DNA of 64,000 bases, from positions 37,362 to 101,361 of the forward strand of contig NW_018405538.1 in the NCBI RefSeq assembly GCF_002113885.1, given 5' to 3'. The position numbers were made by a program, and so were the translations under genes. The notes below the pieces were generated by a model that did no database searches, had not been told where the DNA came from, and was given only the letters and a program-made list of their open reading frames with translations. Positions 1 to 64,000 of this stretch are shown piece by piece (the first letter of the stretch is position 1; each line of letters starts with the position of its first letter). This DNA comes from Mizuhopecten yessoensis (taxonomy: Eukaryota).

Positions 1-687
1 TGTTCTGGATTGTGGTTGGTTGGTCTGGATTGTGGTTGGTTGGTCTGGATTGTGGTTGGTTGTTCTGGATTGTGGTTGGTTGGTCTGGATTGTGGTTTGT
101 TGTTCTGGATTGTGGTTGGTTGGTATTCCGTAGACTTGTACGCAAGGGTTCTGGATTGTGGTTTGTTGTTCTGGATTGTGGTTGGTTGGTATTCCGTAGA
201 CTTGTACGCAAGGGTTCTGGATTGTGGTTGGTTGGTCTGGGTTGTGGTTGGTTGGTTTGGATTGTGGTTGGTTGTTCTGGATTGTGGTTGGTTGTTCTGG
301 ATTGTGGTTGGTTGGTATTCCGTGGACTTGTACGCAAGGGTTCTGGATTGTGGTTGGTTGGTCTGGATTGTGGTTGGTTGGTTTGGATTGTGGTTGGTTG
401 TTCTGGATTGTGATTTGTTGTTCTGGATTGTTGTTGGTTGTTCTGGATTGTGGTTGGTTGTTCTGGAATGTGGTTGGTTGGTATTCCGTGGACTTGTACG
501 CAAGGGTTCTGGATTGTGGTTGGTTTGTATTTCGTGGACTTGTACGCAAGGGTTCTGGTTTGTGTTTGGTTGGTATTCCGTGGACTTGTGCGCAAGGGTT
601 CTGGATTGTGGTTGGATGGTATTCCGTGGACTTGTACGCAAGGGTTCTGGATTGTGGTTGTTGGTATTCCGTGGACTTGTACGCAAG
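1..687. repeat. GT-rich minisatellite: 20-nt unit (tgttctggattgtggttggt) mixed with a ~46-nt unit containing tggtattccgtggacttgtacgcaaggg; runs off the window start
   Basis: Units read directly; the overlapping ORFs at 10-745 are translated repeat. Confidence 0.95.
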
Positions 688-1419
688 CGTTTGTGATAGT
701 GAAATAATAAATGGATGTATATTAATTAGAGAGGAAATATGTTGATCCTTTGTGTTTGTCTTTAATTTATTTCCTTCTTTAAATATCATTTATTTTGATG
801 GACGATCATGGCCGATCTTTATGTATGCCATCATTTGTCATGCGGTAATGAAATAATATAACAGTTATTTTGATTTGATAATGCCTGCCTCGAAATCCAT
901 AGGACCTCCAACAAAGGTTCTTGCGACTTTGCTTACAATGCATCAGTGTTGTTGTATACGTAGTTATTTATGTATTGAGATATCAGATCACTGTTTACCG
1001 GGAAAATTTGCTGCAGTTTAATTTTCACAATAAGGGCAAATTCGTTGCGACAGTGAATAATAAGTACACAGTTTACCCTATATCATAATTACATGTGAAG
1101 GGCTAAATTTACACTTGGCGAACATGGATTTTACCAGTGTAGGGCAAACATTTCCCAGTTTATATTATTAATTCCTTTTGGAAGTTAATATTCACACCAT
1201 TGAATACAAAATAACTTATCACCACTCTGGTATGAACACATTCACAGATCCTGATAAAAATGTCCCTGGGAATGATCTCTAATACCACACAATCTATATA
1301 TATATCTCCTTACAAGATATAACTTTGGCAGCATGCCTCTTATTTTTTCAAGGAGATCAGCTAAAACATGCTTAATGGGTTTGTATTAGGAACAATATTG
1401 AACAAAAATTAGATTCTCA

Positions 1420-1770
1420 TGTTTGACTTTTGACCTTTGACCTTGATATGACCTTGGCAGTAGCGTCAAACAAAAATGTATAACTTTTGAAAGTATGGCC
1501 AATGCATACTCAACATACAATAACTACCATCTATTAATGGGAAGAATGACTATAACATAAGTTACACCCATTTCTGCACCCCTACCCCCAGAATCTGTAA
1601 TTCCATTCTATATAACAGTATACATAACAAAGTGGCCACCATTTTATTTGATCAATTTCTGTTTTTTCTTTTGAAAGGACAATACACAATAAAGAGTGGT
1701 TTGGGGAAAAAACGATACTTTTTCTGTTATTTGACCTTTGACCTTGATTTTACCTTTGGGTGGCGGTCAA
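1420..1770. repeat. Degenerate interspersed repeat with tgacctttgaccttga motifs
   Basis: Motif at ~1431 and ~1732; related tgaccttga/aaggtca motifs at 54875-55230; family and boundaries not resolved. Confidence 0.35.
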
Positions 1771-2319
1771 ACTGTAAACTTTATATACCAAAATTTTAAG
1801 TGATGCATACATGATCTATATATACCATCTAAGTATGCATGTGATGATGATGAGAAATGATATAGCACTTTCTGGACCCCTACCCCCCTTTATTCAAAAT
1901 CACATTTTTTTTTGCCAAGGTAAGGTTATATATGACCCCACAAAAATCCCCAGTGGATTTCCCAGAGGGGTGGCCAGCTGAAATATGTTCTAGAAGGTCC
2001 ATACTTATGAAAAAATGAGGCCACCCTTTGACAGCAGGGGGGTGCTCACTTAACCCCTCTGGCCCCGGGGCCCCAGGGGCTAAGGGCCCTTTTTGAAGGT
2101 AAGTGAACACCCCCTTGCTCTATACAGCTTACTTCAACTCAAATTGAAGCTTAAGGTTACAAAAACAAACTAAATCGCCGTGGCTTGTCTATACTATTAT
2201 CTCACGATATTAAGAACATAGGTTTATTGCATCAGCTGTACCATACACATACTGTAGGTTAGTATGATGTAGTGTTACTTGTTTTAAAGACATACCCATT
2301 TCGAGTTTTTTTTCTTCAG

Positions 2320-2394
2320 ATTTAATCAAGATAAAGACTGTTTATTGCGGCATATTTTGTATAATCATCATGACTGGAGCCACCCCTAGTCACG
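2320..2394 (+). CDS. IFI27: Upstream exon of ISG12/IFI27-like gene (LIKIKTVYCGIFCIIIMTGATPSH); start either at ATG 2370 or in an unseen upstream exon
   Basis: Acceptor ttttttttcttcag (AG 2318-2319) and donor CACG|gtgagt (GT 2395); frame open; phase-1 end joins 13967 in frame (G+CT = Ala). Confidence 0.75.
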
Positions 2395-5300
2395 GTGAGT
2401 ATGCTAAGTGTCACCCTTAGTCACGGTGAGTGTGATAAGTGTCACCCTTAGTCACGGTGAGTGTGATAAGTGTCACCCCTAGTCACGGTGAGTGTGATAA
2501 GTGTCATCCCTAGTCACGATGAGTATAATAAACGAGTGAGTGTGGTAAGTGTCACCCTAGTCATGGTGAGTGTGACAAGTGTCACCCGTGTCATGGTTAG
2601 TTATAGTCAAGGTGAGGATGATAAATCACCCCTAGTCAAGGTGAGTATGATAAATGTCACCCCTAGTCACGGTGAGTGTGATAAGTGTCATCCTAGTAAC
2701 GGTGAGTGTGATAAATGTCATTCCTAGTCACGGGAAGTGTGATATGGTTCAACCCTAGTCATGGTTAGTTAGTGTAATAAGTGTCACCCCTAATAATGGT
2801 GAGTGTGATATGGGTCAACCCTAGTCATGGTTAGTTAGTGTGATAAATGTCACCCCTAGTCATGATTAGTTAGTGTGATAAATGTCACCCATAGTCATGG
2901 TTAGTTAGTGTGATATGTGTCACCCCTAGTAACGGTGAGTGTGATATGGGTCACCCCTAGTCACGGTGAGTGTGATATGGGTCAACCCTTGTCATGTTGA
3001 GTGTGATATGGGTCACCCCTAGTCATGGTGAGTGTGATATGGGTCAACCCTTGTCATGGTTAGTTAGTGTGATAAGTGTCACCCCTAGTAACGGTGAGTG
3101 TGATATGGGTCACCCATTGTCATGTTGAGTGTGATATGGGTCACCCCTAGTCATGGTGAGTGTGATATGGGTCAACCCTAGTCATGATTAGTTAGTGTGA
3201 TAAGTGTCACCCCTAGTCACGGTGAGTGTGATAAGTGTCACCCCTAGTCATGTTGAGTGTGATATGGGTCACCCCTGGTCATGGTGAGTGTGATATGGGT
3301 CAACCCTTGTCATGGTGAGTGTGATATGGGTCAACCCTTGTCATGGTTAGTTAGTGTGATAAGTGTCACCCCTAGTCATGGTGAGTGTGATTAGAGTCAC
3401 CCCTAGTCACGGTGAGTGTGATATGGGTCAACCCTTGTCATGGTTAGTTAGTGTGATAAATGTAATCCCTAGTCATGGTTAGTTAGTGTGATAAGTGTCA
3501 CCCCTAGTCATGGTGAGTGTGATTAGAGTCAACCCTAGTCACGGTGAGTGTGTTATGGGTCAACCCTTATCATGGTGAGTGTGATAAGTGTCATTATAGT
3601 CACGGTGAGTGTGATATGGGTCAACCCTAGTCATGGTTAGTAAGTGTGATAACCGTCACTCCTAGTCATGGTGAGTGTGTTTAGAGTCACCCCGAGTTAT
3701 GATGATTGAGATATGTGTCACCCCCTAGTCACGGTGAGTGTGATAAGTTTCACCCCTAGTCATGGTGAATGTGATAAGTGTCACCACTAGTTATGATCAG
3801 TGAGATATGTGTCACCCCTAGTCACGGTTAGTGAGATAAGTGTCAACCCTAATCACGGTGTGTGTGATAGGTGTCACCCCTAGTCACGGTGAGTGTAATA
3901 AGTGTCACCCCTAGTCATGGGTAGTGTGGTAAATGTTACCCTTAGTCAGGCTGAGTGTAATATGTGTACCCTTAGTCCTGGTTAGTTAAAGTGATAAGTA
4001 TCACTACTAAGCACGATGAGTGTGATAAATGCCATCCCTAATCACGGTGATTGTGTAAAGTGTCACCCCTAGTCATGGTGAGTGTGATAAGTGTCACCCC
4101 TTGTCACAGTGAGTGAGATAAATTACTCACCTAATAATGGTGATTTTGATAAATGTCACTATAGTCACGGTGAATGTGATAGGTGTCACCCCTAGTCATT
4201 GTGAGTGTGATAGGTGTCACCCATAGTCACGACGAGTGTCATATGTGTACCCCGTAGTCCTGGTGAGTGTGATAAGTGTCACCCCTCGTCACAGTGTGTG
4301 TGATATGGGTCAACTCTAGTCACGGTGAGTGTTATAAGTGTTACCCCTAGTCATGATGAGTGTGATGAGTGTCACCCATAGTCATGGTGTGTGTGATAAG
4401 TGTCACCCCTAGTCATGGTTAGTTAGTGTGATAAGTGATACCCCTAGTCACGGTGAGTGTTATAAGTGTCACCCCTAGTCACGGTGTGTGTGATAAGTGT
4501 CACCCCTTGTCACAGAGTGTGTGATAAGTGTCACCCCTAGTACCGGTGAGTGTTATAAATGTCACCCCTAGTCATGATGAGTGTGATGAGTGTCACCCCT
4601 AGTCATGGTGTGTGTGATAAGTGTCACCCCTAGTCGTGATGTGTGTGATAGGTGTCACCCCTAGTCATGATGTGTGTGATATGGGTCACCCCTATTCATG
4701 GTTAGTTAGTGGGATAAGTTTCACCCCTTGTCACAGTGAGTGTGATATTGGTCAACCCTAGTCACGGAGAGTGTTATAAGTGTTACCCCTAGTCACGGTA
4801 TGTGTGATAAGTGTCACCCCTTGTCACAGTGTGTGCGATAAGTGTCACCCCTAGTACCGGTGAGTGTTATAAGTGTCACCCCTAGTCATGATGAGTGTGA
4901 TAAGTGTCACCCCTAGTCACGGTAAGTGTGATAAACTGTAAGTGCCACCCCCTAGTCACGGTGAGTGTGATAAGTTTCACCCCTTGTCACAGTGAGTGTG
5001 ATATTGGTCAACCCTAGTCACGGTGAGTGTTATAAGTGTTACCCCTAGTCACGGTGAGTGTGATAAGTGTCACCACTAGTTATGATCAGTGAGATAAGTG
5101 TCACCCCTAGTCACGGTTAGTGAGATGAGTGGCAACACTAATCACGGTGTGTGTAATAAATGTCACCCCTAGTCATGGTTAGTGTGATAAATGTTACCCT
5201 GAGTCAGGTTGAGGGTAATATGTGTCCCCTTAGTCCTGGTTAGTTAAAGTGATAAGTATCACTACTAGTCACGATGAGTGTGATAAATGTCACCCCTAGT

Positions 5301-8300
5301 CACGATGAGTGTGATAAATGCCATTCCTAATCACGGTGATTGTGTAAAGTGTCACCCCTAGTCATGGTGGGTGTGATAAGTGTCACCCCTTGTCACAGTG
5401 AGTGAGATAAGTTACTCACCTAATAATGTTGATTTTGATAAATATCACTCTAGTCACGGTAAATGTGATAGGTGTCACCCCTAGTCATTGTGAGTGTGAT
5501 ACGTGTCACTCCTATTCATTGTGAGTGTGATAGGTGTCACCCATAGTCACGATGAGAGTCATATGTGTTCCCCGTAGTCATGGTTAGTTAGTGTGATAAG
5601 TGTCACCCCTAGTAACGGTGAGTGTAATAAGTGTCACCCCTTGTCACAGTGAGGGTGATATTGGTCAAACCTAGTCACGGTGAGTGTGATATGGGTCACC
5701 CCTAGTCATGGTGAGTGTGATATGGGTTAACTCTAGTCACGGTGAGTGTGATAAGGGTCACCCATTGTCACAGTGAGTGTGATATTGGTCAAACCTAGTC
5801 ACGGTGAGTGTGATATGGGTCACCCCTAGTCATGGTGAGTGTGATATGGGTCAACCTTTGTCATGGTTAGCTAGTGTGATAAGTGCCACCCCTAATCATG
5901 GTGAGTATGATAAATGACCCATACTCATGGTGAGTGTGATAAGTTTCATCCCTTGTCACGGTGAGTGTGATATGGGTCAACCCTAGTCATGGTTAGTTAG
6001 TGTGATAAGTGTCACCCCTAGTCATGGTGAGTGTGATATGGGTTAACTCTAGTCACGGTGAGTGTGATAAGGGTCACCCATTGTCACAGTGAGTGTGATA
6101 TTGGTCAAACCTAGTCATGGTTAGTAAGTATGATAAGTGTCACCCCTAGTCATGGTGAGTGTGATAAGTGTCACTGCTAGTCACGTTGATTGTGATAAAT
6201 CTCACCACTAGTCCCGGTGAGTGTGATAAATGTCATCCCTAGTTATGATGAGCGATATATGAATCACCCCTAGTCATGGTGAGTGTGATAAGTGTCACTG
6301 CTAGTCACGTTGATTGTGATAAATATCACCACTAGTCACGGTGAGTGTGATAAATGTCATCCCTAGTTATGATGAGCGATATATGAATCACCCCTAGTCA
6401 CGGTGAGTGTGATAAGTGTCACCCCTAGTCACGGTGAGTGTGATAAGGGTCACCCATTGTCACAGTGAGTGTGATATTGGTCAAACCTAGTCATGGTTAG
6501 TAAGTATGATAAGTGTCACCCCTAGTCATGGTGAGTGTGATAAGTGTCACTGCTAGTCACGTTGATTGTGATAAATTTCACCCCTAGTCACGGTGAGTGT
6601 GATATGGGTCAACCCTAGTCATGGTTAGTTAGTGTGATAAGGGTCACCCATAGCCTTGGTTAGTTAGTGTGATAAGTGTCATCCCCCTATTCATGGTTAG
6701 TTAGTGTGATAAGTGTCACCCCTAGTCACGGTTAGTGTGATAAACTGTAAATGCCACCCCTAGTCACGGTGAGTGTGATAAGTGTCACCCCTAGTCACGG
6801 TTAGTGTGATATGGGTTAACTCTAGTCACGGTGAGTGTGATAAGTTTCACCCCTTGTCACAGTGAGTGTGATATTGGTCAACCCTAGGCATGGTTAGTTA
6901 GTGAGATAAGTGTCACCCCTAATTATGATGAGTGTGATATGAATCACCTCTAGTCACGGTGAGTGTGATAAGTTTCACCCCTTGTCACAGTGAGTGTGAT
7001 ATTGGTCAAACCTAGGCATGGTTAGTTAGTGTGATAAGGGTCACCCCTAGTCATGGTTAGTTAGGGGGATAAGTGTCACCCCTAGTCATGGTGAGTGTGA
7101 TTAGTGTCACCCCTTGTCACAGTGAGTGTGATATTGGTCAAACCTAGGCATGGTTAGTTAGTGTGATAAGGGTCACCCATAGCCTTGGTTAGTTATTGTG
7201 ATAAGTGTCATCCCCCTATTCATGGTTAGTTAGTGTGATAAGTGTCATCCCCCTATTCATGGTTAGTTAGTGTGATAAGTGTCACCCCTAATTATGATGA
7301 GTGTGATATGAATCACCCCTAGTCACGGTGAGTGTGATACATCACCCCTCGTCATTGTGAGTGTGATAAGTGTCACCCCTTCTCATGGTTAGCTAGTGTG
7401 ATAAGTGCCACCCCTAATCATGGTGAGTATGATAAATGACCCCTACTCATGGTGAGTGTGATAAGTGTCATCCCTTGTCACGGTGAGTGTGATAGGGGTC
7501 AACCATAGTCTTGGGTAGTTAGTGTGATAAGTGTCACCCCTAGTCACGGTGAGTGTGATATGGGTTAACTCTAGTCACGGTGAGTGTGATAAGGGTCACC
7601 CATTGTCACAGTAAGTGTGATATTGGTCAAACCTAGTCATGGTTAGTAAGTATGATAAGTGTCACCCCGAGTCATGGTGAGTGTGATATGGGTCAACCCA
7701 AGTCATGGTTAGTTAGTGTGATAAGTGTCACCCCTAGTCATGGTGAGTGTGATAAGGGTCACTGCTAGTCACGTTGATTGTGATTAATGTCGCCCCTAGT
7801 CACGGTGAGTGTGATATGGGTCAACCCTAGTCATGGTTAGTTAGTGTCATAAGGGTCACCGATTGTCACAGTGAGTGTGATATGGGTCAACCCTTGTCAT
7901 GGTTAGTTAGTGTGATAAGTGTCACCCCTAGTCACGGTGAGTGTGATAAATGTCACCCCTAGTTATGATGAGTGATATATGAATCACCCATAGTCACGGT
8001 GAGTGTGATAAGTGTCACCCCTAGTGATGGTGAGTGTGATAAGTGTCAACCCTAGTAACTTTGAGTGTGATATGGATCAACCTTAGTCATGGTTAGTAAG
8101 TGTGATAAGTGTCACCCCTAGTCACTGTGAATGTGATAAGTGTCACCGCTAGTCACGTTGATTGTGATAAATATCACCACTAGTCACGGTGAGTGTGATA
8201 AATGTCACCCCTAGTTATGATGAGTGATATATGAATCACCCCTAGTCACGGTGAGTGTGATAAGTAGTTAGTGTGATAATTGTCACCCCTTGTCACGGTG

Positions 8301-11300
8301 TGCGTGATATTGGTCAACCCTAGGCATGGTTAGTTAGTGCGATAAGTGTCACCCATAGGCACGGTGAGTGTGATAAGGGTCACCCATAGTCACGGTGAGT
8401 GTGATACATCACCCCTCGTCATTGTGAGTGTGATAAGTGTCGCCCCTAGTCACGGTGAATGTAATATGTGTCACCCCTAGTCACTGTGGATGTGATAAGT
8501 GTCACTGCTAGTCACGTCGATTGTAATAAATGTCACCTCTAGTCACGGTGAGTTTGATATGGGTCAACCCTAGTAACGTTGACTGTGATATGGGTCAACC
8601 CTTGTCATGGTTAGTTAGGGTGATAAGTGTCACCACTAGGCACTGTGAATGTGATATTGGTCAAACCTAGTCATGGTTAGTTTGTGATAAGTGTCACCCC
8701 TAGTCACTGTGAATGTGATAAGTATCACTGCTAGTCACGTTGATTGTAATAAATGTCACCCCTAGTCACGGTGAGTGTGATATGGGTCAACCCTAGTAAC
8801 GTTGAGTGTGATATGGGTCAACCTTAGTCATGGTTAGTAAGTGTGATAAGTGTCACCCCTAGTCACTGTGAATGTGATAAGTGTCACTGCTAGCCACGTT
8901 GATTGTGATAAATGTCACCACTAGTAACGGTGAGTGTGATTAGTGTCACCCCTTGTCACAGTGAGTGTGATATTGGTCAAACCTAGGCATGGTTAGTTAG
9001 TGTGATAAGTGTCATGTGAATGTGATAAGTGTCACTGCTAGCCCCGTTGATTGTGATAAATGTCGCCACTAGTCACGGTGAGTGTAATAAGTGTCACCCC
9101 TAGTAACGTTGAGTGTGATATGGGTCAAACTTAGTCATGGTTAGTAAGTAGTCACGGTGAGTGTTATAAGTGTCACCCCTAGTCATTGTGAGTGTGATAA
9201 GTGTCAACCCTAGTCATGGCTAGTTAGTGTGATAAGTGATACCCCTAGTCACGGTGACACTTATCACACATACTAACCATGACTAAGGTTGACCCATATC
9301 ACACACACTGTGACGAGGGGTGACACTTATACACTCACCGTGACTAGTGGCGACATTTATCACAATCAGGTGATTCTTATCTCACTCATCATAATTAGGG
9401 GTGACAATTATCACACTAACTAACCATGACAAGGGTTGACCCATATCAAGCTCGCCGTGATTAGGGGTGACCCTTATCACATTCACCATGACTAGGGGCG
9501 ACACATATCACACCCAACATGACTAAAGGGTGACAATTATCACACTAACTAACCATGACAAGGGTTGACCCATATCAAACTCACCGTGACTAGGGGTGAA
9601 ACTTATCACACTAACTACTGTGACAAGGGGTGATATATCAAACTAACCGTGACTAGGGGTGATATTGGTCAAACCTAGTCATGGTTAGTAGTCATGGTGA
9701 ATGTGATAAGTGTCACCCCTAGTCACGGTGAGTGTTATAAGTGTCACCCCTCGTAATGGTGAATGTGATTATTGTCACCCCTAGTCGTGGTTAGTTAATG
9801 TGATAAGTGTCGCCACTTGTCATGATGTGTGTGATAAGTCACCCCTAGTCATGGTGAGTGTGATAAGTGTCACCCCTTATCACTGTGAATGTGATATTGG
9901 TCAACCCTAGTCCTGGTTAGTGAGTGTGATAAGTGTCCCCCCTAGTAATGGTGAGTGTGATATGTGTAAACCCTAGTCCTGGTTAGTTAGTGTGATAAGT
10001 GTCACCCCTAGTCACAGTGATTTCGATATGGGTCAACCCTAGTCACGATGAGTGTGATAACTGTCACCCCTAGCAATGGTTAGTGTTATAAATCACCCCT
10101 AGTCATTATGAGTGCGATAAGTGTCACCCCTACTCATGGTAAGTTAGTGTGATAAGTGTCACCCCTTATCATGGTGAGTATGATAAATCACCCCTAGTCA
10201 TGGTGAGTGTGATAAGTGTCACCCCTTGTCACAGTGAGTGTGATATGGGTCAACCCTAGTCATGGTTAGTTAGTGTGATAAGTGTCACTCCTAGTCACAG
10301 TGATTTTGATATGGGTCAACTCTAGTCACGGTGAGTGTGATAACTGTCACCCCTAGCCATGGTTAGTGTGATACATCACCCCTTGTCATGGTGAGTGTGA
10401 AAAGTTTCACCCCTAGTCACGGTGAGTGTGATAAGTGTCACCACTAGTTATGATCAGTGAGATAAGTGTCACCCCTAGTCACGGTTAGTGAGATGAGTGT
10501 CAACACTTATCACGGTGTGTGTAATAAGTGTCACCCCTAGTCATGGTTAGTGTGATAAATGTTACCCTGAGTCAGGTTGAGTGTAATATGTGTACCCTTA
10601 GTCCTGGTTAGTTAAAGTGATAAGTATCACTACTAGTCACGATGAGTGTGATAAATGTCACCCCTAGTCACGATGAGTGTGATAAATGCCATCCCTAATC
10701 ACGGTGATTGTGTAAAGTGTCACCCCTAGTCATGGTGAGTGTGATAAGTGTCACCCCTTGTCACAGTGAGTGAGATAAGTTACTCACCTAATAATGGTGA
10801 TTTTGATAAATATCACTCTAGTCACGGTAAATGTGATAGGTGTCACCACTAGTCATTGTGAATGTGATACGTGTCACTCCTATTCATTGTGAGTGTGATA
10901 GGTGTCACACATAGTCACGATGAGTGTCATATGTGTTCCCCCTAGTCATGGTTAGTTAGTGTGATAAGTGTCACCCCTAGTCACGGTGAGTTTGATATGG
11001 GTCAACCCTAGTCATGGTTAGTTAGTGTGATAAGTGTCACCCCTAGTCATGGTGAGTGTGATAAGTGTCACTGCTAGTCACGTTGATTGTGATTAATGTC
11101 ACCCCTAGTCACAGTGAGTTTGATATGGGTCAACCCTAGTCATGGTTAGTTAGCGTGATAAGTGTCACCCCTAATTATGATGAGTGAGATATGAATCACC
11201 CCTAGTCACGGTTAGTTTGATAAATCACCCCTCGTCATGGTGAGTGTGATAAGTGTCACCCCTTCTCATGGTTAGCTAGTGTGAGGTGAGTGTGATATGG

Positions 11301-13943
11301 GTCAACCCTAGTCATGGTTAGTTAGCGTGATAAGTGTCACCCCTAATTATGATGAGTGAGATATGAATCACCCCGAGTCACGGTTAGTTTGATAAATCAC
11401 CCCTCGTCATGGTGAGTGGGATAAGTGTCACCCCTTCTCATGGTTAGCTAGTGTGAGGTGAGTGTGATATGGGTCAACCCTAGTCATGGTTAGTTAGTGT
11501 GATAAGTGTCACCCCTTGTCACAATGAGTGTGATATGGGTCAACCCTTGTCATGGTTAGTTAGTGTGATAAGTGTCACCCATAGTAACGGTGAGTCTGAT
11601 ATGTGTCACCCCTAGTCATGGTTAGTTAGTGTGATAAGTGTCACCCCTAATAACGGTGAGTGTGATATGGGTCAACTCTAGTCACGGTGAGTGTGACAAG
11701 TGTCACTCATTGTCACAGTGAGTGTGATATTGGTCAAACCTAGTCATGGTTAGTAAGTATGATAAGTGTCACCCCTAGTCATAGTGAGTGTGATATGGGT
11801 CACCACTAGTCATGGATAGTTAGTGTGATAAATGTCACCCCTAGTCACGATGAGTGTGATATGGGTCAACCCTAGTCATGGTTAGTTAGTGTGATAAGGG
11901 TCACCCATAGCCTTGGTTAGTTAGTGTGATAATTGTCACCCCTTGTCATTGTGAGTGTGATAAGTGTCACTGCTAGACACGTTGATTGCGATAAATGTCA
12001 CCACTAATCACGGTGAGTGTGATATGGGTCAACCCTAGTCATGGTTAGTTAGTGTGATAAGTGTCAACCCTAGTTTTGAAGAGTGTCAACGCTTATCACG
12101 GTGTGTGAAATAAGTGTCACCCCTTGTCACGAGGAGTGTAATAAGTGTCACCCCTAATCATGGTGAGTGTGATAAATTTCACCCCTAGTCACGGTGAGTG
12201 TGATAAGAGTCATCCCCTCCCCCTAGTCACGGTGAGTGTGATAAGTGTCACCCCTAGTTATGGTGAGTGAGATGAGTGACTTCCCTAATAATGGTGAGTG
12301 TGACAAATGTCACTCTAGTCACGATGAATGTGATAGGTGTCATCCCTAGTCATTGTGAGTGTGATAGGTGCCACCCCTAGTCACGGTGAGTGTGATAAGT
12401 GTCATCCCTAGTCATGGTGAGTGTGATTAGTGTCACCCCTTGTCACAATGAGTGTGATATGGGTCAACCCTTGTCACAATGAGTGTGATATGGTTCAACC
12501 ATAGTCATGGTTAGTTAGTGTGATAAGTGTCACCCCTAGTTATGATGAGTGTGATATGGGTCACCCCTAGTCATGGTTAGTTAGTGTGATAAGTGTCACC
12601 CCTTGTCACAATGAGTGTGATATGGGTCACCCCTTGTCACAATGAGTGTGATATGGGTCAACCCTAGTCATGGTAAGTTAGTGTGATAAGTGTCACCCAT
12701 AGTAACGGTGAGTCTGATAAGTGTCACCCCTAGTCATGGTGAGTGGGATAAGTGTCAACCCTAGTAACTTTGAGTGTGATATGGATCAACCTTAGTCATG
12801 GTTAGTAAGTGTGATAAGTGTCACCCCTAGTCACTGTGAATGTGATAAGTGTCACTGCTAGTCACGTTGATTGTGATAAATGTCACCACTAGTCACGGTG
12901 AGATTGATATGGGTCAACCCTAGTCATGGTTTGTTAGTGTGATAAGTGTCACCCCTAGTAATGATGAGTGATATATGAATCACCCCTAGTCACGGTGAGT
13001 GTGATAAGTGTCACCCATAGTCACGGTGAGTGTGATAAGCGTCACCCCTAATTATGATGAGTGAGATATATGTCACCCCTAGTCGAGGTGAGTGTGATAA
13101 ATGTCACCCCTACATTTGATGAATGAGATATGTGTCACCCCTTGACACGTTGAGAGTGATACATTTCACCCTAATCAAGGTGAGTGTGATAAGTGTCACC
13201 CCTAGTTATGATGAGTGAGATATGTGTCACACCTAGTTACGGTTAGTGAGATAAGTGTCAACCCTTATCACGGTGTGTGAAATAAGTATCACCCCTTGTC
13301 ACGAGGAGTGTAATAAGTGTCACCCCTAATCATGGTGAGTGTGATAAATGTCACCCTTAGTCACGGTGAGTGTGATAAGAGTCCCCCCTCCCCCCCCCCC
13401 CCCCCCCCCACACTAATCATGGTGAGTGTGATAAGTGTCACCACTAGTTATGGTGAGTGAGATGAGTGACTCCCCTAATAATGGTGAGTGTGACAAATGT
13501 CACTCTTGTCACGGTGAGTGTGATAGGTGTCATCCCTAGTCATTGTGAGTGTGATAGGTGTCACCCCTAGTCACGGTGAGTTTGATAAGTGTCACCCCTA
13601 GTCATGGTGAGTGTGATAAATGTCACCCCTAGTCACGATGAGTGTAATAAGTGTCACCCCTAGTTATGGTGAGTGAGATGAGTGACTCCCCTAGTCATGG
13701 TGAGTGTGATAAGTGTCATCCCTTGTCATGGTGAGTACGATAAGTGTCACCCCTAGTCACGGTGAATGTGATAAGTGTCACCCCTAGTCATGGTGAGTGT
13801 GATAAGTGTCATCCCTTGTCACGTTGAGTGTGATAAGTGTCACCCCTAGCCACGGTGAGTGTGATAAATATCATCCCTAGTCACAGTGAGTTGGATAAAT
13901 GTCATCCTAGTAACGGTGAGTGAGATTAGTGTCACCCCTAGTT
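2381..13943. repeat. Intronic satellite A: 31-nt unit cacccctagtcacggtgagtgtgataagtgt with 35-nt ggttagttag variants; about 350 units by length/period
   Basis: Direct tandem periodicity; fills essentially the whole 2395-13966 intron; internal inverted block ~9254-9662. Confidence 0.97.
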
Positions 13944-13966
13944 ACAGCTATCTTAATCTGTTTTAG

Positions 13967-14265
13967 CTTGGAGCTTGGGTGACGTCTTTGTAATTGGGAT
14001 TGGGGTTGCAGGAGGCATTGTGGCTGTTCCTTTTGTAGTATCCGCAGGACTAGGAGTCTTGGGCTTCTCTACCGCCGGGACAGCAGCGGGATCTATTGGA
14101 GCCGCCTTTATGTCGTCCTATGGTGGCAGCATCGCCGCGGGCAGCGCCGTCTCAGTGATGCAGTCAGCCGGGGCCGCCGGAGTAGGAGTTGCTATTAAGG
14201 CTCTAGGGGGTGTGGCAGGGGGTGCAGCCACGTACGCTGCGAGGAAAAAATACAATGACAACTAA
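13967..14265 (+). CDS. IFI27: Terminal coding exon of ISG12/IFI27 (interferon alpha-inducible protein 27)-like small Gly/Ala-rich membrane protein
   Basis: Acceptor ctgttttag (AG 13965-13966); translation contains ISG12-like motif LGFSTAGTAAGSIGAAFMS..GG.IAAGSAVSVMQSAGAAG; stop TAA 14263-14265; AATAAA at 14558. Confidence 0.88.
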
Positions 14266-15586
14266 ACTTCTGACGCATCAGTCAATCTATTTACATAAAA
14301 CTTAAATACATGTACTTAGAACTGCTTGTCAATTTGCAGAAAGTGTCTGTTGTAAAGTTTTCTGTGCTAAATTATGTGTATCAAAGTTCGAAAAAAAAAT
14401 ATTCTGCTCAAAATATTTGTTTTATTCATATTTACTGTAAAACCAAACTATTTTCGAGTACTTTCTCTTTCGCTTTGAATCTATCTAGATTGTTCTAGGG
14501 ACAATATCTGTCGATGTCACCATATCAACCCCACGGAAGTAGGTCATACAGTGGATAAATAAAATTGGATATATCTATTTTGTTGGTTCCATAGCAACCA
14601 CGAAAATACCAAAAATGTTTTTATTCAACAATCATGTAATTTTATACAGTACCTTGTATCGGTTTCAGGTATTTTTTCTACGAAGTTTTCACTTAAGTTG
14701 TAATTTCCACCAAACCTGCACACGATATATCACACTCAGACAGTCTGTTACTAAGCGTAACCTTAGATATAAGCAATTTTATTGGCAATAACAGAATTCG
14801 TTATCAAGTATTTTGATCTTATGACTTTATAATACGACGTCACAGTAGATTGTTAAGAGCTATATGACGTCAAATGCAAATCTGCGAGAACGTTCTCATT
14901 CTAATAAAGTAAAACGAAATGTAATGGGCTACGATAAAAATCTGAAATTCGTAACAATTGTTTATAGTTATTATCTTATTTTGAAAACTAACCAGTCGGT
15001 AACTTCGGCATCTATTGTAAATTTAATTTGAAAATGATAAAAAATACCGTTTCTCGCTGTGGATTCTCTGTAGCAGATCTGCCGATATCACTTTATTACT
15101 TTACCTATATGTAAGTGTAGCTGTAAGAATTGATTTGAACAGTTGACAACAAAATATACGAAAAAGAAAAATTAATTCTGCAATTTTTTTCTTGAAAACT
15201 GATGAAATATGTGATATTCGTTTTGTAACCATTGTCTTCATCTAGGACAGCCGTTTGTCAAACAATTACTACAAAAATCAAGGAAGCGCCAATTTAAAAT
15301 AACGTTGATGATACAGAAAGCCTCACTACTTAATAACAATACTGTACTATATGGCCATTTTGCCCAATATTGACTAATCACTGGTACGAAAAGTCATGGA
15401 CATATGTAGAATACACCGAAAAGGGAAAGGTACCAATACAAACCTTTCAAAACTGATGATTTGTATTGAAGATACCTTATAACGTTACAAACTGTGGACT
15501 ACAATAGAATGTACACCGAGTACTTCTTCTAAACCATGACAGAGTTATATTTAGCTTCAGAGTTATGGCCAACCTCAGAGACTAGT

Positions 15587-18500
15587 AACAACAATGTACA
15601 CCAATGAGCATGATATAAAACATCGACCTTCTCAGCATAAACAACGCAATAACAAGGTTCACCAATGAGTGTAATATAAAACATTTACCTTCTCAGCATA
15701 AACAACGCAAAAACAAGGGCACCAATGAGCATGATATAAAACATTGACCTTCTCAGCATAAACAACGCAAAAACAAGGTCACCAATGAGCATGATATAAA
15801 ACATTGACCTTCTCAGCATAAACAACGCAATAACAAGGTTCACCAATGAGTGTAATATAAAACATTGCCCTTCTCAGCATAAACAACGCAAAAACAAGGG
15901 CACCAATGAGTGTAATATAAAACATTGACCTTCTCAGAATAAACAACGCAACAACAAGGTTCACCAATGATCATAATATAAAACATTGACATTCTCAGCA
16001 TAAACAATGCAACAACAAGGTACACTAATGAGTGTAATATAAAAGATCAACCTTATCAGCATAAACAACGCAACAACAAGATACACCATTGATCATAATA
16101 TAAAACATTGACCTTCTTAGCATAAACAACGCAACAACAAGATACACCAATGATCATAATATGAAACATCGACCTTCTCAGCATAAACAACGCAACAACA
16201 ATTTACACCAATGAGCATCATATAAAACATCGACCTTCTCAGCATAAACAACGCAATAACAAGGTTCACCAATGAGTGTAATATAAAACATCGACCTTCA
16301 CAGCATAAACAAAGCAATAACAAGGTTAACCAATGAGAATAATATAAAACATTGACCTTCTCAGCATAAACAACGCAGCGACAACGTACACCAATGAGCA
16401 TCATACAAAACATTAACCTTCTTAGCATAAACAACGCAACAACAAGATACACCAATGAGTGTAATATAAAACATAGACCTTCACAGCATAAACAACGCAA
16501 CAACAAGATACACCAATGAGCATCATATAAAACATTGACCTTCTCAGCATAAACAACGCAGCGACAACGTACACCAATGAGCATGATATAAAACATTGAC
16601 CTTCTTAGCATAAACAACGCAACAACAAGATACACCAATGAGTGTAATATAAAACATCGACCTTCACAGCATAAACAACGCAATAACAAGGTTAACAAAT
16701 GAGAATAATATAAAACATTGACATTCTCAGCATAAACAACGCAACAACAACGTACACCAATGAGCATCATACAAAACATTAACCTTCTCAGCATAAACAA
16801 CGCAACAACAAGATACACCAATGAGTGTAATATAAAACATTGACCTTCTCAGCATAAACAACGCAACAACAAGATACACCAATGAGTGTAATATAAAACA
16901 TCGACCTTCACAGCATAAACAACGCAATAACAAGGTTCACCAATGAGAATAATATAAAACATCGACCTTCTCAGCATAAACAACGCAACAACAAGGTTCA
17001 CCAATGATCATAATATAAAACATTGACATTCTCAGCATAAACAACGCAACAACAAGGTACACCAATGAGCATCATACAAAACATCCACCTTCTCAGCATA
17101 AACAACGCAACAACAAGATACACCAATGAGCATCATATAAAACATTGACCTTCTCAGCATAAACAACGCAACAACAAGGTTCACCAATGAGCATCATACA
17201 AAACATCGACCTTCTCAGTATAAACAACGCAACAACAAGATACACCAATGAGCATGATATAAAACATCAACATTCTCAGCATAAACAACGCAACAACAAG
17301 GTTCACAAATGAGCAAAATATAAAACATCGACCTTCTCAGCATAAACAACGCAATAACAAGGTTCACAAATGAGCAAAATATAAAGCATCGACCTTCTCA
17401 GCATAAACAACGCAACAACAAGATAAACCAATGATCATAATATAAAACATTGACCTTGTCAGCATAAACAACGCAACAACAAGGTTCACAAATGAGCAAA
17501 ATATAAAACATCGACCTTTTCAGCATAAACAACGCAATAACAAGGTTCACAAATGAGCAAAATATAAAACATCGACCTTTTCAGCATAAACAACGCAATA
17601 ACAAGGTTCACGAATGAGCAAAATATAAAACATCGACCTTCTTAGCATAAACAACGCAACAACAAGGTACACCAATGAGCATCATACAAAACATCAACCT
17701 TCTCAGCATAAACAACGCAACAACAAGGTTCACCAATGAGCATCATACAAAACATCGCCCTTCTCAGTATAAACAACGCAACAACAAGATACACCAATGA
17801 GCATCATATAAAACATTGACCTTCTCAGCATAAACAACGCAAAAACAAGGTCACCAATGAGCATGATATAAAACATTGACCTTCTCAGCATAAACAACGC
17901 AAAAACAAGGTCACCAATGAGCATGATATAAAACATTGACCTTCTTAGCATAAACAACGCAACAACAAGGTACACCAATGAGCATCATACAAAACATCGT
18001 AATGAGTGTAATATAAAAGATCAACCTTATCAGCATAAACAACGCAACAACAAGGTTCACCAATGATCATAATATAGTGTAATATAAAACATCGACCTTC
18101 ACAGCATAAACAACGCAATAACAAGGTTCACCAATGAGAATAATATAAAACATCGACCTTCTTAGCATAAACAACGCAACAACAAGGTTCACAAATGAGC
18201 ATAATATAAACGACCTTCACAGCATAAACAACGCAATAACAAGGTTCACCAATGAGAATAATATAAAACATCGACCTTCTTAGCATAAACAACGCAACAA
18301 CAAGATACACCAATGATCATAATATGAAACATCGACCTTCTCAGCATAAACAACGCAATAACAAGGTTCACCAATGAGAATAATATAAAACATCGACCTT
18401 CTTAGCATAAACAACGCAACAACAAGGTACACCAATGAGCATCATACAAAACATCAACCTTCTCAGCATAAACAACGCAACAACAAGATACACCAATGAG

Positions 18501-21500
18501 CATCATATAAAACATTGACCTTCTCAGCATAAACAACGCAAAAACTAGGTCACCAATGAGCATGATATAAAACATTGACCTTCTCAGCATAAACAACGCA
18601 ATAACAAGGTTCACGAATGAGCAAAATATAAAACATCGACCTTCTCAGCATAAACAACGCAACAACGAGGTTCACCAATGAGCATCATACAAAACATCGA
18701 CCTTCTCAGCACAAACAACGCAACAACAAGGTTCACAAATGAGCATAATATAAACGACCTTCACAGCATAAACAACGCAATAACAAGGTTCACCAATGAG
18801 AATGATATAAAACATCGACCTTCTCAGCATAAACAACGCAACAACAAGATAAACCAATGATCATAATATAAAACATTGACCTTCTCAGCATAAACAACGC
18901 AACAACAAGGTTCACAAATGAGCATAATATAAAAGATCAACCTTATCAGCATAAACAACGCAACAACAAGGTTCACAAATGAGCAAAATATAAAACATCG
19001 ACCTTCTCAGCATAAACAACGTAACAACAAGGTTCACAAATGATCATAATATAAAACATTGACCTTATCAGCATAAACAACGCAACAACAAGGTACACCA
19101 ATGAGTGTAATATAAAAGATCAACCTTATCAGCATAAACAACGCAACAACAAGATACACCATTGATCATAATATAAAACATTGACCCTCTTAGCATAAAC
19201 AACGCAACAACAAGATACACCAATGATCATAATATAAAACATCAACATTCTCAGCATAAACAGCGCAACAACAAGATACACCAATGAGCATAACATAAAA
19301 CATCGACCTTCCCAGCATAAACAACGCAACAACAAGATACACCAATGAGCATAATATAAAACAGTGACCTTCTCAGCATAAACAATGCAACAACAATATA
19401 CACCAATGAGCATAATATAAAACATCGACCATCTCAGCATAAATAACGCAACGACAAGGTTCACCATTGAGCATAATATAAAACAGTGACCTTCTCAGCA
19501 TAAACAACGCAACAACAATATACACCAATGAGCATAATATAAAACATCGACCTTCTCAGCATAAATAACGCAACAACAAGGTTCACCATTGAGCATAATA
19601 TAAAACATTGACCTTCTTAGCATCAATAACGCAACAACAAGGTTCACCAATGAGCATAATATAAAACATCGACCTTCTCAGCATAAATAACGCAACAACA
19701 AGATACACCAATGATCATGATATAAAACATCTACCTTCTTAGCATAAACAACGCAACAACAATATACACCAATGAGTGTAATATAAAACATTGACCTTCT
19801 CAGCATAAACAACGCAACAACAATATACACCAATGAGTGTAATATAAAACATAGACCTTCTCAGCATAAACAACGCAACAACAAGATACACCAATGAGCA
19901 TAATATAAAACATCGACCTTCTCAACATAAACAATGCAACAACAAGGTTCACCAATGAGCATAATATAAAACATCGACCTTCTCAGCATAAATAACGCAA
20001 CAACAAGGTTCACCAGTGATCATAATATAAAACATCGACCTTCTCAGCATAAATAACGTATCAACAAGATACACCAATGATCATGATATAAAACATCAAC
20101 CTTCTTAGCATAAACAACGCAACAACAATATACACCCATGAGTGTAATATAAAACATTGACCTTCTCAGCATAAACAACGCAACAACAATATACACCAAT
20201 GAGTGTAATATAAAACATAGACCTTCTCAGCATAAACAACGCAACAACAAGGTTCACAAATGAGCAAAATATAAAACATCGACCTTCTCAGCATAAACAA
20301 TGCAAGAACAAGGTTCACCAATGAGCATAATATAAAACATCGACCTTCTCAGCATAAATAACGCAACAACAAGGTTCACCATTGAGCATAATATAAAACA
20401 TTGACCTTCTTAGCATCAATAACGCAACAACAAGGTTCACCAATGAGCACAATATAAAACATCGACCTTCTCAGCATAAATAACGCAACAACAAGGTTCA
20501 CCATTGAGCATAATATAAAACATTGACCTTCTTAGCATCAATAACGCAACAACAAGGTTCACCAATGAGCACAATATAAAACATCGACCTTCTCAGCATA
20601 AATAACGCAACAACAAGGTTCACCATTGAGCATAATATAAAACATTGACCTTCTTAGCATCAATAACGCAACAACAAGGTTCACCAATGAGCACAATATA
20701 AAACATCGACCTTCTCAGCATAAATAACGCAACAACAAGATACACCACTGATCATGATATAAAACATCTACCTTCTTAGCATAAACAACGCAACAACAAT
20801 ATACACCCATGAGTGTAATATAAAACATTGACCTTCTCAGCATAAACAACGCAACAACAAGGTTCACAAATGAGCAAAATATAAAACATCGACCTTCTCA
20901 GCATAAACAATGCAAGAACAAGGTTCACCAATGAGCATAATATAAAACATCGACCTTCTCAGCATAAATAACGCAACAACAAGGTTCACCAGTGATCATA
21001 ATATAAAACATCGACCTTCTCAGCATAAACAATGCAACAAAAACAACGCAACAACAAGATACACCAATGAGTGTAATATAAAACATCGACCTTCACAGCA
21101 TAAACAACGCAATAACAAGGTTCACCAATGAGAATAATATAAAACATTGACCTTCTCAGCATAAACAACGCAACAACAAGGTTCACAAATGAGCAAAATA
21201 TAAAACATCGACCTTCTCAGCATAAACAATGCAACAAAAACAACGCAACAACAAGATACACCAATGAGCATAATATAAAACATCGACCTTCTTAGCATAA
21301 ACAACTCAACAACAAGGTTCACCAATGAGCATAATATAAAACATCGACCTTCTTAGCATAAACAACGCAACAACAAGGTTCACCAATGATCATAATATAA
21401 AACATCGACCTTCTCAGCATAAATAACGCAACAACAAGGTTCACCAATGATCATAATATAAAACATCGACCTTCTCAGCATAAACAATGCAACAACAAGG

Positions 21501-21724
21501 TTCACCAATGATCATAATATAAAATATCGACCTTCTCAGCATAAACAACGCAACAACAAGATACACCAATGAGCATTATATAAAACATCGACCTTCATAG
21601 CATAAACAACGCAACAACAATGTTCACCAATGAGCATAATATGAAAAATTGACCTTCTCAGCATAAACAACTCAACAACAAGGTTCACCAATTAGCATAA
21701 TATAAAACATCGACCTCCTTAGCA
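15587..21724. repeat. Satellite B: 61-nt unit caccaatgagcataatataaaacatcgaccttctcagcataaacaacgcaacaacaaggtt, ~100 copies
   Basis: Direct tandem periodicity; minus-strand ORFs here are translated repeat. Confidence 0.97.
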
Positions 21725-22161
21725 CAAAATAACAGTTTACAATGAGGTCATCATAGCGATCATGAATTATATGAATAAAATGAAAAGACATGACTTTCTT
21801 GGACATATTTCTATATATTAAACATAAAAAAACTGCTCAATCAAGAACAGTTTTACACTATGAAGATACGCTTTAAGATATAAATCTGTGTATTATATAT
21901 GTGATTAACGGATGCAACTTGAAAGTTCTCACGATTTTGATTCTCTGTAAGGTGACGTATGTAGTGATATTGTGTCAACGCTTGCTAAACACTATGGGTA
22001 AAATAATCCTAGTAAAAATCAGACTGTCAGCAGAACCATATATCCAACTCAAAATCGATAAACTTTAGAAAATTTAAATAGAGACTCTTGAAAAAGTACT
22101 AGGAGAATAATACCAGGTGTTCTGAAAGGGTAAGCGTTGTAGCGTGCCAATGTGTGAAAAC

Positions 22162-23897
22162 AACCCAATATGTGAAAACAGGAAAAACTATATTGAATTC
22201 ATAAATTACTGTGTTTAAACTACTTATTATTCAAACTAACCTTAATGTGAACCATCTCAACTAATTAAATTCACTAATTAGCAAAAAAATATTTTTTTCA
22301 TACAAAGACTTTTTTCACTTTTCACGAATTGGGTTGCATATGATAGGACAAATCCTATCAACCTGTTACAGATTTAGTAACGTGTACAGATGATTAGCTA
22401 TGCATTTAATAGCCTTAGCTCGTGGTCGGTGTCAGAGTTTTATTTGAAGATAGCAGCTAAATAGCCGTAGATAATTGTGCTTGTGATATAGTTTAGGATC
22501 TGTCAATTAGTGTGACCGTCTGTAGTCTAGGTGGGGGACGTCTAGTCTGTGACGTAGTGTTTGTGCCTCTGCAGCCGGCTGATGCTGACCTGGGTTCAAA
22601 TTTAGCGGGATGTATGGCCTGTTTAACCTTGTCGTGTAGGGGTCATATTTAGCGGGATTTTGCTAACTTATCAACAATTTTAATGTAGCAGGATTTTGCC
22701 AAGGGGACAGATTAATAAGGTAGTTCAGATTGGGAGAGTGAGGGAGTTGGAACAGAGGAGTAGAGTTAGGGAGTTGGAACAGAGGAGTAGAGTTAGTGAG
22801 TTGGAACAGAGGAGAGGAGTTGACGAGTTGGAATCGAGAAAAGGTTGTGTTAGGGAGACCGAGTTGAGAGGCCTAGAGACAGAGAGGAGAGTTAGAAAGT
22901 TGGAGAAGTAGGAAGTTAGTAAGAATATTCGTTTTAGTTGTAGTCTTAGGTCTGTGTAGTCTTGCCGTGGATTAGCTTAGAGTGGAGAGATTGCGTTCAC
23001 AATGGTATATCATATGACGGATTAAAATACTTGTGTTGTAAATAAAGTGTAAATATTCATGTACTTATTGTGTTGTTCAATTAATTTGAACTGGTGGCAG
23101 CGGCGGAATTGTTACAGAAGGTAACACGTTGGGATATCATAAAAACGTAACAAACCCAATATGTGAAAACATGAAAAAATGTTTAAAATTCCTAAATAAC
23201 TTTCTGTTAATTACTTATTATTCAAAGAAGCTCTAATGTGAACAATTTCCACTAATTAGATACACTAATTAGCCAAAATATACAAATGTTTTTTTTTACT
23301 TTTCACGAATTGTGTTGCACATGATAGGACAAATCCTATAAACCCAATATGTGAAACATGAAAAAAATGTTTAAAATTCATAAATAACTTTCTGTTAATT
23401 ACTTATTATTCAAAGAAGCTCTAATGTGAACAATTTCCACTAAGGAGATACACTAATTAGCCAAAATATACAAATGATTTTTTACTTTTCACGAATTGTG
23501 TTGCACATGATAGGACAAATCCTATAAACCCAATATGTGAAACATGAAAAAAATGTTTAAAATTCATATATAACTTTCTGTTAATTACTTATTATTCAAA
23601 GAAGCTCTTATGTGAGCAATTTCCACTAATTAGATACACCAATTAGCCAAAATATACAAATGACTTTTTACTTTTCACGAATTGGGTTGCACATGATAGG
23701 ACAAATCCTATCAACCCAATGTGTGAAAACAAGAAAAAAATGTTTAAAATTCCTAAATAACTTTCGGTGAATTAATTATTATTCAAAGAAGCTCTAATGT
23801 GAACAATTTCCACTAAGTAGATACACTAATTAGCCAAAATATACAAATGTTTTTTTACTTTTCACGAATTGGGTTGCACATGATAGGACAAATCCTA
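22162..23897. repeat. ~185-bp tandem repeat, 5 copies; the first copy is separated from the other four by a solo LTR
   Basis: Units aacccaatatgtgaaa...gataggacaaatcctat start near 22162, 23153, 23341, 23527 and 23713. Confidence 0.92.
22364..23152 (+). mobile_element. Solo LTR-like element (probably Gypsy group), 789 bp
   Basis: Termini TGTTAC...GTAACA; 4-bp TSD aacc (22360-22363 and 23153-23156); removal restores the repeat junction aatcctatcaacccaat; AATAAA at 23041; internal 27-nt purine-rich repeat. Confidence 0.8.
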
Positions 23898-24194
23898 TCA
23901 AGTATAGTTTTTTGTGTTACAAAAACCACATGTCCATGTTGTTGAGGAGTTGACCAGGTGGTCAAAATCTGCTGTTGTCATTGCCATGCAGGATATGTGG
24001 GACCATTGGTCGCAGGCTATGGCTCCCTGGCCCCACTTCACTACCTTGGCGCAAAGCATGCAGGGAAACTTTGGGGCATGTCGGCGACTATTTTGGCCAC
24101 TCAAGTGTAGGAGGAATTGGATAAAACACTTTGTCTGATGGTACAGGTAAATATCTGCCTTCGTGTGTTGACGTAGAGGAGGGATGCGTGTCAT
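23898..24194 (-). pseudogene. PHD-finger fragment, likely from the 5' part of a CR1/L2-group LINE
   Basis: KFPCMLCAKVVKWGQGAIACDQWSHISC...WTCGFC follows the C4HC3 pattern with one Cys missing; truncated at the 185-bp array. Confidence 0.7.
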
Positions 24195-24728
24195 CCAGTG
24201 ATATACAGTTTATAAGTTACTCACACGAGGATTGGATACTTCGGTAGTCCGGTTATATACAGCTAGAGTGTACCAGAATGCATACAATTATGTTTAAATA
24301 CCACAACTTATGCATTGTCACTGATGGTTACTCACAGCGTTGGAGCATTGTTTTGGTCGCTAACAAAAATGACCGCCATCGAAAGGATGTTGGAGAAGTT
24401 GAAGAATTAAAGTCGCAGCCAGGTCACAAATGTTGACAACAAACTAAATGCAAGCGCTGGAAACATTTTCAGTATAAGCAGGACTATTTTTATAAAGAAA
24501 ACTGATATAAATCGGAGCAAAAAAAAATCCGTTGTTCGTCCATGCATGTGCAATTGCTTTTTGTTCGTTTTTTACGCTTTTTGTTCTCAAACTCAACAAA
24601 AGGAGACATAATGTTTACGAGACTGCTTATAACACATAGAGAACTCTAGCTCATTTCTCCAAACACATTGCGGCTATGAACATAAAGAACCAAAACTTGA
24701 CTGCAGATATATGTGTTTAATTAAAGAG

Positions 24729-25091
24729 GGTGGAAACCAGAGAGAATCCGTGGAAAAACAACTTGGTCGGGCAAGTGACCTTCAAATCCATTTGGGTAAT
24801 CAAACCCTGGTCGTTTTGATGAAAGGTGGTCAGATGGCGTAGTGGATAGCCCACTTGCCTTTCACCAAGGCGACCGGGGTTCGATTCCACGATCGGACGT
24901 GGTAAGGTATGGGATTACCTGCCCGATTACGCGGGGTTTCTCCGGGTACTTCGGTTTCCTCCCACATCAAGAACCCCGCGCGCTAACATCCGGACCAACA
25001 AGACTGATTACTATAAGTTGAAATAACTTGTTTCATAATTATTGTAAAATGAATACAGTTTATATTTCTATGAGAGGTAAGCGTGCTATCC
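24729..25091 (-). mobile_element. Older degenerate antisense SINE copy interrupted by the younger SINE
   Basis: Reverse complement of the two flanks joins to ggatagcacgcttacctttcatcaaaacgaccagggtttgattac...cacttgcccgacc...ctggtttccaccc, colinear with the inner SINE. Confidence 0.65.
24828..25069 (+). mobile_element. tRNA-derived SINE with V-type conserved central domain
   Basis: A box tggcgtagtgg, B box ggttcgattcc, core ggggtttctccgggtacttcggtttcctcccac resembling the V-SINE domain, AT-rich tail; near-TSD atgaaaggt/atgagaggt. Confidence 0.85.
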
Positions 25092-25232
25092 ATCTTCTTC
25101 TCTTCTTCCACATACTTGCCTCCTTCATCTTATCGAAGATTATGCAATGTTTATCATACACAATGCGCAGGTAAACACACAATTGAAATGGTTAGATTGT
25201 AAAAGTTAAAAAGTAAAAACACTGATGTAGTG

Positions 25233-28200
25233 TCAGACGTTTAAAGCTGATTGATTCGACACACCAGCCTTAAGCCTAGTGAGTTCGGGGTCTGTTAGAA
25301 GTTTAAGGTTTTTTAGTTCCAATTCGTTGAGAGTTTTCTTAAAGGTTTCCAAGTTTGTCGAGTTCACAGTTTTTGGGTCAAGTTCGTTCCAGTCTTTTAT
25401 TGTTCGAAGGAAGAATGAATATTTTCTTGGGTCTATTTTACATGCCTGAATTTGGTAGGACCGATCGTGTTGTTTTCTGGACCTCCTCATTGGTGTTTCG
25501 ATTCGGTTTTCCTTTTCGATGGCTATTTGTTGTTTGTCAATTTTAAACATCATATGGAGTCTTGAGTGACGTCTTCTTGTTTGGAGTGAAATCCAGCCTA
25601 TGCGTTGGATCATGGATGAAACGCTTGAGCGGTTTCTGTGGCTGTTCATGATAAATCTGGCTGCTCTCCTTTGGACCGATTCAAGTTTGTTGATGTTTAT
25701 TTGGGTGTAGGGGTCCCATACTGAGCTCGAGTACTCAACCAATGGTCTGACAAGTGCTTTGTAGGCAAGCTCTTTGATTTTTATTGAAGATATTTTCAAG
25801 TTCCTCCTCAGAAATCCAAGGGTTTTGTTTGCTTTTGAGGTGATGTTATCTATGTGGAGGTCCCAGCTTAGCATGCTTGATATTGTAAGTCCAAGATATT
25901 TTGCTGATGCAACTGCTTCCAGAATGTGGCCATGGAGGGTGTAATTATGTTTTATCGTCTGCTTTTTGTTACAGATGGTTAGCACTGTGCATTTATTTGG
26001 GTGGAACATCATGCACCAGTCTTCTTCCCACTTCGCGAGTTTGTCCAGATCTTTTTGGAGCGTTTCGGCATCATTTTGATTGGTGATTGTAAGGTATGCG
26101 ATCGTGTCATCAGCGAATAGTCGTACAGATGATGTTAGTTTTTCCTGTAGATCATTGATGTAGAACAGATATAGTCCCGGTCCTAGGACTGATCCTTGTG
26201 GTACCTCGGAGTCCACATTTATTCTGTCTGATTTTTCACTGTCGATGATAACTTTTTGGGTTCTGTCTTTTAGCCAGCTGCTTATCCATGTGTTGAATTT
26301 TCCAGATATTCCGTAGGTTTTTAGTTTGTGAATTAAGAGGCTATGATTGACTTTGTCGAAAGCTTTTGCGAAATCCATGATTAGAATATCAGTTTGTTTG
26401 GTGGACTGAAGATGTTTGGAGACATCATCTACAAATTCGATTAGCTGGGTTTCACATGATCTGTTTTTCCGGAATCCATGTTGGAGAGGATAGAGGATAT
26501 TGTTTTCTCCATGGAGCATAATGGTACTGGCGATGATGTGTTCCATGACCTTACAGCACACTGAGGTGAGAGATATTGGCCTGTAGTTTTCCGCTTGAAA
26601 TTTTTGTCCTTTTTGTATACAGGGGTGACATTTGCTGAACGCCAGTCAACTGGGACAATTCCAGTGTCCAGTGATTTTTGGTAGATTAAGTGGAGAATTG
26701 GGGCTATGTCGCTGGAGAGCTCCTTTAGTACACGGGGTGAGATGTTGTCAGGGCCTGGAGCTTTGTGTGGGTTTAATTTCCCAAGTAATTTCTCTATTCC
26801 TTTGGTGGTGATTTCAGGTTCCTTCATTTTTGGATATTCCTTTGATGTCATACATTTAGATTTCCGAAATTCGTCGAATGATAATGATGTTTTTTCCGAG
26901 AATGCTGACTTGAACTGTTGGTTTAGGATGTTTGACTTGGATTTGGCATCTGTGAAGAAGTTCCCATCTAGCTTTAGTGATGTAATTCCGACATTGTCTT
27001 TCTTTTTATGTTTTATATATGTCCAAAATCGTTTCATTCCAGAGTAGGTATTGTCTTCTTCCTTGGGTGTTACTATGTTTTCAATGTATTTCCAATATGC
27101 TTGTCTGGATGATTTTTGAATTTGTTTTTTTAAGTTACAAGTATTGGGCGATATGTTGTGGGTCACCCGTTTTCTTTTTTTCTTTTGTAGAGTCTTTCCT
27201 GTCTCTTAAGTTGTTTTTTGAGTTCCATTCCGATCCACGGGTTCCCGTCTTTATTTTTCGTGTGTTTGTGTGGAATGTTCTTGTTTACTGTTGCCTCTAT
27301 GAGTGATTTGAAAGAGTCCCACATTTTTGTGACTTCACATTGGCCATCTTGAAACATAGCAGTCATGTTTGGGAGGAGGTCACTGAGGTCTTGTTTCATC
27401 GCAGCCCAGTTTGCTTTTTTGTAGAGGGGTATTTGTCTCGGCTTTTGTCGGTGGATCACTGGTCTAAAATCTACCTCTGCATAAACAATGTCATGGTCCG
27501 AGATTCCTGGTAGGACGTCAGTTCTTGTTACTTTGCTTGGACAGTTTGTCAGTAGATGATCCAGTGTGTTTGTTTTCCTGGTGCTTGTTTCGATGTGTTG
27601 GACAAGATGGGTTTTGTCGATTAAACTCCTGAATTGATTGTGGAGGTGAGGATGGGCGGTGTTTGGTTTCAGTGTGTTGTTTTTCCAATCCCATCCTGGA
27701 AAGTTGAAGTCCCCTCCTATGACAATTGCTGCGTTTCTATTTGATGATGCTCGGGCGATGGAAATTTCTAAGTTGATCAAACTGTCCTCGTCTGAAATGT
27801 GCCGTCTGTAGTAGGAACACATGTAGATGTTCGCCGTTCCTTTGATTTCAATTTTGGCCCAGACTATTTCACAGTCAGTGTCTAGATCTGGGACAAGTTC
27901 GCTGCTGTAATCTTGTTTTGCAGCGATTAGTACACCTCCTCCTCCGGATGATGTTCTGTCCTTACTACGTAGTTCAGGGCATACTTCAGCGTCTTTGATA
28001 TCGGGTGTTAACCACGTTTCTGTACCAATGATGGTGTCTGGTTTGACGCTTTCTACTACATTTGCTCGTCTGCATTGCTTGCTCTGGATTGATTGAAAGT
28101 TGATATTTATAATTCTTAGTTGGGCTTTATTTTTGTTGGGCGGCGGCTTCCTTGTTGGAGTTGAAGTGTGGATTGGTTTAGTTTTTGGTCTAGCGTCTGG

Positions 28201-28240
28201 ACTCGAGAGTGAAGGATCATTTAATGTTGCATTGCGCCCA
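25233..28240 (-). mobile_element. 5'-truncated non-LTR retrotransposon (CR1/L2-group-like) with APE endonuclease and reverse transcriptase; two frameshifts (~27165, ~26600)
   Basis: APE motifs NINFQS, GTETWL, GGDFN, TLD, SDH; RT motifs QHGFR, DFAKAFD, PQGSVLGP, LFADD, YLG, QRRAARF and SFF.RTI.DWN; spread over ORFs 27163-27822, 26441-27166 and 25233-26561. Confidence 0.93.
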
Positions 28241-28766
28241 TCGACCGCCTTCTCGAGATTGAAGGACTTTTAACTGTAATATCAGTTGCCATTATTTAAA
28301 ACTCATCATTAAATGTGCGTGTTCGCTATAAGCAGCTAGCGTTTGTGTTCCAGTCTAAAAAGATTACAATCCCCTAACCCCGTAGGGGTTTGGGGTTATT
28401 TTACCTGCCTGCGTGCGCACACGATAAGTGACTTCTCGCAAATATAATCAAATATTGACGTGCGTGATAAATAGTGAAGGAGATGAGGATAGAACATACA
28501 TTCAAGTTATGGCAGTACACATAATGAAATGTGTTTATGGTAATGAATTGAATGTATTTTAAGGATTCAAATGATATTTTGATCAGTCTGAACATCTTCA
28601 CCAATGTGTCTTCTGTCGGAACTTTTAACTTTACCACTCCTTATACTACCACAACTCATGATGAGAGATTTCTTTTCCAAGAAAAGCGAACGACGATATT
28701 TAAATGGTTGTCAACTACTCTGGAGCATCATTTGTTAAAAACACGACAAAAGCAAATATGAGTTAT

Positions 28767-30485
28767 GGTAACGGGTTGTTTCGCCCCAAATCCCGTTCGC
28801 CCTAAGGGTTGTTTCGCCCCAAATCCCGTTCGCCCCAGGTTGTTTCGCCCTAAAAAAAATTTTTTTTCTTTAAGTCATAAATATCATGTTAAAAGTTAAA
28901 AAACTTATCTTTCTCTTGAATCAAGATATAATTACGTGCCGGAAGGTGAAGAACGAACCTGTATATTCATCACCGAATCCTACAACGGACATACTAATAT
29001 CCGGAATATACTGTATATTATCGTTTTCATTTCTTTACCTTAATTAAGTAATGTTGTTCTTTATAAAATGCACCTGTATATATTTTAACGTTAAAAATAT
29101 TTAAAACATGATATAAACAATTAAAAAGCACCCTGTCACGTCAGCCATTTTATATAAAACAAATTTCTCTTAGTACATAGATACGTATACGAAATGGACA
29201 TAGATTAGGTACAAATTGCGTATAAGAATGAAAAGAAATTAATACTTTAATTATATATATCTATAATATATAGATAAGATATGGACATATAATGAAACTA
29301 AATTAATTTCTCTAAGTACATAGATACGTATACGAAATGGACATAGATTAGTTACAAATTGCGTATATAGACTGAAACTACATACGTATATTAATTGCGT
29401 ATAAGGATGAAAAAAAACAAATTTTTCTAGAGAAGTATACGAAATGTAAATAATTCCCCAAGTACATAGATACGTATTTTAATTGTTAAGCAGATGTGTA
29501 CATTTGAATTATGAAATAAACGTTGGCAATTTACTTAGGGAATTATCAAAATACATTAAATATACTTGTATAATAATGTACTTGTCAGTCTGGCAGGTTC
29601 TATGCTGCCAGGTTCTATGCTGCCAACAGTCACACACATCACTTCAGATACCATGCTGTCTGCGTCTAACCACGGAGTCGCACAAAATGCACAAATCATC
29701 CATAACGTAAATTACGTTATGGATGATTTGTGCATTTTGTAACTTGTCATAAATAGAGCATTTCTCAGTACTGTGTTATAATTCAACATTACTAATGTTG
29801 AATTATAACACAGTATTGAAAAATGCTCTATTTATGACAAGTTACCTACTCAAAATTATCTACTCAAATATGCATATTAATTTTTATTGGTCGGTACTAT
29901 CACGGACTTAAATCTAATTCCGTGGTACTATCAAAACTTCTCAAAATGGACATAATCTCCAATTAGCAAAAAACAACACGGACGTGTGCAGAAATCAAGT
30001 AAAGAAAACATCGTCACACGGCGACGAGTATGCGTACAGCCGTACACTAAACTAATTTAAATGTGTTAACATGGAAATAATATTGTTGTATACCCCGCAA
30101 TTTTTAAAATAACACCATTTTTGTTTCATTTCACTATTCTTACTTAGTTCTAAAATTAAATTCAATATATGTTATAATGTGTGTCGGCGTTAAGAAAGTA
30201 ACGTAATCCGTTTTTTTGCTTTACAATGTACTTAAAACAACACAAACACATTTTTTTTTTTAAATAAAACTGATTTTATTGATATGAAAGACTAAGAAGA
30301 CTTAATTTGTGACTTAAAACAAATAAAAATGAAAAGAAAATACCAAACAATGTTTCGCCCTAAAAAATGTTTTAGGGCGAAACAACCTGGCGCGAAACAA
30401 CCTCGGGCGAAACAACCTGGCGCGAAACAACCTAGGGCGAAACAACCTAGGGCGAACGGGATTTGGGGCGAAACAACCCGGAACC
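28767..30485. mobile_element. Non-autonomous Mutator/MULE-like DNA transposon, 1719 bp
   Basis: TIRs ggt(aa/tc)cgggttgtttcgccccaaatcccgttcgccct with subterminal ggttgtttcgcc repeats; exact 9-bp TSD atgagttat (28758-28766 and 30486-30494); no transposase ORF. Confidence 0.88.
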
Positions 30486-31012
30486 ATGAGTTATACCGCG
30501 GATGAAATCGAGAATTTTGGAGTTCCTGCATGTTCATGTCAGTTGACGATATATTTCATGAGTTGAAGTGTCAATTATTTTTTTCAGAAGGCTGTACACA
30601 TTCATATGTAAACAAATTGTGTCGTGATGTTCGCCTTTACAGGATATTTTTTAAGTAACTTTGAAGTCCGAAAATGATGGACATCGAACATCCTCATGAG
30701 CAGATGATTAGAACTCCCGAAAAAATTATCGGACTTGAGCAAGGCTGTGAACACCATTAGTAGTCCGAGACTTTATAGGTATGGGCAAATATCTCCTAAA
30801 ATGCATTGTATGGGGGTCGGGGTTAAATTAAGAGATGACGCGTTCGCATCCTTAATAGATCGATTCTTTCGGGATTCTCTGGCAATATCTCAATGTACCA
30901 TGAAAACCTTTAAACTTCCGAATTGACGTACTGTAGTGTTATTCGCGAGAATCCTACTTCCTGCTTGACACATTTGCAATTATCCAATGTTATTCTTTCG
31001 TTGTCCTCAATA

Positions 31013-31488
31013 TTATGACTTAATGCACAAATCATCAGCGTAGTTCAGACAATCGCCTGGGAAATTAAGTAAGTTACAGTATGGATAAAATACATACACT
31101 ATCTAAATTGGCGTTATAGCAACCTTTACACATACGAACAGTGCTTGTGACTTGTGTTTATACTGTATAAAACAGGTAATGCGTATAACAAATGGGCTAA
31201 TCTCGTAGAATTATACGGTCCACTTACAATCTGCATCTTCTCTTATTGACTTCCTCCGTCGATACCGACGATTACGGAAGTAATGTAAGTCCATCTCCGG
31301 ACACTTGGGAGGTAAGATATTTCTCCTACAAGAAGGATTGATACCAATAGTATATGTCCTCTGATCCTTTATATATATGAATTTGAACAGCCAATCATGC
31401 AAGTTGATGATGGTGTTCGAACAGCTTCCGTATCCTGTGACAGAGCTCATAGGCATGATGCATGACATTGTTATATCTTACATGTGTC
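31013..31488 (-). other. Possible short spliced minus-strand gene (exon 31488-31228 plus exon from 31056; 94-aa ORF of unknown function) or lncRNA
   Basis: Two canonical GT-AG introns (31563-31489 and 31227-31057); no recognisable domain. Confidence 0.3.
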
Positions 31489-31735
31489 CTAGAGGGTGGA
31501 AATATATTGTTAAAAAAAATTAAACACAATAAGTTGTTTTAGAATGTTGTGAATAGCATATACCTGGTGAGTCTCAAAAATAATTCAAATGAAATTGTCA
31601 ATGCAGTAGGCCTACCACAAGTCCTAGACGGCTTGCGGCTGGTGGATGAGGAAGGATTTTGTATTACATATTTTCATTAAATTGTATTGGCATCTGCAGC
31701 CTTACTCCACCTGCTATACAATATTGTCAATAAAT

Positions 31736-32263
31736 ACAGCACAGCTTCCAAGGGTCAACACCACCAGGTATGGAAAGAGGTCCTTCCGCTATGAGGGCGC
31801 CCGCATTTGGAACAGCCTGCCGAACGAATTGCGTAAAGTGGAGAACTACTCCGAGTTCGGCAGACTGATCCGTAGGTGGTACGGGCCCGAGTGCGGATGC
31901 ACTTTATGTGTTGGTTAGCGTTTTTGGCTACCTATTTTTTCCTGCTTTGTATGTGTCCTGTGCTGGCTGAAGTGTATTGTTTAAAATATAACGGGCAGCT
32001 TTACATATGGCTCTGTGCTTTTTGTCAGCTTTGTAGTTTACAATTTGATGCTTTTGTCATATGTTTATTTTCTGCAAATGTGCTGTACATGCTTCATATT
32101 TTTACTGCTTAACGTTTCAATGTGTATGTATTTTTGTAAAAGTTTTCTTGTTATGTATTTTTTGTTCTTTACATGTGTTTGTCGAAATACAAGCTCTTCG
32201 TAGCTTATGTTGTATGTTTATAATATTCGACGTAAAATAAAGCTTCTGTATCTGTATCTGTAT
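31736..32263 (+). mobile_element. 3' end fragment of an L2/CR1-type LINE
   Basis: C-terminal ORF2-like LPRVNTTRYGKRSFRYEGARIWNSLP...W.GP.CxCxxC, then a 3'UTR, AATAAA and a (ctgtat)3 tail; possible ataaat TSD. Confidence 0.8.
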
Positions 32264-32747
32264 AAATGAGGGGAGGGTAACTACGGAGACTCTACATAGA
32301 TTTACGTGTAAAAGCCAACTGTCTGGTGTGTGACAGCCCTTAGCAAAAAAATGATAATGCTAATAGCATGAGTGCTGATTAATTCCAGCACATAATATGC
32401 ATGAACACAACTGTAGCAAACTTTTCATTGGCTGCCACTTCTATCTAAAAATCCTTAATAACCAACTTGTGAAATTATAATGTACATTTGTAAATAAACA
32501 AGTGGTCAGCGCCCTGAATTGATTTAAATGATTGAATTCTTAATTACAGATATAAATAATCTGTCGTTTTATTCAAAGTTACATCATGCCATCAATGACA
32601 GCTAGTTTTCCGAGTTGTAATGTGTTTGTTATTTGTTTTTGTGACATGACAAAGCAAAGCAGTGCATATATAAATCAAAGACAGCTTTTTAACTGATGAA
32701 ATAAAAACCTTTGTTTTAGCAATTTCATTTCAGTTCCAAGATAAAGA

Positions 32748-33369
32748 GGATATTTGATTATGTCGTCAGTAATAACAAATATATTTCACGAGTGTGGCTA
32801 ATATTTTGATATTTTACACGAGTGCGCAGCATGAGTGAAAAATATCAAAATACTAGCCACACGAGTGAAATATATTTGTTATTACTGAAGACACCATTAA
32901 ATTTTCTATTTATTACATTTTTAAAGCATAAAACATGAAAAATGTAATGCATTAAAAAAGGGCGGGAATCAGGAGCGTAATAATTAGCGCCATATCCTAA
33001 TGGCGTCACACTTGACAACAAGGCTGCGTGCCATTTTGAATTGGATACTTAACGCAATTCCAACGTTTTCTGCTGTTTTCTGGTATTATTGCTTATAAAA
33101 ATGTTATCAATTGTATGTTTAGGTAAGTGTGTGTACCAAACATTTACCATAACAACCACTTATTCTACCATCGCTTCATTTGAATCCGAACAAAAAATAG
33201 TTGCCTATGATTGGAGCGAATAGAAGATACCGTTATGATTGGTCAATATCAAAAAGTGATATTTTCACACTGAAAATATCACTTTTGATATTTGTCACAG
33301 TGTGAAAGATATCAGTTTATCAAGTTGATAGAATCCGATATTTCACTGGCAAAAATGTAATAAATATCC
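32748..33369. mobile_element. Palindromic MITE-like element
   Basis: Short TIR ggatattt(g)atta/taataaatatcc; ~120-bp imperfect hairpin 32768-32888 built on cacgagtg motifs; second hairpin ~33246-33291. Confidence 0.6.
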
Positions 33370-33382
33370 ATCTTTTCTATAG

Positions 33383-33446
33383 GACTCACTTTTGGGTGGC
33401 CTTGATCCTTGTAGTGTACATGTGTTCACTTTAAAAAAAAAAAAAG
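33383..33446 (+). other. VAMP4: Putative VAMP4 5'UTR exon, copy 1 (64 nt)
   Basis: cttttctatag acceptor and AG|gttagt donor, upstream of the ATG exon; link to VAMP4 is inferred. Confidence 0.5.
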
Positions 33447-33638
33447 GTTAGTCATGCATGAATTTTTGGATCTTATTTACCATCCAATAATTTGAATTAT
33501 ACATGTAGCTAATTAAAGATCAGTTAAGATAAGAATATGTATTCCATTATATTACTAAACTGTACATTGTCCTTTAAGAGTGTTATACTAATGAGATGCG
33601 ACATAAGGAAGCCAGCATCAAGTTAACCTTGACAGAGA

Positions 33639-35372
33639 AATGTCTCATGTAGATGGCCCAATGTCTCATGTAGATGGCCCATTGGCTCATGTACATGGCC
33701 CAATGTCTCATGTAGATGGCACAATGGCTCATGTAGATGGCCCGTTGGCTCATGTAGATGGCCCAATGGCTGATGTAGATGGCCCAATGTCTCATGTAAA
33801 TGGCCCATTGGCTCATGTAGATGGACCAATGGCCCATGTATATGGCCCAATGTCTCATGTAGAAGGCCCATGTAGTTGGCCCAATGTCTCATGTAGAAGG
33901 CCCAATATCTCATGTAGATGGCCGAATGGCTCATGTAGATGGCCCATGTAGATGGCCAAATGTCTCATGTAGATGGCCGACGGTCTCATGTAGATGGCCC
34001 AATATCTAATGTAGATGGCCTAATGTCTCGTGTAGATGGGCCAATGTCTCATGTAGATGGCCCAATATCTCATGTAGGTGGCCTAATGTCTCATGTAGAT
34101 GGCACAATGTCTCATGTAGATGGCCGACGGTCTCATGTAGATGGCCCAATTATCCATCTTTTCTATAGGACTCACTTTTGGGTGGCCTTGATCCTTGTAG
34201 TGTACATGTGTTCACTTTAAAAAAAAAAAAAGGTTAGTCATGCATGAATTTTTGGATCTTATTTACCATCCAATAATTTTAATTATACATGTAGCTAATT
34301 AAAGATCAGTTAAGATAAGAATATGTATTCCATTATATTACTAAACTGTACATTGTCCTTTAAGAGTGTTACACTAATGAGATGCGACATAAGGAAGCCA
34401 GCATCAAGTTAGCCTTGACAGAGAAATGTCTCATGTAGATGGCCCAAGGTCTCATGTAGATGGCCCATTCTTGTAGTGTACATGTGTTCACTTTAAAAAA
34501 AAAAAAAGGTTAGTCATGCATGAATTTTTGGATCTTATTTACCATCCAATAATTTTAATTATACATGTAGCTAATTAAAGATCAGTTAAGATAAGAATAT
34601 GTATTCCATTATATTACTAAACTGTACATTGTCCTTTAAGAGTGTTATACTAACGAGATGCGACATAAGGAAGCCAGCATCAAGTTAACCTTGACAGCGA
34701 AATGTCTCATGTAGATGGCCGCATGTCTCATGTAGATGGCCTAATGTCACGTGTAGATGGCCCAATGTCTCCTGTAGATGGCCCATTGGCTCATGTAGAT
34801 GGACCAATGGCTCATGTAGATGGCTGAATGTCTCATGTAGATGGCCGACGGTCTCATGTAGATGGCCCAATATCTCATGAAAATGGCCTAATGTCTCATG
34901 TAGATGGCACAATGGCTCATGTAGATGGCCCATGTACATAGCCCAATGTCTTATGTAGATGGCCAATGTCTCATGTAGATGGACGAATGTCTCATGTAGA
35001 TGGCCGACGGTCTCATGTAGATGGCCCAATATCTCATGTAGATGGCCTAATGTCTCATTTAGATGGCCCAATGTCTCATGTAGAAGGCCCATGTAGTTGG
35101 CCCAATGTCTCATGTAGAAGGCCCATGTAGTTGGCCCAATGTCTCATGTAGAAGGCCCATGTAGTTGGCCCAATGTCTCATGTAGATGGTCGAATGTCTC
35201 ATGTAGATGGCCTAATGTCTCGTGTAGATGGCCCAATGTCTCATGTAGATGGCCCATGTAGATGGCCCAATGTCTTATGTAGATGGCCCATGTCTCATGT
35301 AGATGGCCCAATGTCTCATGTAGATGGCCCAATGGCTCATGTAGATGGCCCAATGTCTCATGTAGATGGCCA
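33639..35372. repeat. 21-nt minisatellite catgtagatggcccaatgtct interleaved with repeated copies of a unique block
   Basis: Direct periodicity (SHVDGPM and HETLGHL ORFs are translated repeat); block copies at ~33366-33640, ~34152-34427 and partial ~34470-34702. Confidence 0.93.
34169..34232 (+). other. VAMP4: Putative VAMP4 5'UTR exon, copy 2 (64 nt)
   Basis: Same sequence and splice sites as 33383-33446. Confidence 0.45.
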
Positions 35373-35528
35373 AAGGTCAAAGGTGTTGTGTTCAAATAAA
35401 ACACTGTATTTTTGCATTGATGTGATCCATCCAAAAGGTGAACTTTGTTTAACATAATAGACACAGTTTCTCATTTTCATAAGTTACCCTGGAATTGTAT
35501 TCTTAATGATGTTTTTATCTTTTTAAGG

Positions 35529-35594
35529 ATGCCCCCAAAATTTGTTCGTAACCCTGGAAGTGGTGATTATGCCTCATCTAGAAGTGCAGAGACT
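35529..35594 (+). CDS. VAMP4: VAMP4 coding exon 1 (MPPKFVRNPGSGDYASSRSAET)
   Basis: MPPKF N-terminus characteristic of VAMP4; acceptor ttttaag, donor gtaagt, phase 0. Confidence 0.92.
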
Positions 35595-35861
35595 GTAAGT
35601 ATTTAACTAAATTGTAAATAATCAGTGACATTTATTTAATGTGAACAGCCCTTGACAAATTCACAGTGTAAATAACCTAATTCTTATATAATATAAATAT
35701 AAGAAGGTCACAAGTATTTAATGGAAATCATCAGTGATCATGTATGATCGAAAAAGATTGAGAGGAAATACAGGTTTTAGCTACTAAATGATAAATCAAT
35801 GCTGACAAACACAGAATACAGCATAAAGCAGTAATCTATATTATACAATACACTGTTTCAG

Positions 35862-35908
35862 AGGGCTTTGCTTGAGGCAGGATCTGATGAGGAAGATTTC
35901 TTCTTGCA
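35862..35908 (+). CDS. VAMP4: VAMP4 coding exon 2 (RALLEAGSDEEDFFL)
   Basis: Completes the ETRALL dileucine motif, acidic cluster and FF motif of VAMP4; tttcag/gtaagt sites. Confidence 0.93.
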
Positions 35909-36327
35909 GTAAGTGTATATTAAAACAGTACTACATTACCAGTAAATTGGCTTGCCCTTCCTTTTTCCTAACTGACTTCACTTCTAAAATAGGCCCTTGG
36001 GTCTGTTCCTGTCCCAGATACTTAGTCCCTTTGTCACAACATAGAAATTGTTGAGATTCCCACACTATAACCAAATGTACAATTGACAGTCATGAAGAGA
36101 ATAAATACATGTGCCTAATGCTCGTCCCTTGGGACGCATTCTTTGGGTCATATGATAACTTAAAAACATTTGTTAGCAGGATAAAACTTGTTTTCTATGA
36201 ACGCTTAAATATCCAGATGAGCAATACAGACCCTCTAGGCCTTTTGTTTGAATACATGAATAGGTATTCCAATGTTTATAGTTGGCAATCAAAGGAACTG
36301 ATGTTTTCCCTGTATTCTATGTTTCAG

Positions 36328-36378
36328 AGGTCCCACCGTGAAAACCAATTCACTGCGGGAGGACCCCAAGATGGGCAG
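36328..36378 (+). CDS. VAMP4: VAMP4 coding exon 3 (QGPTVKTNSLREDPKMG)
   Basis: tttcag acceptor, AG|gtagga donor; phase 2-2 fits both neighbours. Confidence 0.88.
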
Positions 36379-39300
36379 GTAGGATTAAGTAGTGTGGACT
36401 TGTGTGACACTAGTCTGATTTATACCATTGGTGTTACTGGGACTAGTCTGATTTATACCATTGGTGTTCCTGGGGGGATTAAGTAGTGTGGACTTGTGTG
36501 ACACTAGTCTGATTTATACCTTTGGTGTTACTGGGAGGATTAAGTAGTGTGGACTTGTGTGACACTAATCTGATTTATACCATTGGTGTTACTGGGACTA
36601 GTCTGATTTATACCATTGTTGTTACTGGGACTAGTCTGATTTATACCATTGGTGTTACTGGGGGGATGAAGTAGTGTGGACTTGTGTGACACTAGTCTGA
36701 TTTATACCATTGGTGTTACAGGGACTAGTCTGATTTATACCATTGGTGTTACTGGTAGGATTAAGTAGTGTTGACTTGTGTGACACTAGTCTGATTTATA
36801 CCATTGGTGTTACTGGGGGGATTAAGTAGTGTGGACTTGTGTGACACTAGTATGATTTATACCATTGGTGTTACTGGGACTAGTCTGAATTATACCATTG
36901 GTGTTACTGGGACTAGTCTGATTTATACCATTGTTGTTACTGGGACTAGTCTGATTTATACCATTGGTGTTCCTGGGGGGATTAAGTAGTGTGGACTTGT
37001 GTGACACTATTCTGATTTATACCATTGGTGTTACTGGGACTAGTCTGAATTATACCATTGGTGTTACTGGGACTAGTCTGATTTGTACCATTGGTGTTAC
37101 TGGGACTAGTCTGATTTATACCATTGGTGTTACTGGGGGGATGAAGTAGTGTGGACTTGTGTGACACTAGTCTGATTTATACCTTTGGTGTTACTGGGAG
37201 GATTAAGTAGTGTGGACTTGTGTGACACTAGGCTGATTTATACCATTGGTGTTACTGGGACTAGCCTGATTTATACCATTGGTGTTACTGGGGGGATTAA
37301 GTAGTGTGGACTTGTGTGACACTAGTATGATTTATACCATTGGTGTTACTGGGACTAGTCTGAATTATACCATTGGTGTTACTGGGACTAGTCTGATTTG
37401 TACCATTGGTGTTACTGGGACTAGTCTGATTTATACCATTGTTGTTACTGGGACTGGTCTGATTTTTACCATTGGTGTTACTGGGACTAGTCTGATTTAT
37501 ACCATTGGTGTGACTGGGACTAGTCTGGTTTATACCATTGGTGTTACTGACACTAGTCTGATTTATACCATTGGTGTTACTGGGGGGATTAAGTAGTGTG
37601 GACTTGTGTGACACTATTCTGATTTATACCATTGGTGTAACTGGTAGGATTAAGTAGTGTGGACTTGTGTGACACTAGCCTGATTTATACCATTGGTTTT
37701 ACTGGGACTAGTCTGCTTTATACCATTGGTGTTTCTGGGACTAGTCTGATTTTTACCATTGGTGTTACTGGCACTCTTGTGTGACACTATTCTGATTTTT
37801 ACCATTGGTGTTACTGTGAGTAGTCTGATTTATACCAGTGGTGTTACTGGGACTAGGCTGGTTTATACCATTGGTGTTTCTGGGACTAGTCTGATTTTTA
37901 CCATTGGTGTTACTGGCACTCTTGTGTGACACTATTCTGATTTTTACCATTGGTGTTACTGGCACTCTTGTGTGACACTATTCTGATTTATACCATTTGT
38001 GTAACTGGTAGGATTTAGTAGTGTGGACTTGTGTGACACTAGACTGATTTATACCATTGGTTTTACTGGGACTAGTCTGACTTATACCATTGGTGTTAGT
38101 GGTAGGATTAAGTAGTGTTTACTTGTGTGACACTATTCTGATTTATACCATTGGCGTTACTGGGACTAGTCTGATTTGTACCATTGGTGTTACTGGGGCT
38201 AGTCTGATTTATACCCTTGGTGTTACTGGGACTAGGCTGATTTATACCATTGGAGTTACTGGGACTAGTCTGACTTATACCATTGGTGTTACCGACACTA
38301 GTCTGATTTATACATTGGTGTTACTGGGAGTAGTCTGATTTATACCAGTGGTGTTACTGGGACTAGTCTGACTTATACCATTGGTGTTACCGACACTAGT
38401 CTGATTTATACCATAGGTGTTACTGGGACTAGCCTGATTTATACCATAGGTGTTACTGGGACTAGGCTGGTTTATACCATTGGTGTTTCTGGGACTAGTC
38501 TGATTTGTACCATTGGTGTTACTGGGAGGATTAAAGAGTGGGGACTTGTTTGACACTAGGCTGATTTATACCATTGGTGTTAGGACTGGGCTGATTTATA
38601 AATGTACCATTGGTGTTACTGGCACTCTTGTGTGACACTATTCTGATTTTTACCATTGGTGTTACTGGGAGGATTAAGTAATATGGACTTGTGTGACACT
38701 ATTCTGATTTATACCATTGGGGTTACTGACACTAGTCTGATTTATGCCATTGGTGTTACTGGGGGGATTACGTAGTGTGGACTTGTGTGACCCTAGTCTG
38801 ATTTATACCCTTGGTGTTACTGGGACTTGTCTGATTTATACCATTGGGGTTACTGGGACTAGTCTGACTTATACCATTGGTGTTACGGGGACTAGTCTGT
38901 TTTATCCCATTGGTGTTACTGGGGCTACTCTGATTTATACCATCGGTGTTACTGGGAGGATTAAGTAATATGGACTTGTGTGACACTAGACTGATTTATA
39001 CCATTGGTTTTACTGGGACTAGTCTGTTTTATCCCATTGGTGTTACTGGGGCTAGTCTGATTTATACCAGTGGTGTTACTGGGACTAGGCTGGTTTATAC
39101 CATTGGTGTTACCGACACTAGTCTGATTTAATACCATTGGTGTTACTGGTGGGATGAAGTAGTGTGGACTTGTATGACACTAGTCTGAGTTATACCATTG
39201 GTGTTAGTGGTAGGATTAAGTAGTGTTTACTTGTGTGACACTATTCTGATTTATACCATTGGTGTAACTGGTAGGATTAAGTAGCGAGGACTTGTGTGAC

Positions 39301-42300
39301 ACTAGCCTGATTTATACCATTGGAGTTACTGGGAGGATTAAGTAATATGGACTTGTGTGACACTAGTCTGATTTATGCCATTGGTGTTACTGGGCGGATT
39401 AAGAAGTGTGGACTTGTGTGACCCTAGTCTGATTTATACCACTGGTGTTACTGGGGGGATGAAGTAGTGTGGACTTGTATGACACTAGTCTGAGTTATAC
39501 CATTGGTGTTACTGGTGGGATGAAGTAGTGTGGACTTGTATGACACTAGTCTGAGTTATACCATTGGTGTTACCGACACTAGTCTGATTTAATACCATTG
39601 GTGTTACTTGGACTAGTCTGATTTATGCCATTGGTGTTAGGACTGGGCTGATTTATAAATGTACCATTGGTGTTACTGGGGCTACTCTGATTTATACCAT
39701 CGGTGTTACTGGGAGGATTAAGTAATATGGACTTGTGTGACACTAGACTGATTTATACCATTGGAGTTACTGGGAGGATTAAAGAGTGGGGACTTGTTTG
39801 ACACTAGGCTGATTTATACCATTGGCGTTACTGGGACTAGTCTGATTTGTACCATTGGTGTTACTGGTAGGATTAAGTAGCGAGGACTTGTGTGACACTA
39901 GACTGATTTATACCATTGGAGTTACTGGGAGGATTAAGTAGGGTGGACTTGTGTGACACTAGCCTGATTTATACCATTGGTTTTACTGGGACTAGTCTGC
40001 TTTATACCATTGGTGTTTCTGGGACTAGTCTGATTTTTACCATTGGTGTTACTGTGAGTAGTCTGATTTATACCAGTGGTGTTACTGGGACTAGGCTGAT
40101 TTATACCATTGGTGTTTCTGGGACTAGTCTGATTTGTACCATTGGTGTTAATGGGAGGATTAAGTAGTGTACTGGGGGGATTAAGTAGTTTGGACTTGTG
40201 TGACACTATTCTGATTTTTACCATTGGTGTTACTGGTAGGATTAAGTAGCGAGGACTTGTGTGACACTATTCTGATTTATACCATTTGTGTAACTGGTAG
40301 GATTTAGTAGTGTGGACTTGTGTGACACTCGTCTGATTTATACCATTGGAGTTACTGGGACTAGTCTGCTTTATACCATTGGTGTTACTGGTGGGATGAA
40401 GTAGTGTGGACTTGTGTGACACTAGACTGATTTATACCATTGGCGTTACTGGGACTAGTCTGATTTGTACCATTGGTGTTACTGGGGCTAGTCTGATTTA
40501 TACCGTTGGTGTTACTGGGAGGATTAAAGAGTGGGGACTTGTTTGACACTAGGCTGATTTATACCATTGGTTTTACTGGGACTAGTCTGTTTTATACCAT
40601 TGGTGTTAGTGGTAGGATTAAGTAGTGTTTACTTGTGTGACACTATTCTGATTTATACCATTGGCGTTACTGGGACTAGTCTGATTTTTACCATTGGTGT
40701 TACTGGCACTCTTGTGTGACACTATTCTGATTTTTACCATTGGTGTTACTGGCACTCTTGTGTGACACTATTCTGATTTATACCATTTGTGTAACTGGTA
40801 GGATTAAGTAGCGAGGACTTGTGTGACACTATTCTGATTTTTACCATTGGTGTTACTGCGGGGATTAAGTAGTGTGGACTGGTGTGACACTAGTCTGATT
40901 TATACCCTTGGTGTTACTGGGACTAGGCTGGTTTATACCATTGGTGTTTCTGGGACTAGTCTGATTTTTACCATTGGTGTTACTGGGCGGATTAAGAAGT
41001 GTGGACTTGTGTGACCCTAGTCTGATTTATACCATTGGTGTTACTGGGACTGGTCTGATTTATAAATGTACCATTGGTGTTACTGGGAGGATTAAGTAGT
41101 GTGGACTTGTGTGNNNNNNNNNNNNNNNNNNNNNNNNNNNNNNNNNNNNNNNNNNNNNNNNNNNNNNNNNNNNNNNNNNNNNNNNNNNNNNNNNNNNNNN
41201 NNNNNNNNNNNNNNNNNNNNNNNNNNNNNNNNNNNNNNNNNNNNNNNNNNNNNNNNNNNNNNNNNNNNNNNNNNNNNNNNNNNNNNNNNNNNNNNNNNNN
41301 NNNNNNNNNNNNNNNNNNNNNNNNNNNNNNNNNNNNNNNNNNNNNNNNNNNNNNNNNNNNNNNNNNNNNNNNNNNNNNNNNNNNNNNNNNNNNNNNNNNN
41401 NNNNNNNNNNNNNNNNNNNNNNNNNNNNNNNNNNNNNNNNNNNNNNNNNNNNNNNNNNNNNNNNNNNNNNNNNNNNNNNNNNNNNNNNNNNNNNNNNNNN
41501 NNNNNNNNNNNNNNNNNNNNNNNNNNNNNNNNNNNNNNNNNNNNNNNNNNNNNNNNNNNNNNNNNNNNNNNNNNNNNNNNNNNNNNNNNNNNNNNNNNNN
41601 NNNNNNNNNNNNNNNNNNNNNNNNNNNNNNNNNNNNNNNNNNNNNNNNNNNNNNNNNNNNNNNNNNNNNNNNNNNNNNNNNNNNNNNNNNNNNNNNNNNN
41701 NNNNNNNNNNNNNNNNNNNNNNNNNNNNNNNNNNNNNNNNNNNNNNNNNNNNNNNNNNNNNNNNNNNNNNNNNNNNNNNNNNNNNNNNNNNNNNNNNNNN
41801 NNNNNNNNNNNNNNNNNNNNNNNNNNNNNNNNNNNNNNNNNNNNNNNNNNNNNNNNNNNNNNNNNNNNNNNNNNNNNNNNNNNNNNNNNNNNNNGCATTG
41901 GTGTGACTGGGACTAGTCTGATTTATACCATTGGTGTTACTGGGAGTAGTCTGATTTATACCATTGGTGTTACTGCGACTAGTCTGATTTATACCATTGG
42001 TGTTACTGACACTACTCTGATTTATACCATTGGTATTATGGGGGGATTAAGTAGTGTGGACTTGTGTGACACTAGTCTGATTTATACCATTGGTGTTGCT
42101 GGGAGTAGTCTGATTTATACCATTGGTGTTACTGGGACTAGTCTGATTTATACCATTGGTGTTACTGACACTACTCTGATTTATACCATTGGTATTAATG
42201 GGGGGATTAAGTAGTGTGGACTTGTGTGACACTAGTCTGATTTATACCATTGGTGTAACTGGGGGGATTAAGTAGTCTGCACTTGTGCGACACTAGTCTG

Positions 42301-45300
42301 ATTTATACCATTGGTGTTACTGGGACTAGTCTGATTTATACCATTGGTGTTACTGACACTAGTCTGATTTATACCATTGGTGTAACTGGGGGGATTAAGT
42401 AGTCTGCACTTGTGTGACACTAGTCTGATTTATACCATTGGTGTTTCTGGGGGGATTAAGTAGGCTGCACTTGTGTGACACTAGTTTTATTTATACCATT
42501 GGTGTAACTGGGGGGTTTAAGTAGTCTGCACTTGTGTGACACTTGTCTGATTTATACCATTTGTTTTAATGGGACTAGTCTGATTTATCCCATTCGTGTT
42601 ACTGACACTAGTCTCATTTATACCATTGGTGTCACTGGCACTAGTCTGATTGATACCATTGGTGTTACTGTGACTAGTCTGATTTATCCCATTGGTTTTA
42701 CTGGGGGGATTAAGTAGGCTGCACTTGTGTGACACTAGTGTGATTTATACCATTGGTGGTTCTGGCACTAGTCTGATTTAAACCATTGGTGTTACTGGTA
42801 CTAGTCTGATTTATACTGTTGGTGTGACTGAGACTAGTCTGATTTAGACCATTGGTGTTACTGGTACTAGTCTAATTTATTCCATTGGTGTAACTGGGGG
42901 GATTAAGTAGGCTGCACTTGTGTGACACTAGTCTGAGTTATACCATTGGTGTTATTGACACTAGTCTGATTTATATCATTGGTGTTACTGACACAAGTCT
43001 GATTTATACCATCGGTGTTACTGGGAGGATTAAGTAGTGTGGACGTGTCTGACACTAGTCTGATTTATTCCATTGGTGTAACTGGGGGGATTAGGTAGTC
43101 TGCACTTGTGTGACACTAGTTTTATTTATACCATTGGTGTGTGACACTAGTCTGATTTCTACCATTTGTGTTACTGGCCCTAGTCTGATTTATACCGTTG
43201 GTGTTACTGGCACTTGTTTGATTTATACCATTGGTTTTACTGGGACTAGTCTAATTTATACCATTGGTGTTAATGACACTAGTCTGATTTATCCCATTCG
43301 TGTTACTGACACTAGTGTGATTTATACCATTGGTGTTGTTACTGACACTAGTCTGACTTATACCATTGGTGTTATTGGGACTAGTCTGTTTTATATCATT
43401 GGTGTTACTGGGAATTGTCTGATTTATTCCATTGGTGTTTCTGGGGGGATTAAGTAGTGTGGACTTATGTGACACTAGTCTGATTTCTACCATTTGTGTT
43501 ACTGGGACTAGTTTTATTTATACCATTGGTGTCACTGGCACTAGTCTGATTGATACCATTGTTGTTACTGTGACTAGTCTGATTTATACTATTGGTGTTG
43601 CTGGGACAAGTCTGATTTATACCATGGGTTTTACTGGGACTAGTCTAATTTATACCATTGGTGTAACTGGCACTAGTCTGATTGATACCATTGGTGTTAC
43701 TGGGAGGATTAAGTAGTGTGGACGTGTCTGACACTAGTCTGATTAATACCATTGGTGTTACTAGCACTAGTCTGATTTATTCCATTGGTTTTACTGGGAC
43801 TAGTCTGATCTATACCATTGGTGTTACGGGGACTAGTCTGATTTAGTCCATTGGTGTTTCTGGGACTAGTCTTATTTATTCCATTGGTGTAACTGGGGGG
43901 TTTAAGTAGTCTGCACTTGTGCGACACTAGTCTGATTTATCCCATTCGTGTTACTGACACTAGTTACTGGCACTAGTCTTATTACCATTGGTGTTACTGT
44001 GACTAGTCTTATTTATACCTGGGACTAGTCTGATTTACACCATTGGTGTTACTGGGATTAGTCTGATTTATACCGTTGATGTTACTGACACTAGTCTGCT
44101 TTATACCATTGGGGTTACTGGGGCTAGGCTGATTTATACCATTGGCGCTACTGACACTAGTCTGATCTATACCATTGGTGTTACAGGCACTAGTCTGATT
44201 TAAACCATTGGTGTTACTGGAACTAGTCTGATTTATGCCATTGGTGTTACTGGGGGGATTAAGTAGGCTGCACTTGTGTGACACTTGTCTGATTTATACC
44301 ATTGGAGTTTCTGACACTAGTCTGATTAATACCATTGGTGTTACTGAGACTAGTCTGATTTATACCAATGGTGTTACTGGGACTAGTTACTGACACTAGT
44401 CTTATTTATTCCATTGGTGTAACTGGGGGGATTAAGTGTCTGCACTTGTGTGACACTAGTATGATTTATACCATTGGTATTAATGGGGGGATTAAGTAGT
44501 GTGGTCTTGTGTGACACTAGTCTGAGTTATACCATTGGTGTTATTGACACTAGTCTGATTTACACCATTGGTGTTACTGGGCCTAGTCTGATTTATACCA
44601 TTTGTTTTAATGGGACTAGTCTGATTTACACCATTGGTGTTACTGGAACTAGTCTGATTTATGCCATTGGTGTTACTGGGTCTAGTCTGATTGATACCAT
44701 TGTTGTTACTGGGACTAGTATGATTTATACCATTGGTTTTACTGGCACTAGTCTGATTGATACCATTGTTGTTACTGTGACTAGTCTGATTTATCCCATT
44801 GGTTTTACTGGGACTAGTCTGATTTATCCCATTCGTGTTACTGACACTAGTCTTATTTATACTATTGGTGTTACTGGGAGGATTAAGTAGTGTGGACGTG
44901 TCTGACACTAGTCTGATTAATACCATTGGTGTTACTTACACTAGTCTGATTTATTCCATTGGTTTTACTGGGGGGATTAAGTAGGCTGCACTTGTGTGAC
45001 ACTTGTCTGATTTATACCATTGCTGTTACTGACACTAGTCCGATTTATACCATTGGTGGTTCTGGCACTAGTCTGATTGATACCATTGGTGTTACTGGCT
45101 AGTCTGATTTATACCAGTGTTGTTACTGGGACTAGTCCGATTTATACCGTTGGTGTTACTGGCACTAGCCTGATTTCTACCATTGGTGTTACTGACACCA
45201 GTCTGATTTATACCATGGGTTTTACTGGGACTAGTCTAATTTATACCATTGGTGTAACTGACACTAGTCTGATCTATACCATTGGTGTTACCGACACTAG

Positions 45301-46810
45301 TCTGATTTATGCCATTGGTGTTACTGGGAATTGTCTGATTTATTCCATTGGTTTTACTGGGACTAGTCTGATTGATACCATTGGTGTTACTAACACTAGT
45401 CTGATTTATAACATTGGTGTTACTGGGACCAGGCTGATTTATACCATTGGAGTTTCTGACACTAGTCTGATTTGTACCATTGGTGTTACTAACACTAGTC
45501 TGATTTATAGCATTGGTGTGACTGGGATTTGTCTGATTTATACCATTGGAGTTTCTGACACTAGTCTGATTCATACCATTGGTGTTACTTACACTAGTCT
45601 GATTTATGCCATTGGTGTAACTGGGGGGATTAAGTGTCTGCACTTGTGTGACACTAGTCTAATTTATACCATTGGTGTGACTGACACTAGTCTGATTTGT
45701 ACCATTGGTGTTACTAACACTAGTCTGATTTATTCCATTGGTTTTACTGGGGGGATTAAGTAGTGTGGTCTTGTGTGACACTAGTCTAATTTATACCATT
45801 GGTGTCACTGGCACTAGTCTGATTGATACCATTGTTGTTACTGGTACTAGTCTGATTTATACTGTTGGTGTGACTGAGACTAGTCTGATTTATATCATTG
45901 GTGTTACTGGGACGAGTCTGATTTAGACCATTGGTGTTACTGGGGGGATTAAGTAGTGTGGACGTGTGTGGAACTAGTCTGATTTATACTGTTGGTGTGA
46001 CTGGGACTAGTCTTATTTATCCCATTGGTGTTACTGACACGAGTCTGATTTATACCATTTGTTTTAATGGGACTAGTCTGATTTAGTCCATTGGTGTTTC
46101 TGGGGGGATTAAGTAGGCTGCACTTGTGTGACACTAGTGTGATTTCTACCATTGGTGTTACTGGTACTAGTCTGATTTATACTATTGGTGTTACTGACAC
46201 CAGTCTGATTTATACCATGGGTGTTACTGACACTAGCCTGATTTATACCATTGGTGGTTCTGGCACTAGTCTGATTTAAACCATTGGTGTTACTGGAACT
46301 AGTCTGATTTATGCCATTGGTGTTACTGGGACTAGTCTGATTTATACTGTTGGTGTGACTGGGACTAGTCTGATTTATACCATTGGTGTTACTGACACTA
46401 GTTTGATTGATACCATTGGTGTTAATGGCACTAGTCTGATTTATTCCATTGGTTTTACTGGCACTAGTCTGATTTAAACCATTTGTGTTACTGGGACTAG
46501 AATGATTTATACCATTGATGTTACTGACCCTAGTCTGATTTATACCTTTGGTGTTACTGGGAGGGAAGGAGCATGCAAATAGTCTGATTTATACAATTGG
46601 TGTTACTGACACCAGTCTGATTTATACCACTGGTGTTACTGACACTAGTCTGATTATACCATTGGGGTTACTGGCACTAGTCTGATTTATACCGTTGGTG
46701 TTACTGGCACTTGTTTGATTTATACCATTGGTGTTACTGGGACTAGTCTGATTTATACCGTTGGTGTTACTGGGAGGATTATACCATTGGTGTTACTGGG
46801 AGGAAAGGAG
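36379..46810. repeat. Intronic satellite C: 33-nt unit gggactagtctgatttataccattggtgttact plus a 61-nt unit adding ggattaagtagtgtggacttgtgtgac
   Basis: Direct periodicity; starts at the first base of the VAMP4 intron; contains an assembly gap. Confidence 0.97.
41114..41894. other. Assembly gap (N run) inside satellite C
   Basis: Run of N. Confidence 0.99.
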
Positions 46811-46986
46811 CATGCAAATAGTGCCGGTTTTAAAGATTTTGAAAATAAAAAGGACAACTGATTCACCTTTTGGTGGAAATTTCTCAGGAAATACCATTAC
46901 ATGTATAATGATTAACAGAACCAGCATATGTGTTTATGTAACATAGGTATCTTTTAGTTATAGCCCTTCTCCCCGGGTCTACTTTG

Positions 46987-47080
46987 CTGACATGTGTTGT
47001 TTACCTGACAGACATGTGTTGTTCACCTGACTGACATGTGTTGTTTACCTGACTGACATGTGTTGTTTACCTGGCTGACA
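46987..47080 (+). repeat. 23-nt tandem repeat (ctgacatgtgttgtttacctga-) x4 in the branch-point region before VAMP4 exon 4
   Basis: Direct repeats; each contains CTGAC. Confidence 0.85.
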
Positions 47081-47101
47081 TCTTGTTTGAATACTTGACA
47101 G

Positions 47102-47202
47102 ACTCCAGAACCAGGTGGATGATGTTGTTGGCATTATGAAGGATAACATGGGTAAAGTGATTGACCGCGGTGATCGCCTGGAGGATCTACAGGACAAATC
47201 TG
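47102..47202 (+). CDS. VAMP4: VAMP4 coding exon 4, R-SNARE motif (RLQNQVDDVVGIMKDNMGKVIDRGDRLEDLQDKS)
   Basis: Synaptobrevin-type motif with zero-layer Arg (IDRGD); ttgacag acceptor, G|gtaagt donor. Confidence 0.96.
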
Positions 47203-47380
47203 GTAAGTTACAGGGGGATCTACAGGACAAATCTCGTAAGTTCCAGGGGGATCTACAGGACAAATCTGGTAGGTTACAGGGGGATCTACAGGACAAATCT
47301 CGTAAGTTCCAGGGGGATCTACAGGACAAATCTGGTAAGTTACAGGGGGATCTACAGGACAAATCTGGTAAGTTACAGGG
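47183..47380 (+). repeat. 33-nt x6 tandem duplication of the exon-4 end plus 5' splice site
   Basis: ggatctacaggacaaatctg|gtaagttacaggg; GT at 47203, 47236, 47269, 47302, 47335 and 47368. Confidence 0.96.
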
Positions 47381-47721
47381 TGTACTTATAACAAATGTCA
47401 CGTCTGTCAGGTTTGATACAATATGTATAATCATGATATATGTGCTTTATATTTCTGCACTGATACATACATCTTCTTTACCCTTTGGTGTGCTGTGAAG
47501 GGGGAAAATTTGGCCTTGGTATAATTTTGCTCTGTTCAAAGTGAAGGGAAATTACATGTAGTTATATAATTATATGAAAAAACAGCACACGGACATACAA
47601 ATGTAGTTAACAGTATAAGTGTGTATACATAGGTGAATATCACAATGGTTAAGTTTTTCTTGAATTAATAGTCAGAAAAAAGGTTATTTTGCAATATTTC
47701 CTTAAAGTTTTTAATTCTTTT

Positions 47722-48049
47722 TACTTTCTACAATTCAGACAGCTTGGCTGGTAACTCTGATCTACTTTCTACATTTCAGACAGCTTGGCTGGTAACTCTG
47801 ATTTACTTTCTACATTTCAGACAGCTTGGCTGGTAACTCTGATTTACTTTCTACACTTCAGACAGCTTGGCTGGTAACTCTGATTTACTTTCTACATTTC
47901 AGACAGCTTGGCTGGTAACTCTGATTTACTTTTTACATTTCAGCCAGCTTGGCTGGTAACTCTGATTTACGTTCTACATTTCAGATATCTTGACTGGTAA
48001 CTCTGATTTACTTTCTACATTTCAGACAACTTGGCTGGTAACTCTGATT
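47722..48049 (+). repeat. 41-nt x8 tandem duplication of the 3' splice site plus exon-5 start
   Basis: tactttctacatttcag|acagcttggctggtaactctgatt; AGs end at 47738, 47779, 47820, 47861, 47902, 47943, 47984 and 48025. Confidence 0.96.
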
Positions 48050-48105
48050 TGTTTCGATCACGTTCTCGTGACCTGAGAAAAAACATGTGGTGGAAAAATT
48101 GCAAG
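48026..48105 (+). CDS. VAMP4: VAMP4 coding exon 5 (DNLAGNSDLFRSRSRDLRKNMWWKNCK)
   Basis: C-terminal SNARE half and juxtamembrane WWKNCK; donor gtaata. Confidence 0.94.
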
Positions 48106-48269
48106 GTAATAATTTGGTTAATCCGTATTTAAGGTAATTCTGTTTGATTCATTTTAAGGTAATGGTGTCAGCACATCCGTTTATGATACTAGTTTTACTT
48201 CAATGATGTTGATCTTTATTTATCTCAGACCAAAGTCAACAGAGCCCAACATGTCTTTGTAATAAACAC

Positions 48270-51200
48270 TCGGGATACCCCACTCCTCCTGGGGATACCC
48301 ACTCCATAGCTGTTTGTGTGACAACACCTGGGATACCCACTTCACAATTGCTGTTTGTGTGACAACACCTGGGATACCCACTCCATAGTTGCTGTTTGAG
48401 TGACAATACCTGGGATACCCACTCCATAGCTGTTTGTGTGACGACACCTGGGATACCCACTCCATATTGGCTGTTAGTGTGACAACACCTGGGATACCCA
48501 CTTCACAATTGCTGTTCGTGTGACCACACCTGGGATACCCCCTCCATAGTTGCTGTTTGTGTGACAACACCTGTGATACCCAATCCATAGTGGCTCTTTG
48601 TGTGATAACACCTGGGATCCCCACTCCATAGTTGCTGTTTGTGTGATAACCCCTGGGATACCCACTCCATAGTGGCTGTTTGTCTGACAACACCTGGGAT
48701 ACCCACTCCATACTGGCTGTTTGTGTGACAACACCTGGGATACCCACTCCATAGTTGCTGTTTGTGTGACAACACCTGTGATACCCACTCCATAGTGGCT
48801 CTTTGTGTGATAACACCTGGGATACCCACTCCATAGTTGCTGTTTGTGTGACAACACCTGGGATACCCACTCCATAGTGGCTGTTTGTGTGACAACACCT
48901 GGGATACCCACTCCATAGTGGCTGTTTGTGTGACAACACCTGGGATACCCACTCCATAGTGGCTGTTTGTGTGACAACACCTGGGATACCCACTCCATAG
49001 TGGCTGTTTGTGTGACAACACCTGGGATACCCACTCCATAGTGGCTGTTTGTGTGACAACACCTGGGATACCCACTCCATAGTGGCTGTTTGTGTGACAA
49101 CACCTGGGATACCCACTCCATAGTTGCTGTTTGTGTGACAACACCTGGGATACCCACTCCATAGTGGCTGTTTGTGTGACAACACCTGGGATACCCACTC
49201 CATAGTTGCTGTTTGTGTGACAACACCTGGGATACCCACTCCATAGTGGCTGTTTGTGTGACAACACCTGGGATACCCACTCCATAGTTGCTGTTTGTGT
49301 GACAACACCTGGGATACCCACTCCATAGTGGCTGTTTGTGTGACAACACCTGGGATACCCACTCCATAGTTGCTGTTTGTGTGACAACACCTGGGATACC
49401 CACTCCATAGTGGCTGTTTGTGTGACAACACCTGGGATACCCACTCCATAGTTGCTGTTTGTGTGACAACACCTGGGATACCCACTCCATAGTGGCTGTT
49501 TGTGTGACAACACCTGGGATACCCACTCCATAGTTGCTGTTTGTGTGACAACACCTGGGATACCCACTCCATAGTGGCTGTTTGTGTGACAACACCTGGG
49601 ATACCCACTCCATAGTTGCTGTTTGTGTGACAACACCTGGGATACCCACTCCATAGTGGCTGTTTGTGTGACAACACCTGGGATACCCACTCCATAGTTG
49701 CTGTTTGTGTGACAACACCTGGGATACCCACTCCATAGTGGCTGTTTGTGTGACAACACCTGGGATACCCACTCCATAGTTGCTGTTTGTGTGACAACAC
49801 CTGGGATACCCACTCCATAGTGGCTGTTTGTGTGACAACACCTGGGATACCCACTCCATAGTAGCTGTTTGTGTGACAACACCTGGGATACCCACTCCAT
49901 AGTGGCTGTTTTTGTGATAACACCTGGGATACCCACTCCATAGTTGCTGTTTGTGTGACAACACCTGGGATACCCACTCCATAGTGGTTGTTTGTGTAAC
50001 GATACCTGGGATACCCCACTCCATAGTTGCTGTTTGTGTGACAACACCAGGGATACCCCACTCCATAGTTGCTGTTTGTGTGACAACCCCTGGGATACCC
50101 CACTCCATAGTTGCTGTTTGTGTGACAACCCCAGGGATACCCCACTCCATAGTTGCTGTTTGTTTGACAACCCCTGGGATACCCCACTCCATAGTTGTTT
50201 GTGTGACAATACCTGGGATACCCCACTCCATAGTTGCTGTTTGTGTGGCAACACCTGGGAAACCCCACTCCATAGTTGTTTGTGTGAGAACACCTGGGAT
50301 ACCCACTCCATAGTTGTTTGTGCGACAACACCTGGGATACCCACTCCATAGCTGTTTGTGTGACAACACCTGGGATACCCACTCCATAGTTGCTGTTTGT
50401 GTGACAATACCTGGGATACCCCACTTCCACGTTGCTGTTTGTGTGACAACACCTGGGATACCCCACTTCGACGTTGCTGTTTTTGTGACAACACCTGGGA
50501 TACCCCACTTCCACGTTGCTGTTTGTGTGACAACACCTGGGATACCCCACTCCATAGTTGCTATTTGTGTGACAACACCTGGGATACCTCACTCCATAGT
50601 TGCTATTTGTGTGACAACACCTGGGAAACCCCACTCCATAGTTGTTTGTGTGACAACACCTGGGATACCCACTCCATAGTTGTTTGTGTGACAACACCTG
50701 GGATACCCACTCCATAGCTGTTTGTGTGACAACACCTGGGATACCCCACTCCATAGTTGTTTGTGTGACAATACCTGGGATACCCCACTCCATAGTTGCT
50801 GTTTGTGTGACAACACCTGGGATACCCCACTTCCACGTTGCTGTTTGTGTGACAATACCTGGGATACCCCACTTCCACGTTGCTGTTTGTGTGACAACAC
50901 CTGGGATACCCCACTTCCACGTTGCTGTTTTTGTGACAACACCTGGAATACCCCACTTCCACGTTGCTGTTTGTGTGACAATACCTGGGATACCCCACTT
51001 CCACATTGCTGTTTGTGTGACAACACCTGGGATACCCCACTTCCCCGTTGCTGTTTGTGTGACAATACCTGGTATACCCCTCTTTCACCTTGCTGTTTGT
51101 GCGACAATACCTGAGATACCCCACTTCCACGTTGCTGTTTGTGTGACAACACTTGGGATACCCCACTCCATAGTTGCTGTTTGTGTGACAATACCTGGGA

Positions 51201-54200
51201 TTCCCCACTCCATAGTTGCTGTTTGTGTGACAACACCTGGGATACCCACTCCATAGCTGTTTGTGTGACAACACCTGGGATTCCCCACTTCCCCGTTGCT
51301 GTTTGTGTGACAACACTTGGGATACCCCACTCCATAGTTGCTGTTTGGGTGACAATACCTGGGATACCCAACTCCATAGTTGCTGTTTGTGTGACACCAC
51401 CTTGGATACCCACTCCATAGCTGTTTGTGTGACAACACCTGGGATCCCCACTCCATAGCTGTTTGTGTGACAACACCTGGGATCCCCACTCCATAGCTGT
51501 TTGTGTGACAACACCTGGGATTCCCCACTTCCCCGTTGCTGTTTGTGTGACAATACCTGGGATACCCCTCTTCCACGTTGCTGTTTGTGTGACAATACCT
51601 GGTATACCCCTCTTCCATGTTGCTGTTTGTGTGACAATACCTGGGATACCCCCCTTCCACGTTGCTGTCTGTGTGACAATACCTGGTATACCCCTCTTCC
51701 ACGTTGCTGTTTGTGTGACAATACCTGGTATGCCCCTCTTCCACGTTGCTGTTTGTGTGACAATACCTGGGATTCCCAACTCCTCATTTGCTGTTTGTGT
51801 GACAACACTCAGGATACCCCAAGCCCCACCGGGATACCCCACTTCCACATTGCTGTTTGTGTGACAATACCTGGGATACCCCTCTTTCACGTTGCTGTTT
51901 GTGTGCCAACACCTGGGATACCTCACTTCCACATTTGCTGTTTGTATGACAATACCTCGGATACCCCAATCCCCACTGGGATACCCACTCCACAGTTGCT
52001 GCTTGTGTGACAACACCTGGGATACCCCAATCCCCACTGGGATACCCACTCCACGGTTGCTGTTTGTGTGACAACACCTGGGATACCCCACTCCATAGTT
52101 GCTGTTTCTCTGACAATACGTGGGATATCCCTCTTCTACATTTGCTGTGTGTGTGACAATACCTGGGATCCCTTACTTCCACATTGCTGTTTGTGTAACA
52201 GCACCTGGGATACTCCACTCCACATTTTCCACGTTGCTGTTTGTGTGACAACACTTGGGATACCCCACTCCATAGTTGCTGTTTGTGTGACAATCCCTGG
52301 GATACCCCACTCCATAGTTGCTGTTTGTGTGTCAACGATACCTGGGATACCCCACTCCATAGTTGCTGTTTCTCTGACAATACGTGGGATATCCCTCTTC
52401 TACATTTGCTGTGTGTGTGACAATACCTGGGATCCCTTACTTCCACATTGCTGTTTGTGTAACAGCACCTGGGATACTCCACTCCACATTTGCTGTTTGT
52501 GTGACAACACTTGGGATACCCCAATCCCCACTGGGATACCCACTCCACAGTTGCTGCTTGTGTGACAACACCTGGGATACCCCAATCCCCACTGGGATAC
52601 CCACTCCATAGTTGCTGTTTGTGTGACAATACCTGGGATGCCCCTCTTCCACGGTGCTGTTTGTGTGACAATACCTGGTATACCCCTCTTCCATGTTGCT
52701 GTTTGTGTGAGAATACCTGGGATACCCCACTCCATAGTTGCTGTTTGAGTGACAATACCTGGGATACCCCACTCCCTAGTTGCTGTTTGTGTGACAATAC
52801 CTGGGATACCCCACTTCCACGTTGCTGTTTGTGTGACAATACCTGGTATGCCCCTCTTCCACGTTGCTGTTTGTGTGACAATACCTGGGATTCCCCTACT
52901 TCCACGTTGCTGTTTGTGTGACAACAATACCCCACTCCATAGTTGCTGTTTGTGTGACAATACCTGGGATACCCCACTCCATAGTTGCTGTTTCTCTGAC
53001 AATACATGGGATATCCCTCTTCTACATTTGCTGTGTGTGTGACAATACCTGGGATCCCTTACTTCCACATTGCTGTTTGTGTAACAGCACCTGGGATACT
53101 CCACTCCACATTTGCTGTTTGTGTGACAACACTTGGGATACCCCAATCCCCACTGGGATACCCACTCCACAGTTGCTGTTTGTGTGACAACACCTGGGAT
53201 ACCCCAATCCCCACTGGGATACCCACTCCACGGTTGCTGTTTGTGTGACAACACCTGGGATACCCCACTTCCACATTTGCTGTTTGTAAGACAATACGCT
53301 GGATACCCCAATCCCCCCCGGGATACCCCACTTCCATGTTGCTGTTTGTGTGACAATACATGGGATACCCCACTTCCACATTTGCTGTTTGTATGACAAT
53401 ACCTCAGATACCCAATCCCCACTGGGATACCCACTCCATAGTTGCTGTTTGTGTGACAATACCTGGGATACCCCTCTTCCACGTTACTGTTTTGTGTGAC
53501 AATACCCGGGATTCCCAACTCCATAGTTGCTGTTTGTGTGACAACGCCTGGGATCCCTCACTTCCACATTTGCTGTTTGTGTGACAACACCTGGGATACC
53601 CCACTCTATAGTTGCTGTTTGTGTGACAATACCTGGGATACCCCTCTTTCACGTTGCTGTTTGTGTGCCAACACCTGGGATACCTCACTTCCACATTTGC
53701 TGTTTGTATGACAATACCCCGGATACCCCAATCCCCACTGGTATACCCACTCCACGGTTGCTGTTTGTGTGACAACACCTGGGATACCCCAATCCCCACT
53801 GGGATGCCCCACTTCCACATTGCTGTTTGTGTGACAACACCTGGGATACCCCACTTCCACATTTGCTGTTTGTAAGACAATACGCTGGATACCCCAATCC
53901 CCTCCGGGATACCCCACTTCCATGTTGCTGTTTGTGTGACAACACCTGGGATACCCCACTTCCACATTTGCTGTTTGTATGACAATACCTCGGATACCCC
54001 AATCCCCACTGGGATACCCACTCCATAGTTGCTGTTTGTATGACAATACCCCGGATACCCTAATCCCCACTGGGATACCCACTCCACGGTTGCTGTTTGT
54101 GTGATAATACCTGGGATACCCCTCTTTCACGTTGCTGTTTGTGTGCCATCGCCTGGGATACCTCACTTCCACATTTGCTGTTTGTATGACAATGCCTCGG

Positions 54201-54312
54201 ATGCCCCAATCCCCACTGGGATACCCACTCCACGGCTGCTGTTTGTGTGAGAATACCAGGGATACCTCACTTCCACATTGCAGTTTGTTTGACAACACCT
54301 GGGATACCCCAC
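48270..54312. repeat. Intronic satellite D: 41-nt unit gggatacccactccatagtggctgtttgtgtgacaacacct with 38-44 nt variants
   Basis: Direct periodicity; homogeneous core ~48830-49860, increasingly diverged toward 54300. Confidence 0.97.
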
Positions 54313-54656
54313 TGCACATTTATTTGCTCTACAGGATGCCCCCCGCCCCTCCCCCTCACTGGACCCTTTACTACAGCAAAGTTTGGCTGGACAATGAAGG
54401 CAGCTTTACAAGGTTTTACTGTATTTTCTATCAAATCTACGATTTTGTGCTACAGGGTATATTTTTCTCATGTTTGATAGATGATTCCAGTCATCTTTTG
54501 TGATAGTATAACGGGTACCTACCGGTGTGCCCAGTTTGACCGATCATCAAGCTAAACGTAGTACCTTGACTGGACCTAGTAATGCTGGAATAGTGTACAC
54601 CTCCGTTCCAAGACTTTCAGTTTCCCTTGATACTAATAACTATGTTCTCTTTGTAG

Positions 54657-54708
54657 ATGAAGATAATCTTGGCACTGGTGGTTGTTATCATACTGGCAGT
54701 TATTATCA
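54657..54708 (+). CDS. VAMP4: VAMP4 coding exon 6, transmembrane anchor (MKIILALVVVIILAVII)
   Basis: ctctttgtag acceptor, gtaagt donor, hydrophobic segment in the expected phase. Confidence 0.92.
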
Positions 54709-55513
54709 GTAAGTAATTAGTGTCTGAAGGGCCACGTGGGCTATTGCAGTCTGTTGTCATCCGTTGTTTGCCTGTATTTTTAACTTTTTCAATGGACAAC
54801 TTCTTCTCATAACCACTCTGCTTATTACATCCAACTTTAGTAGGAAGTATTCCTTGACGATGTTGAGACATAGTCAAGGTCATAGTGACCCCTAGCAGTG
54901 TAGTAATTCCTTTGACCTTGACATATATTTAAGGTCATAGGGATTAGATCTGTTAAAATGCTCATACAACCTCTTCTAACTAACCAAATCATATAGTATG
55001 TTGATATTTGTCCATAAGCTTGCTGGCATGAAGTGTCCAAATGATTGTGAAAAAAATGGTCATGGCCCAAATCCAAGGTCACCCGAGTCTAATTTGTTAA
55101 ACACTAAACAACTTCTTCTGAAGAACCAAAGGAGTAGAGTCATAGAATGTGAAAAGTAGATTGCTGGAATGGTGTGCTACAAAGTTTTTGAAAAGAAGTG
55201 ACCTTGATCAATATTTAGAGTCAGCGTTCAAATTTATCAAAACACTCAAAATGACTTCAAAAGAGTACTGGGAAACCTATTAACATGATCTTAAAATATA
55301 CGGTACAGTGATTTTAAACAAAGTGAAAAATTTAACTATGTAGCACAATAAACAGTATCTGTAACAACAGTTTATGAACTGTATAATTATGTATGCCCAT
55401 GTTACTTGAGGCAGGGATGGGCAATGGGTAATATGTTTGCCTTGTCTGTCTTTCCGTCACATTCCTTGGCATCACGATCTGCCCTACTTCTACGGCTACT
55501 AAAAATGGAATTT

Positions 55514-55663
55514 AACAAAAGATAGTTAGCTTGTGATCACTCTAACAGAAGATAGTTATCTTGTGATCACTCTAACAGAAGATAGTTATCTTGTGATCAC
55601 TCTAACTGAAGATAGTTAGCTTGTGATCACTCTAACAGAAGATAGTTAGCTTGTGATCACTCT
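55514..55663. repeat. 30-nt x5 tandem repeat aacagaagatagttagcttgtgatcactct
   Basis: Direct repeats. Confidence 0.9.
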
Positions 55664-55825
55664 ATAGATGAAGCTAGGACATGTTAATTGTGAGTCTTGC
55701 TCACTTTCTCTTTTTAGATATCCAGTAAATAATTGAAATACATTAAAATAATTCACGAAGTACCAATAATTAATATACAGTGCAATAATTAAATTATGAC
55801 GTGGAGTTAATATTTCTGTTATCAG

Positions 55826-55863
55826 TTCCTATCATCATGAGTCACACAGGAAACGATGGCTAG
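55826..55863 (+). CDS. VAMP4: VAMP4 last coding exon (IPIIMSHTGNDG*)
   Basis: ttctgttatcag acceptor, phase 1 fits, stop TAG 55861-55863, AATAAA at 56059; total CDS 435 nt. Confidence 0.8.
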
Positions 55864-57345
55864 GAGGTGATGAATGCGTACTGGAGAGCTGTGATACAAG
55901 AAGCGGGTGGAGGCGTGCTGGAGAGCTGTGACGTCAGATCTGTTACCTTAACTTCCCTGATTTATCTCCCTTCTGTAGCCCTGTAGGGTCTTTTCTTTTT
56001 GTAAATATATCTATAAGCTTTATTTAACATGTGATGGAAGTTTTTATTTGTTTCTTATAATAAAATTATGCTTTTCAGTTGTTTTTCCTGACATGTAGAC
56101 CAATTACACTTAATCCTGTTCATTTCCCGTTCCTTTTGCTTCTATTATAATTGAAAAATTCTTCTAGTTCAGGAAAATAACAATGATCAAATGATATTGA
56201 ACGAATATTTATCAGTTCTATTGCTAAATGCATTGAAGCAAATGCTCTAAAGAAACGTTACAATTGGCCCGAAGCATTGATCTACATAGGCGTTATTTCG
56301 TGCAATTTGTCCATTTTGATTGTAAAGTAATTTGAATGTATTTATTGTGAAGATTATTGTGTATATTTATGTTAAATGTATTGATGTACTATCAGAAAAG
56401 TATATGAACCAATTAAGGTGTTATCGCTTCTAACTGTTTCAAAGGTTTCCATTTTTGTCATGTGATTAATGTTTTTGTACTACTTACTGTGTTCACAGTA
56501 GCATAGTATGTGGCATATGTCAGTCTTTGTTTTGTAGGTGAATGATGTTTTTTAAAGAAAGTATGTGCCAATGTCAACTCCTGATGAAACAATCCATTGT
56601 CATGATATGTGTTGTAATGGATGAGTGGACAGCAGATATCTGTCATGTTTACAAATATATGTGTAATACATGTTGAAGACCGATTCCCAAAAAAACATTG
56701 ATACAACTCAATGTTTACTTTCGTGCTACATCATTATTTTCATGTGTAGGTGTTAATGGAAATGTAGGAACTGCAATACCATAATGAATCAGTCGGATGT
56801 GAGGAAAGGTATAAAACACGATTTTTATTTAAGTGACAAATATGTCTGAGCTATGTAAAAAAAGCTTTAATTGGATGACGTCGTAATATCTCATTTCAAG
56901 TTTGGGTTGAAATTTTCAATTATTCTTTAATAAAAATGGCCATACTTACATAATTCAATATGCAAATTACCGGAACCTTTTTGATATACCTGGTATATGA
57001 AATATTAAGCATTTATTCGTTTTTAGATAAATCATGAATTAAAAATTTGGTGTCGAGGACGTTAAACCCCCCAAAAAACTAAAATCTGTGTCAGCTAGTA
57101 TGTAGACAGTTACAAAGGGGCGATTTTCTGTAACTATGAGGATGAAAGATTTAAAATATTGTGTACTATTTTGTCATCAAAAGCATGACAAAGTCGCAGG
57201 TGATTTGTCCGATAAGATACACGTGACAATAAAAATGAAACAATGTTCGATGTGTTTGTTATCTCCCTAGGAATTTTTAAGTTAATTTGCATTGTGATAA
57301 GCCTCACTTTTCTGATATGGCAAGCCTCTGCCTGATCACACTGAA

Positions 57346-57449
57346 GCGAGATTCCCCGAGAGGTTACAATACAAAAGTTTGCGAGATTCCCCGAGAGGTT
57401 ACAATACAAAAGTTCGCGAGATTCCCCGAGAGGTTACAATACAAAAGTT
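57346..57449. repeat. 35-nt x3 tandem repeat just past the putative TMC stop codon
   Basis: gcgagattccccgagaggttacaatacaaaagtt repeated. Confidence 0.9.
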
Positions 57450-57482
57450 GTGTTTCTGTGGTAGTTAAAATGTAAATGTACA

Positions 57483-57790
57483 TCAATACCCAGAACTTGC
57501 TGAAACTGTCGCCCGAGGATGAACAATGACGTTCGCCTCCAATCGACCATGATCGTGTGGTGTGTTATAATATCGGCTGGTAATGTTCCGACGGTCGTCG
57601 TCAGATACGTTAGGTTGTGACGTCACGTTATCTGCCCGTTGAATTTCTGGTTGACCTGTGTCACGTGCACTGAACCTTGGAATAGCTGGTTCCTGTTTGT
57701 GTGGAGGTTTTCTTCTCTTCAATAAACCGATTTTGTATCTCTGAATTCTGTTGATAGTTTCCGTGTCTTCCTCTGTCTCTGCGTCGATGT
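57483..57790 (-). CDS. TMC gene, putative last exon (DIDAETEEDTETINRIQRYKIG...SASSGY*)
   Basis: ttgcttcccag acceptor; phase 1 matches the previous exon; open to stop. Confidence 0.65.
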
Positions 57791-58290
57791 CTGGGAAGCA
57801 AGACAACAAAATAATAAATTTTGAAGTTTGAACAATGAAAGAATGAATTGTACTTAGTTTACTCATTGATTTTTAATACTCTCACACATTATGTTACTAG
57901 GAAACGTATACAAGTGGTCCAGCTTATGTTTAACTAACGACGTCAGTGCCGACGATGTCCTATTGCATGTAGAAATGATCCACGTTTTATTACACGCTGA
58001 ATCTAATAAAAAAAGAAGAATGCTTTACATTTAACTTTTGAAAATGTATGAAATTATCACGGAGAACGTATCAAAGTTTCTTTATCAACACAACCGGTAT
58101 GATATATGTGAGATATACAATAGGCATTGGAGCATTTCCTCATGAAGGAGACGGTGAATATGTTACTAGTCATCGAAACGTCACATAAAACTTCACTGGT
58201 TGTGCTATATGAACCTTATACAGGGTGTAGTTTCCGGACTGTGAGTTGTCACATGCTGTACCTTATCTGAAAGTCTTAGAGGTTATTTAC

Positions 58291-58418
58291 CCAAACTGTC
58301 GTTATTGTCACGCTTAACTCGCGTGCGTGTGGTCTCCAGTGCGCCTTCCTCCGTAATTGGTACAATGTCGTTCATCTGAAGGACTTGTGCCGTGTGTTGG
58401 TCTTCACTGGTTTGTTGG
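58291..58418 (-). CDS. TMC gene, C-terminal tail exon (SQQTSEDQ...DNNDSL)
   Basis: ttttattgtag / G|gtaaat; phase 2-1 consistent. Confidence 0.65.
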
Positions 58419-58593
58419 CTACAATAAAATATATTGCGCTGGTCAATTAGATCGATAACTCATACGTATGTAGATAAATTTTTGGTAAATATGATGTTGC
58501 TTTACATATCACATATATTACAAAAGTAATTCATTACATAGACAGTAACATGCCTTCAATTTGATCTTTCATTATAAAGAAAGTGACTCATAC

Positions 58594-58972
58594 CTTTCTT
58601 TCTTCAGTGTAACCTTCCGGAATTTCTGTGTCGCTTGAACAATTGCTACTTTTGTATTCCCTTGTGTTGCGTTATCTGTTTCTACTTCCGCCGTTATGGC
58701 TCTATCTGTGGAAGCTCTCGGTTGCGTTATCCTGGCTGTCTTTCTTATCTCAGTCCGAGAGTCAATCCGTGTGCCCGATGTTGACTTCAGTGATACAGTT
58801 CCTTTTGGTTCAACTGTTGACGTTTGTCTTGGTCCTACTTTGGATGTTCCAGCTCTAGTTTGTCCTCCTTTGGACGGCTGATAAACATTCCCAGCCTTTA
58901 GTGGTCCTACCTTAGACGTCTGACCAGCAGATAGCAGCTTGGCTACTCTTGTTGCTGCCAGCATGGACATGG
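58594..58972 (-). CDS. TMC gene, C-terminal tail exon (AMSMLAATRVAK...KVTLKKE)
   Basis: ggaatag acceptor, AG|gtatga donor; 379 nt open; phase 1-2. Confidence 0.7.
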
Positions 58973-59081
58973 CTATTCCGACAGAAAAGAACACGCTCAT
59001 TAAACAGCAGTTACTCTATGAACATACACGCGTAGAACATGAATTAACATGTTGATCAGGTTAAAAGGAGCTCGTACATAC

Positions 59082-59195
59082 CAGCGTTGCCCAGGCCCCC
59101 TTGGTTTCTCCTTGGCCCCACCTTCGGGCCACCATGCCCGGGTACCTCGCGCGAGTTCTTGGCTGACTGACCGTCCGACTTCAGCTTCCATGTGG
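59082..59195 (-). CDS. TMC gene, C-terminal tail exon (ATWKLKSDGQ...GGLGNA)
   Basis: catcttacag / G|gtatgt; phase 1-1; open frame. Confidence 0.68.
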
Positions 59196-59620
59196 CTGTA
59201 AGATGATAAAAGACTACACATGGTTGTTAGACAAAGGTAAAGGATAAATGACCCAACGTGATTCAAAAGAAGTGGAAGAACATAATAGATTCCACGCGGC
59301 AGTAAGGTAGTGGTTAAGACAACAGATTCCAGGCTGTAAGGAAGTTGTCGGTGGTTGAGGTAAAAGATAAAAAGACCCACATGAGCCTGTAAAAAGAACT
59401 AGAAAACATCTAAATGAGAAAACCTTAATTCAAACTCAAAATTGAAGAAACTAGGGCAGTTATCAACGAATGAAACCTCACATGGAAAACCTTGAAGATT
59501 ATATAGAGAATAAAACCACTTATTTCGTATGTATAAGCGACTTTTGCTTCATCGACGAATGGAGCTTGGTAAAGTTCAAGCAATATCACGTCCTAAAGGG
59601 AGAACCGGGGTAGTGACAAC

Positions 59621-61981
59621 GAAACACCGAGCTTACTAATGAGCAAAAATATAAAACACCGAGCTTACTTATGAGCAAAATTATAAAACACCGAGCTTAC
59701 TAATGAGCAAAAAAATAAAACACCGAGCTTACTAATGAGCAATATATAAAATACCAACCTTACTAATGAGCAAAAATATAAAACACCGAGCTTACTAATG
59801 AGCAAAAATATTAAACACCGAGCTTACTAATGAGCAAAAATATAAAACACCGAGCTTACTACTGAGCAAAATATAAAACACCAAGCATACTAATGAGCAA
59901 AAATATAAAACACCGAGCTTACTAATGAGCAAAAATATAAAACACCGAGCATACTAATGAACAAAATATAAAACATCGAGCTTACTAATGAGCAAAAATA
60001 TAAAACATCGAGCATACTAATGAACAAAATATAAAACATCGAGCTTACTAATGAGCAAAAATATAAAACATCGAGCATACTAATGAACAAAATATAAAAC
60101 ATCGAGCTTTCTAATGAGCAAATATATAAAACACCGAGCATACTAATGAGCAAAAATATAAAACATCGAGCATACTAATGAACAAAATATAAAACATCGA
60201 GCTTACTAATGAGCAAAAATATAAACCACCGAGCATACTTATGAGCAAAATATAAAACACCGAGCTTACTAATGAGCAATAAAAATAAAACACCGAGCTT
60301 ACTAATCAGCACAAATATAAAACACCGAGCTTACTAATCAGCACAAATATAAAACACCGAGCATACTAATGAGCACAAATATAAAACACCAAGCTTACTA
60401 ATGAGCAAAAATATAAAACACTGAGCATACTTATGAGCAAAATATAAAACACCGAGCTTACTAATGAGCAATAAAAATAAAACACCGAGCTTCCTAATCA
60501 GCACAAATATAAAACACCGAGCTTACTAATCAGCACAAATATAAAACACCGAGCATACTAATGAGCACAAATATAAAACACCAAGCTTACTAATGAGCAA
60601 AAATATATAACACAGAGCTTACAAATGAGCAAAAATATAAAACCCCCAACTTACAAATGAGCAAAAATATAAAACACCGAGCTTACTACTGAACAAAATA
60701 TAAAACACCAAGCATACTAATGAGCAAAAATGTAAAACACCGAGCTTACTAATGAGCAAAAATATAAAACATCGAGCATACTAATGAACAAAATATAAAA
60801 CATCGAGCTTACTAATGAGAAAAAATATAAAACACCGAGCATACTAATGAGCGCAAATATAAAACACCGAGCTTACTAATGAGCATAAACATAAAACACC
60901 GAGCATACTAATGAGCACAAATATTAAACACCGAGCATACTAATTAGCAAAAATATAAAACACCGAGCTTACTAATGAGCATAAATATAAAACACCGAGC
61001 ATACTAATGAGCAAAAATATAAGACACCGAGCTTACAAATGAGCAAAAATATAAAACACCCAACTTACAAATGAGCAAAAATATAAAACACCGAGCTTAC
61101 TCATGAGCGCAAATATAAAACACCGAGCGTACTAATGAGCAAAATATAAAACACCGAGCATACAAATGAGAAAAAATATAAAACACCGAGCTTACAAATG
61201 AGCAACAATATAAACCACCGAGCTTACTAATGAGCAAAATATAAAACACCGAGCTTACTAATGAACAAATATTTAAAACACCGAGCATACTAATGAGCAA
61301 AAATATAAGACACCGAGCTTACAAATGAGCAAAAATATAAAACACCCAACTTACAAATGAGCAAAAATATAAAACACCGAGCTTACAAATGAGCAACAAT
61401 ATAAACCACCGAGCTTACTAATGAGCAAATATATAAAACATCGAGCTTACTAATGAGCAAAAATATAAAACACCGAGTATACTAATGAGCAAAAATATAA
61501 AACATCGAGCTTACTAATGAGCACAAATATAAAACACTGAGCATACTAATGAGCACAAATATTTAACACCGAGCATACTAATGAGCAAAAATATAAACCA
61601 CCGAGCTTACTCATGAACAAATATATAAAACACCGAGCTTACTAATGAGCAAAAATATAAAACCCCGAGCATACTAATGAGCAAAATATAAAACACCGAG
61701 CTTACTAATGAACAAATATATAAAACACAGAGATTACTAATGAGCAAAATATAAAACACCGAGCATACTAATGAGCAAAAATATAAAACACCGAGCTTAC
61801 AAATGAGCAAAAATATAAAACACCGAGCTTACTAATGAGCGCAAATATAAAACACCGAGCTTACTAATGAGCAAAATATAAAACACCGAGCATACTAATG
61901 AGCAAAAATATAAAACACCGAGCTTACAAATGAGCAAAAATATAAAACACCGAGCTTACTAATGAGCAAAAATATAAAACA
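59621..61981. repeat. Intronic satellite F: 31-32-nt unit aatgagcaaaaatataaaacaccgagcttact, ~74 copies
   Basis: Direct periodicity within a TMC intron. Confidence 0.97.
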
Positions 61982-62307
61982 AGTGGTTAAGAAAACAATC
62001 CTTAAAGGAAATGGTTTCGATAAAAAAGCAAAAGGAAGTCTAAGGTAGCGACAGAAAATAAACGATCCTCCATGGCTGTAAGGGGATGTTAGACATGAAA
62101 ATTCCAATTTGATTTAAGGAAATAGTTAGGATCAAATACCTAACGCGGATGTTAAGTAGGTAGATGTTGAAAGACTTCACATTGCTGTAAGGAAGAGTTT
62201 AAGATGTAATACTCGAGTGGCTGTAGGGAGGTGGTAGAGGCTACTAAGACAGCGACATGTACGACATGTACGACATGGCTGTTACAGTAAGGAGATAACA
62301 TACTTAC

Positions 62308-62350
62308 CATCCGCCATTGCGTATATCTTCCTCTTCCCCTCGGTTCGTTC
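62308..62350 (-). CDS. TMC3: TMC gene exon (ERTEGKRKIYAMAD)
   Basis: taattag / G|gtaagt; resembles the post-TM10 helix of TMC1-3. Confidence 0.82.
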
Positions 62351-62675
62351 CTAATTAGATCAACATACTACTTTATAGAAGGCCTAGTTCATTAGTATGT
62401 TTTGGACTTATATTTTTAATCGTAATGTAAGAAGACGAGACGTGTCTTAGGTTATTAAGTCATGAAGTCCTACTTTTAAAAACAATCAATTATTCTAAAC
62501 AACGTGACTGCAATAATATTGTAGTAGTTACAAGCTGGAGAAGCTGAATCAGACATAACTCCCTAAAACGGATATTAATTTATAGTTGAGGTTGTTCTTG
62601 GAATACGAAATTGCTGCTATGATTTACTTACGGCAGTTCTTTACATCTACAGTTTTTTCTGAACAAGTAACTTAC

Positions 62676-62754
62676 ATATTCCAACGCTATCCGTAGCTGC
62701 TTGTTGGCATCCCTGAGAGATTGGCTCACAATCGTCAAATAATAAATGAGCATT
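62676..62754 (-). CDS. TMC3: TMC gene exon (GMLIYYLTIVSQSLRDANKQLRIALEY)
   Basis: ccacag / gtaagt; MLIYYL..S..L..AN..L matches the TMC1-3 end of TM10. Confidence 0.9.
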
Positions 62755-63021
62755 CTGTGGTAAAAGAGAGATAATTAATTTGGTATTATCATCTTAGAAA
62801 ATGTTAACATACAGTTATTTACGGTTTAACAACAGGTATAGAGATCAGTGTTATTGGTGAGTCGTCCGGTATCTTTACTTTTACAACTAGTCTCGTTGAA
62901 CCAGCCTCTTAATGACCTACGAGACTTAAACATATAAATACATCTGTTTGGGGTAGTGTCCTGGAACCAATAATAAGCTTGTTTTGCGAAGCTAATCTAT
63001 AGTATCCACCAGATGGCGCAC

Positions 63022-63147
63022 CCAAGCAACATGAAGAGCGGCACGATGACGACGGGTGACGAGGTGTATTCTAGGATCGTTCCCGCCACACTAGGTAGGT
63101 CCTGTTCTATCGTGTCTGTCAGTGTACTCAGTATCTGTTGCTGACCA
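63022..63147 (-). CDS. TMC3: TMC gene exon (SGQQQILSTLTDTIEQDLP...SSPVVIVPLFMLL)
   Basis: tatttcag / GG|gtgcgc; phase 2-2; SSPVVI.P motif as in TMC3. Confidence 0.88.
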
Positions 63148-63387
63148 CTGAAATAGGAAAACCATGGTTTATCATCTTTTACACATTTTACGTCGGCATA
63201 CGAATCCAATACGATGGAGAAAAGTACCACTGATAGGTCATTAATTGACGAAAAGGCAATATGGCGAAATAAGTATTTACGTTCTGCATCAACAAGGTAA
63301 TTTTCGTAATAGTACCTCTTTAATTCGTATTTCTAATGATCATTTAACTTTACATGGAGAGATAAACTAGGTTATTTAAGACTTTCA

Positions 63388-63711
<324 letters not shown>

Positions 63712-63788
63712 TTAAGAAATATTAACAAATTATGAAACCTAGCTACGATAAGATCACGAGATTGATCACATGAGGTGAGTTTACCTAC

Positions 63789-63856
63789 CAGACGACCCCT
63801 TGATTGTTCACAAGATGAAGGAGATTTTCAGCAGTCTTGAAATCAGCATATTCAGG
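63789..63856 (-). CDS. TMC3: TMC gene exon (PEYADFKTAENLLHLVNNQGVVW); gene continues beyond the window
   Basis: TMC-domain F..AEN.L.L..NQG..W motif; tttgatag / gtaggt. Confidence 0.93.
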
Positions 63857-64000
63857 CTATCAAAATGCAACACAAATTGGCGTTTAAATATTGTTTTAAT
63901 TAAACATTTAAGATTATTTCAATTAAATGTGATTTTATAGCTAAACACAAGAAGGTGGTCTGAGTAATATATTTAATGAATGGCGATATACACATTGCAA

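What the first reader, a model, noticed from the sequence alone, without database searches (positions are those of the whole stretch)
2381..13966. An 11.5-kb intron made almost entirely of copies of its own 5' splice site
Seen: the exon ends ...GCCACCCCTAGTCACG|gtgagtatgctaagtgt, and the satellite unit cacccctagtcacg|gtgagtgtgataagtgt is the last 14 exon nt plus the first 17 intron nt. It repeats until ~23 nt before the acceptor at 13966. A large share of the ~350 units carry G|GTGAGT or G|GTTAGT. Reading past the true donor meets TAG at 2418-2420, so any decoy donor gives a premature stop. Each unit also has a TCACC..GGTGA inverted motif overlapping the GT. Inference: hundreds of potential U1 snRNP sites in an ISG12-family gene could act as a U1 sink, suppress premature polyadenylation, delay induction or couple expression to NMD.
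Basis: partly seen in the sequence, partly recalled or inferred. Interest (0 to 1): 0.85.

Follow-up and report, generated by a model that had tools for sequence, protein, structure and literature searches.

The report
Splice-donor minisatellite filling a scallop intron
An 11.5-kb intron of a scallop IFI27/ISG12-like gene really is about 365 tandem copies of its own exon-intron junction, but this is an extreme example of a known kind of repeat (human 6-16/IFI6 and F7, amphioxus "mirages"), and nothing here shows it has a function.

Summary
Window 2381-13942 is a 31-bp minisatellite of about 365 units. Its unit is the last 14 nt of a signal-peptide exon plus the first 17 nt of the intron, and it fills 99.8% of intron 2395-13966 of an Ifi-6-16 (ISG12) gene of Mizuhopecten yessoensis. 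The database gene model uses exactly the 2394/13967 junction.

The same satellite, in the same register, sits in this intron in at least four other paralogs and in one Pecten maximus homolog (107 units). A second P. maximus copy keeps only about 1.5 units, and an Argopecten copy has a single junction.

The decoy donors are not better conserved than the rest of the unit; the +1 G is the least conserved G. Array length varies more than 20-fold between copies.

A neighbouring synaptobrevin gene has both its donor and its acceptor amplified in the same way. First-stage readers of this scan noted many similar arrays elsewhere in this genome (unchecked notes).

My reading is a near-neutral boundary-spanning ("mirage"-type) minisatellite in which the exon-proximal donor is chosen by position. 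The U1-sink, delay and NMD ideas are neither supported nor excluded. It is a new, extreme member of a known kind.

The parts
2320..2394 (+). Signal-peptide exon, an internal exon with a polypyrimidine-cag acceptor at 2319|2320. Its last 14 nt are the first half of satellite unit 1.
   Evidence: Acceptor, reading frame and donor are conserved in paralogs C3524, C4080 and C51447, in P. maximus and in Argopecten. Transcript-like contig L038 joins a 5' exon, the homologous exon and the ISG12 exon.
2331..2333 (+). ATA at the position where all paralogs and orthologs have the start ATG. The ancestral start codon is lost in this copy.
   Evidence: Alignment, sequences, translation.
2370..2372 (+). 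ATG used by the database gene model (107-aa product beginning MTGATPSHA).
   Evidence: P0001.
2395..13966 (+). Phase-1 intron of 11,572 nt; 99.8% of it is satellite.
   Evidence: The junction G|CT gives Ala. The frame of 13969-14265 matches the ORF list. P0001 reads ...PSHA|WSLGD.
2381..13942 (+). 31-bp minisatellite of about 365 units, consensus CACCCCTAGTCACG|GTGAGTGTGATAAGTGT. It has private sub-variants, including a 35-nt form with an extra TAGT.
2395..2402 (+). Exon-proximal (authentic) donor GTGAGTAT. It has 8 Watson-Crick pairs plus 1 wobble out of 11 positions against the U1 5' end.
   Evidence: Only 20 other GT sites in the array reach 8 or more Watson-Crick pairs.
2418..2420 (+). In-frame TAG met on read-through, upstream of the first decoy donor.
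9256..9665 (-). Block of about 12 units in inverted orientation. It forms 60-136-nt imperfect inverted repeats with the neighbouring forward units.
13943..13966 (+). Unique intron tail with a T-rich tract and the acceptor AG.
13967..14265 (+). Last coding exon: the ISG12/Ifi-6-16 domain and the stop codon TAA at 14263-14265.
   Evidence: Pfam PF06140, E 3e-13. ORF. dN/dS 0.10-0.25 against homologs.

Best explanation
This is a boundary-spanning ('mirage'-type) minisatellite. A 31-bp piece covering the junction between the signal-peptide exon and the intron of an ancestral pectinid ISG12-like gene was duplicated in tandem. It has since expanded, contracted, diverged and locally re-amplified inside the intron, presumably by slippage and unequal exchange (inferred). 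The array was inherited or exchanged among paralogs, and this copy has grown to about 365 units. The pre-mRNA therefore carries about 270 GT-bearing copies of the donor, about 200 of them matching G|GT(G/T/A)AGT exactly. I infer that splicing uses the first, exon-proximal donor. The likely reason is position: the 75-nt exon is defined between its strong acceptor and the nearest downstream donor, the 5'-to-3' rule shown experimentally for the human F7 intron-7 minisatellite. A slightly longer U1 match (+7A, +8T) may help in this copy. Any use of a decoy would give a transcript with a premature stop. The array itself is most likely a tolerated by-product of a repeat-generating process that is very active in scallop genomes, not a device selected for ISG12 regulation. 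What is shown: the anatomy, the origin from the junction, the sharing across paralogs and species, and the lack of donor-specific conservation. What is inferred: first-donor use in vivo, silence of the decoys, and neutrality.
For: The array and its anatomy are.

Origin from the junction. The P. maximus homolog L035 has the junction ...CCTAGTCGTG|GTAAGTGTGAAAAGTGT essentially once. Argopecten has a single junction and a 111-nt intron.

Same satellite in the same register elsewhere. P. maximus L037 has 107.5 copies at 90% matches; the 17-nt intron part of its consensus is identical to the window's and the whole unit matches at 27 of 31 positions. Paralogs C3524, C4080 (three arrays), C2211 upstream and C77432 carry it too.

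The satellite is private to these loci. A whole-genome search for a 30-nt stretch of the unit consensus gave 113 hits against 0 for the control. All 100 listed hits lie on ISG12 contigs or small contigs; 13 further hits were not listed.

No sign of selection on the donors. The +1 G matches the consensus in 75% of units against a mean of 85%, and it lies below the array mean in 7 of 8 arrays.

Dispensability. Arrays range from about 1.5 to 370 units in homologs with intact reading frames.

Generality. The neighbouring synaptobrevin gene has a 33-bp x 6 donor array and a 41-bp x 8 acceptor array around one intron. Pfam positions 5-40 and 41-67 confirm that the outermost, exon-proximal sites are the real ones. 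P. maximus L035 has a 54-bp x 6 acceptor array. The scan holds 69 notes in this genome that fit the words minisatellite, acceptor and donor; these are unchecked.

Junction use. The gene models P0001 and P0002 use the first donor. Transcript-like contig L038 shows the homologous exon-exon join.

Known precedent and mechanism are described in PMC1557585, PMC3087553 and PMC3902484.
Against: There are no transcript data for this gene, so first-donor use and decoy silence are not shown; P0001 is a predicted model. The array has persisted since before the Pecten/Mizuhopecten split and in several paralogs, which could also reflect selection. A donor minisatellite at what I recall to be the same gene position in human IFI6 could point to a family-specific advantage. 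The identity of unit consensus between the two species is uninformative, because a majority consensus of independently decaying units recovers the ancestor. The slight excess loss of +1 G could mean weak selection against decoys, in which case the decoys are not fully neutral.
Confidence: 0.65

Rival explanations
1. The donor array is a selected cis-regulatory device. Hundreds of U1 snRNP sites on the nascent RNA would suppress premature cleavage and polyadenylation, retain or delay the transcript, lengthen induction time, or couple output to NMD through occasional decoy use.
For: About 200 consensus-level donors are spread evenly along the array, 11-25 per kb. The array is retained in several paralogs and in P. 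maximus. Every decoy would give a premature stop. Human 6-16/IFI6, of the same Pfam family, has a donor minisatellite whose proximal repeats are used (PMC1557585, PMC4526556).
Against: Donor positions are not better conserved than the other positions of the unit; +1 G is the least conserved G. Array size varies more than 20-fold, collapses to about 1.5 units in an intact P. maximus gene, and the array is absent in Argopecten. Only 4 AATAAA and no ATTAAA lie in the intron to be suppressed. An inverted block is tolerated. The same architecture occurs at an unrelated housekeeping gene next door.
Confidence: 0.12
2. This copy is a decaying or re-purposed paralog, and the exceptional size and divergence of its array reflect relaxed constraint rather than anything about splicing.
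For: The ancestral start ATG is ATA here (2331-2333), so the model starts 13 codons later and lacks the hydrophobic core of the signal peptide. The protein has lost the WCW motif and the C-terminal GGNCDPK motif shared by the other copies. Among the arrays of more than 20 units this one is the longest and has the lowest mean identity, 0.85 against 0.88-0.94. No transcript-derived protein for it was found in the protein collection.
Against: The exon-2 reading frame is intact, with dN/dS 0.10-0.25 against all homologs. An upstream exon could supply a start codon in the same frame, as in the Argopecten X1 model. Paralog C3524 keeps the ATG and still has an array that spans about 10.5 kb on the scaffold.
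Confidence: 0.15
3. The main biological consequence of the shared intronic satellite is recombination between paralogs, which shuffles signal-peptide exons and ISG12-domain exons.
For: The window's upstream region plus exon 1 is 84% identical to C3524 over 262 nt. Its exon 2 has saturated synonymous divergence from every copy, dS 1.3-2.4, which is more than the Mizuhopecten-Pecten comparisons at about 0.9-1.45. Within each species the exon ends and the unit consensus match: CCCC in Mizuhopecten and GTCC in Pecten.
Against: dS from 98 Gly/Ala-rich codons is noisy. No breakpoint was mapped. This reading is compatible with the neutral explanation and does not replace it.
Confidence: 0.06
4. The feature is an artefact: either 2320-2394 is not an exon, or the 11.5-kb array is an assembly error.
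For: The assembly is fragmented (82,659 contigs), and the paralog arrays contain N gaps.
Against: The window's array has no N. It has position-specific variants and higher-order structure. The chromosome-scale P. maximus record (55 Mb) has a 3.3-kb array of the same satellite. The exon is conserved with its acceptor, frame and donor across copies and species.
Confidence: 0.02

Closest known systems
Human interferon-inducible 6-16 (IFI6/G1P3) minisatellite at the exon 2 / intron 2 boundary (Turri et al. 1995, as described in PMC1557585 and PMC4526556)
   Same: It belongs to the same protein family (Pfam Ifi-6-16). It is a tandem array whose first unit spans an exon-intron boundary, so the donor is reiterated in the intron. 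From memory, not checked here, it follows the signal-peptide exon as in the scallop.
   Different: The human array has about 26 units, the authentic donor plus 25 pseudo-sites (PMC1557585); from memory, the unit is 12 nt. The two proximal pseudo-sites are used constitutively and give protein isoforms. The scallop array has a 31-nt unit, out of frame and carrying a stop, in about 365 copies that fill the whole intron. The unit sequences are unrelated, so any link would be convergence or coincidence.
Human F7 intron 7 37-bp VNTR, and the CBS, LMNB2 and PDGFA boundary minisatellites (PMC1557585)
   Same: The first monomer contains the exon-intron junction and identical pseudo-donors follow. In F7 only the most upstream donor is used, by an oriented 5'-to-3' mechanism, which is the mechanism I infer here.
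   Different: These arrays have 5-20 units against about 365. The human arrays are polymorphic within a species, whereas this one is also shared across species and paralogs. Splicing behaviour here is untested.
[quoted passage not shown]
   Same: Both donor-side and acceptor-side junctions are amplified, in several unrelated genes of one genome. They do not appear to disturb normal splicing, and they show concerted evolution and length instability. The scallop window shows donor-side and acceptor-side arrays in neighbouring genes.
   Different: Mirages are described for cephalochordates with few copies (for example 3-6) and units of 10-160 bp. I found no description for molluscs in the held library. 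The copy number here is about two orders of magnitude higher.

Membership tests
Boundary-spanning ('mirage'-type) minisatellite | A head-to-tail tandem array of a minisatellite-sized unit | tested here: met
   Period 31, 364 copies; 370 units by wrap-around alignment.
Boundary-spanning ('mirage'-type) minisatellite | The terminal unit spans a genuine exon-intron boundary, so the splice site is reiterated | tested here: met
   Unit 1 is exon 2381-2394 plus intron 2395-2411. The exon is validated by paralog and ortholog conservation, by gene models and by a spliced contig.
Boundary-spanning ('mirage'-type) minisatellite | The unit derives from the local junction and is not imported | tested here: met
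   A single-copy homologous junction exists in P. maximus L035 and in Argopecten. The satellite was found only at these loci in the genome.
Boundary-spanning ('mirage'-type) minisatellite | The exon-proximal site is the one used and the reiterated sites are mostly silent | not testable with these tools
   Only the predicted models P0001 and P0002 use the first donor. No RNA data exist for this locus.
Boundary-spanning ('mirage'-type) minisatellite | Length instability or copy-number variation | tested here: inconclusive
   Copy number differs greatly among paralogs and species, from 1.5 to 370 units. Allelic variation was not testable.
ISG12 / IFI6 / IFI27 (Pfam PF06140 Ifi-6-16) | A domain match above the curated cut-off | tested here: met
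   49.9 bits against a cut-off of 29.1, E 3e-13, profile positions 4-83 of 84.
ISG12 / IFI6 / IFI27 (Pfam PF06140 Ifi-6-16) | Induction by interferon-like or antiviral signalling | not tested
   No expression data were available. The name 'interferon alpha-inducible protein 27-like' is an annotation by similarity.
Recursive splice sites (ratchet points) | A juxtaposed acceptor and donor (YAG|GTRAGT) that regenerates a donor after each splicing step | tested here: not met
   In the unit, CTAG ends 5 nt before the GT (CTAG-TCACG-GT), so each step would add 5 nt (unit consensus).
Transposon-borne satellite | Copies dispersed at unrelated loci or flanked by transposon features | tested here: not met
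   113 genome-wide hits, all listed ones on ISG12-paralog contigs or small satellite-only contigs.
Known structured RNA in the intron | A match to an Rfam family at its gathering score | tested here: not met
   No match in window 1-16000.

The most novel reading that the evidence does not exclude
Donor-site minisatellites placed directly after the signal-peptide exon would be a recurrently selected feature of ISG12/IFI6 genes, arising independently in scallops and in humans. The array would work as a U1-recruiting platform that tunes output or timing of an immune-effector transcript, and it would also promote exchange of 5' exons among paralogs. A broader version is that pectinid genomes have a genome-wide process that seeds minisatellites at splice junctions, so far described only in amphioxus.
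Probability: 0.1. Interest if true: 0.8.

Novelty: new member of a known kind. Interest (0 to 1): 0.42.

Why it matters
With about 270 GT-bearing copies of one donor in front of a single acceptor, this is a far larger natural case than the known ones with 5-26 pseudo-sites. It could test how a spliceosome picks one donor among near-identical competitors: positional scanning or exon definition against proximity to the acceptor. The array has survived speciation and gene duplication. The exon end and the repeat unit share species-specific bases, which suggests that repeat turnover can reach coding sequence. Taken with the neighbouring gene and the scan's other notes, it suggests that junction-seeded 'mirage' repeats, known from amphioxus, are common in scallops. 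That matters for gene annotation, because decoy sites can mislead predictors, and for ideas on how introns grow and how new intron positions arise.

Tried and rejected
Transposon or imported satellite: rejected, because all listed genome-wide hits are at ISG12 paralog loci or on small satellite-only contigs.

Recursive splicing: rejected on unit geometry, because the CTAG lies 5 nt upstream of the GT.

Known RNA family in or near the intron: none found.

Selection keeping the donors intact: not seen in any of 8 arrays.

Cryptic poly(A) signals as a reason for U1 protection: only 4 AATAAA and 0 ATTAAA.

RNA structure: the array folds better than shuffles. This follows from the GTGA/TCAC motifs in the unit, and I saw nothing specific to the authentic donor.

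Cross-species identity of the unit consensus as evidence of constraint: rejected, because a majority consensus of independently decaying units recovers the ancestral sequence.

Transcript evidence for this locus: none. The protein search found only the genome-derived model for this species.

Papers not held: Turri 1995, Canestro 2002 and Cheriyath 2011. Their content is cited only through papers that describe them.

A fuzzy-regex unit scan timed out and was replaced by Hamming and wrap-around alignment. One pattern was too long for the tool and one translation frame was wrong; both were corrected.

Exon 2 was searched by reference, and the join was read from the returned database protein. N gaps in paralog contigs were left as they are.
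Full report
**What is there**

The window is G000:C2211:37362-101361 of a 988-Mb assembly in 82,659 contigs. The only same-species protein returned for the exon is named by NCBI 'interferon alpha-inducible protein 27-like protein 1 [Mizuhopecten yessoensis]'. It sits on a contig of 191,151 bases, which is the length of C2211. I therefore take the organism to be the Yesso scallop.

Tandem Repeats Finder reports a single array at 2381-13942, with period 31, 364.3 copies and 71% matches. A wrap-around alignment to the consensus CACCCCTAGTCACG|GTGAGTGTGATAAGTGT parses 370 units with a mean per-position identity of 0.85. Sixty-one units carry a 4-nt insertion, the GGTTAGTTAGT form. A block at about 9256-9665 is inverted. 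The array contains no N.

**The gene**

- Exon 13967-14265 matches Pfam Ifi-6-16 at E 3e-13, 49.9 bits against a cut-off of 29.1.
- The exon upstream of the array ends ...CCCCTAGTCACG at 2394, followed by GTGAGT. The intron is phase 1, with G|CT read as Ala.
I did not build or search the joined product myself. Exon 2 was searched by reference and the join was read from the returned protein.
- The intron is 11,572 nt, and 11,548 nt of it (99.8%) is satellite.
- Read-through from ATG 2370 stops at TAG 2418-2420, before the first decoy at 2426.

**Is 2320-2394 a real exon?**

Yes, on comparative grounds. Paralogs on C3524, C4080 and C51447 conserve the polypyrimidine-cag acceptor, an open frame and the donor. 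So do two Pecten maximus genes and an Argopecten irradians gene. In all of these the exon encodes a signal-peptide-like N-terminus, for example MKTVHCAIFYLVIMAGFTPSQ in C3524 and MRSAHCSILFLILLAGVCPSR in P. maximus.

A Logan contig from run SRR19746226 (L038) looks like a spliced transcript of a relative. It joins a 5' exon to the homologous signal-peptide exon and then to the ISG12 exon, with no intervening sequence.

In the window's copy the ancestral ATG is ATA (2331-2333). The model therefore starts at an internal ATG and lacks the hydrophobic core of the signal peptide. The frame stays open back to 2289, so an upstream exon could still supply a start codon.

**Origin and age of the satellite**

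- P. maximus gene P0003 (L035) has the junction ...CCTAGTCGTG|GTAAGTGTGAAAAGTGT followed by about half a further unit. That is essentially the single-copy state.
- Argopecten has one junction and a 111-nt intron.
- P. maximus gene P0002 (L037) has the same satellite: period 31, 107.5 copies, 90% matches. Its first unit spans the same exon-intron boundary. Its consensus is identical to the window's over the 17 intronic nt and matches at 27 of 31 positions overall.
- By my reading, both arrays also end at the same within-unit position.

A common origin before the Pecten/Mizuhopecten split is the simplest reading.

Within M. yessoensis the satellite fills the same intron of at least four more paralog copies:

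| Copy | Extent of the array |
|---|---|
| C3524 | Spans 1469-11954, with N gaps |
| C4080 | 14499-16157 (complete, about 54 units); also 22063-22640 and 14-463 |
| C2211 upstream | 15-5421, with gaps |
| C77432 | Present |

A whole-genome search for a 30-nt stretch of the unit consensus gave 113 hits against 0 for the reversed control. All 100 listed hits are on these contigs or on small satellite-only contigs; 13 further hits were not listed. The satellite therefore appears private to this gene family, is derived from its own junction, and is not transposon-borne.

**Are the decoys maintained?**

The array holds 125 GGTGAGT, 70 GGTTAGT and 4 GGTAAGT. GT is intact at +1/+2 in 274 of 370 units, and the sites are spread evenly along the array.

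The donor is not better conserved than the rest of the unit. In the window +1 G is 75%, the lowest of the nine G positions, against a mean of 85%. It lies below the array mean in 7 of 8 arrays, P. maximus included. The C at -2 is 49.5% C and 45% T, as expected for CpG decay.

Array size runs from about 1.5 units (P. maximus P0003, reading frame intact) through 19-116 units to 370. The window's array has private variants, GGTTAGTTAGTGTGAT 31 times and ATATGGGTCAA 34 times, that occur in no other array. This shows local re-amplification.

Only 4 AATAAA and no ATTAAA occur in the array. None of this points to selection for a U1 platform. The identity of the consensus between species is not evidence of constraint either, because a majority consensus of independently decaying units recovers the ancestral unit.

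**How the right donor is probably chosen (inferred)**

The authentic donor ACG|GTGAGTAT pairs with the conserved U1 5' end at 8 Watson-Crick positions plus 1 wobble out of 11. Only 20 other GT sites in the array reach 8 Watson-Crick pairs. This advantage is not general:

- In P. maximus P0002 the first decoy is identical to the authentic site from -7 to +15, by my reading.
- In C3524 the first site is the weaker AAG|GTTAGT.

Position is therefore the likely determinant. For the human F7 intron 7 VNTR, fifty constructs showed that pseudo-sites are functional but that the most upstream one is selected by an oriented 5'-to-3' process, with a contribution from exon definition (PMC1557585). The 75-nt scallop exon, with its strong acceptor, fits that model.

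In each case I could check in these scallops, the exon-proximal copy is the one consistent with the protein. These are the first donor in P0001 and P0002, the last acceptor in P0003, and the first donor and last acceptor in the neighbouring synaptobrevin gene.

**It is not specific to ISG12**

In the same window a synaptobrevin/VAMP gene has a 33-bp x 6 array made of an exon end plus GTAAGT (47183-47380). It also has a 41-bp x 8 array made of an acceptor plus an exon start (47720-48050). Both surround one intron. Pfam Synaptobrevin positions 5-40 end at 47201 and positions 41-67 start at 48025, which confirms the outermost sites as the real ones.

A 10-kb satellite also starts at the first intron base after another exon of that gene. 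P. maximus P0003 has a 54-bp x 6 array of its acceptor plus the exon start.

The scan's index holds 69 first-reader notes in this genome that fit the words minisatellite, acceptor and donor. They name genes such as MPPE1, POMGNT1, HMBS, PSMG2 and SPTLC1. These notes are unchecked, and I use them only as a lead. By my sum of the rows, roughly 39 of the window's 64 kb is minisatellite.

**Comparison with what is known**

Minisatellites whose first monomer spans an exon-intron boundary are an established class. The human examples are 6-16/IFI6, CBS, LMNB2, PDGFA and F7 (PMC1557585). In human 6-16 the authentic donor is followed by 25 pseudo-sites, and the two proximal ones are used.

In amphioxus the same thing, on both donor and acceptor sides, is called a 'mirage' and is thought to be general in that lineage (PMC3087553; PMC3902484). 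I found no description for molluscs in the held library.

It is notable that the classic human case is in the same protein family. From memory, not checked, it also follows the signal-peptide exon. Given how common these arrays seem to be in scallops, I treat this as probable coincidence.

**Side observations on history**

Exon 2 of the window's copy is under purifying selection, with dN/dS 0.10-0.25. It is very old, with dS 1.3-2.4 to every other copy, more than the Mizuhopecten-Pecten comparisons. Yet its upstream region plus exon 1 is 84% identical to C3524, and its array has the Mizuhopecten-type consensus.

Exon ends and unit consensus also share species-specific bases: CCCC in Mizuhopecten and GTCC in Pecten. 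This suggests exchange of the 5' part among paralogs, possibly through the shared arrays, and homogenisation that reaches the coding end of the exon. Both are inferences from small samples.

**Verdict**

The structural interpretation is right. The functional interpretation is unsupported, and a generic, near-neutral origin is more likely (0.65). I put a selected regulatory role at about 0.1. This is a new and extreme member of a known kind.

Noticed in passing
window 47183-47380 and 47720-48050: One 823-nt intron of a synaptobrevin/VAMP gene has its donor amplified (33 bp x 6, in frame) and its acceptor amplified (41 bp x 8). Pfam Synaptobrevin positions 5-40 and 41-67 show that the first donor (47201|47202) and the last acceptor (48024|48025) are the real sites.
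   Followed up: yes
window 36379-46810: A satellite of about 10 kb with 33/61-bp units, interrupted by an N gap at 41114-41894. It begins at the first intron base after an exon ending ...GATGGGCAG|GTAGGATTAAG, and its longer unit repeats the start of the intron without the GT.
   Followed up: partly
window 2331-2333: The start codon conserved in all paralogs and in Pecten and Argopecten (ATG) is ATA in this copy. The annotated protein therefore starts 13 codons later and lacks the signal-peptide core.
   Followed up: partly
window 2135-2394 against 13967-14265: The history looks mosaic. The 5' flank plus exon 1 is 84% identical to paralog C3524, while exon 2 is saturated at synonymous sites against every copy (dS 1.3-2.4). 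This suggests exchange of the 5' half between paralogs, perhaps within the shared satellite.
   Followed up: partly
L035 10179-10505 (Pecten maximus): The homologous intron of a P. maximus paralog has lost the donor array (about 1.5 units remain). It carries a different 54-bp x 6 minisatellite made of its acceptor plus the first 14 nt of the next exon.
   Followed up: yes
window 9256-9665: About 12 satellite units are inverted inside the array. They create 60-136-nt imperfect inverted repeats, one pair only 9 nt apart, that could form long hairpins in the pre-mRNA.
   Followed up: partly
L038 (Logan SRR19746226, 950 nt): An intron-less contig from an unidentified relative joins a 5' exon, the signal-peptide exon and the ISG12 exon. 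It is transcript-like evidence for the family's three-exon structure. The gene caller's 96-aa product starts at an internal codon.
   Followed up: partly
window 25233-27822 (- strand): Long ORFs of 442, 241 and 219 aa look like a non-LTR retrotransposon (reverse transcriptase and endonuclease). I judged this from the translations only and ran no family search.
   Followed up: no
window 1-691, 15587-21728, 33639-35378, 48292-54321, 59622-61981: There are further large minisatellites with periods 20, 61, 21, 41-42 and 32. Summing the rows, roughly 60% of the window is tandem repeat. I did not examine whether any of these derive from splice junctions.
   Followed up: no

What the first reader, a model, noticed from the sequence alone, without database searches (positions are those of the whole stretch)
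47183..47380. In-frame donor ladder could add 11-aa steps to the VAMP4 SNARE helix
Seen: six 33-nt units, no stops, each with a GT in the same phase (five gtaagt, one gtaggt); copies 5 and 6 match the first in local context. Using donor n inserts (n-1) x (G/R)(K/R)(L/F)QGDLQDKS C-terminal to the zero-layer Arg, up to 55 aa, with the TM anchor kept. Established: SNARE zippering depends on layer register and distance to the membrane. Inference: either elongated, possibly dominant-negative isoforms exist, or strong proximal-donor selection operates.
Basis: partly seen in the sequence, partly recalled or inferred. Interest (0 to 1): 0.75.

Follow-up and report, generated by a model that had tools for sequence, protein, structure and literature searches.

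The report
Silent splice-donor repeats in scallop VAMP4
In the Yesso scallop VAMP4 gene, the end of one exon plus the start of the next intron has been copied six times head to tail, but RNA reads show only the first copy's splice site in use, so this is a silent intron repeat of a known kind and not a source of longer SNARE proteins.

Summary
Positions 47183-47380 are six exact-phase 33-nt units (TRF score 361, 93% match). Each unit carries the last 20 nt of VAMP4 exon 4 and the first 13 nt of intron 4, with a GT in the same phase. Units 1, 5 and 6 are identical, and the coding frame stays open throughout.

The gene is Mizuhopecten yessoensis VAMP4-like. The annotated 144-aa protein matches the exons one by one.

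The isoform idea is not supported. In two raw RNA-seq runs and one RNA contig set, the only exon 4-exon 5 joint is 47202 to 48026 (37 split reads, plus a contig at depth 198). Depth over the nearest decoy units is zero. The products would be in frame, so nonsense-mediated decay cannot be hiding them. Neither NCBI isoform carries the ladder, and two searches of the large protein collection found no protein that does.

The junction is single-copy in three other scallops, so the array is young. It occurs once in the genome.

This is a junction minisatellite like human F7 IVS7, IFI6, CBS and the amphioxus "mirages", with the most upstream donor selected. The scan has noted the same kind of repeat on other DNA of this genome (ANAPC4, MCM9, an IFI27-like gene). 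It is a new member of a known kind, of low to moderate interest.

The parts
47102..47202 (+). VAMP4 exon 4 (101 nt). It encodes the N-terminal half of the SNARE motif, up to ...LEDLQDKS. Its last base is the first base of a split codon.
   Evidence: Pfam Synaptobrevin positions 8-40, E 3e-10. PDB VAMP4 2nps_A, E 3.9e-9. RNA depth is confined to 47099-47202. Matches the annotated protein P0122.
47203..47208 (+). Authentic 5' splice site, G|GTAAGT. It is the most upstream of the six and the only one seen in use.
   Evidence: The joint 47201/2 to 48025/6 (GT..AG) has 27 reads in X22, 10 reads in X23 and one X5 contig at depth 198.
47183..47380 (+). 33-nt x 6 tandem array. Each unit is the last 20 nt of exon 4 plus the first 13 nt of intron 4. 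The unit order is A B A' B A A, with signs of a 66-nt higher-order step.
   Evidence: It occurs only once in the 988-Mb assembly.
47236..47373 (+). Five silent decoy donors, with GT at 47236 (C|GTAAGT), 47269 (G|GTAGGT), 47302 (C|GTAAGT), 47335 and 47368 (both G|GTAAGT, identical to the real site from -20 to +13).
   Evidence: Sequence. No joint from any of them, and zero RNA depth over 47222-47313.
47203..48025 (+). Intron 4 (823 nt). A decoy-donor array sits at its 5' end and a decoy-acceptor array at its 3' end.
   Evidence: The read laying joint 'skips 823, GT..AG'.
47720..48050 (+). 41-nt x 8 array that re-copies the intron 4 / exon 5 acceptor junction. Only the last acceptor (AG at 48024-48025) is used.
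   Evidence: TRF, sequence, joint end point.
48026..48106 (+). VAMP4 exon 5, the C-terminal half of the SNARE motif (DNLAGNSDLF...WWKNCK).
46987..47081 (+). 22-nt x 4.3 array just upstream of the exon 4 acceptor, with a CTGAC branch-point-like motif. It is single-copy in Pecten maximus and Ylistrum balloti.
   Evidence: TRF. Orthologous sequence.
35529..55862 (+). Whole VAMP4-like coding region: exons 35529-35594, 35862-35908, 36329-36379, 47102-47202, 48026-48106, 54657-54708 and about 55826-55862 (stop TAG at 55860-55862). The 3' UTR runs to at least 57000.
   Evidence: tblastn exon by exon with scallop VAMP4 proteins. Sequence. The loose ends of the reads name exon 3 and exon 6. Twenty runs hold 95-97% of the sampled words of 55790-57000.

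Best explanation
The array is a young tandem duplication of the exon 4 / intron 4 junction of Mizuhopecten yessoensis VAMP4, specific to that lineage. It is an exon-edge minisatellite, or 'mirage'. Because the splicing machinery uses the most upstream of the six donors, units 2-6 and the intronic 13 nt of unit 1 lie inside intron 4. They are removed with the intron, and the mRNA and protein are the ordinary 144-aa VAMP4.

Shown: the array exists, only donor 1 is joined to exon 5, and the junction is single-copy in three other scallops.

Inferred: the decoys are silent for the same reason as in human F7 IVS7. Selection of the first competent donor downstream of the exon, by a 5'-to-3' first-come rule or by exon definition, pre-empts identical sites further down. 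Point changes at -1 or +4 in the three nearest decoys help. The G5 run that follows each donor may also mark the downstream units as intron.

The array has no demonstrated function. It persists because it is harmless as long as donor 1 wins.
For: Array anatomy. Gene identity: Synaptobrevin / VAMP4. NCBI VAMP4-like isoform X2 of M. yessoensis (P0122, 144 aa) matches every exon.

RNA: there is a single joint, 47201/2 to 48025/6, with 27 + 10 split reads in two raw RNA-seq runs and up to 72 nt on the shorter side, so the reads reach into unique exon sequence. One RNA contig at depth 198 from another study shows the same joint. Depth is 0 over 47222-47313, against about 40x and 14x on exon 4. All five alternative products would be in frame, so nonsense-mediated decay cannot explain their absence.

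Proteins: no protein with the ladder appears among candidates of 48-154 aa or 74-236 aa in 5.8 billion clusters. The five members of the scallop cluster are 143-185 aa and all have the S|D junction.

Age: the junction is single-copy in Pecten maximus, Ylistrum balloti and Argopecten irradians.

Not a dispersed repeat: only the self-match is found in the genome.

Precedent: in F7 IVS7 only the most upstream of 5-9 identical donors is used, and the decoys are competent but out-competed (PMC1557585). Amphioxus mirages do not disturb normal splicing (PMC3087553).

All three distinct substitution events in the array fall at donor positions -1, +4 and +8.
Against: Only three RNA samples from two studies were laid, and their tissues are unknown. 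With 0 of 37 junction reads (or 0x against about 54x depth), combined decoy use up to roughly 5-8% is not excluded.

Joints supported by fewer than 3 reads are not listed by the tool.

One X22 read lies partly on about 47338-47373 and remains unexplained. It is most simply pre-mRNA, or an allele with a different unit order.

The selection rule (scanning or exon definition, G-runs) is carried over from mammalian work and was not tested in a mollusc.

Three substitution events are too few to show selection (chance about 0.04 for all three falling in -3..+8).
Confidence: 0.85

Rival explanations
1. Alternative in-frame donors are used at a low level, or only in particular tissues, stages or stresses. 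This would give VAMP4 with 11-55 extra residues between SNARE layers +3 and +4, possibly fusion-incompetent or dominant-negative.
For: Donors 5 and 6 are identical to the used donor from -20 to +13, and every product would be in frame with the TM anchor kept. Human IFI6 and CBS do use the second and third repeated donors (PMC1557585 introduction).
Against: There are no reads or contigs from any decoy donor, and depth over the array is zero in three RNA data sets. Neither NCBI isoform has the ladder. No such protein is in the large protein collection, which includes assemblies of public runs. The nearest decoys (2-4), the ones used in the IFI6 and CBS precedents, are each weakened at -1 or +4.
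Confidence: 0.07
2. The decoy donors are functional RNA elements. They would recruit U1 snRNP downstream of the real site, or act as G-run enhancers that raise the efficiency or fidelity of exon 4 recognition, and the array would be kept by selection.
For: Each unit has a near-consensus U1 site and a G5 run. Two decoys are perfectly conserved copies.
Against: Three other scallops splice the same conserved junction without any array. The surrounding 1.1 kb holds two more species-specific arrays, and two introns of the gene are filled with satellites, which fits a high neutral rate of tandem duplication. No RNA structure is predicted (z = +0.64). There is no Rfam match.
Confidence: 0.05
3. The array, or its copy number, is an artefact of a short-read assembly.
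For: The assembly is fragmented (82,659 contigs). Arrays of 33-nt units are hard to size with short reads.
Against: An independent 2025 contig set (X16) has the one-period cyclic unitig at 55.8x against 9.6x for the flank, and a contig that joins the last unit to unique intron sequence. This fits about 6-7 near-identical units. Copy number and unit order may differ between individuals, but the array is real.
Confidence: 0.02

Closest known systems
Human F7 intron 7 37-bp VNTR (Borensztajn et al. 2006, PMC1557585)
   Same: The first unit spans the exon/intron boundary. It is followed by several donors identical in sequence, and only the most upstream one is used. Some of the alternative products would be in frame yet are not made. 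No masking RNA structure was found there either.
   Different: The unit here is 33 nt rather than 37 nt, so every decoy is in frame. The host is a mollusc SNARE gene. Three of the five decoys carry point changes in the donor motif. Whether the decoys are competent was not tested here.
Human IFI6 (6-16) 12-nt minisatellite and CBS exon/intron-border VNTR (Turri et al. 1995, PMC306954; Yang et al. 2000; both as cited in PMC1557585)
   Same: A tandem repeat of the exon-end plus donor provides a ladder of in-phase donors.
   Different: In IFI6 and CBS the second and third donors are used constitutively and give longer isoforms. Here no decoy use is seen. In CBS a substitution in the second repeat is reported to prevent multiple splicing, which resembles the weakened decoys 2-4 here.
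Amphioxus 'mirages' (Adh3, globins; PMC3087553)
   Same: [quoted passage not shown] They are unstable in length and do not interfere with normal splicing. This VAMP4 intron has both a donor array and an acceptor array.
   Different: The phylum differs (Mollusca rather than Cephalochordata) and the units are shorter than those in the globin cases (150-160 bp). Somatic instability was not examined here.

Membership tests
Exon/intron-boundary minisatellite (mirage / F7 IVS7 type) | Tandem array whose first unit contains the authentic exon-intron junction | tested here: met
   Unit 1 (47183-47215) holds the last 20 nt of exon 4 and the donor used by the RNA reads.
Exon/intron-boundary minisatellite (mirage / F7 IVS7 type) | Downstream units retain splice-site-like sequences (pseudo-sites) | tested here: met
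   Five decoys: two identical to the real site, two with C at -1, one GTAGGT.
Exon/intron-boundary minisatellite (mirage / F7 IVS7 type) | Normal mRNA is made from the outermost (authentic) site while the pseudo-sites stay silent | tested here: met
   There is a single joint, 47202 to 48026, in 37 reads and one contig, with zero depth on the array. The annotated proteins are canonical.
Exon/intron-boundary minisatellite (mirage / F7 IVS7 type) | Length or composition polymorphism between individuals (VNTR behaviour) | tested here: inconclusive
   The X16 cyclic unitig depth is 5.8x the flank, where the reference unit order predicts 1.9x. This suggests a more homogeneous or longer array, but contigs cannot size it.
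Exon/intron-boundary minisatellite (mirage / F7 IVS7 type) | Recent local origin, not part of a dispersed repeat family | tested here: met
   It occurs once in the genome. The junction is single-copy in Pecten maximus, Ylistrum balloti and Argopecten irradians.
Alternative-donor ladder that makes isoforms (IFI6 / CBS type) | More than one of the repeated donors is used in mature mRNA | tested here: not met
   No joint from any decoy. No ladder-bearing protein on record.
VAMP4 (R-SNARE, Synaptobrevin family): identity of the host gene | Synaptobrevin SNARE motif with a zero-layer Arg, a C-terminal TM anchor, and an N-terminal di-Leu plus acidic cluster | tested here: met
   Pfam PF00957 on exons 4 and 5. 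The best solved relative is VAMP4 2nps_A, with Arg aligned in ...DRGDRL.... Exons 6-7 are hydrophobic. Exon 2 encodes LLEAGSDEEDFF. That this last motif is a VAMP4 hallmark comes from my own knowledge. NCBI names the protein VAMP4-like.

The most novel reading that the evidence does not exclude
Splice junctions in scallops, as in amphioxus, may be preferred seeds for minisatellites through an unknown mutational process linked to splicing or transcription. Selection would then disable the nearest in-frame decoy donors. Several observations prompt this. Intron 4 of this gene carries a donor-junction array and an acceptor-junction array in M. yessoensis. P. maximus has its own donor-like array in the same intron, and Ylistrum has an array carrying the start of exon 6. 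In the ladder, all three substitution events hit the donor motif. A rough count gives 2-3 junction-spanning arrays among about 8 in the gene, against about 0.5 expected from random local duplication. That count is an inference and is subject to ascertainment bias. My data do not test the idea genome-wide.
Probability: 0.2. Interest if true: 0.55.

Novelty: new member of a known kind. Interest (0 to 1): 0.25.

Why it matters
Six donors, three of them identical over 33 nt and all in frame, form a natural competition experiment for 5' splice-site choice in a mollusc. The outcome is that the most upstream site wins and decoys stay below about 5-8%. This extends the rule worked out on human F7 IVS7 to a distant animal, and here nonsense-mediated decay cannot blur the reading.

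For annotation there is a practical warning. In this repeat-rich genome, open in-frame donor ladders at exon edges should not be read as isoform generators without RNA evidence.

For VAMP4 biology nothing changes. The protein is the ordinary 144-aa R-SNARE.

Tried and rejected
1. RNA structure masking the decoys: the fold of 47102-47420 is no more stable than shuffles (z = +0.64).

2. Part of a dispersed satellite or mobile element: only the self-match is found in the 988-Mb assembly.

3. Derivation from the neighbouring 33-nt satellite of intron 3, which has the same period: the rotated local alignment is not significant (about 0.08 of shuffles reach the score).

4. Elongated isoforms on record: two word-index protein searches with the read-through frame and the cluster listing found none.

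5. Known structured RNA: no Rfam match in 46000-49000.

6. An open frame as evidence of coding: three of six frames are open across the array, so it carries no weight.

Exons were searched one at a time by reference and compared with database proteins. No structure prediction of the hypothetical elongated protein was run, because the RNA data give no sign that it exists.

Full report
**Observation.** The stretch 47183-47380 is a clean tandem array. TRF gives period 33, 6.0 copies, 93% matches, no indels and score 361. The repeat finder gives six copies at a spacing of exactly 33. The six units start at 47183, 47216, 47249, 47282, 47315 and 47348. Units 1, 5 and 6 are identical. Units 2 and 4 share two changes, C for G at donor position -1 and C for A at +8. 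Unit 3 has G for A at +4 (GTAGGT). A 66-nt shift matches better than a 33-nt shift (97% against 91%), so part of the array grew by a two-unit step (order A B A' B A A). GT dinucleotides lie at 47203, 47236, 47269, 47302, 47335 and 47368. In the exon frame the array has no stop and reads as 11-residue steps. One small addition: donors 2 and 4 would also turn the split codon from Asp (G|AC) into His (C|AC).

**Is the open frame meaningful?** No. One period in three is a multiple of three, and three of the six frames are open across the array.

**The host gene.** Exon 4 (47102-47202) encodes positions 8-40 of Pfam Synaptobrevin (E 3e-10). Its best solved relative is VAMP4 (2nps_A, E 3.9e-9). The window is contig C2211 of a 988-Mb assembly in 82,659 contigs. 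The protein collection holds VAMP4-like isoforms X1 (185 aa) and X2 (144 aa) of Mizuhopecten yessoensis. Compared exon by exon, X2 matches the window at 35529-35594, 35862-35908, 36329-36379, 47102-47202, 48026-48106, 54657-54708 and about 55826-55862. X1 differs only by an N-terminal extension. By alignment to VAMP4 and, from established knowledge, to the layers of VAMP2, the Arg in ...DRGDRL... is the zero layer.

**Which donor is used?** I found runs with the 3' UTR and laid four of them on 46900-48250: two raw RNA-seq runs of 2026 (X22, X23), one RNA contig set from another study (X5) and one contig set of about 688 Mb that is probably genomic (X16).
- The only joint reported is 47201/2 to 48025/6 (GT..AG, skipping 823 nt).
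- It is supported by 27 reads in X22 and 10 in X23, with up to 72 nt on the shorter side, well into the unique part of exon 4, and by the X5 contig at depth 198.
- RNA depth is about 40x (X22) and 14x (X23) on exon 4, and exactly 0 over 47222-47313. Any transcript using donors 2-6 would have to cover that stretch.
- The loose ends before exon 4 and behind exon 5 spell the end of exon 3 and the start of exon 6, which confirms the gene model.
- All five alternative products are in frame, so nonsense-mediated decay cannot hide them.
- With 0 of 37 junction reads, or 0x against about 54x, combined decoy use above roughly 5-8% is excluded in these samples.
- One X22 read lies partly on about 47338-47373 and runs unspliced across donor 6. 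It is most simply pre-mRNA, or an allele with a different unit order.

**Other records of the protein.** Two searches of the large protein collection used the read-through frame, with candidate lengths of 48-154 aa and 74-236 aa. They returned only canonical VAMP4 proteins at about 61 bits. The scallop cluster has five members of 143-185 aa, all with the canonical ...DKS|DNLA... junction.

**Is the array real DNA?** Yes. X16 contains a 63-nt unitig laid on 47318-47380. Its 33 words are exactly one period of a perfect 33-nt array. Its depth is 55.8 against 9.6 for the adjoining unique contig 47351-47792. The reference unit order predicts a mean multiplicity of only 1.9 for those words, whereas 5.8 fits about 6-7 near-identical units. 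This suggests that unit composition or number differs between individuals, but contigs cannot settle it.

**Origin.** The array occurs once in the genome. The orthologous exon 4 / intron 4 junction is conserved and single-copy in Pecten maximus (L011), Ylistrum balloti (L012) and Argopecten irradians (L014). The duplication therefore arose in the Mizuhopecten lineage. It sits in an exceptionally repeat-prone neighbourhood:
- a 22-nt x 4.3 array just upstream of the exon 4 acceptor, single-copy in the relatives;
- a 41-nt x 8 array that re-copies the exon 5 acceptor junction;
- satellites of about 10 kb and 6 kb that fill introns 3 and 5.

The relatives carry junction-like arrays of their own. 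P. maximus has a 40-nt x 35 array in intron 4 with GTAAGG/GTAAGT motifs. Ylistrum has a 33-nt x 17 array carrying the first 15 nt of exon 6.

**Mechanism.**
- Shown: donor 1 is the only one used, and everything downstream of 47202 in the array is intron.
- Inferred: the decoys are silent by the rule established for human F7 IVS7. There, 5-9 identical donors follow the authentic one, and only the most upstream is used. The decoys are competent but do not compete, no RNA structure or intronic silencer explains this, and in-frame alternatives are still not made (PMC1557585). Here too no structure is predicted (z = +0.64).
- Two features may help. The three nearest decoys are weakened at -1 or +4, and all three substitution events in the array fall within donor positions -1 to +8. 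The chance of that is about 0.04, so it is suggestive only. A substitution in the second repeat of the CBS VNTR is reported to prevent multiple splicing. Every donor is followed by a G run, which in vertebrates marks intron sequence and favours the upstream site. That last point comes from my own knowledge and was not tested here.

**Comparison with known systems.** This is a member of the class of exon/intron-boundary minisatellites: human F7 IVS7, IFI6 (6-16) and CBS and the amphioxus 'mirages' (PMC3087553). It behaves like F7, with silent decoys, and unlike IFI6 and CBS, where the second and third donors are used. Earlier notes of this scan report the same kind of array in other genes of this genome (ANAPC4, MCM9, an IFI27-like gene). 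I used them as leads only.

**Verdict.** The isoform reading is not supported, and the 'strong proximal-donor selection' branch is supported. The array is a new member of a known kind, of low to moderate interest. What remains open is whether scallop splice junctions seed minisatellites more often than chance.

Noticed in passing
window 47720-48050: A 41-nt x 8 array re-copies the intron 4 / exon 5 acceptor junction (a pyrimidine-rich stretch, CAG, and the first 22 nt of exon 5). All 37 split reads and the X5 contig land on the last acceptor (48025|48026). The upstream copies are silent.
   Followed up: partly
L011 5799-7193 (Pecten maximus intron 4): A 40-nt x 35 array full of GTAAGG/GTAAGT motifs starts about 60 nt into intron 4. 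Its unit is significantly similar to the M. yessoensis 41-nt acceptor-array unit (local score 21, reached by 0 of 300 shuffles). The two intron 4 arrays may share an origin.
   Followed up: partly
L012 6789-7347 (Ylistrum balloti): A 33-nt x 17 array has units that begin with the first 15 nt of VAMP4 exon 6. It lies about 650 nt upstream of the real exon 6. This looks like another junction-derived array in the same gene of another scallop.
   Followed up: no
window 46987-47081: A 22-nt x 4.3 array with a CTGAC branch-point-like motif lies directly upstream of the exon 4 acceptor region. The same 22-mer is single-copy in P. maximus and Ylistrum.
   Followed up: partly
window 47165: C/T difference in exon 4 (GAC to GAT, synonymous Asp). 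About half of the RNA reads in X22 carry T (20 of 41), as do 10 of 14 in X23. It is probably a common SNP.
   Followed up: no
window 36380-47101 and 48107-54656: Intron 3 (about 10.7 kb, with an N gap at 41114-41894) is almost entirely satellite built on 33-, 61- and 94-nt units. Intron 5 (about 6.5 kb) is almost entirely 41/42-nt satellite. The same gene spans only about 7-9 kb in Ylistrum and Argopecten.
   Followed up: no
window 47216-47314: All three distinct substitution events that separate the array's units lie in the donor motif (-1, +4, +8) and weaken decoys 2-4, while decoys 5-6 are intact. This could reflect selection against use of the nearest decoys, or chance (about 0.04).
   Followed up: partly
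upstream of window 35529: NCBI isoform X1 (185 aa) adds 41 N-terminal residues read from sequence upstream of the usual start codon. I did not check RNA support for it.
   Followed up: no
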